Assembly: GCA_903835075.1 (NCBI GenBank)
Contig: CAILLM010000005.1
Location: 1 to 54,449, forward strand
Direction: 5' to 3'
Length of the DNA: 54,449 nt
Source: Candidatus Staskawiczbacteria bacterium
Lineage (GTDB): Bacteria > Patescibacteriota > Minisyncoccia > Minisyncoccales > Staskawiczbacteraceae
In this document: positions 1-54,449 of the stretch, piece after piece
How the letters are laid out: every line of letters starts with the position of its first letter
Numbering within the stretch: position 1 is the stretch's first letter
Notes under the pieces: model-generated
Told to the model about the DNA's origin: nothing
Databases searched by the model: none
The model's input: the letters and a program-made list of their open reading frames with translations, nothing else
Program-made: the position numbers and the translations under genes

Positions 1-28
1 ATAAAATAATATAATTAAAATAAAAAAT

Positions 29-316
29 ATGTCAGAAATACCAAATAGAGACCCCGAGCAACAACCACGGGGCGATCAACCTACTGGGGAGAATCTATGG
101 CCAAAAACACCGCAAGAAATACAAACTGAAAAATTGATAGCGGGGCTTGAAGCAAAAAATCAGCGCTCAGAACTAGAGAACATGCAGTTACAGATATATA
201 AAGATACATTGAGAGATTTGGAAGAAATCCGAGGATTAGACCCTCATAAATTAGGACAAGAGGCAATGGATCGCGTGGACGAAGACATTAAAAGACTTAG
301 TGGCAACAAACAATAG
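29..316 (+). CDS. hypothetical protein (95 aa)
   Basis: ATG-started ORF followed by an intrinsic terminator; no recognised motif. Confidence 0.6.
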   Translation: MSEIPNRDPEQQPRGDQPTGENLWPKTPQEIQTEKLIAGLEAKNQRSELENMQLQIYKDTLRDLEEIRGLDPHKLGQEAMDRVDEDIKRLSGNKQ

Positions 317-330
317 TTCAAAACAAATTT

Positions 331-358
331 AAAACCACCCCAAAAGGGGCGGTTTTTT
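331..358. terminator. bidirectional intrinsic terminator
   Basis: AAAACCACCCC-AAAA-GGGGCGGTTTTTT hairpin between convergent genes. Confidence 0.75.
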
Positions 359-373
359 AATATATTTATAAGT

Positions 374-531
374 GAGGCAGTGAATTCGTAGCGAGAAAAT
401 AGATTTTAAAGGCATCTTCGGAGGCAGTTTAGCATGGTTTCGCAACAGCGAATAAACTGCCGAGAATAAGGCGCGTCCCGCCGCTGGGCGGGGCGACGCC
501 GGTGCCGACTAAAATCCATTTCCGAGCGAAA
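374..531. repeat. structured GC-rich intergenic element, copy 1
   Basis: Begins GAGGCAGTGAATTCGTAGCG and ends CCGAGCGAAA like 9178-9310; nested inverted repeats. Confidence 0.65.
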
Positions 532-532
532 A

Positions 533-2062
533 CTAGCGGGCGTATTCAATTACGCGGTTTTCGCGAATAACTACAACTTTAATTTCTCCTGGGTATTTTA
601 ATTCTTCTTCAATTTCTGCGGCAATTGCTTTGGCAATTTTAGCAGCTTGCAAGTCATCTACCCTATCAGATTTTACAAACACTCTGATTTCGCGACCTGC
701 TTGAATAGCATAAGTTTTTTCAACGCCTTCAAATTTGTTAGCAATGTCTTCAAGTTCTTTTAATCTTTGCAAATAATTTTCTAAGGTATCTTTTCTAGCG
801 CCTGGCCTTGAGCTTGAAATTGCGTCAGCCACTGTAACAATAGCTGCCTCTAAGGACTCTGTAGGGTAATCTCCATGGTGAGACTTCATTGCATCTATTA
901 TTGCTTTTGACTCACCAAATTTCTCTAAAATTTTAATTCCAATTTCAATGTGTGAGCCTTGAATTTGCTGATCAATGGCTTTTCCAATGTCGTGCAACAA
1001 GCCTCCGCGTTTTGCAACCTGGCTGTTGGCGCCCAACTCCTCAGCTATTGTTTCGGCAATTAAAGCAACTTCCATTGAATGCAACAATACATTTTGACCA
1101 TAACTGGTTCTGTAATATAGTCTTCCTAATATTTGAACCAACTTTTCATTTAGCCCAATTACCCCAACGTCATAAGCGGCTTTATCTCCAGCTTCTTTTA
1201 TTTTAACTGTAATTTCATTCTTGGCTTCTTCATATTTTTCTTCAATTTTTGCCGGCTGAATTCTTCCATCAGCAATCAACTTATCTAAGGTAAGTTTAGC
1301 GATCTGCCTTCTAATTGGGTTAAAACCAGAAATAACCACTGATTCTGGGGTTTCATCTACAATAAGCTCAACTCCCGTTAATTTCTCAAAAGCCCTTATG
1401 TTTCTGCCCTCTTTTCCAATAATTCTACCCTTTAACTCTTCGTTGGTTAGTATAAGGGTTGTTGTTGTCATTTCTTGAGTTTGAGGAACTGCACACTTTT
1501 GGATTGCCAAAGCAACAATGTCTCTAGCTCTGTTCTGCAATTTCTCTTGATTGCCCTCTTCAAGCCTTTTCATTCTGTCTAAAATTTCTTTTTCATTTTC
1601 CAATTCCACTAATGCTAACAATTCTTTTTTTGCATCTTCTCTCGATAAAGAAGCAACTTTTTCAAGTTTGCCTTCTGCCTCTTGTCTTAATGTTTCTAAA
1701 TTTTCTTTTATAGCTTTCAATTTTTCTACTTTGTCTTGCAACTCTTTCTCTTTTGTTTCAAAAGAAACTATTCTTTCATTAAGCAAAGTTTCTCGGCCCA
1801 ATAAAAGTTGCTGGGCTGCTAAAAATTCTTTTCTTCTTTCATCTATTTCTTTTTGAGTTTTTTCTAAAAGCTCCGAAGATTTTTTCTCAGCATCCTTAAC
1901 TAATTTTGCTGTTTCTTCTTTTACGTCAATGACTCTTTTCTGCAATTTAGCCTCTAAAGAACCTGCTCTTTTTTTAGCTAAATTCTGTCTTATGTAATAT
2001 CCAATAACACCTCCCAAAATAAGAGATATTATGAATACAACTATTGTTAAAATTGTGTCCAT
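533..2062 (-). CDS. rny: ribonuclease Y
   Basis: N-terminal TM, coiled coil, KH motif KGRIIGKEGRNIR, HD motif LLHDIGK, C-terminal YAIQAGREIRV. Confidence 0.97.
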   Translation of the reverse strand: MDTILTIVVFIISLILGGVIGYYIRQNLAKKRAGSLEAKLQKRVIDVKEETAKLVKDAEKKSSELLEKTQKEIDERRKEFLAAQQLLLGRETLLNERIVSFETKEKELQDKVEKLKAIKENLETLRQEAEGKLEKVASLSREDAKKELLALVELENEKEILDRMKRLEEGNQEKLQNRARDIVALAIQKCAVPQTQEMTTTTLILTNEELKGRIIGKEGRNIRAFEKLTGVELIVDETPESVVISGFNPIRRQIAKLTLDKLIADGRIQPAKIEEKYEEAKNEITVKIKEAGDKAAYDVGVIGLNEKLVQILGRLYYRTSYGQNVLLHSMEVALIAETIAEELGANSQVAKRGGLLHDIGKAIDQQIQGSHIEIGIKILEKFGESKAIIDAMKSHHGDYPTESLEAAIVTVADAISSSRPGARKDTLENYLQRLKELEDIANKFEGVEKTYAIQAGREIRVFVKSDRVDDLQAAKIAKAIAAEIEEELKYPGEIKVVVIRENRVIEYAR

Positions 2063-2141
2063 ATTTTTTATTTTTTATAATAATAAAACTCACTTGCTCA
2101 GTGAGTGTGCATAGAATATATTTAAATTTAGTTACAAGCCC

Positions 2142-2723
2142 CTACTTTCCGCCTATGACTTCGTCAATTAATCCGTAAGTCTTAGCTTCTTCGGAAGTTA
2201 AATAAAAATCTCTTTCTGTATCTTTTGTCACCTTAGACAAGCTCTGTCCTGTGTGTGAAGACAATATTTTATTTAATTTTCCTTTCATCATTACAATTTG
2301 TTTGGCAGTAATTTCTATGTCTGTTGCCTGACCTTGCATGCCTCCTGCAACTTGGTGCAATAAAATTTCAGCATTAGGCAAGGCAAATCTCTTTCCCTTT
2401 GTACCTGCTGCTAAAATAACTGCTGCCATAGAAGCTGTAAGTCCTATGCAAATGGTAGAAACTGGGCATTTTAAAAACTGCATTGTGTCGTAAATAGCTA
2501 ATCCTGCTGTAACTGAACCTCCTGGGCTGTTTATATAAAGCTTAATGTCTCTTTTTGAGTCTTTAGATGCCAAATAAAGCATCTGGGCAATAACCACATT
2601 TGCATTCATGTCAGTTACTGGGCCAGCCAAAAAAATTATACGCTCTTCTAAAAGCCTTGAAAATATATCGTATGCGCGCTCACCGCGCTGTGTTCTTTCT
2701 ACAATAGTTGGTACTATTGGCAT
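2142..2723 (-). CDS. clpP: ATP-dependent Clp protease proteolytic subunit
   Basis: [25 protein letters not shown], catalytic ASMA and LHQ motifs. Confidence 0.97.
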
Positions 2724-2746
2724 TTATTATTCTTTTTTTTAATTTA

Positions 2747-4015
2747 TTATTTGGCTAAATTTTCGAGAATATTAAAGATTTTCTCATTGTTTAGCACACC
2801 CTTAGTATACTCTTTTAGCTCGTTTATGTCAATTTGACCTAATTCTTCTTTAGAATATCTTTGTATTGATTTTGCCATCTCTTCTTCTACTTCTTTGTCA
2901 GTTACATCCACCCCCTCTTTTTTGCCAAGTTCGCGCAAAACCAAAAATCCTTTTAATCTTTTTTCTGCTTCTTTTTTGTAAGTATCTTTTATTTCTTCTT
3001 CAGTTTTTTTGATGCTTGTTAAATAGTCTTCAAAAGAAATTTTAATACTGCTGGTGATTCTATTTTTTAAATCTTCAAGCAATCTTTGTTGTTCATATTC
3101 AACCATTGCAACGGGCATTTCAAATTTAGCTTTCTCGGCAATTTTTTCTAAAATTTCTCCACGCAATCTCTGTTTTTCAGCTTCTGTTTTTTCCATGGTT
3201 ATACCCTCTTTCATACTTGTTTGCAAAGAAACTAAGCCATCAAACGCTCCCAATTGTTTTGCAAACTCGTCGTTAATTTCTGGCAATTCCATTTTTTGCA
3301 CCGAAACAACTTTTACCTTAAACACCCCTTCTTTGCCTGCCAAATTTTTAACAGGTGAATTTTCTGGGAAAGTAGCTGTAATTTCTTTTTCTTCACCTGC
3401 CTTCATTCCCTCTATTCCCTCCTCAAAACCTTTCATAAATCCACCTTCGCCTAAAATAAATTTATCGTCCACTTCTTTACCTTCATTAATTTCTTTGTTT
3501 GAATATTTTATTTCAACAAAATCTTTTTTTTCAGCAGGATTATTGTGAGCTGTAAATTTTGCACGAGTTTTTTGCATATAGGCAATCGCATCTTGAATTT
3601 CCTGTTCAGTAACTTCAATTTTTTGCCCCTTAGCTTTTTTTGCAATTTCTTTGTAATCTGGCAATTCAACTTCTGGCAAAACAGTAACAACTGCCTTAAA
3701 AACAAAGGGATTTCCTTTTGCAATTTTAACTATTTGAATTTCTGGATGACCCACTACTTCTAGCTTGCTTTCAATAATGTAATCGGTGTAAACATGTTGA
3801 ACAGCATGGTCGCCTGCTTCCATTAAAACAACTTCTGGTTTTAATTTTTCTTCAACCATTGCTGTTGGGGCTTTGCCTTCACGAAATCCATCAACTTTTA
3901 CATGATGTTTTAAATGCTCTATTGTGTGAGCTGTATGCTCGGCAAACTCTTCTGCTGTTATTTCAAACTCTAATTCTACTTGCGAATTTGGTAACTTTTT
4001 TTGTTTAACTTCCAT
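2747..4015 (-). CDS. tig: trigger factor
   Basis: GFREGKAP ribosome-binding signature, FKBP-like middle domain, adjacent to clpP. Confidence 0.95.
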   Translation of the reverse strand: MEVKQKKLPNSQVELEFEITAEEFAEHTAHTIEHLKHHVKVDGFREGKAPTAMVEEKLKPEVVLMEAGDHAVQHVYTDYIIESKLEVVGHPEIQIVKIAKGNPFVFKAVVTVLPEVELPDYKEIAKKAKGQKIEVTEQEIQDAIAYMQKTRAKFTAHNNPAEKKDFVEIKYSNKEINEGKEVDDKFILGEGGFMKGFEEGIEGMKAGEEKEITATFPENSPVKNLAGKEGVFKVKVVSVQKMELPEINDEFAKQLGAFDGLVSLQTSMKEGITMEKTEAEKQRLRGEILEKIAEKAKFEMPVAMVEYEQQRLLEDLKNRITSSIKISFEDYLTSIKKTEEEIKDTYKKEAEKRLKGFLVLRELGKKEGVDVTDKEVEEEMAKSIQRYSKEELGQIDINELKEYTKGVLNNEKIFNILENLAK

Positions 4016-4079
4016 ATTTAAATTTTAATTTTTATGAATAATATGGTCTAATTTAACACTTTTTTAGTTAAAAATCAAT

Positions 4080-4101
4080 ACTTCGGCAAGCTCAGTACAG
4101 G
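4080..4101 (+). repeat. REP-like element, CTTCGACAAGCTCAG family
   Basis: ACTTCGGCAAGCTCAGTACAGG resembles copies at 27371, 27871, 33814 (rc) and 40498 (rc). Confidence 0.6.
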
Positions 4102-4149
4102 CTCTTCGAGCAAGCAAAAAGCATCCTCTTGGACGCTTAAACTTATTTT

Positions 4150-4446
4150 CTAATGTGTCACCGGACACCCTCCTGCCTTTATATCGCCCAAACTATTCCA
4201 ACTTCCTCCATTATATATTTTTTCAAATCCATTATTTTTTAAAATTTCCAGCGCTTGAGCGCTCCTGCTTCCAGATGCACAAACTAAAACTGTTGGCACC
4301 TCTTTTTGCAACCACGACAATGAATCTTCAATTTCATTTAACGGAATACTTAAAGAGCCTTGTATATGCCCCTCTTTGTATTCTTCTGGCGTGCGAACAT
4401 CAATAATTAACGCACCCTTTTCAATAATTTGTTTTATTTCTTCCAT
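4150..4446 (-). CDS. rhodanese-like domain protein
   Basis: IIDVRTPEEYKEGHI and active-site loop CASGSRS. Confidence 0.9.
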   Translation of the reverse strand: MEEIKQIIEKGALIIDVRTPEEYKEGHIQGSLSIPLNEIEDSLSWLQKEVPTVLVCASGSRSAQALEILKNNGFEKIYNGGSWNSLGDIKAGGCPVTH

Positions 4447-4451
4447 ATGTA

Positions 4452-4706
4452 CTATATACGTTTCTCAACCACAATTGTGCAGTTTGCAACCAAAGCAGCT
4501 ACCGCTCCAATTGCCGCCCAAACCGGCAAAAGTGCAGCTCCAATAACCCCAAAGGTCAAAGGAAATTCAAGCAAAGTTTTGCCCTCTTCGTTTTTAATTA
4601 TAATGCGACGAACATTCCCCTCTTTCACCAATTCTTTAATTTTTTTCAAAACCTCGTCCCCCGACATTTTAAATTCTTCTTTTTTAAAATTTTTATCTTC
4701 TTCCAT
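4452..4706 (-). CDS. DUF4342 domain protein
   Basis: KIKELVKEGNVRRIIIK...LEFPLTFG...AAIGAVAAL family pattern. Confidence 0.85.
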   Translation of the reverse strand: MEEDKNFKKEEFKMSGDEVLKKIKELVKEGNVRRIIIKNEEGKTLLEFPLTFGVIGAALLPVWAAIGAVAALVANCTIVVEKRI

Positions 4707-4777
4707 AATATTATATACGTTTTATTTTAACTAAATGATTACTATTTTTCAGGTTGCCCTAGGGCATCCTACGCGGT

Positions 4778-5392
4778 TTAATTTTTTTCTGCGATTATTC
4801 TAATCCAATTAATGTTTTTTCTACCTGCGTCATCTGGCACAATTTTAGAATAAATAATTTTAAACCCTGCTTTTTCTATAAAACTTTTAATTTGTTTCTC
4901 AGTAAATAAAACCATTAGTCTTTTTTGTCGCGAAAGTTTATCCGTGGCGTAAGTTGTTCCCTCCCCCAATTTCACGCCAACAAAAAATTTACCGCCAAGC
5001 TTCAAAACTTTGTTAAAATTTTTAAATACATTTGAAATGTCTTTTTTATTGACATGAAGCAAAACAGCGCTAGCCCAAATTCCATCAAAATAATCATTGG
5101 GAAATTTTAATTTCAATAAATCCATTTTTAAAAATTTAGCTTTTGGTACGTCTGTTTTAGCAATCTTCAAAAATTCATCAACTAAATCTATGCCCACAAC
5201 TTCAAATCCTTTCTTAACAAGCTTTTTTGCATCGCGGCCACCGGCACACCCAACATCTAAAACCTTCCCTTTTGGCGAAACTTTTTTTACAAAGATTTCA
5301 AACTGCGAAGGAGTTAAGTCCTTTATGCTCTCTACATATGTCTCACCTAGCTTCTTATAAGATTTTATTGTATTTTTGTATTTATCTGCCAT
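4778..5392 (-). CDS. class I SAM-dependent methyltransferase
   Basis: VLDVGCAGGRD motif I; FDGIWASAVLLH. Confidence 0.9.
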   Translation of the reverse strand: MADKYKNTIKSYKKLGETYVESIKDLTPSQFEIFVKKVSPKGKVLDVGCAGGRDAKKLVKKGFEVVGIDLVDEFLKIAKTDVPKAKFLKMDLLKLKFPNDYFDGIWASAVLLHVNKKDISNVFKNFNKVLKLGGKFFVGVKLGEGTTYATDKLSRQKRLMVLFTEKQIKSFIEKAGFKIIYSKIVPDDAGRKNINWIRIIAEKN

Positions 5393-5450
5393 AAAATTAT
5401 CTTAATAATTATTATTTTAAGTCTATCGCTAATTAACCGAAATATCAAAC

Positions 5451-5475
5451 AAAAACCGCCTTGCGGCGGTTTTTT
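5451..5475. terminator. intrinsic terminator after hppA
   Basis: AAAAACCGCC-TTGC-GGCGGTTTTT perfect hairpin. Confidence 0.85.
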
Positions 5476-5498
5476 AATTAGTCTGCGAATTGTTATTG

Positions 5499-7478
5499 TT
5501 AGACCAAGAATGCAACAATAAGCAAAGCTACAATATTCAACACCTTAATCATTGGGTTAATAGCTGGCCCTGCTGTATCTTTGTAAGGATCACCAACTGT
5601 GTCGCCGGTAACGGCGGCTTGGTGAGCAAAACTTCCTTTGCCTCCGTGAGCTCCTGTTTCAATATATTTTTTTGCATTGTCCCAAGCAGCTCCTCCTGTT
5701 GTCATTGAAATTCCAATAAATAATCCTGTAACAATTGCTCCAATTAACATTCCGCCCAATGCCTGAACTCCCAAGAAAAATCCAACCAAAATTGGGGCGG
5801 CAACAGGAATTAATGCAGGAATTAACATTTCTTTAATGGCTGCAGCTGTAACAATGTCTACGCATTTTCCATATTCTGGTTTGGCTGTTCCTTCCATTAA
5901 ACCTGCAATATTTTTAAATTGTCTTCTTACTTCTTCTACAACTTTTCCTGCTGTTTTTCCAACAGCTCCCATTAAGAATGAAGCAAACAAATATGGAAGC
6001 AATCCTCCAATTAATAATCCTGCAATAACTTGAGGATTTGTTAAAGAAAATGTTGCTCCGCTTCCTGAAACTTTTTCAACATATGCTGAAAACAAAACCA
6101 ACGCGGCTAAACCGGCACTAGCTATTGCATAACCTTTTGTAACTGCTTTTGTGGTATTTCCAACGGCATCCAATTCATCTGTAATTACCCTAACACTTTC
6201 TGGCATCCCCGACATTTCTGCAATTCCACCAGCGTTATCGGTAATTGGGCCATAAGCATCAACTCCAACTACAATTCCAGAAATTGAAAGCATTGCCATA
6301 ACAGCAAGTGCTACTCCATAGATTCCTGCTAACCAGAAAGAAATAATTGTTCCAAAGGCAATTAACAAAACAGGGTAAGCTGTTGATTGCATTCCTAAAC
6401 CCAAACCACGGATAATGTTTGTGGCGTGTCCTGTCTCCCCTGCTTTAGCAATTGATTTTACGGGGCTGTATTTTGTTGAAGTGTAATATTCTGTAATTAC
6501 AAACATTCCTGCGGCGATTACCAAACCAACAATTGTTGAAAGATATAATTTATTTACCGAGATTGCTTGTCCTGCCATTAATTTGGCAATTACAGGATAA
6601 AAAGCAATTGCTGTTAAAATAATTGTTGCAGCAACACCTTTATACATAGAACCCATTATGCTTTGTTTTTTTCCTAATCTCACAAAGAAACTTCCAATAA
6701 TTGAAGTTAAAATTGCCACGCTTCCCAAAATTAAAGGCAACATAACAAATTGTGGTGCGCTTGGGAAAAGCAAACTTCCCAAAATCATTGTAGCTACTGT
6801 TGTAACAGCATAAGTTTCAAAAATATCAGCAGCCATACCTGCGCAGTCTCCAACGTTGTCACCAACTTGGTCAGCAATAACTGCAGGGTTTCTTGGGTCA
6901 TCTTCGGGAATTCCTTTTTCAACTTTACCAACTAAGTCAGCTCCCACGTCAGCGGCTTTTGTATAAATACCTCCTCCAACTCTAGCAAAAACTGAAATTA
7001 ATGAAGCCCCAAATCCCAAGCCAATTAAAGCTTGAATGTCTTTTGTCCAGGCATAAAATCCTGCAACAGCCAACAAGCCTAAAGAAACAACCATTAAACC
7101 TGTGATTAAACCTCCTTTAAATGAAATGTCCAATGCACGTGCCAAACCCTTTTTAGCGGCTTCGGCAACTCTTGTGTTAGCTTGTGTAGAAACTATCATT
7201 CCAATAAAACCAGAAACTCCGCTTAAAACTGCTCCTATTAAAAATCCTATAGCAATTTTCCAACCCATAAACAAAAGTGCTACAAATAAAACTAACCCTA
7301 CAATTGCAATTGTTTTATATTGTCTTTTTAAGTAAGACATTGCTCCCTCTTGAACAGCTGCTGTTATTGCCAAAGCCTTGTCTCCAGCAACTGGAGCTTT
7401 TCTGATTTGCGAAACCAAGTAATATACAAAGGCAATCGCAAATAATGAAACGATTATTGGATAAAATATTAGACTCAT
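5499..7478 (-). CDS. hppA: membrane-bound pyrophosphatase (K+-independent H+-PPase type)
   Basis: [37 protein letters not shown]; GNTTKA with Lys at the K+ site. Confidence 0.95.
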
Positions 7479-7613
7479 TTACTAATTTTAGGTTTGCTGT
7501 CCCCCAGCCTTCGTTCCGCTTTGCGTTACTACGGCGAGGCAAGCAAGCCCGATTAATTATTTAATTTATTTTATAATTCCGCAGAATTACAGCTATGTAA
7601 TAAGCGGTTCTTT

Positions 7614-8978
7614 TTATTCTTCTGTTATGCCTTCAACTGGCTGTGGCATTTCTTCATCAGCTGCATCTACTTGGTCAACACTTTCTTCGTCAGCCTCATC
7701 ATTCTCAGCTTCTTCGTCTTCAATTACTGTTTTAGCTTTTTTGGTGATTTTTGCTTTTTTTACTTTCTTAGGTTTCGCGTCAGCAGACTCGCCCGCCTGA
7801 TTGTCCGCAGGACTTTCGGCGGGTTCACCTTCAACTTCCTCTGGTGCAACTTCTGTTGGCTTAATATCAACTTTCCAACCGGTTAATTGTGCAGCCAATC
7901 TTACGTTTCTACCATCTTTTCCAATTGCCAATGAAAGCTGATCTTCTGGCACAAAAACTGTTGCAGTATTTTTGTCTTCCACTTTTACTCCAATAATTTT
8001 AGCAGGAGACAATGCACTAGCAATAAATTTTTCTGGTTTTTCTTCCCACATAATTACGTCAATTTTTTCTCCACCTAATTCATTTATAACTGCCATAATT
8101 CTTGTACCTCTTTGGCCCACGCAAGCTCCAATTGGGTCAACACCTTCTTCATTTGAAGTAACAGCTATTTTTGTTCTAAACCCAGGTTCTCTGGCAATTG
8201 CTTTTATAACAACTGTTCCAGCTGCAACCTCGGGAACTTCCAATTCAAACAATCTTGAAACCAATTTTGGGTAAGCCCTTGAAAGCATAACCACGCTACC
8301 TTTGGGAGTTTCTTCAACTTTTAGAATATAAAGTTTTAAGCGTTGGCCTGGTCTGTAGAATTCTCCAGGAATTTGTTCTTCTCTATTTAATAAACCTAAT
8401 GTTTTTCCAATATCAATAAAAACCGTATGCCCCTCAATTCTTTGCACAATGCCCGAAATTATTTCTCCTTCTTTTGATCTGTATTCTGCTGAAACTGTTT
8501 CTTTTTCAGCTTCTCTTATTTTTTGTAAAATAACTTGCTTAGCAGTTTGAGCTGCAATTCTTCCATAATCTTGCTTAGAAGCCAAAGGAATCTCAATTTC
8601 TTCACCAACTTTAATTTTTGGGTAATCTTTTTTTGCCTCATCTAACATAATATGTTTTTCAGGATTAAAAACATATTTTTTGGGTGGCTCCTCGCCTGCC
8701 CTTGCTTCATCTTGAGGTATTTCTTTTCTTTCTTGCATTTCTTCTAGCTCTTCATCAGTGTAAAGCATGCCATTGTCTACCACCAATTTTATTTGCCAAA
8801 ACTCAACATCACCTGATGTTGGGCTAAATTTGGCTTTAATTTTTTGGCCTTTTTGGCCATAGTCTTTTTTGTAGGCAGTGGCAATTGCAGCTTCAATTGT
8901 TTCTATCACCCTTTCTGGTGATATTCCCCTTTCTTCTGCAATTTGAGCTAAAGCTCCTTTGAAATTTTTTATATCCAT
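7614..8978 (-). CDS. nusA: transcription termination/antitermination factor NusA
   Basis: GRIAAQTAKQV, S1 domain, KH motifs DPIGACVG and LAIGKDGRNVRLA; acidic tail. Confidence 0.96.
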   Translation of the reverse strand: MDIKNFKGALAQIAEERGISPERVIETIEAAIATAYKKDYGQKGQKIKAKFSPTSGDVEFWQIKLVVDNGMLYTDEELEEMQERKEIPQDEARAGEEPPKKYVFNPEKHIMLDEAKKDYPKIKVGEEIEIPLASKQDYGRIAAQTAKQVILQKIREAEKETVSAEYRSKEGEIISGIVQRIEGHTVFIDIGKTLGLLNREEQIPGEFYRPGQRLKLYILKVEETPKGSVVMLSRAYPKLVSRLFELEVPEVAAGTVVIKAIAREPGFRTKIAVTSNEEGVDPIGACVGQRGTRIMAVINELGGEKIDVIMWEEKPEKFIASALSPAKIIGVKVEDKNTATVFVPEDQLSLAIGKDGRNVRLAAQLTGWKVDIKPTEVAPEEVEGEPAESPADNQAGESADAKPKKVKKAKITKKAKTVIEDEEAENDEADEESVDQVDAADEEMPQPVEGITEE

Positions 8979-9003
8979 AACTTTTATTTTATAAAAGAAA
9001 CTC

Positions 9004-9073
9004 GAAATTAGAAATTAGAAATTAGAAACTTTTTTAATTTGTTTCGGATTTCGGATTTCGTACTTCGGATTTC
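9004..9073. repeat. heptamer tandem repeats (GAAATTA)x3 and (TTCGGAT)-like x4
   Basis: Visible directly; the two arrays are imperfect inverted complements. Confidence 0.8.
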
Positions 9074-9085
9074 TCTTTTTATTTT

Positions 9086-9112
9086 ATAAAAAGAGCCCGT
9101 GGTCAGACGGAC
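9086..9112 (-). terminator. putative attenuator/terminator in the nusA leader
   Basis: Minus strand GTCCGT-CTGACC-ACGGGC followed by TCTTTTTAT, between promoter and nusA. Confidence 0.55.
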
Positions 9113-9137
9113 AAATAATCTTTCTTATCTTTATATA

Positions 9138-9166
9138 AGTTTAGCAAGAGAAACAATCTATGTCAA
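9138..9166 (-). promoter_or_regulatory. sigma70-type promoter of nusA
   Basis: TTGACA-17 nt-TAAACT with extended TG on minus strand. Confidence 0.7.
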
Positions 9167-9177
9167 GGCTAGAGAGC

Positions 9178-9310
9178 GAGGCAGTGAATTCGTAGCGTAC
9201 CCTGCAGGCAATTTTGCAAGGTCCCCGCTTTGCGGGGAAAATTGCCGAAGCCTGAGTGAGTTGCATGCTGGCGCAACGAGCGCTAGCGGAGAATTCACTG
9301 CCGAGCGAAA
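9178..9310. repeat. structured GC-rich intergenic element, copy 2
   Basis: Terminal inverted repeat GGCAGTGAATTC/GAATTCACTGCC with nested hairpins; shares ends with 374-531. Confidence 0.7.
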
Positions 9311-9700
9311 TCATGAAATAATGTTTTCGTGATGGGTTAAGCGACCTACCGAGAAGTCGGGCTTAAGCACAATACAAACTGCATCAATTCTACACGGCCC
9401 TTGCCACTTGCTAAATGCCGTATAACTTTTTGCATTTTGCAAAACCTTCCACAACTTATCCTTGTTTATTGTATCTTCGGGACTACCAAAATTTTCTCCA
9501 ACTTTTGTTCGAACTTCCACAAACACTAGTGTCTTATTTTTTTTACCGAAGAGCAATCCGCCTTGGGCGGACTCACAAACCAAATCAATCTCTGCATATT
9601 TTGTTTTGTAGTTTTGTTCTAAGGTTTTATAGCCCTCTTTCTCTAAATATTTGCGGGCTAAATCCTCACCAATTTTTCCTATTTCATTATGTTCTGCCAT
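9311..9700 (-). CDS. yraN: YraN family (UPF0102) nuclease
   Basis: GEDLARKYL, EIDLV, LVFVEVRT, RIDAV; start moved to MAEHNEIG at 9700. Confidence 0.92.
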   Translation of the reverse strand: MAEHNEIGKIGEDLARKYLEKEGYKTLEQNYKTKYAEIDLVCESAQGGLLFGKKNKTLVFVEVRTKVGENFGSPEDTINKDKLWKVLQNAKSYTAFSKWQGPCRIDAVCIVLKPDFSVGRLTHHENIIS

Positions 9701-9705
9701 AAAAA

Positions 9706-11424
9706 TTATCCTACTTCGTTTTGGTAACAAGTTTTACAATAAACAATTTCCGGGCGGTCTGGCGAATAGCTAGTTTCAAATTCATTAGTGCAACCTTCTT
9801 TCATGCAATGTCTGTGCCACAACTTAATTGGCGTACGTTGAGCCAACCTGGCAAAGTGACGACAATTTGGACAAAGATTTGGAATTGGTATTCCCATTTT
9901 TTTATAAAAATTTAGATCACTCGAAGTAATTTTAAAAGCTTCGGTGCATTGGTGATTGCATTTTCCTGCATGAGCGCAACCCACAACTTCTTTTAAAATT
10001 TCCTCTCCCACCCCCTCAATAGAATCGGGCACATCTTCTGCTTTTAATGTAATTGTATAATTTTTAGCAGAAAATTCTGCCCACCTATAGCCTTGTTTGG
10101 TTGCTTCTTCTTTTGTAATTGGAAAAAGTTCTTGCGCAATTGATTCGTTATATGCAAACCCATGAATCTCTAATGGAAAAGTTGAGCCATACCTCCATTC
10201 CCTACCCAAAGAATCAACATAGGGCATTTTATCCATGTGTTCAATAATTTTTGATACAAGTTCTTCGTATTCTTCTTTTGTGTATTGTTTGTTTAAGATG
10301 CAATATTGTTTTTTACGCAAACCAACGCAACCAAACAAATCTGATGAGCTATGACAATTTATACAATATTGTGCACGAATTAGTTGGTCCCAGCATTCGT
10401 TGGAAAAAGCAACAGAAGCACATTGTCTTCCAATGCTAGAACATTCATAAATAAGTTCTGAATTTTGCCCCCAATATGTATAATCCATTACATCTTTTCC
10501 ATCGGTAATTCCAAAAAGATATTTACCATCTTCAGCTTTTTCACAGTTAAACCCAAATTTTACATTTTTGCACTGTTCCAACCAATTACCAGAAATGTCT
10601 GTGCCGTGATTTTCAACCATCCAAGGAACAACATGCTTTAAAGAAAATTCTGTCATTTTCTTATGCATTTCTTCAACGCCTGCACGCGTTTTTGGCCAAA
10701 GAGTTTTAATTTTTTCTTTATATTCTTCTTTGGTATATTGCTCGTTAAAAATACAATAGTTTTTATTACGTAAATTTACGCATCCAAAACAATCTGTGCA
10801 GTTTTTGCAATTTAATAAAAACGCTGAATTTAAACAAGTATTGCATTCTCTTGAATAAATTAATCTGTTACAGCCGAAACAATCAACACAATCAAAACAT
10901 AATTCGCTAGAACGCAGGTTGTAGTTATCCATGCTATCTTTTGAATTCCATAGCGCTGTCCCATAAGAACAATTTTCATTTTTGTTAGCAGCAAACACCA
11001 AATAACAATCTTTATTATCACTAGCCCTATTAGTATATTCGCTGTTTACATTCGTCCCCTGCTGAATAATTCCCATTCTTGGTACTTTAAGAAATAAATC
11101 TTTAAACTGTTCAAAAAATGGTTTTGAAAAGTTATAATCTTTTTCATAAGATTGCCCATCCCACTTTTCAGACCACCAACAAGAATAACAATAAACAGTA
11201 TAGGGGCTATCAGGTGAGTATAATAAAATTTTGTCATTTCCACAAAGATTGCATTTTCTTTTGAAAAGTGACCGCTCGCCTCTCCACGCTAAACGTTTAA
11301 CCAACCTACATTCGGGACACCACGTTGGAGTAGGCACCTTCATTTTTTCGTAAAAGGCAAAGTCATCAACTTCAATTAAAAAGTCTTTCTTACAATTTTG
11401 ACATTCTTTACTTGCTTGTTCCAT
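9706..11424 (-). CDS. Cys-rich repeat protein with terminal zinc-ribbon-like CxxC pairs (paralog 1)
   Basis: CQNC/CPEC at N-term, CxxC/CFGC repeats, duplicated YCIxNxQYTKEEY, C-term CKTCY. Confidence 0.8.
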   Translation of the reverse strand: MEQASKECQNCKKDFLIEVDDFAFYEKMKVPTPTWCPECRLVKRLAWRGERSLFKRKCNLCGNDKILLYSPDSPYTVYCYSCWWSEKWDGQSYEKDYNFSKPFFEQFKDLFLKVPRMGIIQQGTNVNSEYTNRASDNKDCYLVFAANKNENCSYGTALWNSKDSMDNYNLRSSELCFDCVDCFGCNRLIYSRECNTCLNSAFLLNCKNCTDCFGCVNLRNKNYCIFNEQYTKEEYKEKIKTLWPKTRAGVEEMHKKMTEFSLKHVVPWMVENHGTDISGNWLEQCKNVKFGFNCEKAEDGKYLFGITDGKDVMDYTYWGQNSELIYECSSIGRQCASVAFSNECWDQLIRAQYCINCHSSSDLFGCVGLRKKQYCILNKQYTKEEYEELVSKIIEHMDKMPYVDSLGREWRYGSTFPLEIHGFAYNESIAQELFPITKEEATKQGYRWAEFSAKNYTITLKAEDVPDSIEGVGEEILKEVVGCAHAGKCNHQCTEAFKITSSDLNFYKKMGIPIPNLCPNCRHFARLAQRTPIKLWHRHCMKEGCTNEFETSYSPDRPEIVYCKTCYQNEVG

Positions 11425-11535
11425 ATTGTTTAATTCAATTATTTAATCCTACATCGTCTCGCCGAAGCTTTCAAGCGGAGGTGAGCGGCGCTAGGTTGAC
11501 ATCACTTCTCTGCGTTGATAGAATTAGGTAATTAG

Positions 11536-11606
11536 ACCGCTTAAGCGCTACCGCTTAAGCGGTCACCGAAAAGCGCTTAAGCGGTAGTCAAAAGCGCTTA
11601 AGCGGT
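11536..11606. repeat. array of four 14-bp palindromes ACCGCTTAAGCGGT (0-1 mismatch)
   Basis: Copies at 11536, 11550, 11572, 11593. Confidence 0.95.
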
Positions 11607-11647
11607 CCTTAAAATAAACGGATTTTCTAAAAAAAAATAACAAAAAA

Positions 11648-12358
11648 ATGAATAATAACGACTTTTTAACAATACAAGAATTTATTCAAAAATATGACGT
11701 TGCTGACATTAGAATCAGACGAAGAATTAGAAAGTACAAACTAGTTGACCCTCAAAAACTAGAGGGAAATTTAAGCGAAAGGCACGACAAAGGGGTCGGA
11801 AATATTATTCTTTTGAAAGAAAGTTTTTGGGTAAAAGAATTAGAAGCTGTAGCCAAAGAGACCGCTTATGCGCAACCGCTTAAGCGGTCAGACGAAAATG
11901 ACCAAAACCGCTTAAGCGGTACCCCCAACCGCAGAAGCGCCGAGTCTACCGACTATGCGGTCCCGCCAGAAACACCCGTACAAGCCGAACTTAACCGCTT
12001 AAGTGAAGCGGCATTGGCAGACAATCAAGTGGCTATTGATAAAGAATTTTTGGAGATATTGAAAGAAGACCGTGCTGAAAAAAAAGACTGGATTAAAAAA
12101 TATGATACCCTGCTGGTTGATTATAAAGCCAAAGATAATGAACTGGTGGAAAGAGAAAAGTTCTTGCAAGGTTTAATAGAAAAAGTAATTTCAGACGCCA
12201 GACACACAAAACAATTACTAGTGTCACAAATTCAGCACTTACAAAAACAACTTCACGCACCCAAAGAAGACCAGCCTTTCGGCGAAGCAGGAGAGGGGAC
12301 TGAATTTGAAAACGGCAACTTCACCGAAGCCGAAGAAAACAAGTCAATAAACGAATAA
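11648..12358 (+). CDS. putative DNA-binding protein: N-terminal HTH-like domain, repeat-encoded linker, coiled coil, acidic tail
   Basis: FLTIQEFIQKYDVADIRIRRRIRK resembles an excisionase/MerR-type HTH; heptad-rich second half; terminator follows. Confidence 0.65.
   Translation: MNNNDFLTIQEFIQKYDVADIRIRRRIRKYKLVDPQKLEGNLSERHDKGVGNIILLKESFWVKELEAVAKETAYAQPLKRSDENDQNRLSGTPNRRSAESTDYAVPPETPVQAELNRLSEAALADNQVAIDKEFLEILKEDRAEKKDWIKKYDTLLVDYKAKDNELVEREKFLQGLIEKVISDARHTKQLLVSQIQHLQKQLHAPKEDQPFGEAGEGTEFENGNFTEAEENKSINE
11861..12007. repeat. six intragenic copies of the 14-bp palindrome
   Basis: Perfect at 11875 and 11907; degenerate at 11861, 11928, 11948, 11994. Confidence 0.85.
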
Positions 12359-12372
12359 ATATTTATCCAAAC

Positions 12373-12398
12373 AAAAAAAGGGGACTAGCCCTTTTTTT
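12373..12398. terminator. bidirectional terminator
   Basis: A-tract, GGG/CCC stem, T-tract between convergent genes. Confidence 0.65.
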
Positions 12399-12425
12399 GT
12401 TATATACACACATTTAATCTATTTT

Positions 12426-12445
12426 AGGTTAACCATGGTTAACCT
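12426..12445. promoter_or_regulatory. perfect 20-bp palindrome AGGTTAACCATGGTTAACCT
   Basis: Read directly; shares a 16-bp core with 12678-12701. Confidence 0.75.
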
Positions 12446-12454
12446 GAGAAGTCC

Positions 12455-12640
12455 TTAATGTTTTATTATGGTTTTTAGTTTTTCTAAATCTATATCCTTT
12501 TTATAAATGATATAATCTCGTCCAATTTTTTGACCCAAAATTGAGCCCTGCCTTACTCTCTTAAAAACAGATATTCTACTGATGCCTAAAACTTTAGCCA
12601 GCTCCATTGTTGTATAATAATCTTTTTCTTTTATCTTCAT
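12455..12640 (-). CDS. small excisionase-like helix-turn-helix protein (HTH_17 type)
   Basis: YYTTMELAKVLGISRISVFKRVRQGSILGQKIGRDYII. Confidence 0.85.
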   Translation of the reverse strand: MKIKEKDYYTTMELAKVLGISRISVFKRVRQGSILGQKIGRDYIIYKKDIDLEKLKTIIKH

Positions 12641-12677
12641 TCTTTTAACCTTTAATATATTTATATTCTCTCACGCT

Positions 12678-12701
12678 TCAAGTTAACCATGGTTAACTTG
12701 A
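12678..12701. promoter_or_regulatory. perfect 24-bp palindrome TCAAGTTAACCATGGTTAACTTGA (operator-like)
   Basis: 37 bp upstream of the HTH gene start. Confidence 0.75.
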
Positions 12702-12732
12702 GTTTATTATACTATATTTTATCTATTTTAAC

Positions 12733-12761
12733 AAAAAGACCTACTGATTAGCAGGCCTTTT
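12733..12761 (-). terminator. terminator after comM
   Basis: AAAAAGACCTACT-GATT-AGCAGGCCTTTT, pairs with G-U on minus strand. Confidence 0.55.
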
Positions 12762-12765
12762 ATAT

Positions 12766-12793
12766 AATGCTTAAGCGCTACCGCTTAAGCGGT
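12766..12793. repeat. tandem pair of 14-bp palindromes overlapping the comM stop codon
   Basis: AATGCTTAAGCGCT-ACCGCTTAAGCGGT. Confidence 0.9.
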
Positions 12794-14320
12794 TTCAAAG
12801 TTTTTTGGAGAATATTGTAAGGCTTCGGCCATGTGGGGGACTGCAATTTCATCGACGCCATCTAAATCAGCAATTGTGCGCGCCACTTTTATCATTTTCA
12901 TATAGCTTCTTGCAGACAAGTTAAATTTTAAACTAGCTTGCCGTAATATTGCCTCAACATCTTTGGCCAGTTTGCAATATTTTTTAATGTGGCTATTTTT
13001 CATTTGGCTGTTTGAGCAAATGGTTTCTGTTGCAAAACGTGCTTCTTGTTTTTGTCTGGCCTGCATTACTCTTTTTCTTATTTTATCAGAAGCCTCTAAA
13101 AATTCAGAATTTTTTTGGTTATCCTCAAACTCAGTTGCGTCAACTGGCATAACAGAAATGTGTAAATCAATTCTATCTAAAATTGGCCCTGAAATTCTTT
13201 TTTGATATTTTTGAATTTGGTTTTGGCTACAGTTACAACTCTTTTTTGGGTGAAGTGCATATCCGCAAGGGCAGGGGTTGGCACTAGCTACCAACATAAA
13301 ATCAGCAGGGTAGGTGATGCGTTGCCTACTTCGCGATATTGTTAAATAACCATCTTCTAATGGTTGGCGAAGTGCTTCCATAATTGTACGGGGAAATTCA
13401 TTGAACTCATCTAAAAATAAAACTCCTCTGTGTGCCAAACTTATTTCACCAGGTTGTGGCTTTGAGCCACCGCCAACTAACCCAGCCAAAGAAGCTGTGT
13501 GATGTGGCGCACGAAACTGTCTGTTTGTGATTAGGCTTCCACCAGGTGGGATTCCACCAGAAGCTGAATAAATTTTTGTTACTTCCAAACTTTCTACATC
13601 ATTTAGTGGTGGCAAAATGCCTGGTAGGGCACGCGCCAACATCGTTTTTCCAGAACCAGGAGAGCCAATCATAATTATATTATGCCCACCAGCTGCTGCA
13701 ATTTCCATTGCTCTTTTTGCTTGCTCTTGCCCCAAGACTTCTTTCATATCAAATTCAACAATAGATTTTTTATCATCTTTAACGGCCTTATAAATAATGG
13801 GAAAAATTTCTTCTTGTCCCAAAAAATGTCTACACAATTGCCCAATGTCTTCAACTGGAAAAACTTTTACTCCTTTTATGGCGGCAGCCTCATTTGCGGA
13901 GTCTTTGGGTACATACAAATTTGTGTACCCAGATTCTTTTGCAAAAAGTGCCATTAAAAAAGCGCCCTTGGTGTGACGCAAACTTCCATCGAAAGATAAT
14001 TCTCCTAAAAATAATGACTTTTGTGGAATGGGAAATTCTAACACACTACTTAAAATTCCCAGGGCAATTGGTAAATCATACATTGAGCCCTCTTTTGGCA
14101 CATCAGCTGGCGCCATGTTTACAGTAATTTTTTTAGCAGGAAAATCAACATCACTGCTTTGTATGGCTGTGCGCACCCTTTCTTTGCTTTCATCAACTGC
14201 TTTACCAGCCAATCCCACAATTTCAAACCCTGGCAAACCTTTGTTAGCTAAATTAATTTCAATATCAACCTTTATTGTTTCCAACCCCAAGTTAACTATT
14301 GATGGCACTTTAATAAGCAT
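12785..14320 (-). CDS. comM: YifB/ComM Mg-chelatase-like AAA+ ATPase
   Basis: ITVNMAPADVPKEG, Walker A GSPGSGKT, PGEISLAHRGVLFLDE, NPCPCG, LSARSY. Confidence 0.95.
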   Translation of the reverse strand: MLIKVPSIVNLGLETIKVDIEINLANKGLPGFEIVGLAGKAVDESKERVRTAIQSSDVDFPAKKITVNMAPADVPKEGSMYDLPIALGILSSVLEFPIPQKSLFLGELSFDGSLRHTKGAFLMALFAKESGYTNLYVPKDSANEAAAIKGVKVFPVEDIGQLCRHFLGQEEIFPIIYKAVKDDKKSIVEFDMKEVLGQEQAKRAMEIAAAGGHNIIMIGSPGSGKTMLARALPGILPPLNDVESLEVTKIYSASGGIPPGGSLITNRQFRAPHHTASLAGLVGGGSKPQPGEISLAHRGVLFLDEFNEFPRTIMEALRQPLEDGYLTISRSRQRITYPADFMLVASANPCPCGYALHPKKSCNCSQNQIQKYQKRISGPILDRIDLHISVMPVDATEFEDNQKNSEFLEASDKIRKRVMQARQKQEARFATETICSNSQMKNSHIKKYCKLAKDVEAILRQASLKFNLSARSYMKMIKVARTIADLDGVDEIAVPHMAEALQYSPKNFETA

Positions 14321-14333
14321 ATTTTTTATACTT

Positions 14334-14361
14334 ACCGCTTAAGCGCTACCGCCTATGCGGT
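14334..14361. repeat. tandem pair of 14-bp palindromes upstream of comM
   Basis: ACCGCTTAAGCGCT-ACCGCCTATGCGGT, 13 bp from the start codon. Confidence 0.9.
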
Positions 14362-14391
14362 TATTTATTAATTTTATTTTTAAATAAATTT

Positions 14392-16101
14392 TTATGCAAC
14401 TTCTGCGTTATAACATTGCTCGCAATAAATAATTTCTGGCCTGGTGGGGGAGTAAGAAGATTGAATTTCTTTTGAACATTTTGCACATTGGCGATTCCAC
14501 AATTTGAATGGCGTACGTTGATGCAATCTGTTGTAGTGTCTGCAATTTGAGCATAGTCTTGGCAATGGCAAATTCATTGCACGGTAAAAAGCAAGTTCTG
14601 ATGGAATAATTTTAAAAGCTCCTGTGCATTGTTCGTTGCAATTACCCGCATGCTCGCAGGCTATAACTTGATTTAAAATGTCATCAGAAACATCTTTTAT
14701 ATGGTCGGGTAAATCAGCCGACTGAATTGTAATTTTATACTGCTTAACATCGGGCTCACGCCAATTAAATCCTTCTTCTAAAATTTCTTGTTTTGTTTTT
14801 GTGTAATATTCTTGCGCTATTGTTTCATTGTAGGCAAAGGGCGAAAGATCAGCAGGAAAAAATTCTCCATATTTGTATGTTCTTCCTTTTTTATCTACAT
14901 ACGGCATTTCATTCATTTGCTCAATAATTTTTGCTCTTAAAATTTCGTATTCTTCTTTTGTATATTGCTTGTTTAAAATACAATACTGTTTACTTCGCAA
15001 CCCCACACATCCAAATAAATCTTTTGAATTTTTGCAGGCATAAGTGTAATCAGTATTTTGGCAAGAATGAGTAAAAATAGAAAAAAGATTACGGGTGGCA
15101 TTGTCTCCCGTGTCTACAACCTCGTAAGAATTATTAAAATTTGCGCCGGCACCATAAGCATCATAAATATTGTTCATTTCCGCCGCATGAATGACATATT
15201 TACAATCTTCAACATCATTAAATATGTCAAAACCCATAAATATATTTTTAGAGTTCATAACGTTACCTCCTATAACATTTGCAGATTTATGGATAAATCC
15301 ATATCGTCTCGGATACTGTTTTATAAATTCAGCGAACCTTTTTCTAAAATCGCAAAGAACCTTATAACTACCAAAATCATATTTTGCCCTCTCTTTTGCA
15401 TAATCTTCTTTGGTATATTGTTCATTAAAAATGCAGTTTGATTTATTACGTAAATTTATGCAACCCAAAGAATCCATCATATTTTTGCAAGCATGAAGAA
15501 ACGAGCAGTTAACACTTTCGTCGCTGTCATAAGAGAAAAAAACATGATTTAAGCTTGAGCACAAGGTATTGTTATAACAATGAGTTTGATTAATCGCTTT
15601 ATAGAGGTCAAGGGAATTTTTACATTCCATAGCTCCAGCACAATATGACAAATCTTCACTTCTTAAGCTGGCATAAAAAAGATAACAATCCTTCATATCG
15701 AGGCTGTGGTTGCCGTACTCAGAATTTATACAATTAGAATTTGCCAAATTGGGTAAGGGTGCTTCTTCAAATAGTTCACGAAACTGCTGGAAGAAAGTTT
15801 TTGAAAAATCATACTCACGCTCAACCGCAAGTTGATCCCATTTGTCTGACCACCAATAATCTCTTTCATAAACAACTAGCGGTTGTTCGGGCGCAAACAT
15901 TGTAATAATATCTTTGCCAGTTGCATCACATTTTCTTTTATATAATGTGCGCTCATTTCTCCAATTCATTCGCCTAATTATTCTGCAGTCTGGGCAAAAG
16001 GTTGGTGCGGGCACCTTCATTTTTTCATAAAAATCAAAATCCTCGGCCTCTATTACAAAGTCTTTTTTACAATTTTGGCACACTTTATTTTCTTGTTCCA
16101 T
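14392..16101 (-). CDS. Cys-rich repeat protein with terminal zinc-ribbon-like CxxC pairs (paralog 2)
   Basis: Colinear with 9706-11424: CQNCKKDF, WWSDKWD, LFGCVGLR, CEHAGNCNEQC, CEQCY. Confidence 0.8.
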   Translation of the reverse strand: MEQENKVCQNCKKDFVIEAEDFDFYEKMKVPAPTFCPDCRIIRRMNWRNERTLYKRKCDATGKDIITMFAPEQPLVVYERDYWWSDKWDQLAVEREYDFSKTFFQQFRELFEEAPLPNLANSNCINSEYGNHSLDMKDCYLFYASLRSEDLSYCAGAMECKNSLDLYKAINQTHCYNNTLCSSLNHVFFSYDSDESVNCSFLHACKNMMDSLGCINLRNKSNCIFNEQYTKEDYAKERAKYDFGSYKVLCDFRKRFAEFIKQYPRRYGFIHKSANVIGGNVMNSKNIFMGFDIFNDVEDCKYVIHAAEMNNIYDAYGAGANFNNSYEVVDTGDNATRNLFSIFTHSCQNTDYTYACKNSKDLFGCVGLRSKQYCILNKQYTKEEYEILRAKIIEQMNEMPYVDKKGRTYKYGEFFPADLSPFAYNETIAQEYYTKTKQEILEEGFNWREPDVKQYKITIQSADLPDHIKDVSDDILNQVIACEHAGNCNEQCTGAFKIIPSELAFYRAMNLPLPRLCSNCRHYNRLHQRTPFKLWNRQCAKCSKEIQSSYSPTRPEIIYCEQCYNAEVA

Positions 16102-16137
16102 AATTTAAATTTATTTTTGAATTATAGCACAGTTAAA

Positions 16138-17031
16138 TTAGTTGAGGTAATATTTCCCATTATCTAAATTTATAAAACCCTTCAATTGCATAAGCGATAG
16201 GGAAGTGCCCAACTTGGCAACGGGAACCGAAAACAACCGCGCCATTTCGTCGGCTTTTAATGGCTCACGTTTTAATTGCTCAATAATTTTTTGTTCTAAA
16301 TTATCACCAGTATTTGCTGTAACTTTAGACTTGGCAGGTATCAATGTTTTTTGAGCTCCTGGTAAAACTTTAAAAAAATCTAAAATATCTTTTGCTTCGG
16401 TCACTGGGTATGCGCCCTCTTTAATAAGTTTAATTGTTCCTTTTGAAACTTCGCTTGTAATAGGTCCAGGAAGTGCAAAAATCTTTTTGCCAAATTTTGT
16501 GGCGTAACTAGCTGTAATTAAAGAGCCGGACTCTAAGGCAGCTTCTGTAACTAAAACTGCTTTTGATAATCCGGCTACAATTCTGTCCCTTTGAACATAG
16601 GTAAAAATTTGTGGTTGGGTTTTGCCCTCGTACTCAGAAATAATCAAGCCACCTGTGTCTAAAATTTCTTCATAAAGTTTTTTCTGGCTTGCTGGGTGAA
16701 TTAAATCAATTCCGCAAGGCATTACAGCAATAGTTTTTCCGCCACACTTAACTGCTGCAGAATGAGCTGCTTCATCGCCCCCATACATAAACCCCGAAAC
16801 AATTGTAACTCCTGCTGCAGCAACTTCTGTTACTAGCTGTTCGGTGGCTTTTCGGCCGTAATATGTTAAGTGGCGCGACCCAACAACAGACAAACAGTTT
16901 CTGAAAATATCTGGACTCCAATTACCTTTGTAATATAATTTTTTAGGCCCCAAACTTGCGCCAATTTTTTTCAATGCTTCTTTTAAAACTTTAGGATATT
17001 TATCACTATTGACCTCAACGACTTCTGCCAT
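16138..17031 (-). CDS. dprA: DNA processing protein DprA
   Basis: SVVGSR, IVSGFMYGGD, RDRIVAGLS, SGSLITA, ALPGPI, C-terminal winged helix. Confidence 0.94.
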   Translation of the reverse strand: MAEVVEVNSDKYPKVLKEALKKIGASLGPKKLYYKGNWSPDIFRNCLSVVGSRHLTYYGRKATEQLVTEVAAAGVTIVSGFMYGGDEAAHSAAVKCGGKTIAVMPCGIDLIHPASQKKLYEEILDTGGLIISEYEGKTQPQIFTYVQRDRIVAGLSKAVLVTEAALESGSLITASYATKFGKKIFALPGPITSEVSKGTIKLIKEGAYPVTEAKDILDFFKVLPGAQKTLIPAKSKVTANTGDNLEQKIIEQLKREPLKADEMARLFSVPVAKLGTSLSLMQLKGFINLDNGKYYLN

Positions 17032-17067
17032 TGTTATTTACATAGTTACTACACACTTTTAAACAAC

Positions 17068-17076
17068 TTATCCACA
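17068..17076 (+). promoter_or_regulatory. DnaA box
   Basis: Perfect TTATCCACA upstream of dprA. Confidence 0.45.
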
Positions 17077-17082
17077 ATACAA

Positions 17083-18036
17083 CTATTTTGTAGGAACTGA
17101 CAAATTTACATTATTGTAAATTTGGTAGAGTTGTTTGTCGATAGTTCTTTCAAAACAAATTCTACCAATTGCATGTGTCCAATTTTGATCTGTGCCAGGG
17201 ACAATAGGGTAGGCAACACTTGGTAAATTCTTTGGAGTTATTTTATTAAATGTGGCACACAATTCAAAAGATAATATTTTAGCGTCTTTTACGTTATATT
17301 CATAGGATGCTTTTGTTTGAGGATCAACCGGCACCGCATAGCTAGAGATAGGATCACTTAAATCTGATAATGTATTTGGTAAAACTCCCTTCCTTTGGTA
17401 ATAATTTACTACTTGTCCTTGGATACCCTGCAAATCAGAAACCTTTTGTTGATCAAATTGAATTAATCTTGCTGAGCTTGGTGAGCCCACAACAATAAAT
17501 GCACCAACAATAACTGCTAAAACCAAGATGCTTGTTACCCATGCAAAATATTTTCCAGCATTAGTTGGAGTTTCGCGCCTAACATCATCTAAATAATAAC
17601 CAAAAATAATTCCTGCAACTAAAATTATTGATAACGCTTTTAAGATAAATCTTGTTGTTACTTCTCCGCCCAAAAGGCTGTTAATAACAAAAATTAAGTC
17701 TCCAATAATTACTAAAGAAGCAACAAAAAGAGTTAAATAAATTAACCACTTTCTTATTTTTGATTCTCTAACCTCTGACTCTCTTCTATATATTTTGTTT
17801 AAATACCACGACACCACAATAAAAACAGGGAAGACAATTATAATTGCCGACACTGAAAATCTTATCAAAGACAAAGAAGCATTAGCTGAATAATAATTTA
17901 GTGCATCGGGAAACCAATTGTTTATAAGTTGCCAAATTAAAGTGACAAAACTTATTGCTGACCAATAAAGAGTAACAATTGCCAAAAGATGTAAAAACAA
18001 ATCTCTTGGAATGTTTCGTTTAATTTCTTGTTCCAT
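17083..18036 (-). CDS. DUF5671-like membrane protein
   Basis: Multiple TMs, IRKWLIYLTLF, C-terminal DPQT..YEY..FELCATF pilin-like domain. Confidence 0.7.
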   Translation of the reverse strand: MEQEIKRNIPRDLFLHLLAIVTLYWSAISFVTLIWQLINNWFPDALNYYSANASLSLIRFSVSAIIIVFPVFIVVSWYLNKIYRRESEVRESKIRKWLIYLTLFVASLVIIGDLIFVINSLLGGEVTTRFILKALSIILVAGIIFGYYLDDVRRETPTNAGKYFAWVTSILVLAVIVGAFIVVGSPSSARLIQFDQQKVSDLQGIQGQVVNYYQRKGVLPNTLSDLSDPISSYAVPVDPQTKASYEYNVKDAKILSFELCATFNKITPKNLPSVAYPIVPGTDQNWTHAIGRICFERTIDKQLYQIYNNVNLSVPTK

Positions 18037-18064
18037 ATTTTAAAAATTTTTAATTGTAAATTTT

Positions 18065-18514
18065 TTATCCTTGGTCCTTTATATAAAATTTCTCCTTTAG
18101 ATAATTTTCTATAACAAGAAAACTTGGAAAATACCTTGGATAGGGCAGGTCTTTTATATCAAACCATTCCCATTTGATAATTTCGTCCGGCTCCATAACT
18201 TCTGCTTCGCCTTCCCATTCTTGTGCAATAACGCCAGCCGTTAAAAAATGCGCATGTTCATTTTTGCAATTATGCATTGAAATCACTTCGGGATTTTTTA
18301 TAACAATTCCTGTTTCTTCAAGAACTTCGCGTGCTGCACATTCTTCGAGAGTTTCACCAAAATCAAGCTTACCACCAGGCAAGCACCATTCGCCAGCGCT
18401 CCTAAAAGCTGAATCTGCTTTATCGGGGTCGGGATGTCTCATGCCCAATAAAATTTTCCCATCTTTTTCTAATATTACACCCAAGCCCGCACCAACTCTC
18501 TTTTTTTCTTCCAT
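18065..18514 (-). CDS. NUDIX hydrolase
   Basis: Nudix box GGKLDFGETLEECAAREVLEETG. Confidence 0.93.
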   Translation of the reverse strand: MEEKKRVGAGLGVILEKDGKILLGMRHPDPDKADSAFRSAGEWCLPGGKLDFGETLEECAAREVLEETGIVIKNPEVISMHNCKNEHAHFLTAGVIAQEWEGEAEVMEPDEIIKWEWFDIKDLPYPRYFPSFLVIENYLKEKFYIKDQG

Positions 18515-18542
18515 AATTTTATTTTTTAATTTTACTACTATT

Positions 18543-20444
18543 TTAATAATTAATCATTTTAGCTTCAGTGGCATGGCCCTCTTCATCTTCCGAGTCATCA
18601 GATTCGTCCTGAGTTGCATCGAAGGATTCATCTATTTCTGATTTTAAAAATCCGCCGGCCTGCAGTTCCCAAAGTTTTTTATATAAACTCTTTTTATTTT
18701 TTAACAATTCATTGTGACTTCCTTGCTCAATTATTTTTCCATCATCAATAACAATTATCCTGTCCATTTTTTGAATAGTGCTAAGGCGGTGGGCGATTAT
18801 GATTGTAGTTTTATTTTTCATTAAAGTATTCAAGGCATCTTGAATTAAATGCTCAGAATTTGAATCTAAACTAGAGGTTGCTTCATCTAAAACTAATATT
18901 GGGGAATTTTTCAAAATTGCTCTTGCTATGGCAACGCGTTGCCTTTCTCCACCAGATAGTTTTATTCCACGCTCTCCAACAAAAGTTTCCAAACCATTTG
19001 GTAATTCTTTTATAAATTCGTCACAGTGAGCCAATTGAGCAGCTTTTTCAATTTGCTCTTTTGTTACACTCCTATTACCATAGGCAATATTTTCAGCTAA
19101 GGTTCTATGAAATAATATTGGGTCTTGAGGAACCATTGAAATATGTTTTCTTAAACTTTCTTGTGTTGTTTGTGAAATAGCTTGCCCATCAATTAAAATT
19201 TCTCCAGAAGAAGATGAATATAACCTTAAAAGCAATCTTACGAATGTTGTTTTCCCTGCACCCGATGGCCCAATTAAAGCAATTTTTTCACCAGCATTAA
19301 TTTTTAAATTTATGCCTTCTAAAACCTTCCTCCCTTGATTAAAACTAAAAGTAACATCTTTAAATTCTATTTCGCCTTTATCTGACACAATATCTTTTGC
19401 ACCAGGTATGTCCCTAATGTCGTGGGGGAGTAGCATAATCTCAACCATTTCTTTTGAATCAGCATAACCTTGATATAAATCTCTTACTAACCTAGTAAAA
19501 CCCCACAACTGGTTGATTATACTTAAAACATATGTTTGCAATAAAACAAATACACCGATTGTAATTAACCCTTGATCCCAATATTTGATTGCATAAAAAA
19601 ATAAAACAAATTCTATGGCAAAACTTAAAAAAGATTGGCCAGCCTCTACAACAGAGTCTAAATTCCATGCAAAGGTAATTATTTTTACCTGGTCATTGGT
19701 AACTTTTTTATAGCCATTAGATTCAAATTTATAACCATTAAAAAGCTGAACTGTATTTTGGTTTCCAATTGTATCAGCCAAAAATCCCGTAGCAACAGAG
19801 TCCATTGCAGCTGCTTTTATGTCATATTTTAATTTCCATCTTGAAAAGAAAATATTAAAAGATAAAAAAATCGCTGTCCAAACCAAAATAATTAATGCAA
19901 TCCATTTATTTACAAAAAAAACAACAATAAGTATTCCAACAACCCTTACTAATAGGGGCATTAAATTCCATAACAAGTCATCTGTCATCCTCTCAAAAGC
20001 CCTAGCAAATCTGTTTACTTTCTGAACAAGTGAGCCAGCAAAATTATTAACAAAAAATGAATATGAATGTTGCATCAAGTGGTCATAAGATTGCTGTTTC
20101 AAATTTGCCATTACTACGGGCTGATAATAATTATTATTAAAACTAGCAATACGATAAAAAGACCAATACAAAACATTAAAAAATAATACCCAAAAAACTA
20201 TGGCAAGTAGTTGGGGAGCTATTATCGACCTGCTTAGGTTAGATGAAATAATATCGAAAAACTGTTTGTAAAAAATTGGGATAATTATAGAAACAACATT
20301 CGCTAAAATAATACTGATAATTACGATAAATAGTTTCCATTTTTTAGGCTTTATTCCATTCCAAAAAGCACTGATTACTTCTTTCAACCCCACCTTTGGA
20401 TAAATAATGCCTCCTTGCACTTTTTGTTTTTTTTCTTTTTCCAT
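18543..20444 (-). CDS. ABC transporter, fused permease/ATPase (exporter type)
   Basis: TM domain plus GPSGAGKT, LSGGERQR, LVLDEATS. Confidence 0.95.
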   Translation of the reverse strand: MEKEKKQKVQGGIIYPKVGLKEVISAFWNGIKPKKWKLFIVIISIILANVVSIIIPIFYKQFFDIISSNLSRSIIAPQLLAIVFWVLFFNVLYWSFYRIASFNNNYYQPVVMANLKQQSYDHLMQHSYSFFVNNFAGSLVQKVNRFARAFERMTDDLLWNLMPLLVRVVGILIVVFFVNKWIALIILVWTAIFLSFNIFFSRWKLKYDIKAAAMDSVATGFLADTIGNQNTVQLFNGYKFESNGYKKVTNDQVKIITFAWNLDSVVEAGQSFLSFAIEFVLFFYAIKYWDQGLITIGVFVLLQTYVLSIINQLWGFTRLVRDLYQGYADSKEMVEIMLLPHDIRDIPGAKDIVSDKGEIEFKDVTFSFNQGRKVLEGINLKINAGEKIALIGPSGAGKTTFVRLLLRLYSSSSGEILIDGQAISQTTQESLRKHISMVPQDPILFHRTLAENIAYGNRSVTKEQIEKAAQLAHCDEFIKELPNGLETFVGERGIKLSGGERQRVAIARAILKNSPILVLDEATSSLDSNSEHLIQDALNTLMKNKTTIIIAHRLSTIQKMDRIIVIDDGKIIEQGSHNELLKNKKSLYKKLWELQAGGFLKSEIDESFDATQDESDDSEDEEGHATEAKMINY

Positions 20445-20461
20445 TATTTTTAATTTTTAAT

Positions 20462-22351
20462 TTACCAACCACCTCCGCCACCTCCGCCACCTCCGCCACC
20501 AGACATACCCCCGCCACTAAAACCAGATGAAGAGGAAGGAGAAGATGTAATTTCAGATATATTTGAACTGATACTGTCTAACTGACTTGTGAAACTATCA
20601 ATACTGAAGTTGGTTGGCATTGTACCCGCAAACCAAATTGGATGATAACTCTTAAAATAGTCCTCTCCATAAATTAATTGCATCTTCTTTGCCCATAGCT
20701 CGGCAATTCCAAAAACAATTGCATAGGGTAAAAATTTATCAAAGATATTTTCTTTTTCATAAAATTGCTGGCGATAGTTTTCTGCTGTTTTCATATATAG
20801 CTCAAAACCTTTTATCTTAAACAACAAATCTACCCCCGCTTGTGTACGCTTAGGCATAAAAATAGCAAACAAAATCAAAATTATTCCCGATAATATAACG
20901 CTAAAAAACATCTGCCAAGACTGAAAAAAAGCGCCCGCCCAAACAGAAGCCCAAATAAAAATAGCTCCTGTAGACATAAAACTAACTGCGTATTTATTTC
21001 CTGCTTTTATAACCCACCCCTTGCTTGAAGCTTCTTCGGTTGCTGATTCTATTATTCCTGATAATTTCAAGCTAAAACTATTTTTTAGGCTAGATAGTTT
21101 TACTGTATCTTTTTCCTTGGTGACTTCTTCCTCTGAGAGCATTCCCGATTTTGCTATAATCTTTTTGAAAGATTTACCGAATATTCCGCTCGATAAATTT
21201 TTCATAACTTGTTTGGCTGTATTAAAATCCATTTCTTGAAATAAAGCATCTAATATGGCTTTTTCTGTTGGTGTCACCTTATTTAAGTCATAATTTTCTG
21301 TATTTTTTTTCAATACAATATCTTTGCCTCCAAGAATTATCCCTTTATTTTCTGTTTGTTCAATAGTAATGAACTTTCTTACCGCTAAATCTACAATTGT
21401 AGCTGTTAAAAAAGTATTTTTCCATTTCCCATGACCTAAAACCATACCCATTTGTATTGGCGTTATATTGTCGGGTATTCCAAACTCAGGCGGTATTGGT
21501 TTTTTCATTTTTGGATCTTTGCCATATTTTCTCCATTTGTTGAATGCAAAAATAAAAATTGCAAAAGGGATTAAAAAAAATACATAGCTAAAATAATCTG
21601 CATATTTTTCTAAAAATGTAGGCACATATGGCACAAAAATATTTTTAGGAAATGCCACAGAAACAGTAAGCCCTTGCCCTGGCGTAAAAATAGGTGACTG
21701 GTAATCAACGGGGGAGACAAAATTTAAGGCATTGTTAGAATCCCAAGAATATGTTGCCAAATATTTATCTTTTGATCCCACCATACCAGTGTAATAATCC
21801 ACTGTTGAATTGCTACTGTTTACTTCAGGTGGAAATGTTATATGTGCTGAAAAATTATCTATATCAATGTCCCAAAAATTTCCCGAAAAATTCCAATAAA
21901 GTTCATCAAAGTCCTTGTTGCCAAATCTAATTGCGTTTTTAACTTTGTAAGTAATTTTGTAATTATTAACACCTGTTACAACAATATCTGGGTCACCAAT
22001 TTTCCAAGTAACAGTATGGTTGGAGTTATTATTTATAATCTCATACTTATACGGTTTCCCATTAAAATCTGTGATACTTACCAAATCAATTGGACTTTTA
22101 AATATTCCTTTGTCTGTATTTATTTGTGTTGGCAAAACTCTAAAGATCCCGTGTTTATTCAGCAAATCTCCACAATCAGCAGTAATATTCTCTGTGATAA
22201 CCAAAGAAGAGTCTTTGTTAACCACAACATTTGTTTCAAAATTTTGTATATACCAATCTGTAATGTTTTGGACATCTCTTGCTTTTGCAATTTGTCCAAA
22301 AAATAAAAATGCTACCACTAACAAAAATGCACATAAATACTTTTTACTCAT
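20462..22351 (-). CDS. DUF2207 family membrane protein
   Basis: Signal peptide, ELYWN, ATIVDLAVR, LPYAIVFG, C-terminal GGGGGGGW. Confidence 0.9.
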   Translation of the reverse strand: MSKKYLCAFLLVVAFLFFGQIAKARDVQNITDWYIQNFETNVVVNKDSSLVITENITADCGDLLNKHGIFRVLPTQINTDKGIFKSPIDLVSITDFNGKPYKYEIINNNSNHTVTWKIGDPDIVVTGVNNYKITYKVKNAIRFGNKDFDELYWNFSGNFWDIDIDNFSAHITFPPEVNSSNSTVDYYTGMVGSKDKYLATYSWDSNNALNFVSPVDYQSPIFTPGQGLTVSVAFPKNIFVPYVPTFLEKYADYFSYVFFLIPFAIFIFAFNKWRKYGKDPKMKKPIPPEFGIPDNITPIQMGMVLGHGKWKNTFLTATIVDLAVRKFITIEQTENKGIILGGKDIVLKKNTENYDLNKVTPTEKAILDALFQEMDFNTAKQVMKNLSSGIFGKSFKKIIAKSGMLSEEEVTKEKDTVKLSSLKNSFSLKLSGIIESATEEASSKGWVIKAGNKYAVSFMSTGAIFIWASVWAGAFFQSWQMFFSVILSGIILILFAIFMPKRTQAGVDLLFKIKGFELYMKTAENYRQQFYEKENIFDKFLPYAIVFGIAELWAKKMQLIYGEDYFKSYHPIWFAGTMPTNFSIDSFTSQLDSISSNISEITSSPSSSSGFSGGGMSGGGGGGGGGGGW

Positions 22352-22391
22352 ATTAATTTAAAATTTAGTTATTTTTGTCATTTGAATTTTG

Positions 22392-22462
22392 TGGACCCAG
22401 CGAGAGTCGAACTCGCGTTTCAGCAATGCGAATGCCGCGTCTTACCACTGGACCATGGGCCC
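22392..22462 (-). tRNA. tRNA-Ala(CGC)
   Basis: Cloverleaf, anticodon loop TTCGCAT, G3:U70 identity pair, GTTCGAC T loop; no CCA. Confidence 0.93.
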
Positions 22463-22466
22463 TAAT

Positions 22467-23186
22467 TTATTTTTTAAAATCTTGTGCAGCCATTTTATCT
22501 AATATAACAATAACATTTTTATGCCTTTGCAAAATAGAAGCTGGAACTTTTGTAGATACTGAACCAAAAAGAGCATCATAAACTATTTTACTTTTATTCT
22601 CGCCGTTGATTATCAAAATAATCTGCCTAGCCTCCATAATTGTTTTAATCCCCATTGTCACAGCTTTTTTAGGGACACTTTCTGTATCCTTGAAGAATCT
22701 GGCATTATATTCTATTGTAGTCTTTGCTAGAAATATTTCTCTGGTTCTAGAAGAGAATTTTGCGTTTGGCTCATTAAATGCAATATGCCCGTTTCTACCA
22801 ATTCCCAAAATCTGCAAATCTATTCCTCCAAATAATTTTATTTTTTTATCATAATTTTTATAATTGGGCTTAAAATCCGTGGGGAAAAAAGTATTTTTGA
22901 CATCTATGTCTATTTTGGAAAATAAATTTTTCCACATAAAATAGCGATAGCTATTTTCGTCAGTGGGGGACAGGCTTAAATATTCATCCAAATTAAAAGT
23001 TTTTATTTTTTTGAAACTTATTTCTTTTTTCTTAAATTTACCCACCAAATTATTATATAATTTCAGCGGAGTTGAGCCAGTTGACAGCCCAAGTATGGCT
23101 GTTGGCCTTTTCTTTAGTAGCGTAGTTATAATATCAGAAGCACGTTTTGAAACATCATTATAATTTTTTTCAATATATATTTCCAT
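22467..23186 (-). CDS. nagB: glucosamine-6-phosphate deaminase
   Basis: LGLSTGSTP, TFNLDEY, GIGRNGHIAFNEP, VPASILQRH. Confidence 0.95.
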   Translation of the reverse strand: MEIYIEKNYNDVSKRASDIITTLLKKRPTAILGLSTGSTPLKLYNNLVGKFKKKEISFKKIKTFNLDEYLSLSPTDENSYRYFMWKNLFSKIDIDVKNTFFPTDFKPNYKNYDKKIKLFGGIDLQILGIGRNGHIAFNEPNAKFSSRTREIFLAKTTIEYNARFFKDTESVPKKAVTMGIKTIMEARQIILIINGENKSKIVYDALFGSVSTKVPASILQRHKNVIVILDKMAAQDFKK

Positions 23187-23629
23187 TATTTACGTAACAT
23201 GAAAAATATTTTCATTATGCGAGTTACCACAAAAATTACCAACACCTCTATTGTAGTGTATGCCACGTCTGACAACGTGCTTACATGATATCCTTCTTTT
23301 GAAAAACTAAAATAATCATGCCCAAAAAAATTGACCGCATATAAAATTGTCGTTAAAACTATCCAGGCATAAACAAAGAATTCGCCTTGGTGTATGCTTT
23401 TCTTTTCGCCCAGCCATCGTACAAACTCTTTATGCAAAGAATAAATAATAACAACTGTTAAATAAAAAAACCCAATTTCTGTGGGCAAAAAACTTCCACG
23501 AGAAATAAAGTTTGTAACCATTAGGGCCATAGTTACTACTGTGACAATTGAACTAATAATAAAAAGATTTTGGCTTATAATAGCTTCCACCTTTCTAACC
23601 TCTTTTACTTTTTTATCATTTGTATCCAT
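23186..23629 (-). CDS. hypothetical membrane protein (about 4 TM)
   Basis: Hydrophobic segments; stop overlaps the nagB start. Confidence 0.7.
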   Translation of the reverse strand: MDTNDKKVKEVRKVEAIISQNLFIISSIVTVVTMALMVTNFISRGSFLPTEIGFFYLTVVIIYSLHKEFVRWLGEKKSIHQGEFFVYAWIVLTTILYAVNFFGHDYFSFSKEGYHVSTLSDVAYTTIEVLVIFVVTRIMKIFFMLRK

Positions 23630-23658
23630 AAATTTAAAAACTTTTAATTTTAAATATG

Positions 23659-23729
23659 TCGGGGAACCGGGACTCGAACCCGGGCTAAATCGTCCCGAAC
23701 GACTCGTGCGACCACTACACTATTCCCCG
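23659..23729 (-). tRNA. tRNA-Pro(CGG)
   Basis: CGGGGAA/TTCCCCG acceptor stem, anticodon loop TTCGGGA, GGTTCGAGTCC. Confidence 0.93.
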
Positions 23730-23733
23730 GATT

Positions 23734-25182
23734 TTACCTAACCCAATATTTTTGTTTTGCAGATTCATCTTCTTTGTTTTGAACTTCAAATTTTTCTTCT
23801 TTAGATTTTTCAGCCAAAGTTTGCAATTCCTTTTCGCTCAATTCAGCCAATTTTTTAGATTCTTTTTCCAAAAATTCTTTTGTATTTTTCTTGGGGTCAT
23901 CCAAAACATAACTCAAGAGAATATCTAAAATTTGTCCAATTTTTGGCCCTGGTCTTACGCCCAAAACAGACATCAAATTATTTCCATTTATTTTTAGCAT
24001 CTTAACAGAAATAGGGTCTTTTGAAACCTTCTCAACTAAATATTTTAAATGGCGCAATTTATATGGTTCAGCTTTTGGAACCCCAGAACCAATTCTATCT
24101 GCCTGCCTTACTTGCAACAATTCTTCCATATTTTCTGGGCCAACATTTTTAACCAGCCTTCGTACCGAAGCCTCTCCAACCTCATCTACATTATAATAGA
24201 AGAGATGATATCTTACTAACTTTGTAATTTTTTCAATTTCTTTTTTTGAAAACTTTAAATTATTTAAAATTTGGAAACACATTCTTGCCCCAATCATTTC
24301 ATGATTATAAAAAGTTGCACCTTCTCCTTCACCAACTTTTGATCTTGGCTTACCAATGTCGTGCAACAGGGAAGCGATTCTCACATACATATTTAATTTT
24401 TTCTTTGCAGTAAATTCTAATGCCTTTATTGCATGCATATAACAATCATAAATATGGTGTTTATTTTGTGCCACCCCATAATTTTCCAATAACTCAGGAA
24501 TTATATATTTCAGCAATTCCAATTCGCGCAACAACTCAACACCCTCGGCCGCTTTATCAGCCATAATTATTTTTATAAATTCATCACGAATTCTTTCTTT
24601 TGAAACAGCCTCTAGCCAAATGCTATTTTTTTTAATTGCTTCTGCAGTTTTTTCTTCAATTGTAAAATCTAAAGTTGTAGCAAACCTTACGGCCCTTAAC
24701 ATTCTTAAAGCATCTTCATTAAACCTTTCGTTAGGATTACCAACAGTTCTAATAATTTTATTTTTTAAATCTTCTTGTCCTTCAAACAAATCAACTATTT
24801 TCTTTTTGCCATCCATAGCAACTGCGTTAACCGTAAAATCCCGACGAGATAAGTCATCTTCAATGTTCTGGGCATATTGTACTTCGTCGGGATGCCTTTT
24901 GTCAGAATATTCTGCTTCAAATCTATAGGTAGTAATTTCTATTTCAGCTAATTTTTCGTTTTTACTACCAGTTTTGGCGGTTACAGTTAAAAAGTTGTTT
25001 TCATAAAAACTATCGGGAAATATTTCCTGTATTTCTTCGGGCTTGGCATTAGTTGTTACATCCCAGTCTTTAGGCTCTGCCCCAAGCAAAAAATCACGTA
25101 CGCATCCGCCCACAATATATGCTTCAAAACCAGCTTTTTCAAGCTTTCCAATTATATTTTTAACTTCTTTAGGAATAATCAT
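23734..25182 (-). CDS. cca: CCA tRNA nucleotidyltransferase with HD domain
   Basis: VGGCVRD, DWDVTT, DLSRRDFTVNA, EDALRMLRAVRF, LLHDIGK. Confidence 0.92.
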   Translation of the reverse strand: MIIPKEVKNIIGKLEKAGFEAYIVGGCVRDFLLGAEPKDWDVTTNAKPEEIQEIFPDSFYENNFLTVTAKTGSKNEKLAEIEITTYRFEAEYSDKRHPDEVQYAQNIEDDLSRRDFTVNAVAMDGKKKIVDLFEGQEDLKNKIIRTVGNPNERFNEDALRMLRAVRFATTLDFTIEEKTAEAIKKNSIWLEAVSKERIRDEFIKIIMADKAAEGVELLRELELLKYIIPELLENYGVAQNKHHIYDCYMHAIKALEFTAKKKLNMYVRIASLLHDIGKPRSKVGEGEGATFYNHEMIGARMCFQILNNLKFSKKEIEKITKLVRYHLFYYNVDEVGEASVRRLVKNVGPENMEELLQVRQADRIGSGVPKAEPYKLRHLKYLVEKVSKDPISVKMLKINGNNLMSVLGVRPGPKIGQILDILLSYVLDDPKKNTKEFLEKESKKLAELSEKELQTLAEKSKEEKFEVQNKEDESAKQKYWVR

Positions 25183-25282
25183 CTCTATATATATGTATTT
25201 AGATATATTAGCTCAAATCTTGTGTTTTTTCAATTTTTTATGTAAAATATGCTAAACAATAATATAATTATCATTTGCAAAA

Positions 25283-25621
25283 ATGTCATCAGAAATAAGC
25301 AAAAAAGAGGTAAAAGCCTCTGGAGTAAAGTTTTTTATTGAAAAAGAGGGCAAAGAAGTTGCCCGCGCTTTTTTATATATAATGAGCAATGATTTAAAAA
25401 AAGAGCCGTTTGGGCTATTAGAGGATTTATTTGTTGATGAAAGCTTGAGGGGTCAAGGAATTGGCACAGAACTTTTAAATATAGTTATTTCTGAAGCAAA
25501 AAATCTTAACTGTTATAAACTTATTGCCACCAGTCGGCATGAAAGGGAAGGAGTACACAGAATGTATGAAAAAGCTGGTTTTGAAAAATTTGGAATAGAA
25601 TTTAAAATGTATTTTAAATAA
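25283..25621 (+). CDS. GNAT family N-acetyltransferase
   Basis: LFVDESLRGQGIGTELL acetyl-CoA motif; YEKAGF. Confidence 0.9.
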   Translation: MSSEISKKEVKASGVKFFIEKEGKEVARAFLYIMSNDLKKEPFGLLEDLFVDESLRGQGIGTELLNIVISEAKNLNCYKLIATSRHEREGVHRMYEKAGFEKFGIEFKMYFK

Positions 25622-25625
25622 CAAT

Positions 25626-26624
25626 ATGACAGATAAAAAACAAAAAATTGTTACTATTGGCGGAGGCTCGGGAAGCTTTGTGGTTTTAACGGGTTTAAAG
25701 AAATATCCCGTTGATTTAGCGGCCGTGGTTACTATGTCTGACGATGGTGGTTCTACTGGCGCCCTAAGAGATGAGCTTGGTGTTTTGCCACCAGGTGATG
25801 TAAGGCAATGCTTGGTTGCACTTTCATATTCTAGTAAAACTTTAAGAGAGTTGTTTAATTATAGATATGGTGCTGGCGGCTTGATGGGACATAGTTTTGG
25901 TAACATTTTTATATCTACATTAGAAAAAATCACGGGTGGGTTTGACACTGCGCTAATAGAGGCTAGCAGAATTCTAAGAATTAAAGGATATGTTTTGCCA
26001 GTTACATTAAAAAGTACACGACTTATAGCATCACTAAAAAATGGGGAAAAGCTTGTTGGCGAAAAAAATATTGATTGTTGTGAAAGTAATTTTCACGATA
26101 TAAAAAAACTATATTTAAAACCTCAAGCAAGATTAAATCCTAAAATTTTCCAATTTATAAAAGAAGCAGATAAAATAATTATCAACCCAGGGAGCTTATA
26201 CTCAAGCTTACTGCCAAACTTTTTGGTTCAAGGATTGCCCGAAGCTCTTGCAAGGTCTAAAGCAAAAATTATATGTGTTGCTAATTTAATGAATAAAGAC
26301 TGCCAAACTAATAACTTTACTTTAAATGAATATATTTCTGCATTAGAAAAATACCTAGGGAAAAACATCATTAAATATGTTATTTACAATACAGAAATCC
26401 CAGAAAAAAGATTAATAAAAAAATATGCCGAGAAGGGGGAAAAGCTTATGAGAATTGAGGAGCATCCAGGAGACTTAGAAAAAATGACAAACATTAAATT
26501 TTTAGGTCACAAGTTGTTAAGTCACAAAGTCATCAAAGCCGACAAAAATGACGCTGTGGCAAAAGAAAGGTCTTTAGTTAGACACGACTCAGCAAAATTA
26601 GCCAAAATAATCTATAATATATAG
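25626..26624 (+). CDS. yvcK: YvcK/GlmR (UPF0052) UDP-GlcNAc-binding protein
   Basis: IGGGSG, DDGGSTG, LPPGDVR, GHSFGN, PGSLYSS, RHD. Confidence 0.92.
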   Translation: MTDKKQKIVTIGGGSGSFVVLTGLKKYPVDLAAVVTMSDDGGSTGALRDELGVLPPGDVRQCLVALSYSSKTLRELFNYRYGAGGLMGHSFGNIFISTLEKITGGFDTALIEASRILRIKGYVLPVTLKSTRLIASLKNGEKLVGEKNIDCCESNFHDIKKLYLKPQARLNPKIFQFIKEADKIIINPGSLYSSLLPNFLVQGLPEALARSKAKIICVANLMNKDCQTNNFTLNEYISALEKYLGKNIIKYVIYNTEIPEKRLIKKYAEKGEKLMRIEEHPGDLEKMTNIKFLGHKLLSHKVIKADKNDAVAKERSLVRHDSAKLAKIIYNI

Positions 26625-26630
26625 AAGCAC

Positions 26631-27248
26631 ATGATTTTACTTTTTGATTTAGACCACGTTTTGTTAGATATTGAACGCTTTAAAAAAGATAAAAGTGAAA
26701 TTTTTGGCTTAACCAAAGAAGAAAATGAAAGGCAGGGCTATGAGCTTTTTAAAAAACATGGCGTTGGATATAACCCATATAAGCACATAAAATTTTTAAA
26801 AGAATCTGGCCATATAAAAACCGACGAGGAAGAAAAATATATTACAGAAAAATTTCAAGAAATAGTAAAAAATACCGATGACTATTTATTTTCTGGAGCA
26901 GAAGACACTTTAGCCTATTTAAAAAACAAAGGTTACAAAATGATATTAATGACTTTTGGAGACCCCCAAATGCAACAACCAAAAGTTGATAATTCTCGAA
27001 TAAAAAAATATTTTGAAAAAATAATATACGAAGAAAAGGGGAAGGCTCAAAGTGATTTTCTTAAAAGTTTAACAGATTCAAAAGAAGAGGTGATGATTAT
27101 AGAAGATAGGGGAGAGCAGTCTGTGGCAATGCAAAAAGCCGTTGGCAACCACGCTAAAATATTCTTAGTTGAAGGGCCATTTTCAAGTGACACAGAACAC
27201 GGCGAAGAAATACATAAAAGCGTAAATGAGCTCAAAGACATTCTGTAA
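26631..27248 (+). CDS. HAD-superfamily hydrolase
   Basis: LFDLDHVL motif I, MTFG motif II, IIEDR. Confidence 0.8.
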   Translation: MILLFDLDHVLLDIERFKKDKSEIFGLTKEENERQGYELFKKHGVGYNPYKHIKFLKESGHIKTDEEEKYITEKFQEIVKNTDDYLFSGAEDTLAYLKNKGYKMILMTFGDPQMQQPKVDNSRIKKYFEKIIYEEKGKAQSDFLKSLTDSKEEVMIIEDRGEQSVAMQKAVGNHAKIFLVEGPFSSDTEHGEEIHKSVNELKDIL

Positions 27249-27296
27249 AATTGTTTTTTTAGGCTTTTTAGGTTAAAATAACAATAAGTTAATTTT

Positions 27297-27369
27297 GCCC
27301 TCGTGGTGAAATCGGATATCACACTTGGCTTCGAACCAAGAATTCCGGGTTCGAGTCCTGGCGAGGGCA
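27297..27369 (+). tRNA. tRNA-Arg(TCG)
   Basis: GCCCTCG/CGAGGGC stem, anticodon arm CTTGG-CTTCGAA-CCAAG. Confidence 0.93.
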
Positions 27370-27370
27370 C

Positions 27371-27392
27371 ACTTCGACAAGTTCAGTGCAAG
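27371..27392 (+). repeat. REP-like element after tRNA-Arg
   Basis: ACTTCGACAAGTTCAGTGCAAG. Confidence 0.6.
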
Positions 27393-27410
27393 CCTAAATT
27401 TAAAAAATTT

Positions 27411-27791
27411 ATGAAAAAAATACTATCATCTCTGGCTATATTATTTTTATTATCAATAATCTTTGTGCCCACCTCAATTTATGCAGCAGACCAAGGATGG
27501 GTGACTTGTGGTAATGGAGACAACCCAACCCCCTGCACTTTGACTGATTTTCTAGATATGACTAAGAAAATTTTAGATTTTCTTGTAAACACGATAGCAG
27601 CACCACTAGCAGGAGTAGCAATTATAGTTGGGGGTATTCTTATGATGACTTCAGCTGGTAACCCAAATTTAATGGGCTTGGGAAAGAAAATTTTTTGGTC
27701 TGCAATTATAGGGCTAATATTAGCATTTGCTGCTAAGGCAATAATAAACTTTGTTCTAATTGCAATTGGTTGGCAAGGAGCCAAACTATAA
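27411..27791 (+). CDS. TrbC/VirB2-like pilin (CPR T4SS pilin type)
   Basis: Signal peptide ending IYA, C..C loop, two TMs linked by TSAGNP; start set after the tRNA. Confidence 0.75.
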   Translation: MKKILSSLAILFLLSIIFVPTSIYAADQGWVTCGNGDNPTPCTLTDFLDMTKKILDFLVNTIAAPLAGVAIIVGGILMMTSAGNPNLMGLGKKIFWSAIIGLILAFAAKAIINFVLIAIGWQGAKL

Positions 27792-27796
27792 AACTA

Positions 27797-27869
27797 GCCC
27801 CTATAGCTCAGCTGGTAGAGCAGTTGCCTCTTAAGCAATTGGTCACAGGTTCGAATCCTGTTGGGGGCA
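27797..27869 (+). tRNA. tRNA-Lys(CTT)
   Basis: TAGCTCAGCTGGTAGAGC D arm, anticodon loop CTCTTAA, GGTTCGAATCC. Confidence 0.95.
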
Positions 27870-27870
27870 C

Positions 27871-27891
27871 ACTTTGATAAGCTCAATGCAA
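27871..27891 (+). repeat. degenerate REP-like element after tRNA-Lys
   Basis: ACTTTGATAAGCTCAATGCAA. Confidence 0.5.
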
Positions 27892-27970
27892 AGCTTTACA
27901 AAACACTAAAAATAGAGTAAAATATACCTATTAATTAACTTAGACGCCGGAAGCGTTTAAACAAAGAAAA

Positions 27971-28240
27971 ATGGCATTAAACACCAAAGAAAAATCAAAA
28001 ATAATAAAAGACGTAGCAGTAAATGAAAAAGACACTGGGTCTTCAGAGGTTCAAATTGGCTTATTATCAAAAGCAATAGATAAGCTTGTTTTGCATTTAA
28101 AAAAACACCCACAAGATGTTCACTCCAAAAAAGGCTTGTTAACAATGGTTATTAAAAGAAAAAAATTACTAGCTTATTTAAAAAAGACTTCAGAAAAAAG
28201 ATACGCAGTTATAATCAAAAAAATAGGACTTAAAAAATAG
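27971..28240 (+). CDS. rpsO: 30S ribosomal protein S15
   Basis: DTGSSEVQI, HLKKHPQDVHS; upstream of pnp. Confidence 0.97.
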   Translation: MALNTKEKSKIIKDVAVNEKDTGSSEVQIGLLSKAIDKLVLHLKKHPQDVHSKKGLLTMVIKRKKLLAYLKKTSEKRYAVIIKKIGLKK

Positions 28241-28241
28241 A

Positions 28242-28745
28242 ATGCAGCCAAAACCAAAAGAGCAGAGGGTAGAAGTGCTAATAGATGTTCAAAACTTATA
28301 TTATTCAGCAAAAAATCTTTACCACTCAAAAGTTAATTTTCAGGAAGTTTTAAAACAAGCAGTAGCGGGCAGAAAGTTTATTAGAGCTTTTGGTTATGTT
28401 GTGCGCACAAAAACTGGCGAAGAAGCGCCATTTTTTGATGCTTTGAGTAAAATTGGAATTGAAACAAGAGTAAAAGATTTGCAGGAATTTTATGGCGGAG
28501 CTAAGAAAGCTGACTGGGATGTTGGAATTGTTATTGATGCAATTAGAACAGCTCCCGGGATTGACGTAGTAGTTTTAGTTTCTGGTGATGGTGACTTTAT
28601 TGCATTAGTAGAATATTTAAAAAATATGGGAAAGAGGGTAGAGGTGGCGGCTTTCGGCAGATCCACTTCTGGCAAACTAAAAGAATCCGCCGATGAATTT
28701 ATTGATTTAGACACTGGCGTTGAAAAATTCTTACTAAAGAAATAA
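28242..28745 (+). CDS. NYN domain (LabA/DUF88) protein
   Basis: IDVQNL, KADWDV, SGDGDF. Confidence 0.9.
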   Translation: MQPKPKEQRVEVLIDVQNLYYSAKNLYHSKVNFQEVLKQAVAGRKFIRAFGYVVRTKTGEEAPFFDALSKIGIETRVKDLQEFYGGAKKADWDVGIVIDAIRTAPGIDVVVLVSGDGDFIALVEYLKNMGKRVEVAAFGRSTSGKLKESADEFIDLDTGVEKFLLKK

Positions 28746-28762
28746 TGAAAATAAAATAAATA

Positions 28763-28847
28763 GCAGGGGGAAGGAAGGTGTGTGCGGCTATATGAAAGTG
28801 TTGAAATTCAACTTTTTCACATATTCGTACAACTCATCTTCCACTGC
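28763..28847 (+). promoter_or_regulatory. long imperfect hairpin in the pnp leader
   Basis: GCAG/CTGC, GGAAG/CTTCC, TGTGCG/CGTACA, TGAAA/TTTCA, GTTGAA/TTCAAC nested pairings. Confidence 0.65.
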
Positions 28848-28855
28848 AAAATTAA

Positions 28856-31018
28856 ATGGCAGTAAAAGATACGTTTGAGATTCAAGTGGGCGAGCAAAAG
28901 CCCATTATAATTAAAACTACAAATTGGACCGAGCAAGCATCGGGCAGTTGTTTAATTTCTCAAGGAGAAACAGAAGTTTTGGTAACCGCAACTTTGTCAC
29001 CTCACACAAGAGAAGGAATGGATTATTTCCCATTAACAGTTGAATATGAGGAAAGGTTTTATGCAGCAGGAAAAATTTTAGGTTCACGTTTTATGAAAAG
29101 AGAGGGCAGGGCAAGCGATGAAGCAACATTAAATGCCAGAATGATTGATCGCGCAATTAGGCCTTTATTCCCAACAGACTTTATGAAAGAAGTTCAGGTT
29201 ATTGCAACCTGCTTGTCTTGGGATGGTGAAAACGATCCAGATATTTTGGGAATGATTGGATCCTCATTTGCTTTAGCTGTTTCTGAAATTCCTTGGAACG
29301 GACCCCTGGGAGCTATAAGAGTTAGCCGAGTTGCAGGCAAATTTGTTTTTAACCCAACCTACGAACAGAAAAAAGAAAGCGACATGGATTTAACTTTGTC
29401 AGCTATTTGGCAACCTGCCCTGAGCGGAGTCGAAGGGGGTGATGACATTTTAGTTAACATGATTGAAATGGGAGCTAAAGAAGTTTTGGAAAAAGATGTT
29501 TTAGAAGCTTATGAAGCGGCCAAAAAAGAATTAAAGAAAATTATTGACCTGCAAATTTCAGCTGTTAAAAAAATTGGGAAAACAAAAGATGAATTTTTGC
29601 CAGCAGTTGAATTAGACATTGCAAACGAAATAAAGGAATGGCTAGGAAATAAATTGGTTGATGCAATCACAAATGCGCCAAAAGGTGAAAAAAATCTTGG
29701 GGCTGCTGAAGATTTAAAAAAAGAATTAGTAAAATATTTGGCAGAAAAGCATCCGGGGGAGGGGAAGGAAAAACAAGTATTGGCTTTTTTTGAAAAAGAA
29801 ATTGAAAGAATAATTATCAAAAATATAATTGAAAAAGATTACCGCCCAGACGGCAGAAATTCTTTAGAAATACGACCACTGTCTTGCGAGGTTAAAGTTT
29901 TGCCAAGAGCCCATGGAAGCGCAGTATTTTTTAGGGGCTTAACAAGGGTGCTTTCTGTTTTAACTTTAGGCGGACCTGGTGATTCACAAATCTTAGAAAG
30001 CATGGAAACTACCGGAAAGAAAAGGTTTATGCACCACTATAATTTTCCTCCATTTTCTTCAGGAGAAACAGCTCCAATGCGTGGGCCAAAAAGAAGAGAA
30101 ATTGGACATGGCTCTTTAGCAGAAAAAGCATTGTTACCAGTTTTGCCAGACATAGAAACTTTTCCATACACAATTAGAATTGTTTCTGAGTGTGTTTCTT
30201 CGAATGGGTCAACTTCAATGGCTTCAACTTGTGCAGCTTGCATTGCTTTAATGGATGCAGGCGTACCAATTAAAGAACCTGTGGCTGGAATTTCTGTTGG
30301 GTTGGCCAAAGATGAAGAAACAGGAAAATATAAAGTGCTAACAGACATACAAGGACCAGAAGATCATTATGGTGATATGGATTTTAAAGTGGCTGGAACA
30401 AAAAATGGAATTACCGCAATTCAAATGGATATTAAAATAGATGGTATTAACAAAAACATAATGGAAGAGGCCTTAGCTCGCGCAAAAGATGCAAGATTTA
30501 AAATACTTGATATAATAAAAGAACAAATAGCAGAACCAAGAAAAGAATTGTCTCCTTATGCTCCAAAGATATTTACTCTTAAAATTAATCCTGCCAAAAT
30601 TGGTGAGGTTATTGGGCCAAAGGGAAGTGTAATAAATAAAATAATTGAAGAATGTGGAGTGGCAATTGATATCGATGATTCTGGCTTAGTGTTCATTACA
30701 GGAACCGATGCCGAAGGGGTTGAAAAAGCTGCCACATGGGTTAAGGGGATTGTGCGCGAAGTGGAAGTTGGCGAAGTGTTTCAAGGTAAGGTTGTAAAAA
30801 TTATGGACTTTGGTGCATTTGTTGAAATTTTGCCAGGAACCGATGGCATGGTGCATATTTCAAAATTTGTAAAAGAGAGGATACAAAGCGTATCTGAAGT
30901 TGCAAAAGAAGGGGACACTATTCCTGTTAAGGTTATGTCTGTCGACGAACTAGGCAGAATAAATCTTTCAGCAATTGATGCAGGCTTTAAGCCCGCGCTA
31001 AAAAATTCTAAACAATAA
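28856..31018 (+). CDS. pnp: polyribonucleotide nucleotidyltransferase
   Basis: FPLTVEY, RREIGHG, SNGSTSMAS, GDMDFKVAG, KH and S1 domains. Confidence 0.97.
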   Translation: MAVKDTFEIQVGEQKPIIIKTTNWTEQASGSCLISQGETEVLVTATLSPHTREGMDYFPLTVEYEERFYAAGKILGSRFMKREGRASDEATLNARMIDRAIRPLFPTDFMKEVQVIATCLSWDGENDPDILGMIGSSFALAVSEIPWNGPLGAIRVSRVAGKFVFNPTYEQKKESDMDLTLSAIWQPALSGVEGGDDILVNMIEMGAKEVLEKDVLEAYEAAKKELKKIIDLQISAVKKIGKTKDEFLPAVELDIANEIKEWLGNKLVDAITNAPKGEKNLGAAEDLKKELVKYLAEKHPGEGKEKQVLAFFEKEIERIIIKNIIEKDYRPDGRNSLEIRPLSCEVKVLPRAHGSAVFFRGLTRVLSVLTLGGPGDSQILESMETTGKKRFMHHYNFPPFSSGETAPMRGPKRREIGHGSLAEKALLPVLPDIETFPYTIRIVSECVSSNGSTSMASTCAACIALMDAGVPIKEPVAGISVGLAKDEETGKYKVLTDIQGPEDHYGDMDFKVAGTKNGITAIQMDIKIDGINKNIMEEALARAKDARFKILDIIKEQIAEPRKELSPYAPKIFTLKINPAKIGEVIGPKGSVINKIIEECGVAIDIDDSGLVFITGTDAEGVEKAATWVKGIVREVEVGEVFQGKVVKIMDFGAFVEILPGTDGMVHISKFVKERIQSVSEVAKEGDTIPVKVMSVDELGRINLSAIDAGFKPALKNSKQ

Positions 31019-31035
31019 ATAATTTATCTTTTCAT

Positions 31036-31064
31036 AAAAAGTCCTGCTCAAGCGGGACTTTTTT
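31036..31064 (+). terminator. intrinsic terminator after pnp
   Basis: AAAAAGTCCTGC-TCAA-GCGGGACTTTTTT. Confidence 0.85.
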
Positions 31065-31139
31065 GTTTATGACCACTCACGCGCCTCTCCACTTTTAAAT
31101 TTACTAAATAGGGTTTAAAATAAAGTATACAAAAAAATT

Positions 31140-32165
31140 ATGCCAACACAAGCAGAAGAAACACAAGCAAAAGAGTTTTTAAAAAGGGCCGAGATACGAA
31201 CAATGAAAAAGGACTTAATGGCCCTAAGGGAAACTGATGCTTTGAAAGAAAGAGACAAAATTATTAAATTAAAAACTTTAGAAGAACAATTAACTGAAAA
31301 GCAAAAATCTGACGAGTTGGCAAGCGCCAAAACCATTGCTGAAAAAATTGGCAGGAATGAAGTTCTCACAAAAAATGAGGGTCAAGAAAAAATAGCTGAG
31401 AAAGATTTAAAAAACTATGCAACAGAAGAAGAAAAACAACAAATATTTTTGTTGGAATCTCAACGTCTTGGGTTTGAACAACAAATTGATGACATTGATA
31501 AAACAAAAGATCCTGCTTTAAAATTAGATAAAAATAGATTATTATTGCAAAAGCGCGAACAGCAAGAAAAATTAAATGTAATTTTAGCTGAAGAAAAAAA
31601 GTTTGAAGATGAGCAGAAGTTTATTGTTGAAAAAGAAAAAGCTACCACCATTGATACAGAAAGAAAAAGCTTAGAGCAATCGCGCTGGGACTTAGAAGAA
31701 AAAATTAAAGACGTGGAAAAAAGAAGGTGGGCAGTGGAAACTGAGATAAAAAATAATGACGACAAGGTGGCAGTCATAGACAAATCTTCCGAACAATTTG
31801 TTATTGATAAGAATAGGCTACGTGATAAGATTTTGGGGGCTGATAAATCATTAAGAGATATTTATTCTGTGATAATGGCAAGAGAAGAAGAAAAAAGAAA
31901 GGGGCTGGCAGCTGAACAAATAGCTAAAAGAGAAGCTTTGGAAAAAATACGTGCAAATGAGAATGAAAAAGCTCAAAGACAACAATGGCACGGCTCAGCG
32001 ACAACAACACCAAAAATACCACTTGCAATTCCCGTACCTGTACCCACAAGGAAAAAAATAGCAAAATCTTTTGAGAATGAAGAAGAAGCAAGAAAAAAGT
32101 TTTTGAAAGATGTAGAACAAGGCGTTGCAACTGGTAGCCAGCAACAACAAAGCAATATTAAATAA
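31140..32165 (+). CDS. hypothetical coiled-coil protein
   Basis: Long E/K-rich heptad ORF with N-terminal IRTMKKD; no catalytic motif seen. Confidence 0.75.
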   Translation: MPTQAEETQAKEFLKRAEIRTMKKDLMALRETDALKERDKIIKLKTLEEQLTEKQKSDELASAKTIAEKIGRNEVLTKNEGQEKIAEKDLKNYATEEEKQQIFLLESQRLGFEQQIDDIDKTKDPALKLDKNRLLLQKREQQEKLNVILAEEKKFEDEQKFIVEKEKATTIDTERKSLEQSRWDLEEKIKDVEKRRWAVETEIKNNDDKVAVIDKSSEQFVIDKNRLRDKILGADKSLRDIYSVIMAREEEKRKGLAAEQIAKREALEKIRANENEKAQRQQWHGSATTTPKIPLAIPVPVPTRKKIAKSFENEEEARKKFLKDVEQGVATGSQQQQSNIK

Positions 32166-32176
32166 TAAAAAATTCA

Positions 32177-32536
32177 ATGGAAAAAGAACTACTAGAAAAA
32201 TTAAAAAATATTTTGGAAGAGCAAAAAAAATCTTTGCAAACTGAATTAGAAAGTTTTGCTATAAAAGATCCAAATTTAAAACACAACTGGGACGCAAGGT
32301 TCCCAAATAGGGAAGATGGTGACAAAGAGGAAGAAGCTGATGAAGTTCAAGAATATAATAACAAATTATCTTTAGAATATAGTTTGGAATCAAAATTAAA
32401 AGATGTGAACAACGCGTTAGATAAAATTGCCGAAGGAACTTATGGATTTTGTGAAGGTTGCGGTAAAAAAATAGACGATGAAAGATTATTAGCTTGCCCA
32501 GAAGCAAAAACTTGTTTGAAATGCAATGAAAGATAA
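32177..32536 (+). CDS. TraR/DksA family C4 zinc-finger protein
   Basis: GTYGFCEGCG..I..ERL..PEAKTCLKC. Confidence 0.9.
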   Translation: MEKELLEKLKNILEEQKKSLQTELESFAIKDPNLKHNWDARFPNREDGDKEEEADEVQEYNNKLSLEYSLESKLKDVNNALDKIAEGTYGFCEGCGKKIDDERLLACPEAKTCLKCNER

Positions 32537-32550
32537 AATTGTTTTCTAAC

Positions 32551-32582
32551 AAAAAAAGCCTCAACGTAATGTTGAGGCTTTT
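32551..32582. terminator. bidirectional terminator
   Basis: AAAAGCCTCAAC-GTAAT-GTTGAGGCTTTT between convergent genes. Confidence 0.85.
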
Positions 32583-32589
32583 GTATTTA

Positions 32590-33750
32590 TTAATAATTTA
32601 TTTTTGTTCCAACTCTATACCTTGATAGGGGATTTGTAGCTCCAACAACCTGGAAGTGAACGTGACATCCCGTTGCATGACCAGTTCTACCCATTAAACC
32701 TATTTGTTGGCCAACGCTAACTTTATCTCCTGGTTGTACTCCAACAAATTCAAAGTGACCATAATAAGTAACTGTGCCATTTGGATGCAAAATAGTAACA
32801 TAGTTTCCCATACCCAAATTCCATGAATTGTTAAATACTGCTCTTTGTACTGTACCAGAAGCTGCTGCATAAACTGGTGTTCCACATTTATTAGCCAAAT
32901 CAATAGCATTAAAATAATGCAAACCTTGGGTAATTATTCCTTGCGCTGGAATAATAAAATAATTATTAGGTAAAGGAGTTTGTTTTTTTGTTGTTGGATT
33001 GGTGATGGGGTTGGTGATTGGGTTTTTGGCAGGGGCTGCAACTTTTGGCATTACTCCACCTGGTATTATTAAAATATCTCCAACATAAATATCGTCTTGG
33101 TTGGCCAAATCATTAAAAGAAATTATGTCTTCTGCATTTGCATTATATTTAGAAGCAATAGCTGCCATTGTGTCTCCAGACTGCACAACATGTAAAACCC
33201 CATCTACTGGTAAAATAGTTAAACTTTCACCAACTTTAATTTTTGAAGAAGTAGATAAATCATTTGCCCAAAGTATAGTATTAACAGAAATGTTGTAGGA
33301 ATCTGCAATAGATTGAAATGTATCGCCAGGTTGTACGGTGTAGTCAGTAACGTCTTTATTGTTTTGATTGCTTGCACCAAATACATCTCCCAAAACTTTT
33401 CCCGAAACTACACAGGGCGTCGACATTGCACAAAGTGTATTATCTTGCATTATTTTTAAATCTGGTGTTTCTAACGGGCCAGCATCTGACTGGCTAGAAA
33501 ATAAACTACTGGCATCTAGAGCTCCTACTTTACTAAAAAAAGAATTTAAAGACACTGTGCGTTCTTGACCAAAAACATTAGAACCGTCACAAGACAAATA
33601 TATTCCGCCAAACAACACAACTGAAATCACGCCGAAAAAAAATAAAGGATTTTTAAATAATCCCCCAAAATCAGCCCTCTTGTTGCTATGCTTTGCAGAG
33701 AGCCAAACCCTTTTTATCTTTATTAAAATTGTGTTAATTATCTTTAACAA
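32590..33750 (-). CDS. LysM-domain M23 peptidase
   Basis: Two LysM motifs (YTVQPGDT, HVVQSGDT); H...D, YGH, HVHF. Confidence 0.92.
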   Translation of the reverse strand: MLKIINTILIKIKRVWLSAKHSNKRADFGGLFKNPLFFFGVISVVLFGGIYLSCDGSNVFGQERTVSLNSFFSKVGALDASSLFSSQSDAGPLETPDLKIMQDNTLCAMSTPCVVSGKVLGDVFGASNQNNKDVTDYTVQPGDTFQSIADSYNISVNTILWANDLSTSSKIKVGESLTILPVDGVLHVVQSGDTMAAIASKYNANAEDIISFNDLANQDDIYVGDILIIPGGVMPKVAAPAKNPITNPITNPTTKKQTPLPNNYFIIPAQGIITQGLHYFNAIDLANKCGTPVYAAASGTVQRAVFNNSWNLGMGNYVTILHPNGTVTYYGHFEFVGVQPGDKVSVGQQIGLMGRTGHATGCHVHFQVVGATNPLSRYRVGTKINY

Positions 33751-33813
33751 CTTAATTCAAACTTACCATATTCAAGGCATTAGGTCAACCAGTTATGCAC
33801 AGTTATTTTTTTG

Positions 33814-33845
33814 CTTGTGCTGAGTTTATCGAAGTATAAAAAAAT
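33814..33845 (-). repeat. REP-like 32-mer after terminator
   Basis: 30/32 identical to 40498-40529. Confidence 0.75.
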
Positions 33846-33894
33846 GGCGCTCGCACAGTTTCCGAAGAAACCGTTTGAGCGCATAATCATAAAA

Positions 33895-35403
33895 TCAATT
33901 TCCAACCATGATTGGTGGCAGGCTTGGATTGACGGGGGGCGTTGTTGGCGTAGCAGGGGTTGGAGTGTTAGGATTGGGATCCTTGAACCCAGTTCCGCTG
34001 TAAACAACTTTTTGTGCCCAGTTTTTGCCGTAGTCATACGACATATAAACCGCGCCACCTGAAACAGTAGCCGCCTGAATTTGGCCGTCATAAGAAACCT
34101 TAACTGACGACCAACTGCGACTGCTATCTGCTGTTTTCCAGCTATATCCGCCGTCATCACTGGTGTACAAATAACCACCGGCAACTGTTGCCGTGATGTA
34201 TCTGCCATCAGACGAAGTGGCCACTCCAGACCAATCCCTAACCCCCTCATTAATCTGGGGCGTCCAAGTTTGGCACGAGTCCCTAGAGATATACAAATAT
34301 CCGCCTGTGGCCGAGGCCACGGCAGTATTACCTGCCAACTCTACAGCTGACCAATTCCGGACATTGTCCGTTGCCGTTGAAGTCCACGTTCTGCCATAGT
34401 CAGCAGAGGTGTAAATATACCCGCCCGAAACCGTTGCTGCAATAAGATTGCTAGATGCAGAAACTGCCGACCAGTTGTTGGCACCACCAATGGGGTTCCA
34501 TGTTGAACCAAGGTCGGCAGAAGCATAAATGTAACCTCCAGCAGCGGTTGCAACCAAGTAATTACTCGCCTCACAAATGGCCGACCAGTTCTGAACACTG
34601 GCAGTAGGACTCCACGTTGCACCACCATCTTTTGAATCATAAATGTATCCTCCATTAACCGTGGCAAACTGACGTGGTACTCCTTGACCAAGCATGGTCA
34701 CAGCTGACCAATTTCCCGTAACTCCCGCAGGATTCCACGTTACGCCATAATCGGCAGAGGAAGATATACGACCAGCCTTGTCTACGGCTGTTAGGTATTG
34801 GCCATCGTCTGATAGTGAAATGGCCGACCAATAACTGGTGTTTGTACCACCTCCGCCATAGCCCCCACCTCCGCCCCAACCTGGGTTGGAATTGTTATTC
34901 CCGGGGTCACTAGGACTACCGTAATAACCTCCACCGTTGGGATAACCCGAGTTGTCTCTATTGCCGTAGCCGTAGCCGTAGCCACCGCCGCCAATTAACA
35001 TTGCGCCCAAGCCATAGACTCCCGCGTTGGGAGCCTGACCGTTAGAGGACAAGCTGAGACTTGGGGTTGAGACATTGTTGCGCGACGTAGAATTTTTTGC
35101 CAAATAATTATTGGCCGATGAATCGGCTTTCTTGACAATGGTTCCGCCAGAAGCAACGCTGTTAACACCGCTAGCAAATGGCAGTGGATTTGTTGTCCTG
35201 TTGCCCTTATTGAATTTGGGCGTGAAAAGACTTGTGTGGAAGTTTGGTTTAACCGACACACGAGATTGCGTTGGCTCCGAAGGGGAGCTACACAGTTTGA
35301 GAAAGCTTGCTGACAGCAAGCACAGCGTGACAACAAAGGCCTTTTTCAGACCAATTTTCTTAGTGATGGTCGCGGCTACCGCGACGAATGGTGCGATGTT
35401 CAT
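33895..35403 (-). CDS. secreted/anchored BNR (Asp-box) repeat beta-propeller protein
   Basis: Seven SxDxGxTW-like boxes, Gly/Tyr/Asn-rich linker, Pro/Thr tail; AAGGAAGG RBS before ATG 35403; visibly GC-rich. Confidence 0.8.
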   Translation of the reverse strand: MNIAPFVAVAATITKKIGLKKAFVVTLCLLSASFLKLCSSPSEPTQSRVSVKPNFHTSLFTPKFNKGNRTTNPLPFASGVNSVASGGTIVKKADSSANNYLAKNSTSRNNVSTPSLSLSSNGQAPNAGVYGLGAMLIGGGGYGYGYGNRDNSGYPNGGGYYGSPSDPGNNNSNPGWGGGGGYGGGGTNTSYWSAISLSDDGQYLTAVDKAGRISSSADYGVTWNPAGVTGNWSAVTMLGQGVPRQFATVNGGYIYDSKDGGATWSPTASVQNWSAICEASNYLVATAAGGYIYASADLGSTWNPIGGANNWSAVSASSNLIAATVSGGYIYTSADYGRTWTSTATDNVRNWSAVELAGNTAVASATGGYLYISRDSCQTWTPQINEGVRDWSGVATSSDGRYITATVAGGYLYTSDDGGYSWKTADSSRSWSSVKVSYDGQIQAATVSGGAVYMSYDYGKNWAQKVVYSGTGFKDPNPNTPTPATPTTPPVNPSLPPIMVGN

Positions 35404-35584
35404 GATGCGTCCTTCCTTGTGGTTATTGTATTGTTTGGTTGTTGGAAATATGAAATTTTCAATGCTAGAAACATTTGACAAAATATTATTAATGTCCCTA
35501 ACGCTAGTTTACATTTATAATGCTATAACAACGGGGGTTTTGTCAAGCTTTTTTATCTTAATTCTGTTGTGCTATAATAATTTA

Positions 35585-36457
35585 ATGAATTTAACTTCTC
35601 CAACAATAATAAAAGAACTTCTTGCAAAATATGAAACCTACGCGTCAAAAGGACTTGGGCAAAATTTTTTAATAGACAAAAATGTTTTAAGAAAAATTGT
35701 TTTGGCAGGGGACATAGCACCAACAGACATAATATTGGAAGTTGGCCCTGGGCTTGGAGTACTAACACAAGAATTGGCACCTTTAGCAAAAAAAATTATT
35801 GCTGTTGAAAAAAGTGCCAGCATGCAAAATATTTTAAAAGAAACTTTGGCAGATTATAAAAACATAGAAATTATTGATGCCGACATTTTAACCCTAAACC
35901 CTGAATCCTATATCCTAAATCCTTACAAGGTAATTGCTAATATTCCATATTATTTAACTTCACCATTAATTAGAAAATTTTTAGAAATAGAAACACCTCC
36001 ACAAGAAATAGTTTTAATGATTCAAAAAGAGGTGGCACAAAGAATTTGTGCGCCAGTTGGCAAAATGAGCTTACTGGCAGTTTCTGTACAATTTTATGCA
36101 GATGTAAAAATTGTAAGCTATGTTTCAAAAAATTGTTTTTGGCCTGCACCAAAAATTGATTCAGCAATTATAAAAATAATTCCTCACAAACCCTTCGACT
36201 CCGCTCAGGGCAAAAAACAAATCTCGCATGATTTGTTTTTTGAAATTGTAAAAGCAGGATTTTCACAACCACGCAAACAACTTGGCGGAAATTTTTCTAA
36301 ATTCTTTCCGCCCAAGGCGGACCAGCCTGGGGCTGAAAAACTAAAAAAAGAGGGGATAGAGTCTTGGCTTTTAAAAAATAATATTAAACCCACTCAACGC
36401 GCCCAAACTTTATCAATCCAAGACTGGATCAATTTAACGCAAACTTTTTACATATAA
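35585..36457 (+). CDS. rsmA: 16S rRNA m6,2A dimethyltransferase
   Basis: LGQNFL, LEVGPGLG, ANIPYY, QKEVA; real start ATG 35585, not 35111. Confidence 0.95.
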   Translation: MNLTSPTIIKELLAKYETYASKGLGQNFLIDKNVLRKIVLAGDIAPTDIILEVGPGLGVLTQELAPLAKKIIAVEKSASMQNILKETLADYKNIEIIDADILTLNPESYILNPYKVIANIPYYLTSPLIRKFLEIETPPQEIVLMIQKEVAQRICAPVGKMSLLAVSVQFYADVKIVSYVSKNCFWPAPKIDSAIIKIIPHKPFDSAQGKKQISHDLFFEIVKAGFSQPRKQLGGNFSKFFPPKADQPGAEKLKKEGIESWLLKNNIKPTQRAQTLSIQDWINLTQTFYI

Positions 36458-36483
36458 AGTGTCCGACCGCTCACTTTATATAA
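36452..36483. repeat. 32-bp palindromic direct repeat, left
   Basis: ATATAAAGTGTCCGACCGCTCACTTTATATAA, identical to 37057-37088. Confidence 0.95.
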
Positions 36484-36491
36484 ATACGGTA

Positions 36492-37052
36492 ATGAAAAAA
36501 GTTAAAAAAATAAAAGTTAATTTCCCAACTAAAATTGTATTGGATTATTTGAAAGAAACATCTAAAGATTTATTAAATTTAAGTTTTGATATACTTTTTG
36601 ACCAAGATAAATTAATATCGCAAATAGGTTTCAAAGTAAACTATCCTTCTGTATCGTCTATGATTTGTAGGTGGGCGGATAATTTAGATAAAAATACTTC
36701 TTTTAAAAAACTAAATGGGAAAGTCTATTTAACAGAAAAGGGGCGAATAAAAATTATCAAAAATGTAATTAAAGAAAAAAGTGCTAGCGAAAAATGGGAC
36801 GGGGAGTGGCGAGCGATATGCTTCGACATACCAGAGCTTAATAAAAAAGAAAGAAGATTTTTAAGAACAGAATTAAAATGGATGAAATTCAAGGAACTGC
36901 AACACAGTGTTTGGATTACCCCTTTTAACATAGAAAAAGAACTGCTGACTTTGTTGAAACTTTGGAAGACAGATTTTAAGGGGGATATAAGATTCTTAAA
37001 AATTAAAACTATCACCGATGATAAAGATATTAAAAAATATTTTAAGTTGTAG
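36492..37052 (+). CDS. PaaX-like protein (wHTH wing + Cas2-like domain)
   Basis: YLTEKG, WDGEWRAICFDIPE, R..LR..L...F..LQHSVW; start set to ATG 36492. Confidence 0.8.
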   Translation: MKKVKKIKVNFPTKIVLDYLKETSKDLLNLSFDILFDQDKLISQIGFKVNYPSVSSMICRWADNLDKNTSFKKLNGKVYLTEKGRIKIIKNVIKEKSASEKWDGEWRAICFDIPELNKKERRFLRTELKWMKFKELQHSVWITPFNIEKELLTLLKLWKTDFKGDIRFLKIKTITDDKDIKKYFKL

Positions 37053-37056
37053 TTTT

Positions 37057-37088
37057 ATATAAAGTGTCCGACCGCTCACTTTATATAA
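37057..37088. repeat. 32-bp palindromic direct repeat, right
   Basis: Identical to 36452-36483. Confidence 0.95.
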
Positions 37089-37122
37089 TTGCTCAGTACC
37101 CATTGTTGTCTGGGCAATCTAG

Positions 37123-37144
37123 CTACCTTAAAATTTTTAGATGG
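37123..37144. repeat. 22-bp direct repeat, left (contains traX stop)
   Basis: CTACCTTAAAATTTTTAGATGG, 21/22 match to 37904-37925. Confidence 0.8.
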
Positions 37145-37826
37145 AGTGTGCGATTAAGCCCAGCACAAATATGTGAAGGGGATAGAATGTATAAAATATA
37201 TATTTAGAATAATAACCCCTTTGGCCATTATAATATTTAAGTAAACACAGCGGTATTAAATATCCAAACTGAATTGCAAACCATATAATTGGCAAAGCTA
37301 TATTTATAGAAGAATATGCAAATTTCATTTGACCTATAAAAAGTACAAGCAATATAAGTTGGATAAAAAACAATTTATAAAAATCCTTTTTTATATCAAA
37401 CAAGTAAAAAGAGAAAATTAGTAAAATACCAAAAAAACCAAAACCAAGACCTATATAATTACAAAAAATAGCAACCATAAAAACTACGGCAAGGGCATCT
37501 TTTTTGTTAGCTATGTGGTCATATAAATATAAGGCTAGCAACCCAAAAAATAAGTCTGCAAAAATATTTAGCTTTTCTATGCGTGGATTAAAAGTATATT
37601 GATAAATTGGCTGGGAAATAACAAAAAAAATAAAAATACGAAATAAATATTTTTTGATATTTTTTGTATGACGATACCCCTCTACTGCCAAAAATGCAAA
37701 TATTGGGAATGCTAACCTGCCAGCTATTCTTAAAATAATTAATTTTGGAAAAAAAAGATAGCAAACATGGTCAGCCAACATTGATAAACAAGCTATAACC
37801 TTTAAATGAAAAGAGTTTATGTTCAT
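37137..37826 (-). CDS. traX: TraX family membrane protein
   Basis: LKVIACLSMLADH, GRLAFPIFAFL.VEGY.HT, YNGQRG, FYTFYPLH. Confidence 0.88.
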   Translation of the reverse strand: MNINSFHLKVIACLSMLADHVCYLFFPKLIILRIAGRLAFPIFAFLAVEGYRHTKNIKKYLFRIFIFFVISQPIYQYTFNPRIEKLNIFADLFFGLLALYLYDHIANKKDALAVVFMVAIFCNYIGLGFGFFGILLIFSFYLFDIKKDFYKLFFIQLILLVLFIGQMKFAYSSINIALPIIWFAIQFGYLIPLCLLKYYNGQRGYYSKYIFYTFYPLHIFVLGLIAHSI

Positions 37827-37889
37827 TTAATTATGTTAAACTAAAAAAGAAAAAAAAGCACCCCACCCATAAAATGAAAAAACATTTTA

Positions 37890-37898
37890 TGTGGATAA
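37890..37898 (-). promoter_or_regulatory. DnaA box
   Basis: TGTGGATAA, perfect consensus in the intergenic region. Confidence 0.45.
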
Positions 37899-37903
37899 CT
37901 TGA

Positions 37904-37925
37904 CTACCTTAAAAATTTTAGATGG
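37904..37925. repeat. 22-bp direct repeat, right
   Basis: CTACCTTAAAAATTTTAGATGG. Confidence 0.8.
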
Positions 37926-37963
37926 TGTAAAATAGAACAATTATAGAAAATTAACTGAAAATT

Positions 37964-39937
37964 ATGCAAAAATTTTTCTCTTTTTTAAAACAAAATAAAA
38001 TATTGTTTTTTGTGCTATTGGGATTATTTGTGTGGACAGGGTTACTATGCGTCCCAAGCTACGCAAAAGGGTTTGCAGGGTCTCCTCCTAGCTCCGCAGA
38101 CACTCTGATGAATTCTGTACCAGCAGTGCCATCAGACCTTGCAGAAGACCTAACTTTAGATTGGAAAGAAGTTCTTAATCCATTAAACCTTATGGCTGCT
38201 GCGGGAATGGCTGTTGTAGATGGGTCTTATAGAATTTCACAATATTGTGCTTATGCCCTTGATTACACACTTAAAAATATTTTACGTGCACCAATCACCA
38301 CAAAAGATGCTGGATTTTTAGATGCATGGGCGCAAATAAGAAATTTGGGCAATATGCTAATTGTATTGGGGTTTGTTGTTGTAGGTATTGCAACAGCGCT
38401 AAGAATTCAAACCTATGCTGCAACAAAACTTTTGTGGCCATTAATCTTGGTGGCTATTTTAGTTAATTTTTCGGGATTATTTTGTGGGTTAATAATTGAT
38501 GCATCAAACTTAGTAACCACAGGGCTGATGCAAACTAAGTTAGATACAAATGTTAACCAAAGCCAAGCTCCCGTGCAAATTGGTGGGGCTACTCACAAAG
38601 GCACGCTAGATACAATTTCTACAACACTAGTAAAAGAAATTAAATACACTTCTGTAAAAATCCTTAATCATGATTTATTTGATAAAGGGTTAGCAATGTT
38701 TTTTGTGGGATGCTGTTTATTTGGATTTGTATATTTAGGAATGGCTTTTACTTTCCTTTATTTAACAGTTTTACTTATAGCTAGATATGTTGTGCTAATA
38801 ATGTTATTTATACTTTCACCGTTAGCTTTTACTTTTTGGGTTTTTCCTGCCTCTCAACATTTATGGAAAGAATGGTGGAATCATTTTGTAAAATGGTCAT
38901 TTGTGGGAGTGTTTGGAGCATTTGTCCTTTTCCTCACAAATATAATATTGAGCCAACAAGCCCTTTTAAAAAGTGGAGCAACAAACATGACAGATTTTGC
39001 TCAAATGGGTCCGCTGTTTATTCAAATTATTATTGTTTTAGGATTTATGGCCATTGGATTTAAAATGACAGCTAAGAGTTCGGGCATTGCGTCTATGGCC
39101 ACTGGCGCTGTTTTGGGACTAGCAACTGGCGGAGCAGCTTTAGCAGCTGGATCAGTTGGAAAAGGAGCTAGCTTCTTATCAAATAAAACAGGGTTATCAA
39201 GGGTTGGCAGTAGAATAGGCAATAGCACTGGTAGGCTTGCAGAAAGATTTGGTCTCCGTCAAGAAGGAACTACCGCAGCCGCAGCAGCCAAACAAATGAA
39301 GTCCAAACAAGATTCTATTGGTAATTTAGACCTTGATAGGCAAGCTACATTGGCTGGAGGAAGTGCAATGAGTCATAATGCAGCTCAAGACAAAGTTGCA
39401 GCCATACAAAATTTAGCCAAAACTGGAAATATGCATAGGCTTGGTACTATAGATCAACAAAGAAATGCACTTTCCTATGCCCAAAGCTATATGAGAAGCA
39501 GGGGCGTAGACACGTCTGGATTTATGAGTGATGCAGAAAAATCAGATCCTAGGTTAAGAGCAGCCAACAATGTAAGAATTGAAAATGAAATGAGAGATAA
39601 CTTGCCTGCAATTCCTGCCAATGTTACTGGCGCCGCCAGAACAGTGGCAATAGAACAAAGGAGAAGCGCTGCTCAACACAATATCATAGCCCAAGGATTT
39701 GCTGATGCCAAAACCCCTGATATAAGAGGTTTCCATCCAAATGTATTACGATCAGACGAGTTTATAGAGAACACAAGCGCCAATAAAATTGAAAGGGCAG
39801 CAGCAGGAATGTCCACATCACAAGTTAATGCCCTTAGAGATCATTTAGCTGCTAATAGCCACTTAAACAATCTAATAACCAATAACCCGGGGAACCAAGA
39901 ATTAGCGCAAACACACGCGACCATCGCGGGATTATAA
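37964..39937 (+). CDS. VirB6/TrbL-like polytopic membrane protein
   Basis: W..IRNLGN, LVNFS, R...L..LFILSPLAF, WW..F; Ala/Gly-rich cytoplasmic tail; T4SS context. Confidence 0.75.
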   Translation: MQKFFSFLKQNKILFFVLLGLFVWTGLLCVPSYAKGFAGSPPSSADTLMNSVPAVPSDLAEDLTLDWKEVLNPLNLMAAAGMAVVDGSYRISQYCAYALDYTLKNILRAPITTKDAGFLDAWAQIRNLGNMLIVLGFVVVGIATALRIQTYAATKLLWPLILVAILVNFSGLFCGLIIDASNLVTTGLMQTKLDTNVNQSQAPVQIGGATHKGTLDTISTTLVKEIKYTSVKILNHDLFDKGLAMFFVGCCLFGFVYLGMAFTFLYLTVLLIARYVVLIMLFILSPLAFTFWVFPASQHLWKEWWNHFVKWSFVGVFGAFVLFLTNIILSQQALLKSGATNMTDFAQMGPLFIQIIIVLGFMAIGFKMTAKSSGIASMATGAVLGLATGGAALAAGSVGKGASFLSNKTGLSRVGSRIGNSTGRLAERFGLRQEGTTAAAAAKQMKSKQDSIGNLDLDRQATLAGGSAMSHNAAQDKVAAIQNLAKTGNMHRLGTIDQQRNALSYAQSYMRSRGVDTSGFMSDAEKSDPRLRAANNVRIENEMRDNLPAIPANVTGAARTVAIEQRRSAAQHNIIAQGFADAKTPDIRGFHPNVLRSDEFIENTSANKIERAAAGMSTSQVNALRDHLAANSHLNNLITNNPGNQELAQTHATIAGL

Positions 39938-39953
39938 TTTAATTTAAACTTAC

Positions 39954-40490
39954 ATGGAAAACACAAATCAAAGAATAATTTTTGAGGTGCCAGAAGATAC
40001 AACTTCAGCAAAAATAATTTATGATATTTTAAAAGAAAACAACATTACAGAAAAAACTGCTCAAGATCTTTTCAATAAAGCAGCCGTTATTATTAAGGCC
40101 ACAAAAGATGTTTTTGACAAAAAAATAACAGAAGATAAAATGTCTGAACTTTTGCAAAATGAGTTAAAAATTTCTAAAGATGTGGCTGGCGCTATAATAA
40201 AAGAAATAAAAGAAAAATTATTGCCTTTGGCAAAAAAAGTAAATATTCCAAGCGACAAGGTGGAAACAAACACGCCAAGTTTTTTTAATGCAGATGAAAC
40301 AAAAATAGAGCTTCCACCAGAAATTGAAAAAAATATTGCAGAACGTCCATCTGTTACAGAATCAGAAAATAGTGTTATTAATACTGTTGTAAAAAAAACT
40401 CCAAGAATTAAAAAAATTCCACCAACAGTTTCTGTGCCACCAACAACGCAACCAAGCAAACCAGATAATTATCGTGAACCAATAGAATAA
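39954..40490 (+). CDS. hypothetical protein
   Basis: Follows the virB6-like gene; ends DNYREPIE. Confidence 0.7.
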   Translation: MENTNQRIIFEVPEDTTSAKIIYDILKENNITEKTAQDLFNKAAVIIKATKDVFDKKITEDKMSELLQNELKISKDVAGAIIKEIKEKLLPLAKKVNIPSDKVETNTPSFFNADETKIELPPEIEKNIAERPSVTESENSVINTVVKKTPRIKKIPPTVSVPPTTQPSKPDNYREPIE

Positions 40491-40497
40491 AAAAATA

Positions 40498-40529
40498 CTT
40501 GTGCTGATTTTATCAAAGTATAAAAAAAT
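40498..40529 (-). repeat. REP-like 32-mer after terminator
   Basis: 30/32 identical to 33814-33845. Confidence 0.75.
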
Positions 40530-40556
40530 AGGGAAGCGTGATTGCTTCCCTTTTTT
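40522..40556. terminator. bidirectional terminator
   Basis: A-tract, AGGGAAGC-GTGATT-GCTTCCCT, T-tract. Confidence 0.75.
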
Positions 40557-40683
40557 GATGCTCTGTCTTTATTAAAGACAGCTTCTGGCTTTCATCTAGC
40601 CCTTTGATTTTTTTGTTGATTGTTTTGAGAGGTTTCCCTGTTCTGCGGAAGTTGTGCTCCCGCAGAACAGGATTGGCACCCGA

Positions 40684-41892
40684 TTAGTCGTAGCGATTTA
40701 TCGGGCGGTCTGGCTCGGGTTCGGGGTCGGGCGTTGGCGGCAGTCCATCGTCGTCGTCGTCATCTGGTGGCAAGGTCACGCGCGGGTTGCGCGGATTTTG
40801 CTGGTTGGCGTTGCGTGGGGGCCTTGGCCCGCCACGTCCCGCACCAGCAAATACACCTGCTCCACCACCACCAAGCGACAACACACTGATACCATCGGGG
40901 AGCGGGCCACCACCGCTTGATATGTCGGTTTCAACCCGAGAGAAGTTACTTGCCAAAGCTTTGGTCCGCAGGTCTTCCAACGCTCTTTCTTTGCGTTGGT
41001 ATTCACCGCTGGTTTTCAGCTCGGCAACAACTTCTTCCTCGGGTTTACCGCCAGAGTGGGCAACGTGTCGAGCAACCCATTTTTCCATCATCAAGTCAAT
41101 GGGGTCACCAATACGGGCGGCCTCACCTTGAGCAATGAGTTCTTGCTGGCTTCGGGCTTTTTTGGCCGCCTGATAGGCGGGGTCCAATTCGACGGATTTG
41201 ACAACAATAGAATTTGGAACAATTTCCAAACCCCAGTCATCTCGTGCTTCGTCAAAAGACCCCGTGAGTTTCAATTTCTTGAGCTCCTTCCACATGGCAA
41301 CACCATTACCCTTGGCCGACTGGACGTGGTTGACATCCCCGCTGAATACCCATGCGCGCAAGGCGCCATCTTGGCGGTCTTCCACCGCTTCCCTGACGAC
41401 ATTACGGGGAGAGACAAATAGGAATTTCCGAGGGTTGATGACCCTCATTTTGGAAGTGAATTTTACATCCACCCCAACACTCCCTGGTTGTTCTCCTGGG
41501 ACAGCAGGTGGCTCGGTGGTTTCAGCCTCAGAGGTAAAGGGGTTTGACGCCACATCACCTAAGCGGATATAAACACCTTCTCCAAATCCGTCTATCTCAT
41601 TATAATCAAGGTATTTAGCCGGCTTTACAAATGGCCAGAAGTAGACAATCCAACCGCCGAAGCGGAGGATGTGGAAACAACTGCCATAACTGTTAGGGCC
41701 AGGGCCAGCAACAATGTCGCCGTCAGCGTTGAAATGATGCTCAGCAAACTCCATTGCACAAAGCACAAACCTGCCACGGCTTTTAAATATTACCGCATAC
41801 CCCTCTTGAACTGTCAGAAATCTGACAATAAAGAATGGGGATGCAATAACACATAGGCCGATAAACCAAATCAAAATATACAATAAGAACAT
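40684..41892 (-). CDS. divergent SPFH/band-7-like membrane protein
   Basis: N-terminal TM, TVQEG..VI...G.F, WGLEI..V.SVE, Ala-rich coil, disordered Pro/Asp tail; GC-rich. Confidence 0.55.
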   Translation of the reverse strand: MFLLYILIWFIGLCVIASPFFIVRFLTVQEGYAVIFKSRGRFVLCAMEFAEHHFNADGDIVAGPGPNSYGSCFHILRFGGWIVYFWPFVKPAKYLDYNEIDGFGEGVYIRLGDVASNPFTSEAETTEPPAVPGEQPGSVGVDVKFTSKMRVINPRKFLFVSPRNVVREAVEDRQDGALRAWVFSGDVNHVQSAKGNGVAMWKELKKLKLTGSFDEARDDWGLEIVPNSIVVKSVELDPAYQAAKKARSQQELIAQGEAARIGDPIDLMMEKWVARHVAHSGGKPEEEVVAELKTSGEYQRKERALEDLRTKALASNFSRVETDISSGGGPLPDGISVLSLGGGGAGVFAGAGRGGPRPPRNANQQNPRNPRVTLPPDDDDDDGLPPTPDPEPEPDRPINRYD

Positions 41893-41995
41893 GGTTGACT
41901 CTCGCTTTCTTTTAGTTTCTCAAACAATCAAATAAGCACTTCGCACGGGACCGCCCCGCACAGAAACACTATTTGACAAGGTTCTCGAATGCTTT

Positions 41996-42024
41996 ACTAT
42001 ATCATATTAACACAACACTGTCAA
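41996..42024 (-). promoter_or_regulatory. sigma70-type promoter for the SPFH-like gene
   Basis: TTGACA-17 nt-TATAGT with extended TG. Confidence 0.7.
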
Positions 42025-42101
42025 GGTGTTGAGAAACCATTGTTGCTCTTGTCTTTTTATACATGTTATAATAGAAGAATTTAAAATTATAGATTAATTT
42101 T

Positions 42102-42509
42102 ATGGAACAATATCCTATACCACAATTTATTGAACAAGAAAGTAGAATTGCTTTCTTTATTTCATTTAGACAGTTTTTCTACTTGGTGGGGGCGGGGGTT
42201 CTTTGCTTTTTTCTATATTTTACTTTGCCTCGCATTATTTTTTATATCGCTTCGGCAGTTATTGCTGTTGCCTCGGTAATTCTTGCATTTGGAACAATAA
42301 ATGGCACGCCCATTTTGAATGTAATTTTAGGGTCAATTGGTTTTTCATTTGGTGGTAAAAATTACACTTGGAGTAAAAAAGAATCGCCATATCCTTTCAA
42401 GCCAATTCAACGAACCCAAATTAAAAAAATAGATTCAGGGCCAGTTTTAAAAGCACAAAACAGCCAACTAAAAAGAACAAAAACTTTAATTGATTTAAAA
42501 ACAAAATAA
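42102..42509 (+). CDS. PrgI family protein (VirB3-like)
   Basis: YPIPQFIEQESRI...SFRQF, two TMs, upstream of virB4. Confidence 0.8.
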   Translation: MEQYPIPQFIEQESRIAFFISFRQFFYLVGAGVLCFFLYFTLPRIIFYIASAVIAVASVILAFGTINGTPILNVILGSIGFSFGGKNYTWSKKESPYPFKPIQRTQIKKIDSGPVLKAQNSQLKRTKTLIDLKTK

Positions 42510-42510
42510 T

Positions 42511-43167
42511 ATGGCAGAATCAGCAACGCAAGCATTTTTAGAAATACAAGATATTAGAGAGGGAGTTTTACTTTTGAAAAATAATTCTATTAGAGGAATT
42601 TTGATGACCTCTTCAATAAACTTTGCTTTAAAATCTGAAGAAGAGCAAACAGCAACAATATTTGCTTTTCAAAACTTTTTAAATTCCTTAGACTTTTTTT
42701 GCCAAATTGTTATTCAATCAAGAAATATAAATATCACTCCATATTTAGACAGTTTAAAAGATTTGGAAGAAAAACAAACCAACGAATTACTAAAAAAACA
42801 AACTTCTTCTTATCGAGAATTTATAAAAGAAATGGTGGTGGGGGACGTGGTTATGACTAAAAGTTTTTACATTGTGGTGCCATATAATTTGATGGAAATC
42901 TTTGGAGTAAAGGGCGCTCAGAAAAATTTTGGCATGGTAGCTGGAAGTAGTGCAAACAGCAAACCAATGTCTGATGATGATTTCCAAAGATGTAAATCAC
43001 AACTATGGCAAAGAATGGAATATATTTCTATGGGACTAAGAAGATGTGGGCTAGAAGCTGTTCCGTTAACAACTCCAGAACTTATAGAGTTGTTTTGGTC
43101 TATTCATCATCCTGACCAAGCAGAAATTGGATATTACCCAGAAATATTACCAGAGTTACTTAAGTAA
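42511..43167 (+). CDS. T4SS-associated protein resembling the TraC/VirB4 N-terminal region
   Basis: TQ.FL.I..I..G, SINF.LKS.EEQ, FLNSL, FYIVVP. Confidence 0.7.
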   Translation: MAESATQAFLEIQDIREGVLLLKNNSIRGILMTSSINFALKSEEEQTATIFAFQNFLNSLDFFCQIVIQSRNINITPYLDSLKDLEEKQTNELLKKQTSSYREFIKEMVVGDVVMTKSFYIVVPYNLMEIFGVKGAQKNFGMVAGSSANSKPMSDDDFQRCKSQLWQRMEYISMGLRRCGLEAVPLTTPELIELFWSIHHPDQAEIGYYPEILPELLK

Positions 43168-43178
43168 TACAAAAAACT

Positions 43179-44984
43179 ATGAAATTTTTAGATAATCTTT
43201 TAGGTAAAAAAGAGCAAGACCTTACTGAGCAAATTTTTCAAGAAGAAGCTTTTGATGTAAAAGATATTATTGCTCCGCCATATATTGGGGTTTTGCAAGA
43301 CCACATAAAATTGGGCGAGCGTTTGGCAAAATCTTTTTTTGTTTTTTCTTATCCCCGTTATTTAAACACTGGATGGTTTTCACCTGTTATAGATTTAAAC
43401 ACTCCAATGGACATTTCATTTTTTATACATCCTGTAAGTTCAGAATTAATTTTAAAAAAATTAAGAAAAAAAGTTACGGAAGTTTCTTCAGAATTGTTGG
43501 AAAGGGAAGAGAAGGGCTTGATTAGAGATCCTGCTTTGGAAACCGCTTACAAAGACATTGAAACATTAAGAGATAACTTAATGACTGCTCAAGAAAAAAT
43601 GTTTCGGCTGGGTTTATATATTACAATTTATGAAACTTCTGAAAAAGAATTACGCGACACTGAGCTTACTTTAAGATCAATTTTTGAATCTAGATTAATT
43701 TATATTAAGCCTGCATTGTTTAAACAAAAAGAAGGATTTATTTCTTGCAACCCATATGGAATGGATTTAATTAATGTTCACACTCCAATGGATACGGCCC
43801 CACTTTCAACTTGTTTCCCATTTATTTGTTTTGACCTAAGTTCTAATGAAGGAATTTTATATGGCATAAATAGACATAATAATTCTTTAGTTTTATTTGA
43901 TAGATTTAGTTTGGAAAATGCTAACATGGTTGTTTTTGCTAAAGCTGGTTCTGGAAAGTCTTATGCAATTAAACTAGAAATTTTAAGATATTTAATGCAA
44001 GGCGTGGACGTAATTATTATTGACCCAGAAAATGAATATGAAGTTTTGGCTGATTCTGTTGGCGGTTCATTTTTAAAAATTTCTTTAACTTCTGCAAATC
44101 ACTTAAACCCTTTTGATTTACCCGTGCCTGGGCCAGATGATAATCCTCAAGATATTTTAAGATCTAATGTTATCAACTTGGTTGGACTTTTGCGAATTAT
44201 GTTGGGCGGGCTAACGCCAGAAGAAGACAGTATTTTAGATGAAGCTTTAACACAAACATATGCTGTGCGTGATATTACTGCTGAATCAGATCCAAAAACC
44301 TGGGCAAACAATACTCCGCTCATGTCTGACTTCCAAGAAATTTTAGAAAGTATGACTGGTACAGAATCTTTGGTAAAACGTATTGGTAAATTTACTAAAG
44401 GAACTTTTGCTGATTTCTTTAACCAACAATCTAATATTTCTTTAGACAAAAACTTTGTTGTTTTTGGAATAAGAGACATGGAAGAATCTTTAAGGCCAAT
44501 TGCTTTATACATTGTTATGAGATATATTTGGAACATTGTAAGATCAAAATTGAAAAAAAGAATTTTAGTTATTGATGAAGCTTGGTGGCTTATGCAATCA
44601 GCTGACGGAGCATCATTTCTTTTTGGTCTTGTAAAAAGAGGAAGAAAATATTGGCTGGGAGTTACAACAATTACTCAGGATGTGTCTGACTTTATGAAGT
44701 CTGATTATGGCAAGGCAATTATTACAAACTCTTCATTACAACTTTTAATGAAACAATCTACTGCTGACATTGATACTGTGCAAAAAGTTTTTAATTTAAC
44801 AGAACAGGAAAAATATTTATTGTTGGGAGCATCAATTGGAGAAGGATTATTTTTCGCAGGTAAAAAACATGTGTTTCTTTCTGTTGTTGCCAGCCAAACA
44901 GAAAACCAAATAATCACAACTAACCCACAAGAAGTTTTAGCAAATAGGGAAGCGAAGAAAAATCTGGAATCATCAAAAAATTAA
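43179..44984 (+). CDS. virB4: VirB4-like type IV secretion ATPase
   Basis: Walker A AKAGSGKS, IIDPENEY, Walker B LVIDEAW, RKY, ITQ. Confidence 0.9.
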   Translation: MKFLDNLLGKKEQDLTEQIFQEEAFDVKDIIAPPYIGVLQDHIKLGERLAKSFFVFSYPRYLNTGWFSPVIDLNTPMDISFFIHPVSSELILKKLRKKVTEVSSELLEREEKGLIRDPALETAYKDIETLRDNLMTAQEKMFRLGLYITIYETSEKELRDTELTLRSIFESRLIYIKPALFKQKEGFISCNPYGMDLINVHTPMDTAPLSTCFPFICFDLSSNEGILYGINRHNNSLVLFDRFSLENANMVVFAKAGSGKSYAIKLEILRYLMQGVDVIIIDPENEYEVLADSVGGSFLKISLTSANHLNPFDLPVPGPDDNPQDILRSNVINLVGLLRIMLGGLTPEEDSILDEALTQTYAVRDITAESDPKTWANNTPLMSDFQEILESMTGTESLVKRIGKFTKGTFADFFNQQSNISLDKNFVVFGIRDMEESLRPIALYIVMRYIWNIVRSKLKKRILVIDEAWWLMQSADGASFLFGLVKRGRKYWLGVTTITQDVSDFMKSDYGKAIITNSSLQLLMKQSTADIDTVQKVFNLTEQEKYLLLGASIGEGLFFAGKKHVFLSVVASQTENQIITTNPQEVLANREAKKNLESSKN

Positions 44985-45002
44985 ATTTTAAAAATACAAT
45001 AC

Positions 45003-48000
45003 GTGGCAAATTTTCTTAAAAATTTTTTTTCTTTTTGTTGCTTATGCAGTGTTTTTTTGTTAAAAGCAGAATTGGTTTTTGCACTAGAAGTTAAGTACCC
45101 AGATATTTTAGGGAAGTCTTTAGATGACAGCTCCACATTAGGAAATTTTGTTTGCTATTTATTTAATGCAGGAGTTTCTTTGGCAATCACAATTGCTGTT
45201 TGTACAATAGTCTATGGAGCAATTTATTATATAATTTCTTATGGGCGGGGGAGTTTTACTAGTGAAGCCAAGGACTGGATAAAGTCAGGGATTTTGGGAA
45301 TGCTGATAATTGTATGCGCTTCTCTAATTCTTTACACCATAAACCCAGATGTAAAAACTTGTAAAATTTCTTTATTGGCCAATGCCACTCTTCCAAATAT
45401 TTTTGGCACTATTCCTGCATCATCAACACCCGTGTCTGCTGCTACTTATAATGAAATTCCTGTTGGAACTTTAGTTGAAAATCTTTTAACAAGAACCTCT
45501 ATTTTTGCTTCTTATGATAAATATGGAGATATTGTTATGCCAGATCCCAGCCAATCAACAGGGGGTAATAGCCAGCCTAGTAATCCCTATGTAAATGAAG
45601 ACCGAGTAACAGGCTTGAGACAAATGATAGAAGGAGCGCAAAGAAAAGCCCGCGTAGCTGCTGAGTTGTCAGATGAAATAACCAAGTTAATGAACACCTG
45701 CTCTTGCAGAATAAAAGATGCAAACGGAAAAGATACTGGCAAAAGTAAGTGTGACCCAACCTGCGACCCTGCCAATGGGGGATGCCCAGTAAAAGGCTCT
45801 TGTCCTGGCGGTTCTTGTGATGCCAAGGGTGCTTGTTTTGGTGGATCATGCAAGCCGTCATATTCTTCGCCCGATTGTTGCCCTACGGGTGTCAAAGAAA
45901 AAATTGAGCATGGTCCCATATATGTACATATTGATGTTAACAAAGACCCAGATAACAATACACAAGTTACCTGTGATGTTCCATGTACAGAAGATTCTGA
46001 CTGCCAGTCGGCAGGATCAAAAGAATTGAATAGAACTAATACCAAAGAAACAATGGGGCCATCTTGCGACCCCGATACCCATACCTGCGGGGTAAAATAT
46101 AAAGGACTAGATGAGTTTAGGTGCCCGCTATCTTCTCAAGACAAAAAAATGCAAAAGTGTGAAGACATAATGCCCATAATTTCTACAGCAGCCACAAGTG
46201 CGGGCAATATTGGTGTTGTGCAAATATATCCTGATAAATGGTATAAGTTAACTTTGTGGCAACAATTAAAATGGTTTCAAGAATATATTTTAGCCTGGTC
46301 AGACACTTTTGGTTTGCATGCAGATATACAAAATTTACAATCTGCAAGACAAAAAATAAGCCAATGTCATCGCTTAGTAGCTGCCACAGACATGTTAAAA
46401 AGTAATGAGGTTTTAAGTCTACAAAAACAAGTTATAATTAAAAGCCCAACCCAACTTGTTGATTTTTCAAGTGGAAAAACAATAAATTCTTCACAATATT
46501 GTACGGGCTTTAATTATGACAAGTCTGATTGTTTAGGAAATTGTAACAAACAATGCCCAGATTCTGGCGCTACAAGTGCTTATGCAGAATGCAAAGATGC
46601 CTCTTGTTTAACAAATGCTTTCAAAACAAAAAAGTGCAATGACGGGACTGATTTTAACAGTTGTTTAAAAACCTGCCAAGATGATTGCGCGAAAGATTGT
46701 GTATCACACTATCCGGGTTGCTCTCCAGAAAGAAGCGCTTGCGAACAACAATGTGAAAGTAGTGGTCAATGTGCCATAGATAATGCTGACAAATGCTTAT
46801 TTGCTTCTGTTGGGGGAGTCACAGCTTGTGCAAAAAATAATGCCGACGATTCTTCTGCTTTTAACGCTTGTATTTATAAAAGTAACACTTGTATAAATGG
46901 CTCCAAACAACATTCTGGTTATCCAGATTGTATAAGCAATTTTAATGATTTAGATAAAAAATGCTCAACACTTAAAGACTTAACCAGTTGCATAGCCGAG
47001 AAACAAAATGGTGTCTGTATGTGGCTTGGAGATTCTTGCGGAGGATTTTCTAAATCTGTAAAAACTACTGATCCTCTTTATTGTTCGAATCTTACAGGAA
47101 AAAACACTTGTGAAGGGGCAGGATGTATTTGGTCACCTGCGCATTGCCTTGTAGGAAACTTATTTCCAGATAGCCAAGTATATTCTGCTACATATCTTTA
47201 TGAAAACCCCAATAATCAAAAGTGCCCAATAGGTCAAACCAAAAATCCTCAAACAAATGTCAACGGCCTTGTATCTTCTTTGTGTGTAAATATATATCCA
47301 GAAACCGCTAAATGTCCAGCCAGTGCATCTTCTGGATGCCCAACTTGTCCATGCGGTAAAATAGATGAGCCTTTTGGATTTCTTGTGCCAAATAGAAGCA
47401 CGGCCGTTGCCTATAAAAAATGCACAAACAGTGGCCAATGCGCAAAAGATCAAATTTGTATACAAAAGGTGTGCATGAGTAATGGAAAAGAAAATATTCC
47501 TTGCAAAACCGACGCTCAATGTTGTAAAACAGGAGAAACTTGCTCAACCACAAAACATGTTTGCGTAACTAACGCAGGTGACGAAGGCTATGTTGTTAAA
47601 ACTCCAAATATTACTGTTTACCAAATGGTAAGCCCTCAGTGTAACGGATATGCTTATAATGATGACCCCCTAACTTATTATTGTGAAGATAATTGGTGGA
47701 ATGATTTCTATAAAGAAAAAAGTGATCCATCAACTCCAATAGGAAAAGAAAAAAATTGCAGTAAGAAAGAAGTTATTCCTATTGGTCAAACAATTGATAA
47801 CTCTTTGGCTTGGACTAAAACAATTTTAAAAGTACCAGAGACAACATCAAAATTAATCCAACCACTACTTGACCAGATGAAAAAAATGGGAAATGCAATA
47901 GAAACAGATGAGTCAAAAAATCCCTACCCGCAAGTAGCAAATTATTGTAAGTGCGGAGCACAATTTGAAGATAATACACCCATGTGCACGAGCGGTTGCC

Positions 48001-48626
48001 AATATCATCAACAACAAGTGATGGTAGATGTAAATACAGCTGATGCCAACGGTAACCCAATAACTATTCAACAATTACAATGGCAATGCAGTTGCGACCT
48101 TGACCCATGCAAGGGTAGTCCATGCCAACAAATGGTAGATTACCATTCACAGCTTTGGAATGCTTACATAAAATTTATGAATGATGCCGATAGCCCAGAC
48201 CATCCAACAGATAACACCTGCAACAAAAAACCTAGCTCAGGGACTACAAAATTTGGATATACTGTTAAGCCAGACTATATAAGTACTTATACCTGGTTTA
48301 TTGAAGAACCTAGAAGTGATATTTTAAAACAATTAACTTATTCTAGGCAACAAACAGATTATTGCAGTACAAACAGCACAGCCTACGGCCAAAGCCAAGT
48401 TAGGTTACTAAACTGTTCTAGGGCTGAAAATGAACTTTTGCCGCCAATTAACCAAGATAAAATACAGCTAAATGGCAAGGCCTACCCAGGAAAATGTTAT
48501 GGTGAAAAATTAGGTAAAGCAGCAGGGGCAGATTTAACCGATGACTGGATGTGCTGCACACAATGGAGCGACACGCAATCAAAAAATAAAGATCCGTTAT
48601 ATGAATTAAAAAATAATAATCTTTAA
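45003..48626 (+). CDS. giant Cys-rich protein with N-terminal VirB2-like pilin domain
   Basis: Signal peptide, two TMs ending ILYTINP, then about 1000 aa Cys-rich extracellular region. Confidence 0.75.
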   Translation: MANFLKNFFSFCCLCSVFLLKAELVFALEVKYPDILGKSLDDSSTLGNFVCYLFNAGVSLAITIAVCTIVYGAIYYIISYGRGSFTSEAKDWIKSGILGMLIIVCASLILYTINPDVKTCKISLLANATLPNIFGTIPASSTPVSAATYNEIPVGTLVENLLTRTSIFASYDKYGDIVMPDPSQSTGGNSQPSNPYVNEDRVTGLRQMIEGAQRKARVAAELSDEITKLMNTCSCRIKDANGKDTGKSKCDPTCDPANGGCPVKGSCPGGSCDAKGACFGGSCKPSYSSPDCCPTGVKEKIEHGPIYVHIDVNKDPDNNTQVTCDVPCTEDSDCQSAGSKELNRTNTKETMGPSCDPDTHTCGVKYKGLDEFRCPLSSQDKKMQKCEDIMPIISTAATSAGNIGVVQIYPDKWYKLTLWQQLKWFQEYILAWSDTFGLHADIQNLQSARQKISQCHRLVAATDMLKSNEVLSLQKQVIIKSPTQLVDFSSGKTINSSQYCTGFNYDKSDCLGNCNKQCPDSGATSAYAECKDASCLTNAFKTKKCNDGTDFNSCLKTCQDDCAKDCVSHYPGCSPERSACEQQCESSGQCAIDNADKCLFASVGGVTACAKNNADDSSAFNACIYKSNTCINGSKQHSGYPDCISNFNDLDKKCSTLKDLTSCIAEKQNGVCMWLGDSCGGFSKSVKTTDPLYCSNLTGKNTCEGAGCIWSPAHCLVGNLFPDSQVYSATYLYENPNNQKCPIGQTKNPQTNVNGLVSSLCVNIYPETAKCPASASSGCPTCPCGKIDEPFGFLVPNRSTAVAYKKCTNSGQCAKDQICIQKVCMSNGKENIPCKTDAQCCKTGETCSTTKHVCVTNAGDEGYVVKTPNITVYQMVSPQCNGYAYNDDPLTYYCEDNWWNDFYKEKSDPSTPIGKEKNCSKKEVIPIGQTIDNSLAWTKTILKVPETTSKLIQPLLDQMKKMGNAIETDESKNPYPQVANYCKCGAQFEDNTPMCTSGCQYHQQQVMVDVNTADANGNPITIQQLQWQCSCDLDPCKGSPCQQMVDYHSQLWNAYIKFMNDADSPDHPTDNTCNKKPSSGTTKFGYTVKPDYISTYTWFIEEPRSDILKQLTYSRQQTDYCSTNSTAYGQSQVRLLNCSRAENELLPPINQDKIQLNGKAYPGKCYGEKLGKAAGADLTDDWMCCTQWSDTQSKNKDPLYELKNNNL

Positions 48627-48637
48627 TATACTTTTGT

Positions 48638-49702
48638 ATGACAAAAAAAATATTGTTTTTTCTATTTTTAACTTTAATTTTTTTAGGAACCGCAAATTTG
48701 GTTTTTGCAGTAGAGGTAACAGATGGACCTTGTGCAAACTCAGCTAATTTGGGCGCATGCACAGTAAGCCTTTTTAAGTGGGGGATAGGCATTGCCGCTG
48801 TTTTGGCTGCCTTATCTTTTGCCGTAGGAGCAATTACGCTTACAATTTCTGGTGATAATAGTGGATTAGCGGGTAGTGGAAAAGATCGCATGAAGGGTTC
48901 TGTTTATGGCTTAGTTTTAGTGGGGGCTTCTTATTTAATTATGAATACTATTAACTTCGCATTAGTAACTCCTGGCTCTAAACCTTTAACTGAAACAGCT
49001 TTGCCAACTGTCCCTGTTGCACCTGGCGTATATTTTTATGCAGATGCTGGTTGTGGCAAAGACGCTAGTTATAGTACCGTTGTTAGCGAAGAAAGTATTG
49101 GAGCAAACATTAATGGCATTAAGGTTGTTAATGACACAGCCAATGGCGCTAATACTAAATATGGTTATGTTTTACATAAAATAGATGGCCTTGCAAATGG
49201 TGGCCCCTGTGGCAAACCAGTGACCAGCTCATCTGGGTGCCAAGGGGTTAATGGCATGCATGGAGCAATAGATGTCTTCCAAATAAACAGTCAAGATTCT
49301 TCTACTTCTGGAGATGGCGTAACTTTTTATAGTAGACCCTATGGTTTAGACAGGGGCTCACGAGCTGGATATTATGCTGTGGAATCTGGTTCTATAAATG
49401 ATCACACCTCTCCGACTGCCGATAGTATGACTTTTAAATGGGATGGGGTAGATGCTTCACAACAAGAACAAAATGACTGCTCAACATTTAAAAAGTGTCC
49501 TGGTTCAATAGACTTAAAGGGTGATTATTTGGTGGCTGTTTATTCTAACAAATCAACATCTGGAGGCTCTGGGGGTTCTGGAGATTATTGCCAAACATTC
49601 ACAGATAATGTTAACGACTTAGATGCAGAACCAGTAGTGGGCTCAGGAAGTAGAGACATACAAAATATTTATATAATACCAACTGGCGGTGCTGCAAGAT
49701 AA
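48638..49702 (+). CDS. pilin-domain protein with beta-rich C-terminal domain
   Basis: Signal peptide, pilin TMs ending IMNTINF, PGVYFY motif shared with the next gene. Confidence 0.75.
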   Translation: MTKKILFFLFLTLIFLGTANLVFAVEVTDGPCANSANLGACTVSLFKWGIGIAAVLAALSFAVGAITLTISGDNSGLAGSGKDRMKGSVYGLVLVGASYLIMNTINFALVTPGSKPLTETALPTVPVAPGVYFYADAGCGKDASYSTVVSEESIGANINGIKVVNDTANGANTKYGYVLHKIDGLANGGPCGKPVTSSSGCQGVNGMHGAIDVFQINSQDSSTSGDGVTFYSRPYGLDRGSRAGYYAVESGSINDHTSPTADSMTFKWDGVDASQQEQNDCSTFKKCPGSIDLKGDYLVAVYSNKSTSGGSGGSGDYCQTFTDNVNDLDAEPVVGSGSRDIQNIYIIPTGGAAR

Positions 49703-49705
49703 TAC

Positions 49706-50923
49706 ATGGATAAAAAATTAACAAATTTAATTAAAACATTCTTCGGTTTTTTAATTGTTAATTTTTTTTATTTGCCAATAAGCAAGGCTTTTGCAGACAC
49801 TCCTCTAGAAATACAATATCCTACTGATTTTAAAACAATAACTGGACAAACAGTCTCAGCTGTTACAGACCTGCCCAGTTATATGAAGTATATGTTTAGC
49901 GCAGGAATGACAATTGGATTTTCTATTGTTATAATTTCTCTAACTATTGGAGGCATATTATATTTTTTAGCACCCATAAGCGCTGATGCAAAAAAAGAGG
50001 CAAAAGACAGGATAGCAGGGGCAATTTCGGGATTACTTATTTTGGTTTTAACATATTTGATTATAACAACCATAAATCCTCAGTTAAACATATTTAGTAG
50101 CACCAAACTTCAAGAAACGCCCCTGCCTACCGTGCAAGTCCAAAAAGACCCCGGGGTTTATTTCTATAAAGAATCGGGTTGCCCTGAAAATGGAGAAACT
50201 GCACGCAAGTCCAATATTGTAGACCTAGCAGACCTCAAAAAAAAGTTAAAATCTATTAATATTGTTCAAGACACTACTGGCAATCATTCTTATATATCAA
50301 TTTTATATGAAAATCCAAATCTATGGGGATCATGCCAATATGTTGACCCCAACAAAGGATGCCAAACCGTAGACCCATTTGCGTCATCAGCCTCTATCCA
50401 CGAATATGATTCTAGCTCTAGCGCAAACGGAGGAGTATATTTTTTCCATAAATCTTGTGTTAGCACTGACATAAGCAATTCCAATGATATAGATAAACTA
50501 ATAGAACAATGTAAAAAAGATGGATATTATATGGCATCCAAGGGTGTTTACCAATTAAAAGATTTGAAATTTCAGCAAGTCCCAGATGAGGAAAAGGAGT
50601 GCGAAAAATATGATAAAAACTCTACTTGCACCAGCAAAAAGGATCCAACATTGGCTGGAGATAATATTTCTTCCGTAATAATAAAGGGTAATTATATGGT
50701 TTTGTTTTTTTATTTTGGGCCAAACAATGAATCACAAGGTAAGTGGGCTTCTTGCCAAGAGTTTCCTAATATATATGACGTGAATAACGCGGGCCCCAGA
50801 CAAATGAAATGGGAAATTGTTAGAAATACCAAGGGATTATTTCCCAATTATATTTCAATTATTCCCATAAAGGGTCCTACACCAACAGCACCTGCTTCGA
50901 GCTTAATACCAATAATACCATAA
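49706..50923 (+). CDS. pilin-domain protein with possible beta/gamma-crystallin-like domain
   Basis: Pilin TMs ending ITTINP; ILYENPNLWGSC and GDNISSVIIKG motifs. Confidence 0.7.
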   Translation: MDKKLTNLIKTFFGFLIVNFFYLPISKAFADTPLEIQYPTDFKTITGQTVSAVTDLPSYMKYMFSAGMTIGFSIVIISLTIGGILYFLAPISADAKKEAKDRIAGAISGLLILVLTYLIITTINPQLNIFSSTKLQETPLPTVQVQKDPGVYFYKESGCPENGETARKSNIVDLADLKKKLKSINIVQDTTGNHSYISILYENPNLWGSCQYVDPNKGCQTVDPFASSASIHEYDSSSSANGGVYFFHKSCVSTDISNSNDIDKLIEQCKKDGYYMASKGVYQLKDLKFQQVPDEEKECEKYDKNSTCTSKKDPTLAGDNISSVIIKGNYMVLFFYFGPNNESQGKWASCQEFPNIYDVNNAGPRQMKWEIVRNTKGLFPNYISIIPIKGPTPTAPASSLIPIIP

Positions 50924-50924
50924 T

Positions 50925-50959
50925 AAAAAAACCGTCCTTTTATTGAGGGGCGGTTTTTT
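50925..50959. terminator. bidirectional terminator
   Basis: AAAAAAACCGTCCTT...GAGGGGCGGTTTTTT between convergent genes. Confidence 0.8.
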
Positions 50960-50971
50960 AATGTTTATTAT

Positions 50972-51469
50972 TTATTTTGGTTTTATAACAATATGTCTTT
51001 CTACATTATCTCCACTGCTTTCCGTTACAACATCTGTCCTCTGAGATAATTCTGCATGAATGATTCTTCTCTCATAAGAAGACATCGGCAAAAGAGATTT
51101 TTCTTGCCCTGTAGATGATACATAATCAGCGGAATCTTTAGCTAAATATTTTAAATATTCTATTTTATTTTTTTTATAATCATTAATATCTAGATTAACA
51201 TATAAATTATTTTTTAACTTTTTGGTTAAAACAGCCCTTAAAATACGTTGAATTTCAAAAAGTGTCTGACCTTGTTGCCCAATAATAATTTGCGGTTCCT
51301 CTATTTTAACATCCAAATCAACAACATCTAAGCTTTCATTTATCCCTTCTTTTGAATTTCTTTCCATCAACGATATGCTCGCTTGAACATCCAAAACAAC
51401 TATGGTCATTTTTTTAAAGAATTCCCGTGTCCATTCCTTGATTTGATTTATTTGATCTTGATCTATCAT
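50972..51469 (-). CDS. jag: Jag/KhpB RNA-binding protein (KH + R3H)
   Basis: IIGQQGQTL, PMSSYERRIIH; follows yidC. Confidence 0.9.
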   Translation of the reverse strand: MIDQDQINQIKEWTREFFKKMTIVVLDVQASISLMERNSKEGINESLDVVDLDVKIEEPQIIIGQQGQTLFEIQRILRAVLTKKLKNNLYVNLDINDYKKNKIEYLKYLAKDSADYVSSTGQEKSLLPMSSYERRIIHAELSQRTDVVTESSGDNVERHIVIKPK

Positions 51470-52203
51470 ATTTTTGGTGTTTCCAATTTTTTCTGTTTAA
51501 AAATATAATATTGTTGAATTATAGAAAATAGCCCACTAGCCACCCAATACAATCCTAAGGCAGATGGTAAATTTATAAGAATTATCACCGTGAATATTGG
51601 AAAAAAATAGACCATTTGCTTTTGCATCATTTGAGAAATGTCCGGAGTCTTATCTTTTATATTGGCGCTATCAACTGGAGGCAATAACATTTTTGTCTGG
51701 AAATATTGGGTTAACCCAGCTAAAATAGCAAATATTATATTTGGTTTTGATAAATTTATTATGTGCAAAAATAATGGATTTATTTGCCCTGGATTGGTTA
51801 TAAAACTATATAGAACAGATAATTTAGACTGATTAAGTCCGTCCCAAAAAACTCTATAAAGCGCTATTAATATTGGCACCTGAATTAGCGCCAGAAATAA
51901 TCCCGAGAAAGGATTTATTTTTTCTATTTTATATAGAGCAAAAATTTCTTTAGCTTGTTTTTCTTTGTCGTCTTTATATTTTTTCTGTAATTCTAATATT
52001 TTTGGTTGTAATTTTTGAAGACTTCTTTGCGATTTAACAGCTTTCACAGAAGTGGGGAAGAGGATAACTCTAATAATTATTGTTAAAATTATTATAGCTA
52101 TTCCAAAATCATGTCCTGGCACAGAATTATACAACCACACAAGAGAATTGAATAGTGGCTGATATAATATTACATAAAAAAAATTTGCTATAGATTGAAA
52201 CAT
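51466..52203 (-). CDS. yidC: membrane protein insertase YidC
   Basis: FGIAIIILTIIIR, LQPKI, QVPILIALY, LYW; rnpA-yidC-jag synteny. Confidence 0.94.
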   Translation of the reverse strand: MFQSIANFFYVILYQPLFNSLVWLYNSVPGHDFGIAIIILTIIIRVILFPTSVKAVKSQRSLQKLQPKILELQKKYKDDKEKQAKEIFALYKIEKINPFSGLFLALIQVPILIALYRVFWDGLNQSKLSVLYSFITNPGQINPLFLHIINLSKPNIIFAILAGLTQYFQTKMLLPPVDSANIKDKTPDISQMMQKQMVYFFPIFTVIILINLPSALGLYWVASGLFSIIQQYYIFKQKKLETPKI

Positions 52204-52204
52204 T

Positions 52205-52558
52205 TTATGTTTTGTTTTTTAAAATTAATCCCGATCTTTCTATGGCACCACCTACTAAATCTTTTATTTCAGAAAATTCCTTTTTCTCTATGCCAGGTAG
52301 AGCGATTACAATTAAGTCTATTCCTGTTTTCATTTTTTCTGATTCAACTTTCATTAACTCAGCTAACCTTCTCCTAACCTTATTACGCACAACCGCTCTT
52401 TTGGAAACCTTTTGGCTAACAACGAATCCAAACCTGTTAATATCTAGTTTATTTTTTGATATTTTAAAAATAAAAAAATTAGTTCTTGTGGTTTTAGAAT
52501 TTTTAAAAATTGCCTCAAAGTCCTTTTTTTTCTTGATTCTATTTATTTTGGGCAACAT
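52205..52558 (-). CDS. rnpA: ribonuclease P protein component
   Basis: RFGFVVSQKV, AVVRNKVRRRL. Confidence 0.95.
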   Translation of the reverse strand: MLPKINRIKKKKDFEAIFKNSKTTRTNFFIFKISKNKLDINRFGFVVSQKVSKRAVVRNKVRRRLAELMKVESEKMKTGIDLIVIALPGIEKKEFSEIKDLVGGAIERSGLILKNKT

Positions 52559-52565
52559 TATAAGC

Positions 52566-52700
52566 CTAGACAGTTATTTTTGCTCTGCCCTTTCTCCTCC
52601 TCCTTTGCATCACTTGTTTGCCGGTTTTTGTTTTTTGCCTTCTCAAAAAGCCGTGAGTGTTTGCCCTTTTTTTCTTTTTTGGTTGATATGTCTTACTCAT
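52566..52700 (-). CDS. rpmH: 50S ribosomal protein L34 (missing from ORF track)
   Basis: Manual translation MSKTYQPKKKKRANTHGFLRRQKTKTGKQVMQRRRRKGRAKITV. Confidence 0.96.
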   Translation of the reverse strand: MSKTYQPKKKKRANTHGFLRRQKTKTGKQVMQRRRRKGRAKITV

Positions 52701-52811
52701 TGTATCTTTTTTTAGTTAATATATAATATAGCCAGTATATCTTAAAAAGCTAATTTTTACAAGATTATAAAATATCTATTGTGCGTCTGTATAAGAAAGC
52801 CCCAGCACAAG

Positions 52812-52820
52812 TTATCCACA
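52812..52820 (+). promoter_or_regulatory. DnaA box upstream of dnaA
   Basis: Perfect TTATCCACA in the rpmH-dnaA intergenic region. Confidence 0.8.
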
Positions 52821-52923
52821 GCTTAATAACACCTCCTTTTATTTTCCCTATGGTTGACAAAGCCTCAATAAAAAGGAAAAATATAAAATACATAATAATA
52901 ATATTTTCTATAAGTCGTATAAT

Positions 52924-54279
52924 ATGAACAATATAGAACTCTGGCAATCAGTCCTATCACAAATGCAGTTCCACATCTCTAGAGCGAATTTTGCTACTTG
53001 GTTTCAAAACACAGAAATTATTTCTAAAGACAATGAAAAAATAATAATTTCTGTCCCAAATGCTTTTTCTAAAGAGTGGTTAAGCAATAAATATAATAAG
53101 TTAATTTTAAAGACTCTTCACGATATAGACGACTCTATAAGAGAGTTGGAATTTGTAATAAAACCACAGCCAATCAAAAATACACCAATAAAGAATACAT
53201 CTGGAATAGAGGAGCAGGAAGAAATCCAATTAAAATTTGAAGAATTTAAAATAAATAAGGAAACCAACCTTAATCCACGATATACATTTAATAGTTTTGT
53301 AGTTGGCTCATTTAATGAATTGGCGCATGCAGCGGCACTAGCAGTAGCAGACAACCCTGGTTTTACTTATAACCCTTTATTTATTTATGGTGGTACGGGC
53401 TTAGGAAAAACACACTTAATACAAGCTATTGGAAATAAAATAAATGACGAACTAAAAAAGAAAAAAATAAAGTATATTTCTTCTGAAAAATTTGTTTCTA
53501 GCATTGTTTCTGCTATTAGAACAAACACAATGGAAACATTTAAGGCTAGTTTGGCGCCTATTGATGTTTTGATTTTAGATGACATACAATTTATTGCTGG
53601 AAAAAATAAAAGCCAAGAAGAGTTTTTTCATATTTTTAATTCTTTATATGAAAAAAATAAACAAATAATTCTTTCCTCAGATAGACCGCCTAATGCTATC
53701 GCCGAACTTGAAGACAGATTAAGGTCTAGGTTTGAAGGGGGGATGATAGCTGACGTCAGCTTACCAGACTATGAAACAAGATTAGTTATTTTAAAAACAA
53801 AATTGCAAGAAAAAAATGCCGACTTGCCAGAAGATGTTTTAGACTATATTGCTGCTAATGTTAAAAAAAATATTCGGGAGCTAGAGGGCGCTTTAAATAA
53901 AATTTTAATTCATAATAAAATAAACCCTGGATTAAATCTAGAAATGGTTAAAAAACTACTTAGAGGTTTTGTTTTTTCTCCATTCGATGTAGCAAATTAC
54001 AAAAAAATAATTGAAACAGTGGCCAAATTTTACAACTTAGAAGAAAAAAATTTATTTGATCCAACAAGAAGAAAGGAAATTGTAAAACCAAGACAAGTTG
54101 CTATGTTCTTATTAAGGAAAGAATTAAAATATTCTTTTCCAGCTATTGCTAGAAAGTTTGGCGGGAAAGACCACACAACAGCAATTTACGCTTTTAAAAA
54201 GATTGAAGCGGAAAATGAAGAAAACAACAAATTAACAGAAGAATTAAACCTAATAAAACAGAGAATATACAGTGGATAA
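52924..54279 (+). CDS. dnaA: chromosomal replication initiator DnaA
   Basis: YNPLFIYGGTGLGKTHL, DDIQF, RSRF.GG, NIRELEGAL, DHTT. Confidence 0.98.
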   Translation: MNNIELWQSVLSQMQFHISRANFATWFQNTEIISKDNEKIIISVPNAFSKEWLSNKYNKLILKTLHDIDDSIRELEFVIKPQPIKNTPIKNTSGIEEQEEIQLKFEEFKINKETNLNPRYTFNSFVVGSFNELAHAAALAVADNPGFTYNPLFIYGGTGLGKTHLIQAIGNKINDELKKKKIKYISSEKFVSSIVSAIRTNTMETFKASLAPIDVLILDDIQFIAGKNKSQEEFFHIFNSLYEKNKQIILSSDRPPNAIAELEDRLRSRFEGGMIADVSLPDYETRLVILKTKLQEKNADLPEDVLDYIAANVKKNIRELEGALNKILIHNKINPGLNLEMVKKLLRGFVFSPFDVANYKKIIETVAKFYNLEEKNLFDPTRRKEIVKPRQVAMFLLRKELKYSFPAIARKFGGKDHTTAIYAFKKIEAENEENNKLTEELNLIKQRIYSG

Positions 54280-54449
54280 GTGGTGTTATAAAATAGAACA
54301 AAAATTAAACACTAAAAACTTCTTCATATTTTACACATTTCTTTTATTAATTTATCCACACTCTTTTCACAAAAAAATTTAAGACTAAACAAGAAAAATT
54401 TAAGACTAAATATTATTTTAAAAAAGCAAAATATTGAATCACTAATAAT
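54271..54449. other. probable oriC segment (runs off the window)
   Basis: DnaA boxes at 54271 (near-consensus) and 54352 (perfect), AT-rich, tandem AAAAATTTAAGACTAAA repeats directly after dnaA. Confidence 0.65.

Follow-up and report, generated by a model that had tools for sequence, protein, structure and literature searches.

Copies of a 14-bp palindrome surround a gene for a 236-aa protein in a genome of Candidatus Staskawiczbacteria, and further copies lie within its coding sequence. Which protein reads these sites, and to what end? The gene, named here ORF236 as the candidate binder, occupies positions 11648-12358 (forward strand) of the window, i.e. the whole 54,449-nt stretch of contig CAILLM010000005.1 that was analyzed; the source genome comprises 794,466 bp in 11 contigs. 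From the letters alone, the original prediction had proposed a single-protein system for anchoring, condensing or looping the chromosome.

Structure of the locus

The palindrome ACCGCTTAAGCGGT consists of the half-sites ACCGC and GCGGT around a 4-nt centre, TTAA, which is invariant among non-coding copies. Perfect copies start at 11550, 11875, 11907 and 12780, copies with one mismatch at 11536, 11572, 11593 and 14334, and copies with two to three mismatches at 11861, 11948, 11994, 12766 and 14348. All copy coordinates listed beforehand (11536-14361) were verified on the sequence, the one at 11928, ACCGCAGAAGCGCC, being counted at four mismatches to the consensus.

A sigma-70-type promoter, TTGACA-17-TAGAAT with a TG ahead of the -10 hexamer, is predicted at 11496-11524 on the forward strand (11 of 12 matches). 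It was the best promoter-like site in 11300-14500, and a TTGACA...TAGAAT block preceded the leader array in all five genome loci displayed. The leader array (11536-11606, no strand assigned, like the other palindrome groups) comprises the copies at 11536, 11550, 11572 and 11593; its first copy begins 12 nt past the -10 hexamer, and its last one stops 41 nt ahead of the ORF236 ATG. An intragenic array (11861-12007), with copies at 11861, 11875, 11907, 11948 and 11994 and the four-mismatch relic at 11928, falls within the linker-coding part of ORF236. Two distal pairs of abutting copies bracket comM/yifB (12785-14320, reverse strand), which encodes a Mg-chelatase-like AAA+ protein (Pfam Mg_chelatase, E 4.5e-93). 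One pair (12766-12793) lies at the 3′ end of comM, upstream of a gene for a 61-aa HTH protein, and its copy at 12780 provides the final comM codons ACC GCT TAA; the other (14334-14361) lies 14 bp upstream of the comM start codon. Units are separated by linkers of 0 or 5-8 nt. The corresponding spacings, 14 bp for abutting copies and 19-22 bp otherwise, were verified here and in 12 related loci, and the two kinds of step alternate across these 13 loci.

Confinement of the palindrome to one locus

Scanning the window at up to three mismatches gave 15 matches, against 0.96 ± 0.99 expected (100 shuffles, largest value 4), and 13 of them fell in 11536-14361. The claim that the window holds no further copies was thus borne out at up to two mismatches; at three, two additional matches (4250 and 41653) occurred, which is chance level. 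In the whole genome, the locus accounted for 8 of 8 copies with at most one mismatch (window positions 11536-14347), 9 of 11 matches at up to two, 13 of 34 at up to three, and all eight occurrences of the 10-mer core CGCTTAAGCG. Copies with at most one mismatch span 2.8 kb in this genome (G000); in four other genomes they fit within 4 kb. The genome-wide scan thus found a motif restricted to its locus, unlike a generic REP. A dispersed REP- or MITE-like repeat was ruled out, as 8 of 8 copies sit at one locus and none occurs in 13 same-genus genomes that lack the gene.

Distribution and chromosomal position

Searching 25 other genomes of the genus gave ORF236 homologues in 4, and 35 genomes of other genera gave none. 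The module of gene and arrays is present in 5 of 26 genus representatives. The motif occurred in 8-13 copies in exactly the five gene-bearing genomes; the 13 other genomes searched within the genus had none, and 43 genomes of other genera had 0-1. Within the genus, neither gene nor motif occurs without the other. Each of the 13 loci whose 5′ end is complete had a leader array of 4-8 copies and an intragenic array of 4-7 copies, and in 11 of the 13 the first intragenic pair begins at +213/+227 of the ORF. The expectation that homologues carry their own arrays held for each of the 12 related loci that are complete at the 5′ end and failed for three genomes of another family (G347, G398 and G274; the only remote relatives whose DNA was readable), where the gene has a tRNA cluster setting and arrays are absent.

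A core segregation role is disfavoured: the absence of the module from 21 of 26 representatives, together with the at least three gains or losses required by a NusA tree, argues against it. ParB_N domains were detected in 9 of the 26 genomes of the genus, mostly in ORFs of 382-500 aa and once in an ORF of 176 aa; no canonical ParB was seen in the genus.

The distance of about 40 kb from oriC that had been proposed agrees with the position of dnaA (52924-54279), about 41 kb from the module and accompanied by perfect DnaA boxes at 52812 and 54352. The exact place of the origin is unsettled, since at about 25.2-25.6 kb of the window both the GC skew and the orientation of the genes reverse. In the four of five genomes where module and dnaA share a contig, they are 20-44 kb apart (41, 44 and 36 kb, and 20 kb in G004). 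The contigs that bear the module carry dnaA, nusA, dprA, comM and housekeeping genes.

Constraint on the array within the gene

The intragenic copies are read in three frames, as TAYA, PLKR(S) and NRLS(G/E), in agreement with the frames predicted. The peptides are encoded almost uniformly: PLKR as CCGCTTAAGCGG in 16 of 16 cases, RLSG as CGCTTAAGCGGT in 15 of 16, and TAYA as ACCGCTTATGCG in 16 of 20. Genome usage of the palindrome codons is low (CCG 0.105, CTT 0.162, AAG 0.191, CGG 0.032). When positions with the same residue were compared, codons were identical in 427 of 437 comparisons for the first intragenic pair; the figures were 2650 of 4293 for the winged helix and 2726 of 4566 for the coiled coil. 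The observation that TAT replaces TAA, which keeps the reading frame open while the motif is selected, generalized to all 22 frame-0 copies. Elsewhere the A was kept, in 49 of 50 intragenic copies in the other two frames and in 70 of 70 upstream copies. Judged from these alignments, selection is on the DNA or RNA sequence and not on the peptide, because rare codons persist without synonymous drift and TAA is changed to TAT in every in-frame copy.

Such selection might act on RNA. The palindromes would then form mRNA hairpins in the leader, the linker-coding array and the comM leader, which set mRNA stability or translation, or become processed or bound small structured RNAs, possibly via the ORF236 protein; the arrays would belong to the gene as an RNA feature, much as TIGR arrays accompany tas genes. 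As both main arrays follow the predicted promoter, they are probably transcribed. Folding of the 120-nt leader gave -48.2 kcal/mol (z -8.4) and left the A-rich start region unpaired, and the invariant, loop-like TTAA of the non-coding copies is what a protein-recognised hairpin loop would show. The same bacterial group also offers a precedent: TIGR-Tas stem-loop arrays, one of them from Candidatus Staskawiczbacteria, lie upstream, downstream or inside the tas coding sequence, and those inside it occupy disorder-coding regions and keep the frame open (bioRxiv 10.64898/2026.09.09.750476). However, 51 of 158 sites vary at the outer positions 2 and 13; 47 of these variants break the pair, four form wobble pairs and no compensated pair occurs. 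The A5 variant (20 sites) likewise breaks pair 5/10. The units show no consistent complementarity across loci, no Rfam family scored above threshold, a Nop-domain protein was found in none of the five genomes, and the units lack box C/D motifs and variable 9-nt spacers. Moreover, a perfect 14-bp palindrome next to a winged-helix protein that dimerises is the classical arrangement of an operator. We therefore regard action as RNA as unlikely; the uncompensated variation at positions 2 and 13 appears to fit two half-sites that are each read on their own better than a hairpin under selection.

The ORF236 protein

The structure model divides the protein into (i) a winged helix (residues 6-64, 11663-11839); (ii) a disordered linker (residues 65-109, 11840-11974); (iii) a long helix forming a putative coiled coil (residues 110-203, 11975-12256); and (iv) an acidic tail, predicted to be disordered, with a conserved FENGNFTE (residues 204-236). 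The N-domain was modelled at a pLDDT of 87.8 in the order beta-alpha-alpha-beta-beta-alpha (E6-8, H9-16, H20-33, E42-47, E51-57, H58-64). Its structural matches (VIA-align) were mostly excisionases and MerR-family domains with Z from 6.1 down to 3.9, where values below 8 may reflect a common arrangement. They included KpR49 (Z 6.1, rmsd 3.1, 60 aa), the ParA2 N-terminus (Z 5.8), Tn916 Xis (Z 5.1), the DNA-binding domain of pSK1 Par (8csh_A, Z 4.2, rmsd 2.6 Å, 50 of 53 residues) and RacA (5i41_B, Z 3.9, rmsd 2.9 Å, 52 residues). A Foldseek search returned no match at E ≤ 0.001. As modelled, ORF236 has a MerR/excisionase-type winged-helix fold and is a probable DNA-binding protein.

For residues 105-210, the homodimer model scored 0.50 against 0.00 for the best control, a mark reached by 20 of 30 solved homo-pairs and by 1 of 23 single chains. 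Model runs agreed in at least 89% of contacts at a pLDDT of 82. Since the modelled contacts are in register (155-155, 152-152 and others), the coiled coil would be parallel, and the long helix is modelled as a parallel, in-register dimeric coiled coil. The layout originally proposed, a helix-turn-helix plus coiled coil like that of RacA or pSK1 Par, thus stood in its coiled-coil part and in its fold, with RacA and Par not among the top matches and at modest Z (3.9 and 4.2).

Searches of ORF236 against Pfam (E ≤ 0.1) gave no family, including HTH_17 and MerR_1, and searches against NCBIfam and PHROGs (E ≤ 0.01) likewise gave none, including TIGR01764. A profile of 42 sequences run against all PDB chain sequences at E ≤ 10 had a single match, to a lamin coiled coil (E 0.15). 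Viral, phage and plasmid collections yielded no matches, and tblastn against 72,556 plasmids was empty. Look-alikes in the ESM Atlas include DUF536 clusters at 0.88, which we take as a lead only.

The residues D20, R22, I23, R24, R25, I27, R28 and K29 of the recognition helix are invariant in the 42 sequences, and every array-bearing homologue combines this helix with an identical motif. As both are invariant across the family, co-variation lends no support to their pairing.

With short repeats at steps of about 21 bp next to an A-rich stretch and a gene for a winged-helix protein, the locus is reminiscent of an iteron origin. It might accordingly be what is left of a plasmid-like replicon that integrated close to the chromosome's origin, with the repeats as iterons and ORF236 as their initiator gene. 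Yet the sites are palindromes and not direct iterons, half of the repeats lie within coding sequence, and ORF236 combines a single winged helix with a long coiled coil, unlike initiators with two winged helices. With the plasmid collection empty of matches and the contigs bearing dnaA and housekeeping genes, this origin is extremely improbable.

comM and other neighbouring genes

Wherever comM adjoins the module (five loci), comM itself or a short ORF ahead of it has one or two palindrome copies 12-81 bp upstream. In G004, the comM gene has no palindrome sites, and control of comM would thus be a non-essential part of the system. There, promoter, arrays and ORF occur by themselves as a cassette in a different neighbourhood.

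The sites ahead of comM would also suit a second regulator, either the 61-aa HTH protein or a factor encoded elsewhere, that controls comM and ORF236 and makes ORF236 a target instead of the binder. The small gene (12455-12640) belongs to the excisionase family (HTH_17/TIGR01764), and in 6 of 13 loci a relative of it is encoded no more than 4 kb from the module. It was, however, not found near the module in G025 or within 12 kb in G004, it has paralogues elsewhere in the genome, and it is flanked by its own, different palindrome, GGTTAAC-N4-5-GTTAACC. Only ORF236 co-occurs one-to-one with the motif, and a different binder is very unlikely.

In G004 and G015, dprA, comM and yraN are contiguous and free of the motif; in genomes with the module at the comM site, extra and variable genes separate them. 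This raises the question whether the palindromes are traces of past recombination or insertion, or a selfish repeat that spreads locally, with ORF236 as an excisionase-like, recombination-directionality-type factor of a small mobile island in this region. The excisionases among the top N-domain matches (Z 6.1, 5.1, 5.0 and 4.5), the palindrome pairs at both ends of comM, one of them exactly at the stop codon, the copy numbers that differ among loci in both arrays, and the patchy distribution across the genus are all in line with such an island. Nevertheless, Pfam revealed no integrase, transposase or recombinase among the neighbours scanned (five window proteins and ten from four related loci), and a 95-residue coiled coil is not known from excisionases. 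If the repeat were spreading, it would neither remain within 3 kb in five genomes nor hold the first intragenic pair in place in 11 of 13 loci, and the viral, phage and plasmid collections held no matches. We consider a mobile island quite unlikely.

A proposed self-binding cassette

Our preferred reading, held with moderate confidence, is that a dimer of the ORF236 protein binds the palindromes, represses its own gene and builds a local nucleoprotein complex, in a layout like that of pSK1 Par or RacA. Taken singly, binding of the palindrome as DNA is probable and repression of its own expression fairly likely. The cassette of about 1 kb would be self-contained, with a promoter, a palindrome array and a gene with a second array, and would code for a dimeric binder as well as its sites. 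The parallel coiled coil would pair the protein and place two winged helices side by side, so that the half-sites of the 14-bp palindrome could be read. The leader array, a few bases past the transcription start, would be filled cooperatively and turn the promoter off. Further growth of the complex may come from the second array, which starts 213 bp into the gene, and from the comM pairs, giving a nucleoprotein patch of 1-3 kb in the region of the chromosome near dnaA. The conserved acidic C-terminal FENGNFTE may recruit a partner.

Whether the complex serves chromosome positioning or segregation, beyond local regulation of ORF236 and comM, is doubtful, though we see some chance of it. More tentative, and rather unlikely, is a portable one-gene chromosome-positioning cassette in bacteria without ParABS, its linker written by its own centromere-like sites. 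The three-frame array would then make protein and cis-site one indivisible 1-kb unit, inherited or moved together; the dimer would draw the arrays of the leader and of the gene, along with the pairs close by, into one compact complex near the origin, held by a partner via the FENGNFTE tail.

If the protein binds these sites, the gene is an unusually clean case of natural dual coding, with about 45 codons dictated by its own operator or centromere array and one forced base change avoiding a stop in one of the frames. A family without sequence relatives would also join the few single-protein winged-helix/coiled-coil organisers (RacA, pSK1 Par and RocS), adding one in Patescibacteria, whose chromosome organisation is, to our knowledge, almost unstudied. 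Because the cassette is tiny and self-contained, it is directly testable in a heterologous host, and it could become an orthogonal repressor/operator or DNA-tagging pair.

Comparison with known systems

In ParABS systems, a single parS site lies inside the parB/spo0J gene near the origin. ORF236 would share with them a centromere-type site within the binder's own coding sequence, near the origin, but has a three-frame array in place of the single site and lacks ParB_N (PF02195; Pfam).

In pSK1, repeats lie upstream of par. This single-protein plasmid partition system of Staphylococcus (8csh) resembles ORF236 as one gene with a repeat array directly upstream; with the array between the promoter region and ORF236, the likeness is one of arrangement only. 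RacA, pSK1 Par and RocS have a common layout of a MerR-type winged helix, a coiled coil and a disordered C-terminus (PMC11500499), which is matched by the predicted N-terminal winged helix, central coiled coil and disordered C-terminus of ORF236. Par differs in that it has no sequence similarity to ORF236 and is plasmid-borne, whereas the ORF236 cassette is chromosomal, with perfect 14-bp palindromes and a second array within the gene. Unlike Par and RocS, ORF236 lacks DUF536 (PF04394, E ≤ 0.1), and its tail is acidic, without a MinD-like amphipathic C-terminal helix.

With TIGR-Tas, ORF236 shares palindrome-containing arrays inside the disorder-coding part of the associated gene, in an open frame. 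In contrast, the Nop domain is absent from ORF236 (PF01798 in none of the five module-bearing genomes, E ≤ 0.01), 11536-11606 as read has no box C/D motif and no variable spacer pair of about 9 nt, and the units are 14-bp palindromes with a 4-nt centre.

RacA of Bacillus subtilis (ram sites; 5i41, 5i44) likewise has a winged helix, a disordered region and then a coiled coil, and it binds a GC-rich 14-bp palindrome clustered near the origin (PMC4914108). The profile search against PDB chains gave no sequence homology between the two. RacA sites are scattered over the origin region, whereas those of ORF236 lie at one locus of at most 3 kb, and ORF236 is an accessory gene of an uncultured Patescibacteria genus that carries its own sites.

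Confinement of the palindrome to one locus

A search for the 14-bp palindrome ACCGCTTAAGCGGT recovered the motif at the sites where the original prediction had placed it. Allowing up to three mismatches, 15 matches were found in the window compared with 0.96 expected from shuffled sequences (largest value 4), and 13 of them fell in 11536-14361. The claim that no copies lie elsewhere in the window holds except for two 3-mismatch matches at 4250 and 41653, a number at chance level. The genome (G000; 794,466 bp, 35% G+C, 11 contigs, the window being one whole contig) contains eight copies with at most one mismatch and eight occurrences of the core CGCTTAAGCG, all of them at the locus of ORF236, the ORF of 236 aa; at up to three mismatches, 13 of the 34 genomic matches lie there. 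Since the genome copies are confined to one locus, a dispersed repeat of the REP/MITE type was ruled out. No abutting palindrome pair was detected in viral contigs, and a literature search for the 14-mer found no paper.

Organization of the ORF236 locus

The best promoter-like site of the region is a near-consensus promoter with an extended -10 element (TTGACA-17-TAGAAT, 11496-11524). The leader array of four copies (11536-11606) starts 12 bases past it and is followed by an A-rich leader up to the ATG of ORF236 at 11648. A second, intragenic array (11861-12007) lies within the gene. Further downstream, an abutting palindrome pair (12766-12793) shares bases with the comM stop codon (ACC GCT TAA) and is located upstream of the gene for a 61-aa excisionase-family HTH protein, and another pair (14334-14361) is found 14 bp before the comM start. 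Two paralogous Cys-rich proteins (~570 aa) are the outer neighbors, along with yraN and nusA on one flank and dprA on the opposite flank. In all five genome loci, the leader array is preceded by the same promoter block.

Contigs obtained from the DNA of four lake-water runs of one study, three of those runs being possible sources of the window DNA, ended or broke near the arrays; only co-occurring related strains were seen. In run X2, one short contig joined 11561 to 12043, its shorter side being 28 nt. The skipped 481 bp extend from the leader array to slightly beyond the intragenic array. Possible explanations of this joint are an assembly artefact due to the repeats, the presence of a related strain, and a genuine deletion variant.

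Relatives of ORF236 and conservation of the arrays

Close relatives comprised 46 proteins (60-100% identity) among 5.8 billion clusters, those that bear a name being labelled Candidatus Staskawiczbacteria, and a profile search of 1.84 billion representatives gave just 13 matches. Judged by these searches, the family is very narrow. Of the other GTDB genomes of the genus, 4 of 25 had the gene, compared with none of 35 relatives of other genera. The metagenome scan returned, among the matches listed, close family members only, and the genome scan two already known loci only. Altogether, 13 loci had a complete 5′ end, i.e. the window, four genomes, and eight of the nine metagenome contigs among the matches listed; the 5′ half of the ninth is missing.

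As for whether homologs carry palindrome arrays of their own, all 13 loci possess both types, with 4-8 copies in the leader array and 4-7 in the intragenic one; in 11 of them the first intragenic pair begins at +213/+227. Steps between copies were 14 bp (29 cases) and 19-22 bp (28 cases) in the leader arrays, and 14 bp (19), 20-22 bp (18), and 32-33 bp (16) in the intragenic arrays. The genomes with 8-13 copies of the motif (at most one mismatch) are precisely the five that carry the gene, and the copies always lie at its locus; 13 other genomes of the genus that were searched had no copies, and 43 genomes of other genera had at most one chance-like match each.

Remote relatives from the profile search (P0051-P0057; Logan, ENA, and JGI records) have linkers with other short repeats, and the linker of P0055 displays RLSE/TDYS/PLIS relics. 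Remote relatives in three GTDB genomes (G347, G398, and G274) lack arrays, and their genes lie in a tRNA cluster. These HTH and coiled-coil relatives (E = 6e-11 to 7.5e-5) are found at L027 (G347, 1330-2670), L028 (G398), and L034 (G274). The surrounding cluster is conserved as Arg-His-gene-Arg, with Ala-Ser next in loci that are long enough. Just downstream, the opposite strand carries a small and very acidic ORF at both L027 and L028.

Constraint on nucleotides in the linker-coding sequence

Read in its three frames, the palindrome encodes the TAYA, PLKR(S), and NRLSG peptides of the linker. Across 13 genes, PLKR was coded as CCGCTTAAGCGG in 16 of 16 cases, RLSG as CGCTTAAGCGGT in 15 of 16, and TAYA as ACCGCTTATGCG in 16 of 20. 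The palindrome codons are rare in G000 (CCG 0.105, CTT 0.162, AAG 0.191, and CGG 0.032 in 408 long ORFs), and G+C content is 0.45-0.58 in the linker versus 0.30-0.38 in the remaining gene. Codon identity at residues shared between two orthologues was 62% in the winged helix and 60% in the coiled coil, but 97.7% in the first intragenic pair. Position 9 was T (giving TAT) in all 22 copies whose frame would otherwise give TAA, and A in 49 of 50 copies in other frames and in all 70 leader copies. The substitution of TAT for TAA, pointed out in the original prediction for the window, was thereby confirmed and extended across loci. These codon patterns indicate selection on the nucleotides of the linker-coding array. 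Concerted evolution among copies could be partly behind their uniformity, but would leave the frame-specific TAT unexplained.

Recognition as DNA or as RNA

Both arrays lie within the transcript, and the leader would fold very stably as RNA (-48.2 kcal/mol, z = -8.4), so that the palindromes might act as RNA elements. Precedent for in-gene arrays of this kind comes from a preprint describing stem-loop TIGR arrays, Staskawiczbacteria included, which can occupy disorder-coding regions of the tas CDS (bioRxiv 10.64898/2026.09.09.750476); the literature search linking Staskawiczbacteria with palindromes gave nothing beyond this preprint. A TIGR array itself was ruled out here, as there is no Nop protein, box C/D motif, or variable spacer; the Nop domain is absent from ORF236 and from the five module-bearing genomes. 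No known RNA family scored above the gathering threshold, and three matches were at chance level (E = 0.4-0.9). Variation within the motif speaks against any constraint based on pairing: of 158 sites, 51 vary at positions 2 and 13, leaving 47 unpaired, 4 wobble, and 0 compensated combinations, and A5 faces G10 in 20 sites. Variation without compensation is the pattern expected of two independently read half-sites. We therefore prefer recognition of the motif as DNA, and regard function as RNA elements as improbable.

Predicted fold and dimerization of ORF236

Searches of Pfam, NCBIfam, and PHROGs assigned ORF236 to no family, and none of the solved structures was related to it in sequence. AlphaFold2 with 42 relatives yielded four parts: an N-terminal domain (residues 6-64), a disordered linker (65-109), a helix (110-203), and a disordered acidic tail. 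The N-terminal domain folded alone reached a pLDDT of 87.8. Foldseek against the PDB gave no match at E ≤ 0.001 for either the whole model or this domain, and VIA-align with the whole model matched long helices only. Exhaustive structural alignment of the N-terminal domain produced a list consisting mostly of excisionase and MerR-type winged helices, with a Klebsiella excisionase on top (Z = 6.1), and including the N-terminal winged helices of ParA2 and P1 ParA (Z = 5.8 and 5.4), Tn916 Xis (5.1), Pukovnik Xis (5.0), RdfS (4.5), and CvkR (4.5), as well as GlnR, BmrR, SoxR, and BldC. The models thus support an excisionase/MerR-type winged helix; as the Z values are modest, this support is for the fold class rather than for a specific kinship. 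The proposed similarity to RacA and pSK1 Par was supported, at modest Z, for the fold of the DNA-binding domains (Z = 3.9, rmsd 2.9 Å over 52 residues for RacA; Z = 4.2, rmsd 2.6 Å over 50 residues for pSK1 Par), but not as sequence membership in either family.

Two copies of residues 105-210 were modelled as a parallel, in-register coiled coil with a score of 0.50, compared with 0.00 for the best control. Among solved structures, 20 of 30 homo-pairs attained this value, as did 1 of 23 single chains. Contact agreement between runs was at least 89%, and pLDDT was 82. The model supports dimerization through this segment, short of demonstrating it. With two winged helices at the same end, such a parallel dimer would be suited to a palindromic site. 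In the 42-sequence alignment, D20, R22-R25, and I27-K29 of the second helix are invariant, as are G223, F225, and E227 within the tail motif FENGNFTE.

Genomic setting and distribution

In the window, dnaA (52924-54279), flanked by perfect DnaA boxes, lies 41 kb from the module, i.e. the promoter, leader array, and ORF236 with its intragenic array. In other genomes this distance is 20 kb (G004), 36 kb (G011), or 44 kb (G024), and in G025 the two are on separate contigs. At ~25.2-25.6 kb (25183-25625), 27 kb from dnaA, gene orientation turns from minus to plus and the cumulative GC skew reaches its minimum, which makes the position of the origin uncertain: either the origin is away from dnaA, or the flip is a rearrangement boundary. 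The predicted location about 40 kb from oriC consequently holds with respect to dnaA, but is uncertain with respect to the origin itself. Two 2-kb bins (34001-36000 and 40001-42000) have a G+C content of 0.446-0.449 versus ~0.35 elsewhere in the window.

In G004, the bare cassette (promoter, array, and gene) is flanked by the genes for a LysM/M23 peptidase and a DksA-type zinc-finger protein. There (L043), and in G015 (L044), which has no module, dprA-comM-yraN is contiguous and motif-free. Where comM adjoins the module, in contrast, either comM or the short ORF preceding it has one or two copies at a distance of 12-81 bp upstream (five of five loci), suggesting that these sites follow proximity to the module rather than comM. 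The block, tight in G004 and G015, is split by variable hypothetical genes in the window (12785-17031), G024, G011, and G025, which points to a local hotspot for gene insertion. A NusA tree required at least three gains or losses for the five module-bearing genomes, at least two being forced by well-supported branches; this single-gene tree has many weak forks. It covers 21 of the 26 genomes, two rows having been left out and three genomes having given no match at the threshold. No recombinase, integrase, or transposase was found among the neighboring genes scanned, and no relative of ORF236 among viral contigs, phages, and plasmids.

Within the genus, PF02195 (ParB_N) was detected in 9 of 26 genomes, chiefly in ORFs of 382-500 aa, with a single ORF of 176 aa; the other four genomes with the module had no match. 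Its positions in G000 are C2:15419-15652 and C4:146739-147008. Given this sparse occurrence and these ORF sizes, no canonical ParB is evident in the genus with this model. As most genomes lack both ParB_N and the module, the latter is not a genus-wide segregation device.

Neighboring HTH gene and Cys-rich proteins

The 61-aa HTH gene (12455-12640) is bracketed by a second palindrome, (C)AGGTTAAC-N4-GTTAACCTG, of which G000 has six copies (window 12427-12449 and 12679-12702; C2:57986, C4:51425, C7:12161, and C8:79819). Variants with N4-5 occur twice each in five related loci with an HTH homolog (L010, L011, L017, L020, and L022), and bracket it in L010, L011, and L017. Two paralogues of the gene (on contigs C9 and C6) do not adjoin the other copies of the second palindrome. 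Possibly, gene and palindrome constitute a separate small regulator with its operators. The Cys-rich paralogues (9706-11424 and 14392-16101, both on the minus strand) are 46% identical and have treble-clef zinc-finger matches at their ends only, the large middle part being without a family. Relatives of this pair are found near the module in L010 and L014.

Proposed mechanism and comparison with known systems

We propose that a parallel coiled-coil dimer of ORF236 would bind each palindrome, and that abutting sites and sites spaced by two turns would permit cooperative filling. With the leader array ~4-5 nt past the expected transcription start, ORF236 would repress itself, and the intragenic array and nearby pairs would enlarge the complex. 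That this complex also positions the chromosome via the conserved tail is a doubtful, though conceivable, extension.

Functionally, the ORF236 cassette as proposed comes closest to RacA and its ram clusters and to pSK1 Par and its repeats, which are located upstream of par. A winged helix, a coiled coil, and a disordered C-terminus are described as the layout common to RacA, pSK1 Par, and RocS (PMC11500499), and the ram sites of RacA as a GC-rich 14-bp palindrome clustered near the origin (PMC4914108). ORF236 lies outside the RacA and pSK1 Par families by sequence, is without DUF536, unlike pSK1 Par, and has its sites restricted to one locus, unlike RacA. It represents a new protein family whose layout is of a known kind, with an unusual twist added: the candidate binding-site array doubles as the sequence coding for the protein's own linker.

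Follow-up and report, generated by a model that had tools for sequence, protein, structure and literature searches.

RacA consists of a winged helix, a disordered region and a coiled coil, and it binds a GC-rich palindrome of 14 bp, copies of which cluster close to the origin (PMC4914108). Par of the staphylococcal plasmid pSK1 carries out plasmid partition as a single protein without an NTPase partner, and RacA, Par and RocS are described as having a common architecture of winged helix, coiled coil and disordered C-terminus (PMC11500499). Sites written into a gene are known from ori-lambda, which is located within gene O and in which in-frame deletions are tolerated (PMC6022878). Stem-loop TIGR arrays are described upstream of and inside tas genes, where they occupy disordered parts and leave the frame intact, and are reported from CPR bacteria including Staskawiczbacteria (10.64898/2026.09.09.750476). 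Here, we describe a cassette from a Candidatus Staskawiczbacteria bacterium in which a palindromic 28-letter element is most likely the docking site of a neighbouring DNA-binding protein.

The window, which is the whole stretch of 54,449 nucleotides that was analysed, contains a 14-bp palindrome, ACCGCTTAAGCGGT, of which two abutting units (a doublet) make up the 28-mer. Inspection of the sequence located the four 28-mers at 11536, 11861, 12766 and 14334, where the preliminary description had put them. Their composition differs: 11536-11563 consists of ACCGCTTAAGCGCT and ACCGCTTAAGCGGT, 11861-11888 of a degenerate unit and a perfect unit, 12766-12793 of AATGCTTAAGCGCT and a perfect unit, and 14334-14361 of a unit with one mismatch and a unit with two. 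The earlier list of copies was right about these four and lacked those at 11572, 11593 and 11907, as well as the degenerate copies at 11928, 11948 and 11994. When up to two mismatches were allowed, ACCGCTTAAGCGGT was found nine times in the window compared to 0.02 expected, and none of 100 shuffles reached nine (0/100). These copies were confined to 11536-14361, with none elsewhere in the 794-kb genome, and at up to one mismatch all eight places in the 794,466-bp assembly fell within C5:11536-14347. With up to four mismatches, 14 copies were present in 11300-14500, compared to 0.29 per kb across the remaining window. A genome-wide repeat (DUS or REP) or DNA uptake sequence was considered and rejected, all copies of the 794-kb assembly being within 2.8 kb.

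To distinguish a DNA site from an RNA stem, changes were counted in 245 copies of the palindrome. Positions 4, 7, 8, 11 and 12 were invariant. At pair 2-13, 36 copies had changed on the left only and 44 on the right only, and a double change was observed once compared to 6.8 expected. This pattern points to a DNA-level site rather than an RNA stem. Across loci, neighbouring units either abut, with a spacing of 14 in 72 cases, or have a short spacer between them, and the same spacers are found again at other loci.

The cassette is composed of a promoter, a leader array and the gene of an HTH-coiled-coil protein (HTHCC; 236 aa, 11648..12358, plus strand) that carries further copies in its linker codons. 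The promoter (11496..11524, plus strand) is a near-consensus sigma-70-type sequence of TTGACA, 17 nt ending in TGA, and TAGAAT; with 11 of 12 matches and the TG, it was the best promoter-like match of the region in a promoter scan. Downstream of it, the presumed 5' leader holds the upstream array (11536..11606), with four copies at 11536, 11550, 11572 and 11593. The internal array (11861..12007) places six copies, at 11861, 11875, 11907, 11928, 11948 and 11994, in the linker codons of HTHCC; two of the six are perfect, and all three frames are read. A terminator-like hairpin with a T run follows the HTHCC stop codon (12373..12399, plus strand); it was recognised by eye and was unflagged by the scan that gave the promoter. 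The same anatomy was observed in other loci. In 19 of 22, TTGACA-17-TA(G/A/T)AAT ends 8-12 nt ahead of the first palindrome copy, in agreement with the operator-like placement suggested in the preliminary description, and all 22 have both a leader array of 4-8 copies and 2-6 internal copies.

The internal copies show that selection acts on the DNA word and not on the linker peptide. Alignment revealed that the palindrome word, read in its three frames, gives the linker peptides PLKRS, NRLSG and TAYA, and that the number of internal copies varies in frame within the linker codons. Where a copy is read in the frame ACC GCT TAA, TAT replaces the stop codon (25/25), and 52 of the 73 copies in the other two frames are perfect (22 loci).

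Structural models indicate that HTHCC is a MerR/Xis-type winged helix joined by a disordered linker to a coiled coil that dimerises and is followed by an acidic tail. The winged helix was assigned to residues 5-64 and the linker to residues 65-109, which were modelled with pLDDT below 50; residues 110-203 form a single long helix in the model. The disordered acidic tail carries a conserved FENGNFTE motif, and G223, F225 and E227 are invariant in 30 sequences. The closest folds to the N-terminal domain, which was modelled with a pLDDT of 87, were excisionase/MerR-type winged helices at Z 6.2-4.0. Individual scores were Z 6.2 for 2kvv (rmsd 2.9, 60 aligned), Z 5.1 for Tn916 Xis, Z 4.3 for the DNA-binding domain of pSK1 Par (8csh) and Z 3.9 for RacA (5i41; rmsd 2.8, 52 aligned), all of them middling values, as a Z under 8 may mean a common arrangement, and with the excisionases outscoring RacA and Par. 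The coiled coil was modelled as a parallel in-register homodimer with an ipSAE of 0.52, compared to 0.02 for the best of three controls. The homodimer runs had at least 75% of contacts in common and pLDDT of at least 73, and the mark used was passed by 20/30 solved homodimers and 1/23 monomers. At the sequence level, HTHCC had no match in Pfam (E <= 0.01), NCBIfam or PHROG, and none to DUF536 (PF04394) among the Pfam families. Homology to RacA or Par was not detectable, and a profile search of PDB sequences returned only a lamin coiled coil (E 0.054). Foldseek found nothing at E <= 0.001 for either the full-length or the N-domain model. The Atlas feature neighbours of HTHCC include DUF536/HTH_ParB clusters at 0.88, which we take as a lead only. 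Literature searches for the HTHCC family or its palindromic sites found no earlier description.

Array and protein occur together. Among 60 relatives, arrays of 10-13 places were found solely in G004, G011, G024 and G025, the HTHCC protein was found in exactly these four genomes, and neither was detected in the other 56. The preliminary description had tied the repeats to the HTH-coiled-coil gene, and this link holds: the four relatives with the gene (4/4) have arrays, those without it have none, and a relative that lacks the HTH gene and keeps the repeats was not seen among the 60. Arrays of 7-14 copies were also present at each of the 23 loci retrieved via the protein (23/23), although the loci are kin and such counts therefore overstate the number of independent events. 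A search of 1.84 billion representatives with an HTHCC profile gave only 12 matches, and a broader profile yielded no convincing match when 400 genomes sampled from the class were searched, with two marginal HTH-only matches. The cassette has so far been seen in a single small group of uncultivated bacteria only. Its anatomy, the co-occurrence of sites and protein, and the selection on the DNA word are all observed in the loci themselves.

The C-termini of two distant relatives, P0053 and P0055, are basic-aromatic tails. These tails were considered as possible membrane helices; with hydrophobic moments of 0.32 and 0.40, they are placed 106th of 286 windows and 44th of 189 and are thus unremarkable.

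We propose that an autoregulated RacA/pSK1-Par-like protein, encoded near the origin, recognises the palindromes as its cognate sites and that the copies at comM are satellites, a reading to which we assign a probability of about one half. From the anatomy, the co-occurrence and the selection on the word we infer binding, autorepression, a centromere-like role and an effect on comM. HTHCC dimers would load onto the dense site array, and the loaded dimers would shut their own strong promoter. In the leader, the sites span about +1 to +100, and the second set of sites lies ~300 bp downstream, in frame within the codons of the disordered linker. A large protein-DNA complex could assemble in this way in the origin-proximal chromosome, and the conserved acidic tail may recruit a partner. 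The satellites around comM would be outliers of the main array in the nearest intergenic spacers, the one at the 3' end presumably built upon a half-site present in the last comM codons. Bound satellites would probably roadblock the start of comM or bridge to the main array, and so lower comM expression. Lowered comM expression would then be a side effect of the cassette and not its core function.

The comM gene (12785..14320, minus strand) encodes a Mg-chelatase/ComM-type AAA+ protein of 511 aa with Pfam matches to Mg_chelatase (4.5e-93), ChlI and Mg_chelatase_C. The satellite doublet at its 3' end (12766..12793) is perfect in 12780-12793 and degenerate, with three mismatches, in 12766-12779. 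On the minus strand, 12780-12793 supplies the final two codons of comM and its stop, ACC GCT TAA, and the doublet on the 5' side, before the comM ATG (14334..14361), ends 13 nt upstream of the ATG; both placements had been noted in the preliminary description. In relatives without the system the native end of comM is GAA AC(C/A/T) GC(T/A) TAA/TAG, and the left half-site therefore pre-existed; in G019 the end reads ACCGCTTAA, followed by unrelated letters. Doublets homologous to the 3' one were found in six other loci. A 3' copy is present in 7/11 loci and persists where the downstream sequence is unalignable. Downstream of the 3' doublet lies a terminator-like hairpin of comM (12730..12760, minus strand, by eye), with equivalent hairpins in L057, L060 and L065.

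These positions are also compatible with a dedicated repressor of comM, perhaps acting on HTH17 or yraN as well, which would loop the 5' and 3' copies to the main array and would use the array at its own gene for autoregulation only. We regard this explanation as unlikely. In the window, L050 and L052, the distance from the 5' doublet to the ATG is 11-26 nt (11 and 26 nt for the homologous doublets of L050 and L052), and the doublet is right behind a weak promoter-like site, a placement that an ordinary repressor fits equally well. This site (14371..14399, minus strand; TTGCAT, 17 nt, TAAAAT; by eye) matches 3 of 6 positions in its -35, which is below the scan threshold, has a weak -10-like hexamer 9 nt before the doublet and overlaps the stop codon of the upstream gene. 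A copy is located within about 600 nt upstream of comM in 7/10 assessable loci, and within 120 nt of the ATG in 4/10; the frequency of the 3' copy and the modelled coiled-coil dimer are also consistent with a repressor. In addition, in other genomes, as in G002, this position ahead of comM is taken by a different palindrome, which makes comM look like a regulated gene. However, all 13 copies in G004 are at HTHCC's own gene (558344-558873), and none is at comM, which is 14 kb away; the core function of the cassette can therefore not be to control comM, and these data do not establish the 'competence switch' of the preliminary description. L053, which has long flanks, likewise has no comM-cluster gene nearby, and L062 has none downstream; these two form a well-supported clade with L067 and L070, whose flanks are too short to judge. 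As many as 8-14 sites are far beyond the needs of autoregulation, the 3' copies precede the comM terminator instead of standing at the promoter, and the 5' copies adjacent to the ATG resemble one inherited event.

The gene neighbourhood varies. HTH17 (12455..12640, minus strand), a gene for a 61-aa excisionase/MerR-type HTH protein, is a neighbour but is not present in every locus; it matched HTH_17 at 2.3e-5, below the cut-off, and TIGR01764 at 28.9 bits, for which the cut-off is 28.8. A second, unrelated palindrome, GTTAACCATGGTTAAC, is located 3' of HTH17 at 12428..12447 and 5' of it at 12678..12697, the latter copy right after a promoter-like site on the minus strand (12734-12706). A Cys-rich gene (9706..11424, minus strand, 572 aa) has a paralogue (14392..16101, minus strand, 569 aa) between dprA (16138-17031) and comM. 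The gene at 9706..11424 represents one insertion splitting an ancestral dprA-comM-yraN operon.

The distance between dnaA and the cassette was 41, 44, 36 and 20 kb in G000, G024, G011 and G004. The cumulative GC-skew minimum is 13 kb from the cassette in the window and 8 kb from it, on the opposite side, in the 738-kb contig of G004; since the two placements are only 20 kb apart, short-range relocation explains the proximity to the origin equally well. At the genus level the family occurs in 5/26 genomes (a subclade), and its kin therefore need no general segregation role from HTHCC. A bolder form of the RacA/Par-like reading, which we offer tentatively and consider doubtful, is that the cassette is a portable one-gene 'kinetochore'. 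A RacA/Par-like adaptor whose leader and linker codons contain its centromere would organise or tether the origin region, and the satellites would pull comM into the silenced complex. If true, this would tie competence to chromosome organisation. The setting of this form is one of ultrasmall CPR genomes, in which ParB of canonical length was not found. ParB_N matches were detected in 9/26 genomes of the genus, nearly all in open frames of 380-500 aa, and were not complementary to the cassette (1/5 genomes with the HTHCC protein, 8/21 without).

The varied contexts could also be explained if the repeats were att-like or crossover sites that move, invert or excise the cassette and segments such as comM. 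The cassette occupies at least five contexts (nusA|yraN, yraN|comM, HTH17|comM, Cys|HTH17 and elsewhere), including one in G004 where it is flanked by a LysM-M23 gene and dksA. A shuffled gene order is restricted to repeat-bearing genomes, kin keeping a tight dprA-comM-yraN-nusA, and the fold of the HTHCC N-domain is nearest to excisionases. However, the context classes partly track the protein tree, so relocation events were few. The preliminary description had considered the repeats as att-like sites delimiting excisable modules while remarking that no recombinase gene was visible in the window. The remark was correct and speaks against the modules: 0/48 scanned ORFs of the window match a recombinase, integrase, resolvase or transposase family, and no recombinase was seen beside the G004 cassette. 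Empty dprA-comM-yraN sites with a single 28-mer were likewise not found, as 0/12 comM loci with no cassette next to them carry a copy (<=3 mismatches) in the 120 nt upstream or 160 nt downstream of comM (for one of them the contig ended before the 5' flank). No joint at the palindrome, as expected of an excision junction between 28-mers, was among those listed for the Logan contigs of four DNA runs from one study, which is weak evidence against excision because assembled contigs drop rare variants. These contigs, from a study that may be the source of the window, reproduced the window arrangement in pieces, with joints only between the Cys-rich paralogues and their relatives; no RNA run was among the listed holders. 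Inversions were not seen either, though the palindrome would permit them, and in every case the cassette gene runs antisense to the genes next to it. Collectively, the element shows no sign of being a cut-out site of comM, and recombination sites are an improbable explanation.

We consider it very improbable that the copies are origin-type iterons of a small integrated replicon or of an auxiliary chromosomal origin fired by HTHCC. The sites fall within the codons for the linker of the protein that presumably binds them, with in-frame variation in copy number, and ori-lambda is similarly placed within gene O and tolerates in-frame deletions, but no helicase loader, primase or Rep domain was found in or beside the cassette, a second array is located in the leader outside the gene, and the GC-skew minimum is 8-13 kb from the cassette. 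A cluster of DnaA boxes was also considered and rejected, 14 matches compared to 15.9 expected being no enrichment. An RNA-level element, made of transcribed hairpins or guide-like units as in the stem-loop TIGR arrays, is hardly credible: all cassette copies would be transcribed if the promoter is real, and a preprint describes similar arrays in Staskawiczbacteria (10.64898/2026.09.09.750476), but the would-be stem has no compensatory changes, the units abut or have short conserved rather than variable spacers, PF01798 (Nop) is absent from the genome at E <= 1 and from HTHCC, and no Rfam family reached its gathering score (three sub-threshold matches were at chance level).

Almost nothing is known so far about chromosome organisation, segregation and competence control in CPR/Patescibacteria. 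Natural competence has been demonstrated experimentally for Saccharibacteria (PMC10187176). The cassette described here combines a small protein of no described family with a 14-bp site and is compact enough to be testable in E. coli. The site is kept intact by selection even within the coding sequence of its own protein, which offers a clean case of DNA signals shaping the linker peptide of a protein. If the RacA/Par-like reading is true, single-protein centromere and anchor systems would extend beyond Firmicutes. The cassette is also a candidate handle on comM expression in the Staskawiczbacteria lineage.

Among known systems, TIGR-Tas has arrays upstream of and inside the associated gene, in a disordered region, as the HTHCC cassette does. 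It was rejected here for the missing Nop-domain match, the missing variable spacers and the missing covariation of the stem. Lambda O is similar in that the sites of the binder are written into the inter-domain linker part of its own gene. In contrast, O initiates replication together with its partner P, whereas the cassette has no evident replication gene and has a leader array. The lac O2 operator inside lacZ and gal OI inside galE are auxiliary operators that serve DNA looping by an oligomeric repressor. The cassette shares with them a promoter-proximal operator and a second one some hundred bp downstream in a coding region, but has 4-8 plus 2-6 sites where lac and gal have one per place; moreover, it is the gene of the regulator itself that holds the second set, and the satellites are several kb off.

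The pSK1 Par protein resembles HTHCC in its winged helix (8csh, at the middling Z of 4.3), central coiled coil and disordered C-terminal part, and in being a lone protein with no NTPase partner. Chan et al. in 2022 reportedly placed repeats upstream of the par gene itself. The centromere repeats of pSK1 Par are mostly direct, whereas the HTHCC sites are palindromic. HTHCC further differs in being chromosomal, in having no DUF536 match, in the extra array inside its coding region, and in its acidic tail with FENGNFTE and no MinD-like membrane helix. RacA, which is kinetochore-like in the sporulation of Bacillus subtilis, shares with the HTHCC models an N-terminal MerR-type winged helix, a disordered connector and a coiled coil. 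Its ram sites and the putative HTHCC sites are both 14-bp GC-rich palindromes in an AT-rich genome, clustered near the origin. HTHCC differs from RacA in that sequence homology is not detectable and the fold agrees with 5i41 at no more than Z 3.9. Finally, the ram sites are spread over the origin region, whereas the putative HTHCC sites crowd within 1-3 kb, at and in a gene that carries its own sites.

Direct reading of the region showed that the repeated unit is a perfect 14-bp palindrome, ACCGCTTAAGCGGT. The 28-mer of the preliminary description is real and consists of two abutting units; the copies reported there were recovered, but the list was incomplete, several having been overlooked. 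At up to two mismatches the window contains nine copies compared to 0.02 expected, and none of 100 shuffles reached nine. All copies at up to one mismatch in the whole 794,466-bp assembly fall within C5:11536-14347, on this contig. At up to four mismatches, 14 copies were found in 11300-14500 (0.29 per kb in the remainder of the window): four upstream of the gene for the 236-aa protein HTHCC (11648..12358, plus strand), six inside it and two at each end of comM (12785..14320, minus strand). As noted earlier, the comM stop lies inside the palindrome, ACC GCT TAA (last two codons and stop) being the left part of the copy at 12780-12793, and the 5' doublet at 14334-14361 ends 13 nt ahead of the ATG.

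The palindromes belong to the neighbouring HTHCC gene. Of the 60 relatives, only G004, G011, G024 and G025, all of the same genus, have arrays (10-13 places each); four other genomes show a single 1-mismatch match apiece. HTHCC was found in exactly those four array-bearing genomes, at 72-85% identity, and 7-14 copies were present at all 23 loci fetched via the protein. The family is tiny: a search of 5.8 billion clusters turned up 46 proteins, at 60-100% identity. None of them has a Pfam domain, and their named sources are Candidatus Staskawiczbacteria only. With a profile, just 12 matches came from 1.84 billion representatives. Distant relatives (P0050-P0055) retain the N-terminal FLTIxEF..KY.V.D...RRR motif and the coiled coil; in P0053 and P0055 short, basic-aromatic C-terminal tails stand in place of the acidic FENGNFTE tail. 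Linker peptides of this set, ERLS and LRLS among them, could be readings of the same CGCTTAAGCG core.

We compared the cassette, comprising the HTHCC gene, its promoter and the palindrome arrays, across 22 loci, a set that excludes L063 (truncated 5' end) and L065 (identical to L064). An upstream array of 4-8 copies lies directly 5' of the ATG, and an internal array of 2-6 copies falls at gene positions +213 to +356. Measured from centre to centre, copies are spaced by 14 in 72 cases, by 19-22 in 64 and by 32-33 in 28. In 19 of the 22 loci the first copy follows, at a distance of 8-12 nt, a promoter made up of TTGACA, a 17-nt spacer with TGN as its last bases, and TA(G/A/T)AAT. Of the other three, L060 has the promoter at a greater distance upstream, L062 runs into a contig end and L069 lacks a -35. 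A promoter scan ranked this promoter in the window as the top promoter-like site of the region, and from its placement the upstream array covers about +1 to +100 of the leader.

In the full-length model of HTHCC, a small N-terminal domain (residues 5-64) is followed by a disordered stretch (65-109), a single long helix (110-203) and an acidic tail that is likewise disordered. The N-domain modelled alone was confident (pLDDT 87, pTM 0.72). Foldseek with the HTHCC models gave no match at E <= 0.001. In an independent structural search the N-domain came closest to winged helices of the excisionase and MerR type, with middling scores: 2kvv (Z 6.2), the ParA2 N-terminus (Z 5.9), Tn916 Xis (Z 5.1), MerR-type regulators (Z about 4-4.5), the pSK1 Par DNA-binding domain 8csh (Z 4.3) and RacA 5i41 (Z 3.9). 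The model of two chains of residues 105-236 is a coiled coil, parallel and in register (ipSAE 0.52 compared to 0.02 for the best of three controls), with at least 75% of contacts common to runs and pLDDT of at least 73; in the benchmark, 20 of 30 solved homodimers attained the dimer mark, as did 1 of 23 monomers. The modelled dimer fits one that recognises a palindrome. The conserved FENGNFTE tail, with G, F and E invariant in 30 sequences, suggests a partner-binding peptide. The best-supported core of our interpretation is that the palindrome is HTHCC's own site, and that gene and arrays constitute a putative autoregulated, self-contained cassette.

Genus members without the cassette have a tight dprA-comM-yraN-nusA operon, with frequent comM/yraN overlap. 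Under the att-site reading such empty loci would carry one 28-mer; none of the 12 comM loci without an adjoining cassette, G004 among them, has a copy at either comM end. In cassette-bearing genomes the operon is split by insertions (Cys-rich genes, the excisionase/MerR-type gene HTH17, small ORFs and the cassette), and the copies flanking comM, here termed satellites, lie in the new spacers. Of 11 loci, 7 have a satellite at the 3' end of comM (window, L051, L057, L058, L060, L063, L065). On the 5' side, 4 of the 10 that could be assessed have one no more than 120 nt from the ATG (window, L050, L052, L071), and three further loci have one 409-603 nt upstream (L051, L061, L065); the window, L051 and L065 have satellites on both sides. 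The ATG-proximal doublets of the window, L050 and L052 show clear homology and were therefore counted as one event. The 3' copies precede the terminator-like hairpin of comM and are retained while downstream sequence diverges past alignment. At loci without the palindrome, comM already ends in GAA ACN GCN TAA/TAG, and in the cassette-free G019 (L030) its last codons and stop are the exact left nine palindrome letters, ACCGCTTAA. Judged from these sequences, the conserved C-terminus E-T-A-stop is a ready-made half-site, so that the stop within the palindrome reflects completion of a pre-existing half-site and not an insertion replacing the gene end.

Sites at comM could be those of an ordinary comM repressor acting with looping. 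However, in G004 the cassette lies 14 kb away from comM, whose ends carry no copies, and has sites for itself alone. A cassette that in one clade has sites only at its own gene is sensible as a cis-site-plus-adaptor device and hardly so as a regulator of another gene. This self-only type of cassette favours a reading in which HTHCC and the arrays would form a nucleoprotein complex of the centromere or anchor kind; the comM copies would be its satellites and may additionally repress comM.

Several contexts of the cassette were seen, and in each it is antisense to the genes beside it: between nusA and yraN (L051, L056, L060, L061, L064/65), after yraN (L058, L066, L068, L069), between HTH17 and comM (L050, L052, L071), after a Cys-rich gene (window, L054), beyond a PPase gene (L059) and between a LysM-M23 gene and dksA (G004). 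Some context classes are united in the protein tree (support 95/94 for the G004-type set), so a handful of relocations is indicated. As to the rival proposal that the palindromes are recombination sites, put forward earlier as att-like sites of excision, no sign of excision was seen: none of the 48 window ORFs matches an integrase, resolvase or transposase family, and the many joints in contigs of four runs from one study lie only among the Cys-rich paralogues.

Those paralogues, at 9706-11424 and 14392-16101 (both minus strand), encode ~570-aa proteins that have treble-clef-like CxxC ends and match Pfam families only weakly. They lie 4680 bp apart and enclose the cassette-comM segment; at the comM locus of relatives there are one, two in tandem (L054) or none. 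A second palindrome, GGTTAAC-N4/5-GTTAACC, is located at 12428-12447 and 12678-12697, on both sides of the 61-aa HTH17 gene (12455..12640, minus strand), and likewise in five relatives (L050, L052, L055, L064/65, L071), mirroring the bracketing of comM by the 14-bp palindrome. It has five copies in the genome (outside the window at C2:57986, C4:51425 and C7:12161 of assembly G000); some adjoin Cys-rich paralogues, and one is upstream of a gene whose product, by eye, starts like a 5'-3' exonuclease. Similar sites were seen 60 nt ahead of comM in G002 and ahead of yraN in L064/65. The second palindrome is probably the HTH17 protein's own operator. A ~90-nt hairpin element with arms like gcgaggcaa.aaacttttt / aaaaagtttgttgccgagcg recurs in spacers of the cassette/comM locus in several relatives, adjoining the cassette (L055, L056, L058, L061, L064) or in the comM 3' flank (G012, L032; G001, L036). 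It also occurs in genomes without the cassette and looks like a small MITE/REP-type repeat.

In the window, dnaA (52924-54279) is 41 kb from the cassette; the distance is 44 kb in G024, 36 kb in G011 and 20 kb in G004. The cumulative GC-skew minimum of the window, at ~25 kb, is 13 kb from the cassette. On the 738-kb contig of G004 the skew is a clean V (minimum 550 kb, maximum 195 kb), with the cassette at 558 kb, 8 kb past the minimum, and comM at 543 kb, 7 kb before it. Both placements are therefore origin-proximal, which is weak evidence, the two being only ~20 kb apart. No DnaA-box cluster was found at the window minimum, which coincides with a gene-strand switch ~28 kb from dnaA. In G004 (C1) the minimum at ~550000 opens a flat valley of 550-600 kb with dnaA inside it. 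Between minimum and dnaA the window has type IV secretion-like genes (27303-27791, 37137-37826, 42102-42509, 43179-44984), a set of TrbC/VirB2-type pilin, TraX, PrgI-family protein and TraG/VirB4-like ATPase. Only 9 of 26 genus genomes have ParB_N (PF02195) matches, nearly all in open frames of 380-500 aa; the usual chromosomal ParB is shorter. A canonical ParABS system may be absent from much of the genus.

The remaining rivals are a lambda-O-like origin and an RNA-level element. The pattern of substitutions opposes the RNA-level element. Across 245 copies, positions 4, 7, 8, 11 and 12 are invariant, and substitutions at the would-be stem pair 2-13 fall on one side: 36 affect the left base alone, 44 the right base alone and 1 both, compared to 6.8 doubles expected. 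This argues for a site in double-stranded DNA made of two half-sites and against a selected RNA hairpin; an Rfam scan returned no family at gathering score. Selection also keeps the DNA word of the internal copies, which occupy codons of the variable, disordered HTHCC linker. In the alignment, the three reading frames of the palindrome give the peptide repeats PLKRS, NRLSG and TAYA. The frame that would give ACC GCT TAA has TAT in 25 of 25 copies, none perfect; in the remaining two frames 52 of 73 internal copies are perfect.

We found no paper on the HTHCC family or its sites. The kind of system predicted here, in which a DNA-binding adaptor is paired with an array of its cognate sites, is already known. 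The RacA, pSK1 Par and RocS class combines a winged helix, disordered connector, coiled coil and disordered tail (PMC4914108, PMC11500499). HTHCC resembles this class in its architecture, clustered 14-bp GC-rich palindrome and origin-proximal place. Unusual are the placing of the array in the cassette's own leader and linker codons, the portability of the cassette, and the satellites that embrace a transformation gene, comM.

Follow-up and report, generated by a model that had tools for sequence, protein, structure and literature searches.

Why does a small gene in the genome of a Candidatus Staskawiczbacteria bacterium, an ultra-small member of the CPR, lie between two perfect copies of one palindrome, and what does its product do with them? 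In the window, i.e., the whole 54,449-nucleotide stretch of DNA analysed here, a perfect 32-nt repeat termed P1 (ATATAAAGTGTCCGACCGCTCACTTTATATAA) occurs in two copies that are identical at 32/32 positions, stand in direct orientation and lie 605 nt apart from start to start. Each copy consists of complementary 10-nt arms around a non-palindromic 10-nt core, and the pair brackets the gene for a 186-aa protein, mini-PaaX:

35585–36457, + strand: rsmA/ksgA (RrnaAD), the context gene 5′ of the mini-PaaX gene
36452–36483, no strand: upstream copy of P1 (proposed operator), with arms ATATAAAGTG and CACTTTATAT and centre TCCGACCGCT
36492–37052, + strand: mini-PaaX gene (186 aa; ATG at 36492, stop TAG at 37050–37052; PaaX_M match)
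37057–37088, no strand: P1 again, downstream: same sequence, direct orientation, between the mini-PaaX gene and the convergent TraX gene

The first-pass annotation had described an identical hairpin repeat on both sides of the gene, and both the identity and the tight spacing that it gave are borne out: the upstream copy ends 8 nt before the ATG, the downstream copy begins 4 nt after the TAG, and the left arm of the upstream copy contains the rsmA stop (TAA, 36455–36457) along with the last two rsmA codons. A 30-mer of P1 finds two matches in the window at up to three mismatches and none in 100 shuffles. Its 22-mer core at up to two mismatches is found nowhere in the 794,466-base genome but at the two flanking places (0 for the reversed control). 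A third, diverged and inverted P1-like copy was recovered by the genome search on contig C4 (3660–3689; 5 mismatches in 30). P1 is itself a variant whose half-sites differ (GTGTCCG versus GTGAGCG). A GC-rich element that occurs dispersed also has a copy within rsmA, in frame (36192–36209). A promoter scan of the window found no sigma-70-like promoter at or after P1, and in the window the mini-PaaX gene may be read through from rsmA. As RNA, P1 would form a hairpin of about −12 to −14 kcal/mol; the downstream copy shows no T-run terminator, with 0 terminator-like sites in 36300–37250.

The suggestion that the product carries the Cas2-like middle domain of PaaX is confirmed by a Pfam match to PaaX_M (PF20803; E 4.7e-19, residues 100–158), which at 68.7 bits passes the gathering threshold of 24. 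This is the only domain found by Pfam: there is no second family and PaaX_C is not detected. The full-length PaaX profile TIGR02277 scores 25.6 bits, below its cut-off of 264.55. The Cas2 profile TIGR01573 gives no match to the window protein at E ≤ 0.01, and three paralogs or homologs score 17.5–20.1 bits against its cut-off of 24.5; PADLOC likewise returns only weak Cas2 matches, and such weak Cas2-type profile matches cover the first ~40 model positions. In an AlphaFold2 model (pLDDT 84.5), an N-terminal winged-helix-like domain (~10–80) is followed by a long helix (82–99) and a Cas2-like β-α-β-β-α-β unit (106–171). The best Foldseek match is PaaX (8a39, E 5.5e-4), followed by Cas2 and VapD chains, and the N-terminal domain weakly matches winged-helix DNA binders. 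Profile searches of mini-PaaX found no recombinase-type or known transposase domain and no HUH/Y1 domain. Eight positions are invariant among 34 homologs (G84, W106, F111, D112, R121, Q137, S139 and P144), of which D112, Q137 and S139 are absent from two annotated PaaX-family proteins. The remarks that cas1 and paa genes are missing from the surroundings also stand: a search for Cas1 (PF01867) in the 97.9%-complete genome gave no match, its control being positive in 7 of 14 reference genomes, and the neighbours of the mini-PaaX gene are rsmA, the TraX-family gene and a gene for a 657-aa membrane protein.

The mini-PaaX gene is one instance of a large, unstudied family with the same layout. It comprises 4,281 sequence clusters at E ≤ 1e-10, with up to 18 family matches in one genome of about 0.6 Mb; its members are labelled hypothetical, PaaX, VapD or Cas2 in the sources, and our literature search found no paper on this protein/palindrome module. 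Phage records yielded no homolog and plasmids only four distant, actinobacterial PaaX-type matches. All six paralogs in the 794-kb source genome have their own upstream and downstream palindrome pair, ranking 3, 4, 5, 6, 10 and 16 by flank-to-flank repeat score in a genome-wide control of 654 genes. Among homolog loci with enough flank, 96 of 114 reach a flanking repeat score of at least 15, as compared to 13 of 648 other genes of the source genome; the remaining 18 show no clear flanking repeat. The layout is thus the rule for the family, and the first-pass annotation, which had named homologs lacking such repeats as the observation that would speak against it, passes on this point. It had also drawn attention to the asymmetric core, which is true of P1 and does not extend to the family, where centres are mostly symmetric (e.g., CGATCG or CGGCCG). 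The two sites are direct at 37 of the repeat-bearing loci, inverted at 12 and symmetric, hence without orientation, at 47. Eighteen of the 96 pairs are 100% identical across the whole reported stretch, including any non-symmetric positions.

The upstream site ends 7–19 nt before the ATG at 13 of the 15 loci of the window's subfamily; in other subfamilies a TATAAT, often as TGnTATAAT, commonly lies 2–30 nt 3′ of it. Two further ideas about the arrangement were dropped. One was that the downstream site serves as the operator of the next gene; co-direction is alike on both sides, with the next gene co-directional at 68 of 92 loci and the upstream neighbour at 66 of 90, and the neighbour in the window is convergent. 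The other was helical phasing of the two sites, for which a first look gave R 0.31 at 10.7–10.8 bp; a re-test based on site centres kept a 10.7-bp peak, with p 0.59 for the whole scan and 0.12 for the 10.2–11.0-bp band. With redundant loci removed, the peak shifted to 13.0 bp (p 0.55; 0.39 for that band).

The palindromes diverge together with their proteins. Where N-domain identity is at least 0.70, 48% of 27 locus pairs share a site (score ≥14), whereas none of 3,481 pairs does so where it is below 0.35; syntenic relatives keep a near-identical palindrome, as at loci L005 and L023. Across 73 dyad-aligned sites, the base three out from the dyad is C in 71, and the two bases inside it covary with specific residues. 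The residue after the FDIP motif (E115 in the window protein) tracks base 2: E is paired with G in 40 of 41 cases, N with T in 9 of 9 and R, V or K with A in 5 of 5, with D being mixed (5 T, 3 G). The variable residue of LQxS (H138) goes with base 1, namely K with A (34/36), E with C (11/15) and H or Q with G (7/8). On the tree, E115 versus G2 gives six independent pairs, with 5.6 on average switching in the same direction and 0 in the opposite one (sign test, median p 0.031, with 5–6 independent switches), and disjoint close pairs agree ([[22,1],[1,5]], p 2.9e-4). K138 versus A1 does not reach significance on the tree (p 0.125), and the covariation contrasts fail Bonferroni correction over 2,029 tests. 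At out-of-sample loci, base 2 was predicted correctly in 8 of 8 cases and base 1 in only 4 of 8. In the same contrasts, bases 1, 2 and 4 pair with the Cas2-domain residues H138, E115 and K118, whereas bases 5, 9 and 14–16 pair mostly with residues 49–99, and bases 8 and 9 also with T126, E120 and E148. E115, K118 and H138 fall at the start of helix 115–130 and in the 137–140 hairpin turn, adjoining the invariant D112, Q137 and S139; hence, by a topology argument, all probably lie on one face of the fold. From these sequence comparisons, the middle, Cas2-like domain of mini-PaaX appears to read bases. The co-divergence and the residue–base covariation also lend support to the first-pass proposal that the product recognises the repeat.

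Our preferred reading, which we consider reasonably probable, is that a dimeric protein combining a winged helix with a Cas2 fold binds the two sites flanking its gene and probably represses itself, so that gene and palindromes would form one self-contained protein/DNA-site module. PaaX is a phenylacetyl-CoA-responsive repressor of paa operons that binds palindromic operators, and as the nearest solved structure it counts for a DNA-binding regulator. Mini-PaaX would be a sequence-specific DNA-binding protein, most likely a symmetric dimer, as suggested by the symmetry of the sites and by relatives known to be dimeric. The Cas2-fold domain would sit on the dyad and read the central base pairs, while each of the two winged helices would read an AT-rich outer arm, roughly a helical turn away on its side. 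The protein's cognate sites would be the palindrome copies at either end of the gene that encodes it. In the window's subfamily the upstream one lies at the gene start, whereas in others it lies over the −35 region of a promoter of the extended −10 type; from there the protein most likely acts as a repressor of its own gene. The downstream copy is tied to the stop codon and would be a second binding site, which may block read-through or convergent transcription or serve as a loop partner. We infer dimer binding, repression and this downstream role from the layout and the covariation, which also favour the autoregulatory loop that the first-pass annotation had offered as its alternative. Inheritance of the module is mostly in place, with occasional copying of its palindromes to other positions, some of them in frame within genes. 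Such copying resembles that of REP elements, and regulation alone does not explain it. The regulator reading gives no account of the 18 fully identical pairs, the perfect solo copies of palindromes, the palindromes lying in frame or the Asp/Gln/Ser that are invariant here and missing from the two annotated PaaX-family proteins.

The principal proposal of the first-pass annotation was a mobile one-gene cassette, inserted and excised through site-specific recombination of its direct repeats, with the asymmetric core setting the direction and one repeat left behind at the empty site; we now regard this as very improbable. The perfect direct 32-nt repeats with their asymmetric core in the window fit it, and the gene is missing after rsmA in 24 same-genus genomes that have rsmA; the rsmA 3′ flank is variable. 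However, these genomes carry neither a single P1 nor a PaaX-like gene there, so that the anticipated empty allele did not appear: a lone P1 follows rsmA in no relative, and the exact P1 core has 0 matches in metagenome contigs. Moreover, the family-wide variation in orientation and the usually symmetric centres run against excision between direct repeats, and the protein lacks a recombinase fold or domain; cassettes of the att or attC type combine a recombinase with direct repeats sharing a conserved asymmetric core, a combination that we did not find. Homologs 64–65% identical to mini-PaaX lie directly after rsmA in three metagenome loci (L284–L286), each with diverged palindromes, and L284 still has the left half of the P1 site with the stop codon within the arm. 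As these loci keep the gene directly after rsmA, long residence or inheritance in place is indicated. Logan contigs (k=31) from four metagenome runs of one lake-water study, three of which may be the source, split exactly at P1 into left, 633–635-nt middle and right pieces. This pattern fits the assembly, being no independent proof of linkage across P1, and since k=31 contigs end at a 32-nt repeat, neither an empty allele nor a circle is visible in them. Left/middle/right depths are 17.7/10.6/16.2 (run X1), 30.6/28.3/27.5 (X2), 11.8/7.0/about 4.2 (X3, where the right side consists of several short contigs) and 4.9/3.2/6.4 (X4); the middle thus falls below both flanks in two of the four runs, at most a weak hint of excision, to which we attach no conclusion. 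That short-k contigs are unable to bridge the repeat could also be taken to favour a chance repeat or an assembly artefact, the latter raised by the first-pass annotation itself; with 0 matches expected from the shuffles and the same layout recurring at the 96 independent loci, in dozens of assemblies, this is effectively refuted, and we give it next to no weight.

The palindromes might instead act as transcript hairpins that block translation at the 5′ end and terminate or stabilise the transcript at the 3′ end, with the RRM-like Cas2-fold domain perhaps binding them. The hairpins do fold better than shuffles (z −2.4 to −3.6), and the upstream site in the window's subfamily lies directly against the start codon. 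We nevertheless hold this to be improbable: in other subfamilies the −10 box commonly lies 3′ of the upstream site, which would probably place that site outside the gene's transcript, the hairpin lacks a T-run after it, the palindromes have no match in Rfam, and the conserved C-N4-G centre with its residue–base code suits a duplex reading better than a stem. The sense-strand arm mismatches, considered as a signature of RNA hairpins, favour G·T (45) over A·C (24), but 123 of the 192 are neither, and the signal was set aside as too weak to use. A weightier alternative, though one that we deem unlikely, is that the Cas2-fold domain has nuclease activity and nicks or cleaves the cognate palindrome at or near the dyad, in duplex form or as an extruded hairpin. 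Palindromes, and rarely the gene between them, would thereby be copied to new places, and the gene would persist in single copy, passed on mostly vertically alongside its repeat family. This would account for the dispersed copies: in the source genome there are three perfect solo copies of paralog palindromes (one of P4, two of P5), besides a P3 copy with one mismatch and P1-like and P6-like copies with five, and in one Saccharibacteria MAG a 26–46-nt palindrome recurs in at least 12 copies, two of them on either side of a homolog that shares 50% identity with the window protein. Six of 25 dispersed copies examined lie within ORFs, and a P1-like copy sits in frame in rlmN as an insert missing in 12 of 21 genus orthologs. 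On the other hand, copy numbers are very low (two for P1, plus one diverged), many close homolog pairs are syntenic (18 of 63 share both flanks), phage records give no homolog and plasmids only the distant PaaX matches, and the protein has no HUH/Y1 or other known transposase or recombinase domain. A bona fide Y1_Tnp gene of the source genome has the same layout with only three copies of its palindrome, which speaks for the comparison. The invariant D112, Q137 and S139, which the two PaaX-family proteins lack, could form an active site, and some Cas2 proteins are titled nucleases in the PDB (4es1); however, these residues lie on the base-covarying face, and might therefore be DNA contacts instead of a catalytic site. 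Mirror-compensated differences between the two copies number 14 against 1.9 expected (maximum 8 in 2,000 permutations), set against 99 single differences. Compensated changes can also come from template-switching in replication, without any enzyme. Pushing the nuclease further, one may speculate that a free-living branch of the Cas2/VapD fold reads the dyad of a ~30-nt palindrome and, via the invariant Asp, cuts or nicks it, as a non-HUH counterpart of RAYTs that spreads palindromes even into genes, and that it could be a living model of the tie of a Cas2-like protein to palindromic repeats before CRISPR adaptation; we offer this as a doubtful but pointed possibility.

CPR/Patescibacteria genomes are tiny and regulator-poor and yet accommodate this family in numbers. 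As each member has a putative binding site beside it in duplicate, the family offers hundreds of natural protein–site pairs, 73 of which already yield a simple residue-to-base rule; the family thus lends itself directly to testing a new way for the Cas2 fold to read DNA, and to following how specificity evolves. If the nuclease were real, REP/RAYT-type repeat systems would gain a second, unrelated enzyme class, with a bearing on the origin of Cas2.

Among known systems, PaaX (PDB 8a39; Pfam PaaX, PaaX_M and PaaX_C; TIGR02277) shares the order of a winged helix followed by a Cas2-like middle domain. In contrast, mini-PaaX is ~100 residues shorter at the C-terminus than two annotated PaaX-family proteins, being without PaaX_C, retains the Asp, Gln and Ser that they lack, neighbours rsmA and a TraX-family gene rather than paa genes, has two sites bracketing its own gene and differs in a middle domain that appears to read bases. 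With Cas2 and VapD it shares the β-α-β-β-α-β fold (Foldseek matches 5zyf, 8ia4, 6jhz, 2ivy, 4es1 and 3ui3) and, with Cas2, an association with ~30-nt palindromic repeats. It differs from Cas2 in falling below the profile cut-off, in its fusion to a winged helix and in a genome where no Cas1 was found, and from VapD in that no antitoxin partner adjoins its gene.

In Lrp, the C-terminal domain serves in ligand binding and oligomerisation, not in DNA reading. Lrp/AsnC regulators resemble mini-PaaX in joining an N-terminal helix-turn-helix to a C-terminal β-α-β-β-α-β unit, with weak structural matches (2p6t, 2p5v and 2cfx) and no detectable sequence relationship. Short palindromic repeats in frame in housekeeping genes, here rlmN and rsmA, recall the Rickettsia palindromic elements, which are also tolerated in frame within such genes; those elements are longer than the sites described here, and we know of no partner protein for them.

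A further parallel in organisation is the REP/RAYT system (PMC2817692), although mini-PaaX, with its PaaX/Cas2-like fold, is not an HUH/Y1 transposase: Y1_Tnp has no match in it but does pick out a genuine Y1_Tnp gene elsewhere in the genome. Its flanking copies are more often direct or symmetric than inverted (direct in the window), copy numbers in the source genome are 2–4, not hundreds, with 1–2 solo copies each for other paralog sites, and a GTAG-type head is lacking. What mini-PaaX has in common with REP/RAYT (PMC2817692) is a single small gene enclosed by its own palindrome in duplicate, with a separate repeat family for every paralog. In both, further repeats stand by themselves close to gene ends, complementary changes preserve the palindromy, and transmission is mostly vertical.

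The 32-nt palindrome ATATAAAGTGTCCGACCGCTCACTTTATATAA (hereinafter P1) occurs twice in the window, its copies 605 nt apart and identical at 32 of 32 positions, on either side of a gene flanked by rsmA (RrnaAD) and a convergent TraX-family gene.

36452-36483: left copy of P1, containing the rsmA stop codon and ending 8 nt before the ATG at 36492
36492-37052, + strand: gene for a 186-aa protein, stop TAG at 37050-37052
37057-37088: right copy of P1, beginning 4 nt past that stop
37137-37826: TraX-family gene, convergent

The sole Pfam match of the 186-aa product is PaaX_M (E 4.7e-19). Sequence and Pfam checks thus bear out how the first-pass annotation had described the locus, namely a perfect 32-nt repeat, the placement of the gene and its PaaX_M domain. 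A P1 30-mer allowed up to 3 mismatches has no window matches beyond the two copies and none in 100 shuffles, and its 22-mer core, allowed up to 2 mismatches, finds just these two sites in the whole 794,466-base assembly (GCA_903835075.1; 11 contigs, 35% G+C, 97.9% complete). The P1-bracketed gene is a real, non-random feature.

The layout extends well beyond this locus. The genome has six paralogs, 35–55% identical to the window protein, each with its own 28–36-nt palindrome on both the upstream and downstream flank. When all 654 testable genes of the genome were scored for the best ungapped repeat between upstream and downstream flanks (median 9, 95th percentile 13, 99th percentile 24.4), these paralogs ranked 3, 4, 5, 6, 10 and 16, with 13 of the 648 other genes scoring at least 15. 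Family matches are found in 46 of 61 genomes of the same taxonomic family, one of them, about 0.6 Mb in size, having as many as 18. From among the matches listed, we assembled 115 loci (6 from this genome, and 29 plus 80 from same-family genomes), leaving out any that had a short frame or lay at the edge of a contig. The flanking palindromic repeats sought in homologs at the suggestion of the first-pass annotation are indeed present in 96 of the 114 loci with enough flank (score at least 15; at least 20 in 77), while 18 are without a repeat of that score. Both sites are anchored to the ends of the gene itself: the start of the downstream copy mostly falls between −15 and +30 relative to the stop, and copy spacing is 570–889 nt (median 632; 68 direct-repeat pairs scoring at least 20). 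A 34-member profile recovered 4,281 clusters (50% identity) at E ≤ 1e-10 among 1.84 billion representatives, close family members being named hypothetical, PaaX, VapD or Cas2 in their sources. Full-text literature searches, supplements aside, found nothing on PaaX in the Candidate Phyla Radiation (CPR), PaaX with Cas2, or Cas2-like proteins in Patescibacteria. The window gene belongs to a large and apparently undescribed family of self-flanked DNA-binding modules in CPR bacteria.

An AlphaFold2 prediction from a 34-sequence alignment (pLDDT 84.5) has a helical N-domain with a β-hairpin (strands 71–74 and 77–80), a long helix at residues 82–99 and a β-α-β-β-α-β domain at 106–171. The N-domain, which shows weak sequence resemblance to the winged-helix DNA binders F-93, TubR, AspA and SlyA (E 0.009–0.9), may be read as a winged helix. 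Similarity of this domain tracks similarity of the sites: at N-domain identity of at least 0.70, 48% of 27 locus pairs share a site (local score at least 14), falling to 20% of 249 pairs at 0.50–0.70 and to none of 3,481 below 0.35, the pairs being non-independent throughout. Counting bases outward from the dyad, base 3 is C in 71 of 73 dyad-aligned sites (C-N-N|N-N-G; genome G+C content 35%). Base 2 follows the residue after FDIP (E115 in the window protein): 40 of 41 determinate cases with E have G, all 9 with N have T and all 5 with R, V or K have A; D is mixed (5 T and 3 G). Likewise, base 1 follows the residue between Q and S of LQxS (H138), K pairing with A (34 of 36), E with C (11 of 15) and H or Q with G (7 of 8).

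Among 35 disjoint close pairs, the table for E115 and base 2 is [[22,1],[1,5]] (p 2.9e-4) and that for H138 and base 1 is [[19,0],[2,4]] (p 1.2e-3); none of the 2,029 residue–base tests passes Bonferroni correction. On a quick maximum-likelihood tree, built with both trait columns kept in, E versus non-E gives six independent pairs in which base 2 changes in the same direction 5.6 times on average and never in the opposite one (median p 0.031), and K138 versus A1 gives 3.6 of 6 pairs (p 0.125). In eight loci outside the table, read by hand (L205, L214, L254, L255, L265 and L284–L286), base 2 was predicted correctly every time; base 1 was right in four, half right in two and wrong in two. Contrasts pair bases 1, 2 and 4 with the Cas2-domain residues H138, E115 and K118, and bases 5, 9 and 14–16 mostly with residues 49–99 (winged helix and long helix), bases 8 and 9 also pairing with T126, E120 and E148. 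E115 and K118 are placed by the model at the start of helix 115–130, and H138 in the turn between strands 134–137 and 140–143; judging from fold topology, the three would share a face with D112, Q137 and S139. The earlier idea that the product recognizes its repeat is supported by both the site–protein similarity and the covariation. Together with the model positions, these point to a symmetric dimer, whose Cas2-fold domains would sit on the dyad while its winged helices would reach the palindrome arms.

As for what such recognition might do, TATAAT, often as TGnTATAAT, commonly lies 2–30 nt downstream of the upstream palindrome in the other subfamilies, placing that palindrome over the −35 region. 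In the window subfamily, 7–19 nt separate the end of the upstream site from the ATG in 13 of 15 loci, and 12 of 15 lack a −10 box beyond that site; a scan at P1 in the window found neither promoter nor terminator. Both arrangements suit autorepression, which we regard as the most likely function. Regarding the downstream copy, a window scan found no T-run terminator, and we found neither helical phasing with the upstream copy, when properly measured, nor a special relation to the next gene.

The first-pass annotation had also offered a one-gene mobile cassette, excised by recombination between direct repeats. This excisable-cassette model is not supported: the 96 site pairs divide into 37 direct, 12 inverted and 47 symmetric ones, a recombinase domain is absent, and no empty allele with one repeat after rsmA was found in 24 genus genomes. 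In these 24 other genomes having rsmA, the PaaX-like gene and P1 are both absent after it. A homolog of the 657-aa membrane protein encoded in the window (37964-39937) is found no more than 1.5 kb from rsmA in nine genus loci, starting within about 20 nt of it in L046 and L053. TraX matches are absent from the 1.5 kb next to rsmA in the genus loci and from metagenome loci L284–L287, which suggests that the TraX gene was inserted separately; the gene is bracketed by a 42-nt direct repeat (37106-37147 and 37887-37928) whose copies are 76% identical. On metagenome contigs L284–L286, homologs 64–65% identical directly follow rsmA, with the membrane-protein gene farther along and traX absent. L284 has its left half-site in common with P1 (ATATAAAGTGTCCGACCG), the rsmA stop lying within the arm; L285 has two copies of a perfect 36-nt palindrome; in L286 both copies are palindromic and their arms differ. 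The module has therefore either long been resident there in one lineage or targets the spot. In L287, where the homolog is 87% identical over its last 76 residues, the downstream site combines the two unlike half-sites of P1 in reversed order. The rsmA 3′ flank is variable within the genus (for example, L040, L041, L063, L043, L044 and L061): three genomes have an ORF by eye resembling an IS200/RAYT-type transposase after rsmA, three others have part of the rsmA 3′ end repeated 0.6–1 kb downstream, L040 and L041 have hairpins over the rsmA stop, and L051 (G056), like P1, has a perfect 26-nt AT-rich palindrome over it, its contig ending 72 nt on.

A nuclease or mobilization role, with REP/RAYT-like activity, is the other reading, and we count solo copies, a copy in rlmN, dispersed copies and compensated differences as signs of palindrome mobility. 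Among the paralogs' palindromes, P4 has a perfect solo copy 35 nt after groEL; P5 has two (C2:59794-59821 and C4:127633-127660), each between tandem ~570-aa Zn-ribbon paralogs and 40–41 nt upstream of the second gene's start, which may mark a regulatory target or a segment duplication. P3 has one with 1 mismatch, and one P6-like copy has 5. A P1-like 30-nt palindrome (C4:3660-3689, L148; 25/30, inverted) forms an in-frame part of a variable loop in rlmN, a radical-SAM gene; at this spot, 21 genus orthologs have no insert (12), a 24–33-nt in-frame insert (8) or an intermediate (1). In the five insert-bearing relatives searched, the insert is a dispersed GC-rich element with 9–23 copies each (reversed control 0–2); this genome has 21 with up to 3 mismatches. 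One copy of this element (consensus CCCTGAGCGAAGTCGAAGGG) reads PFDSAQG in frame inside rsmA (36192-36209), and the P1 center on the other strand resembles the element's loop, perhaps by chance (TGAGCGGTCGGA vs. TGAGCGGAGTCGAA). In a pattern scan across species-representative genomes, many CPR MAGs showed the core AAAGTGTCCGNNCGGACACTTT with differing outer arms; at least 12 copies of a 26–46-nt palindrome occur in one Saccharibacteria MAG, two of them flanking a homolog that shares 50% identity with the window protein. Six of 25 examined dispersed copies lie inside ORFs of at least 100 aa. In a lake-water metagenome (run X3), a 220-nt low-depth contig has a P1-like palindrome (2 differences in 33 nt) with unrelated flanks, and related sites thus exist elsewhere in the same lake community.

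Mirror-compensated differences between paired copies are enriched (14 observed vs. 1.9 expected; maximum 8 in 2,000 permutations), L136 and L147 giving 4 each, beside 99 single differences. By hand count, 63 close homolog pairs have both flanks (18), one (16) or none (29) in common. A genuine IS200-like Y1_Tnp (RAYT-type) gene of this genome (C8:99542-100270, − strand) has the same layout with its own 23-nt palindrome, just three copies of which occur in the genome, the third, with one difference, inside the gene. Because that gene combines the same layout with few copies, we retain the nuclease or mobilization role as an unlikely but live alternative. Separately, a 205-aa membrane protein with no Pfam match (C9:21253-21870) has a copy of AGGTTGCCCTAGGGCAACCT on each side, the first about 220 nt ahead of the start and the second overlapping the stop; the genome has five copies with up to 3 mismatches. 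Most likely, the module reads palindromes through a Cas2-fold head and is autoregulated.

The top Foldseek match among solved structures is E. coli PaaX (8a39, E 5.5e-4), followed by Cas2 chains, VapD, Rv0674 and Lrp/AsnC proteins. The window protein falls short of the curated PaaX model (25.6 vs. 264.55 bits), and the PaaX_C domain was not found in it; its relatives, in turn, fall short of the Cas2 model (17.5–20.1 vs. 24.5 bits). G84, W106, F111, D112, R121, Q137, S139 and P144 are fixed in 34 of 34 sequences. We take D112 of FDIPE, Q137 and S139 to occupy the positions of the conserved Cas2 motif. In two actinobacterial proteins annotated as PaaX family, FDIPE is replaced by YQVPE or FSLPE, and Q137 and S139 are missing; hence, at these positions the CPR family is nearer to Cas2.
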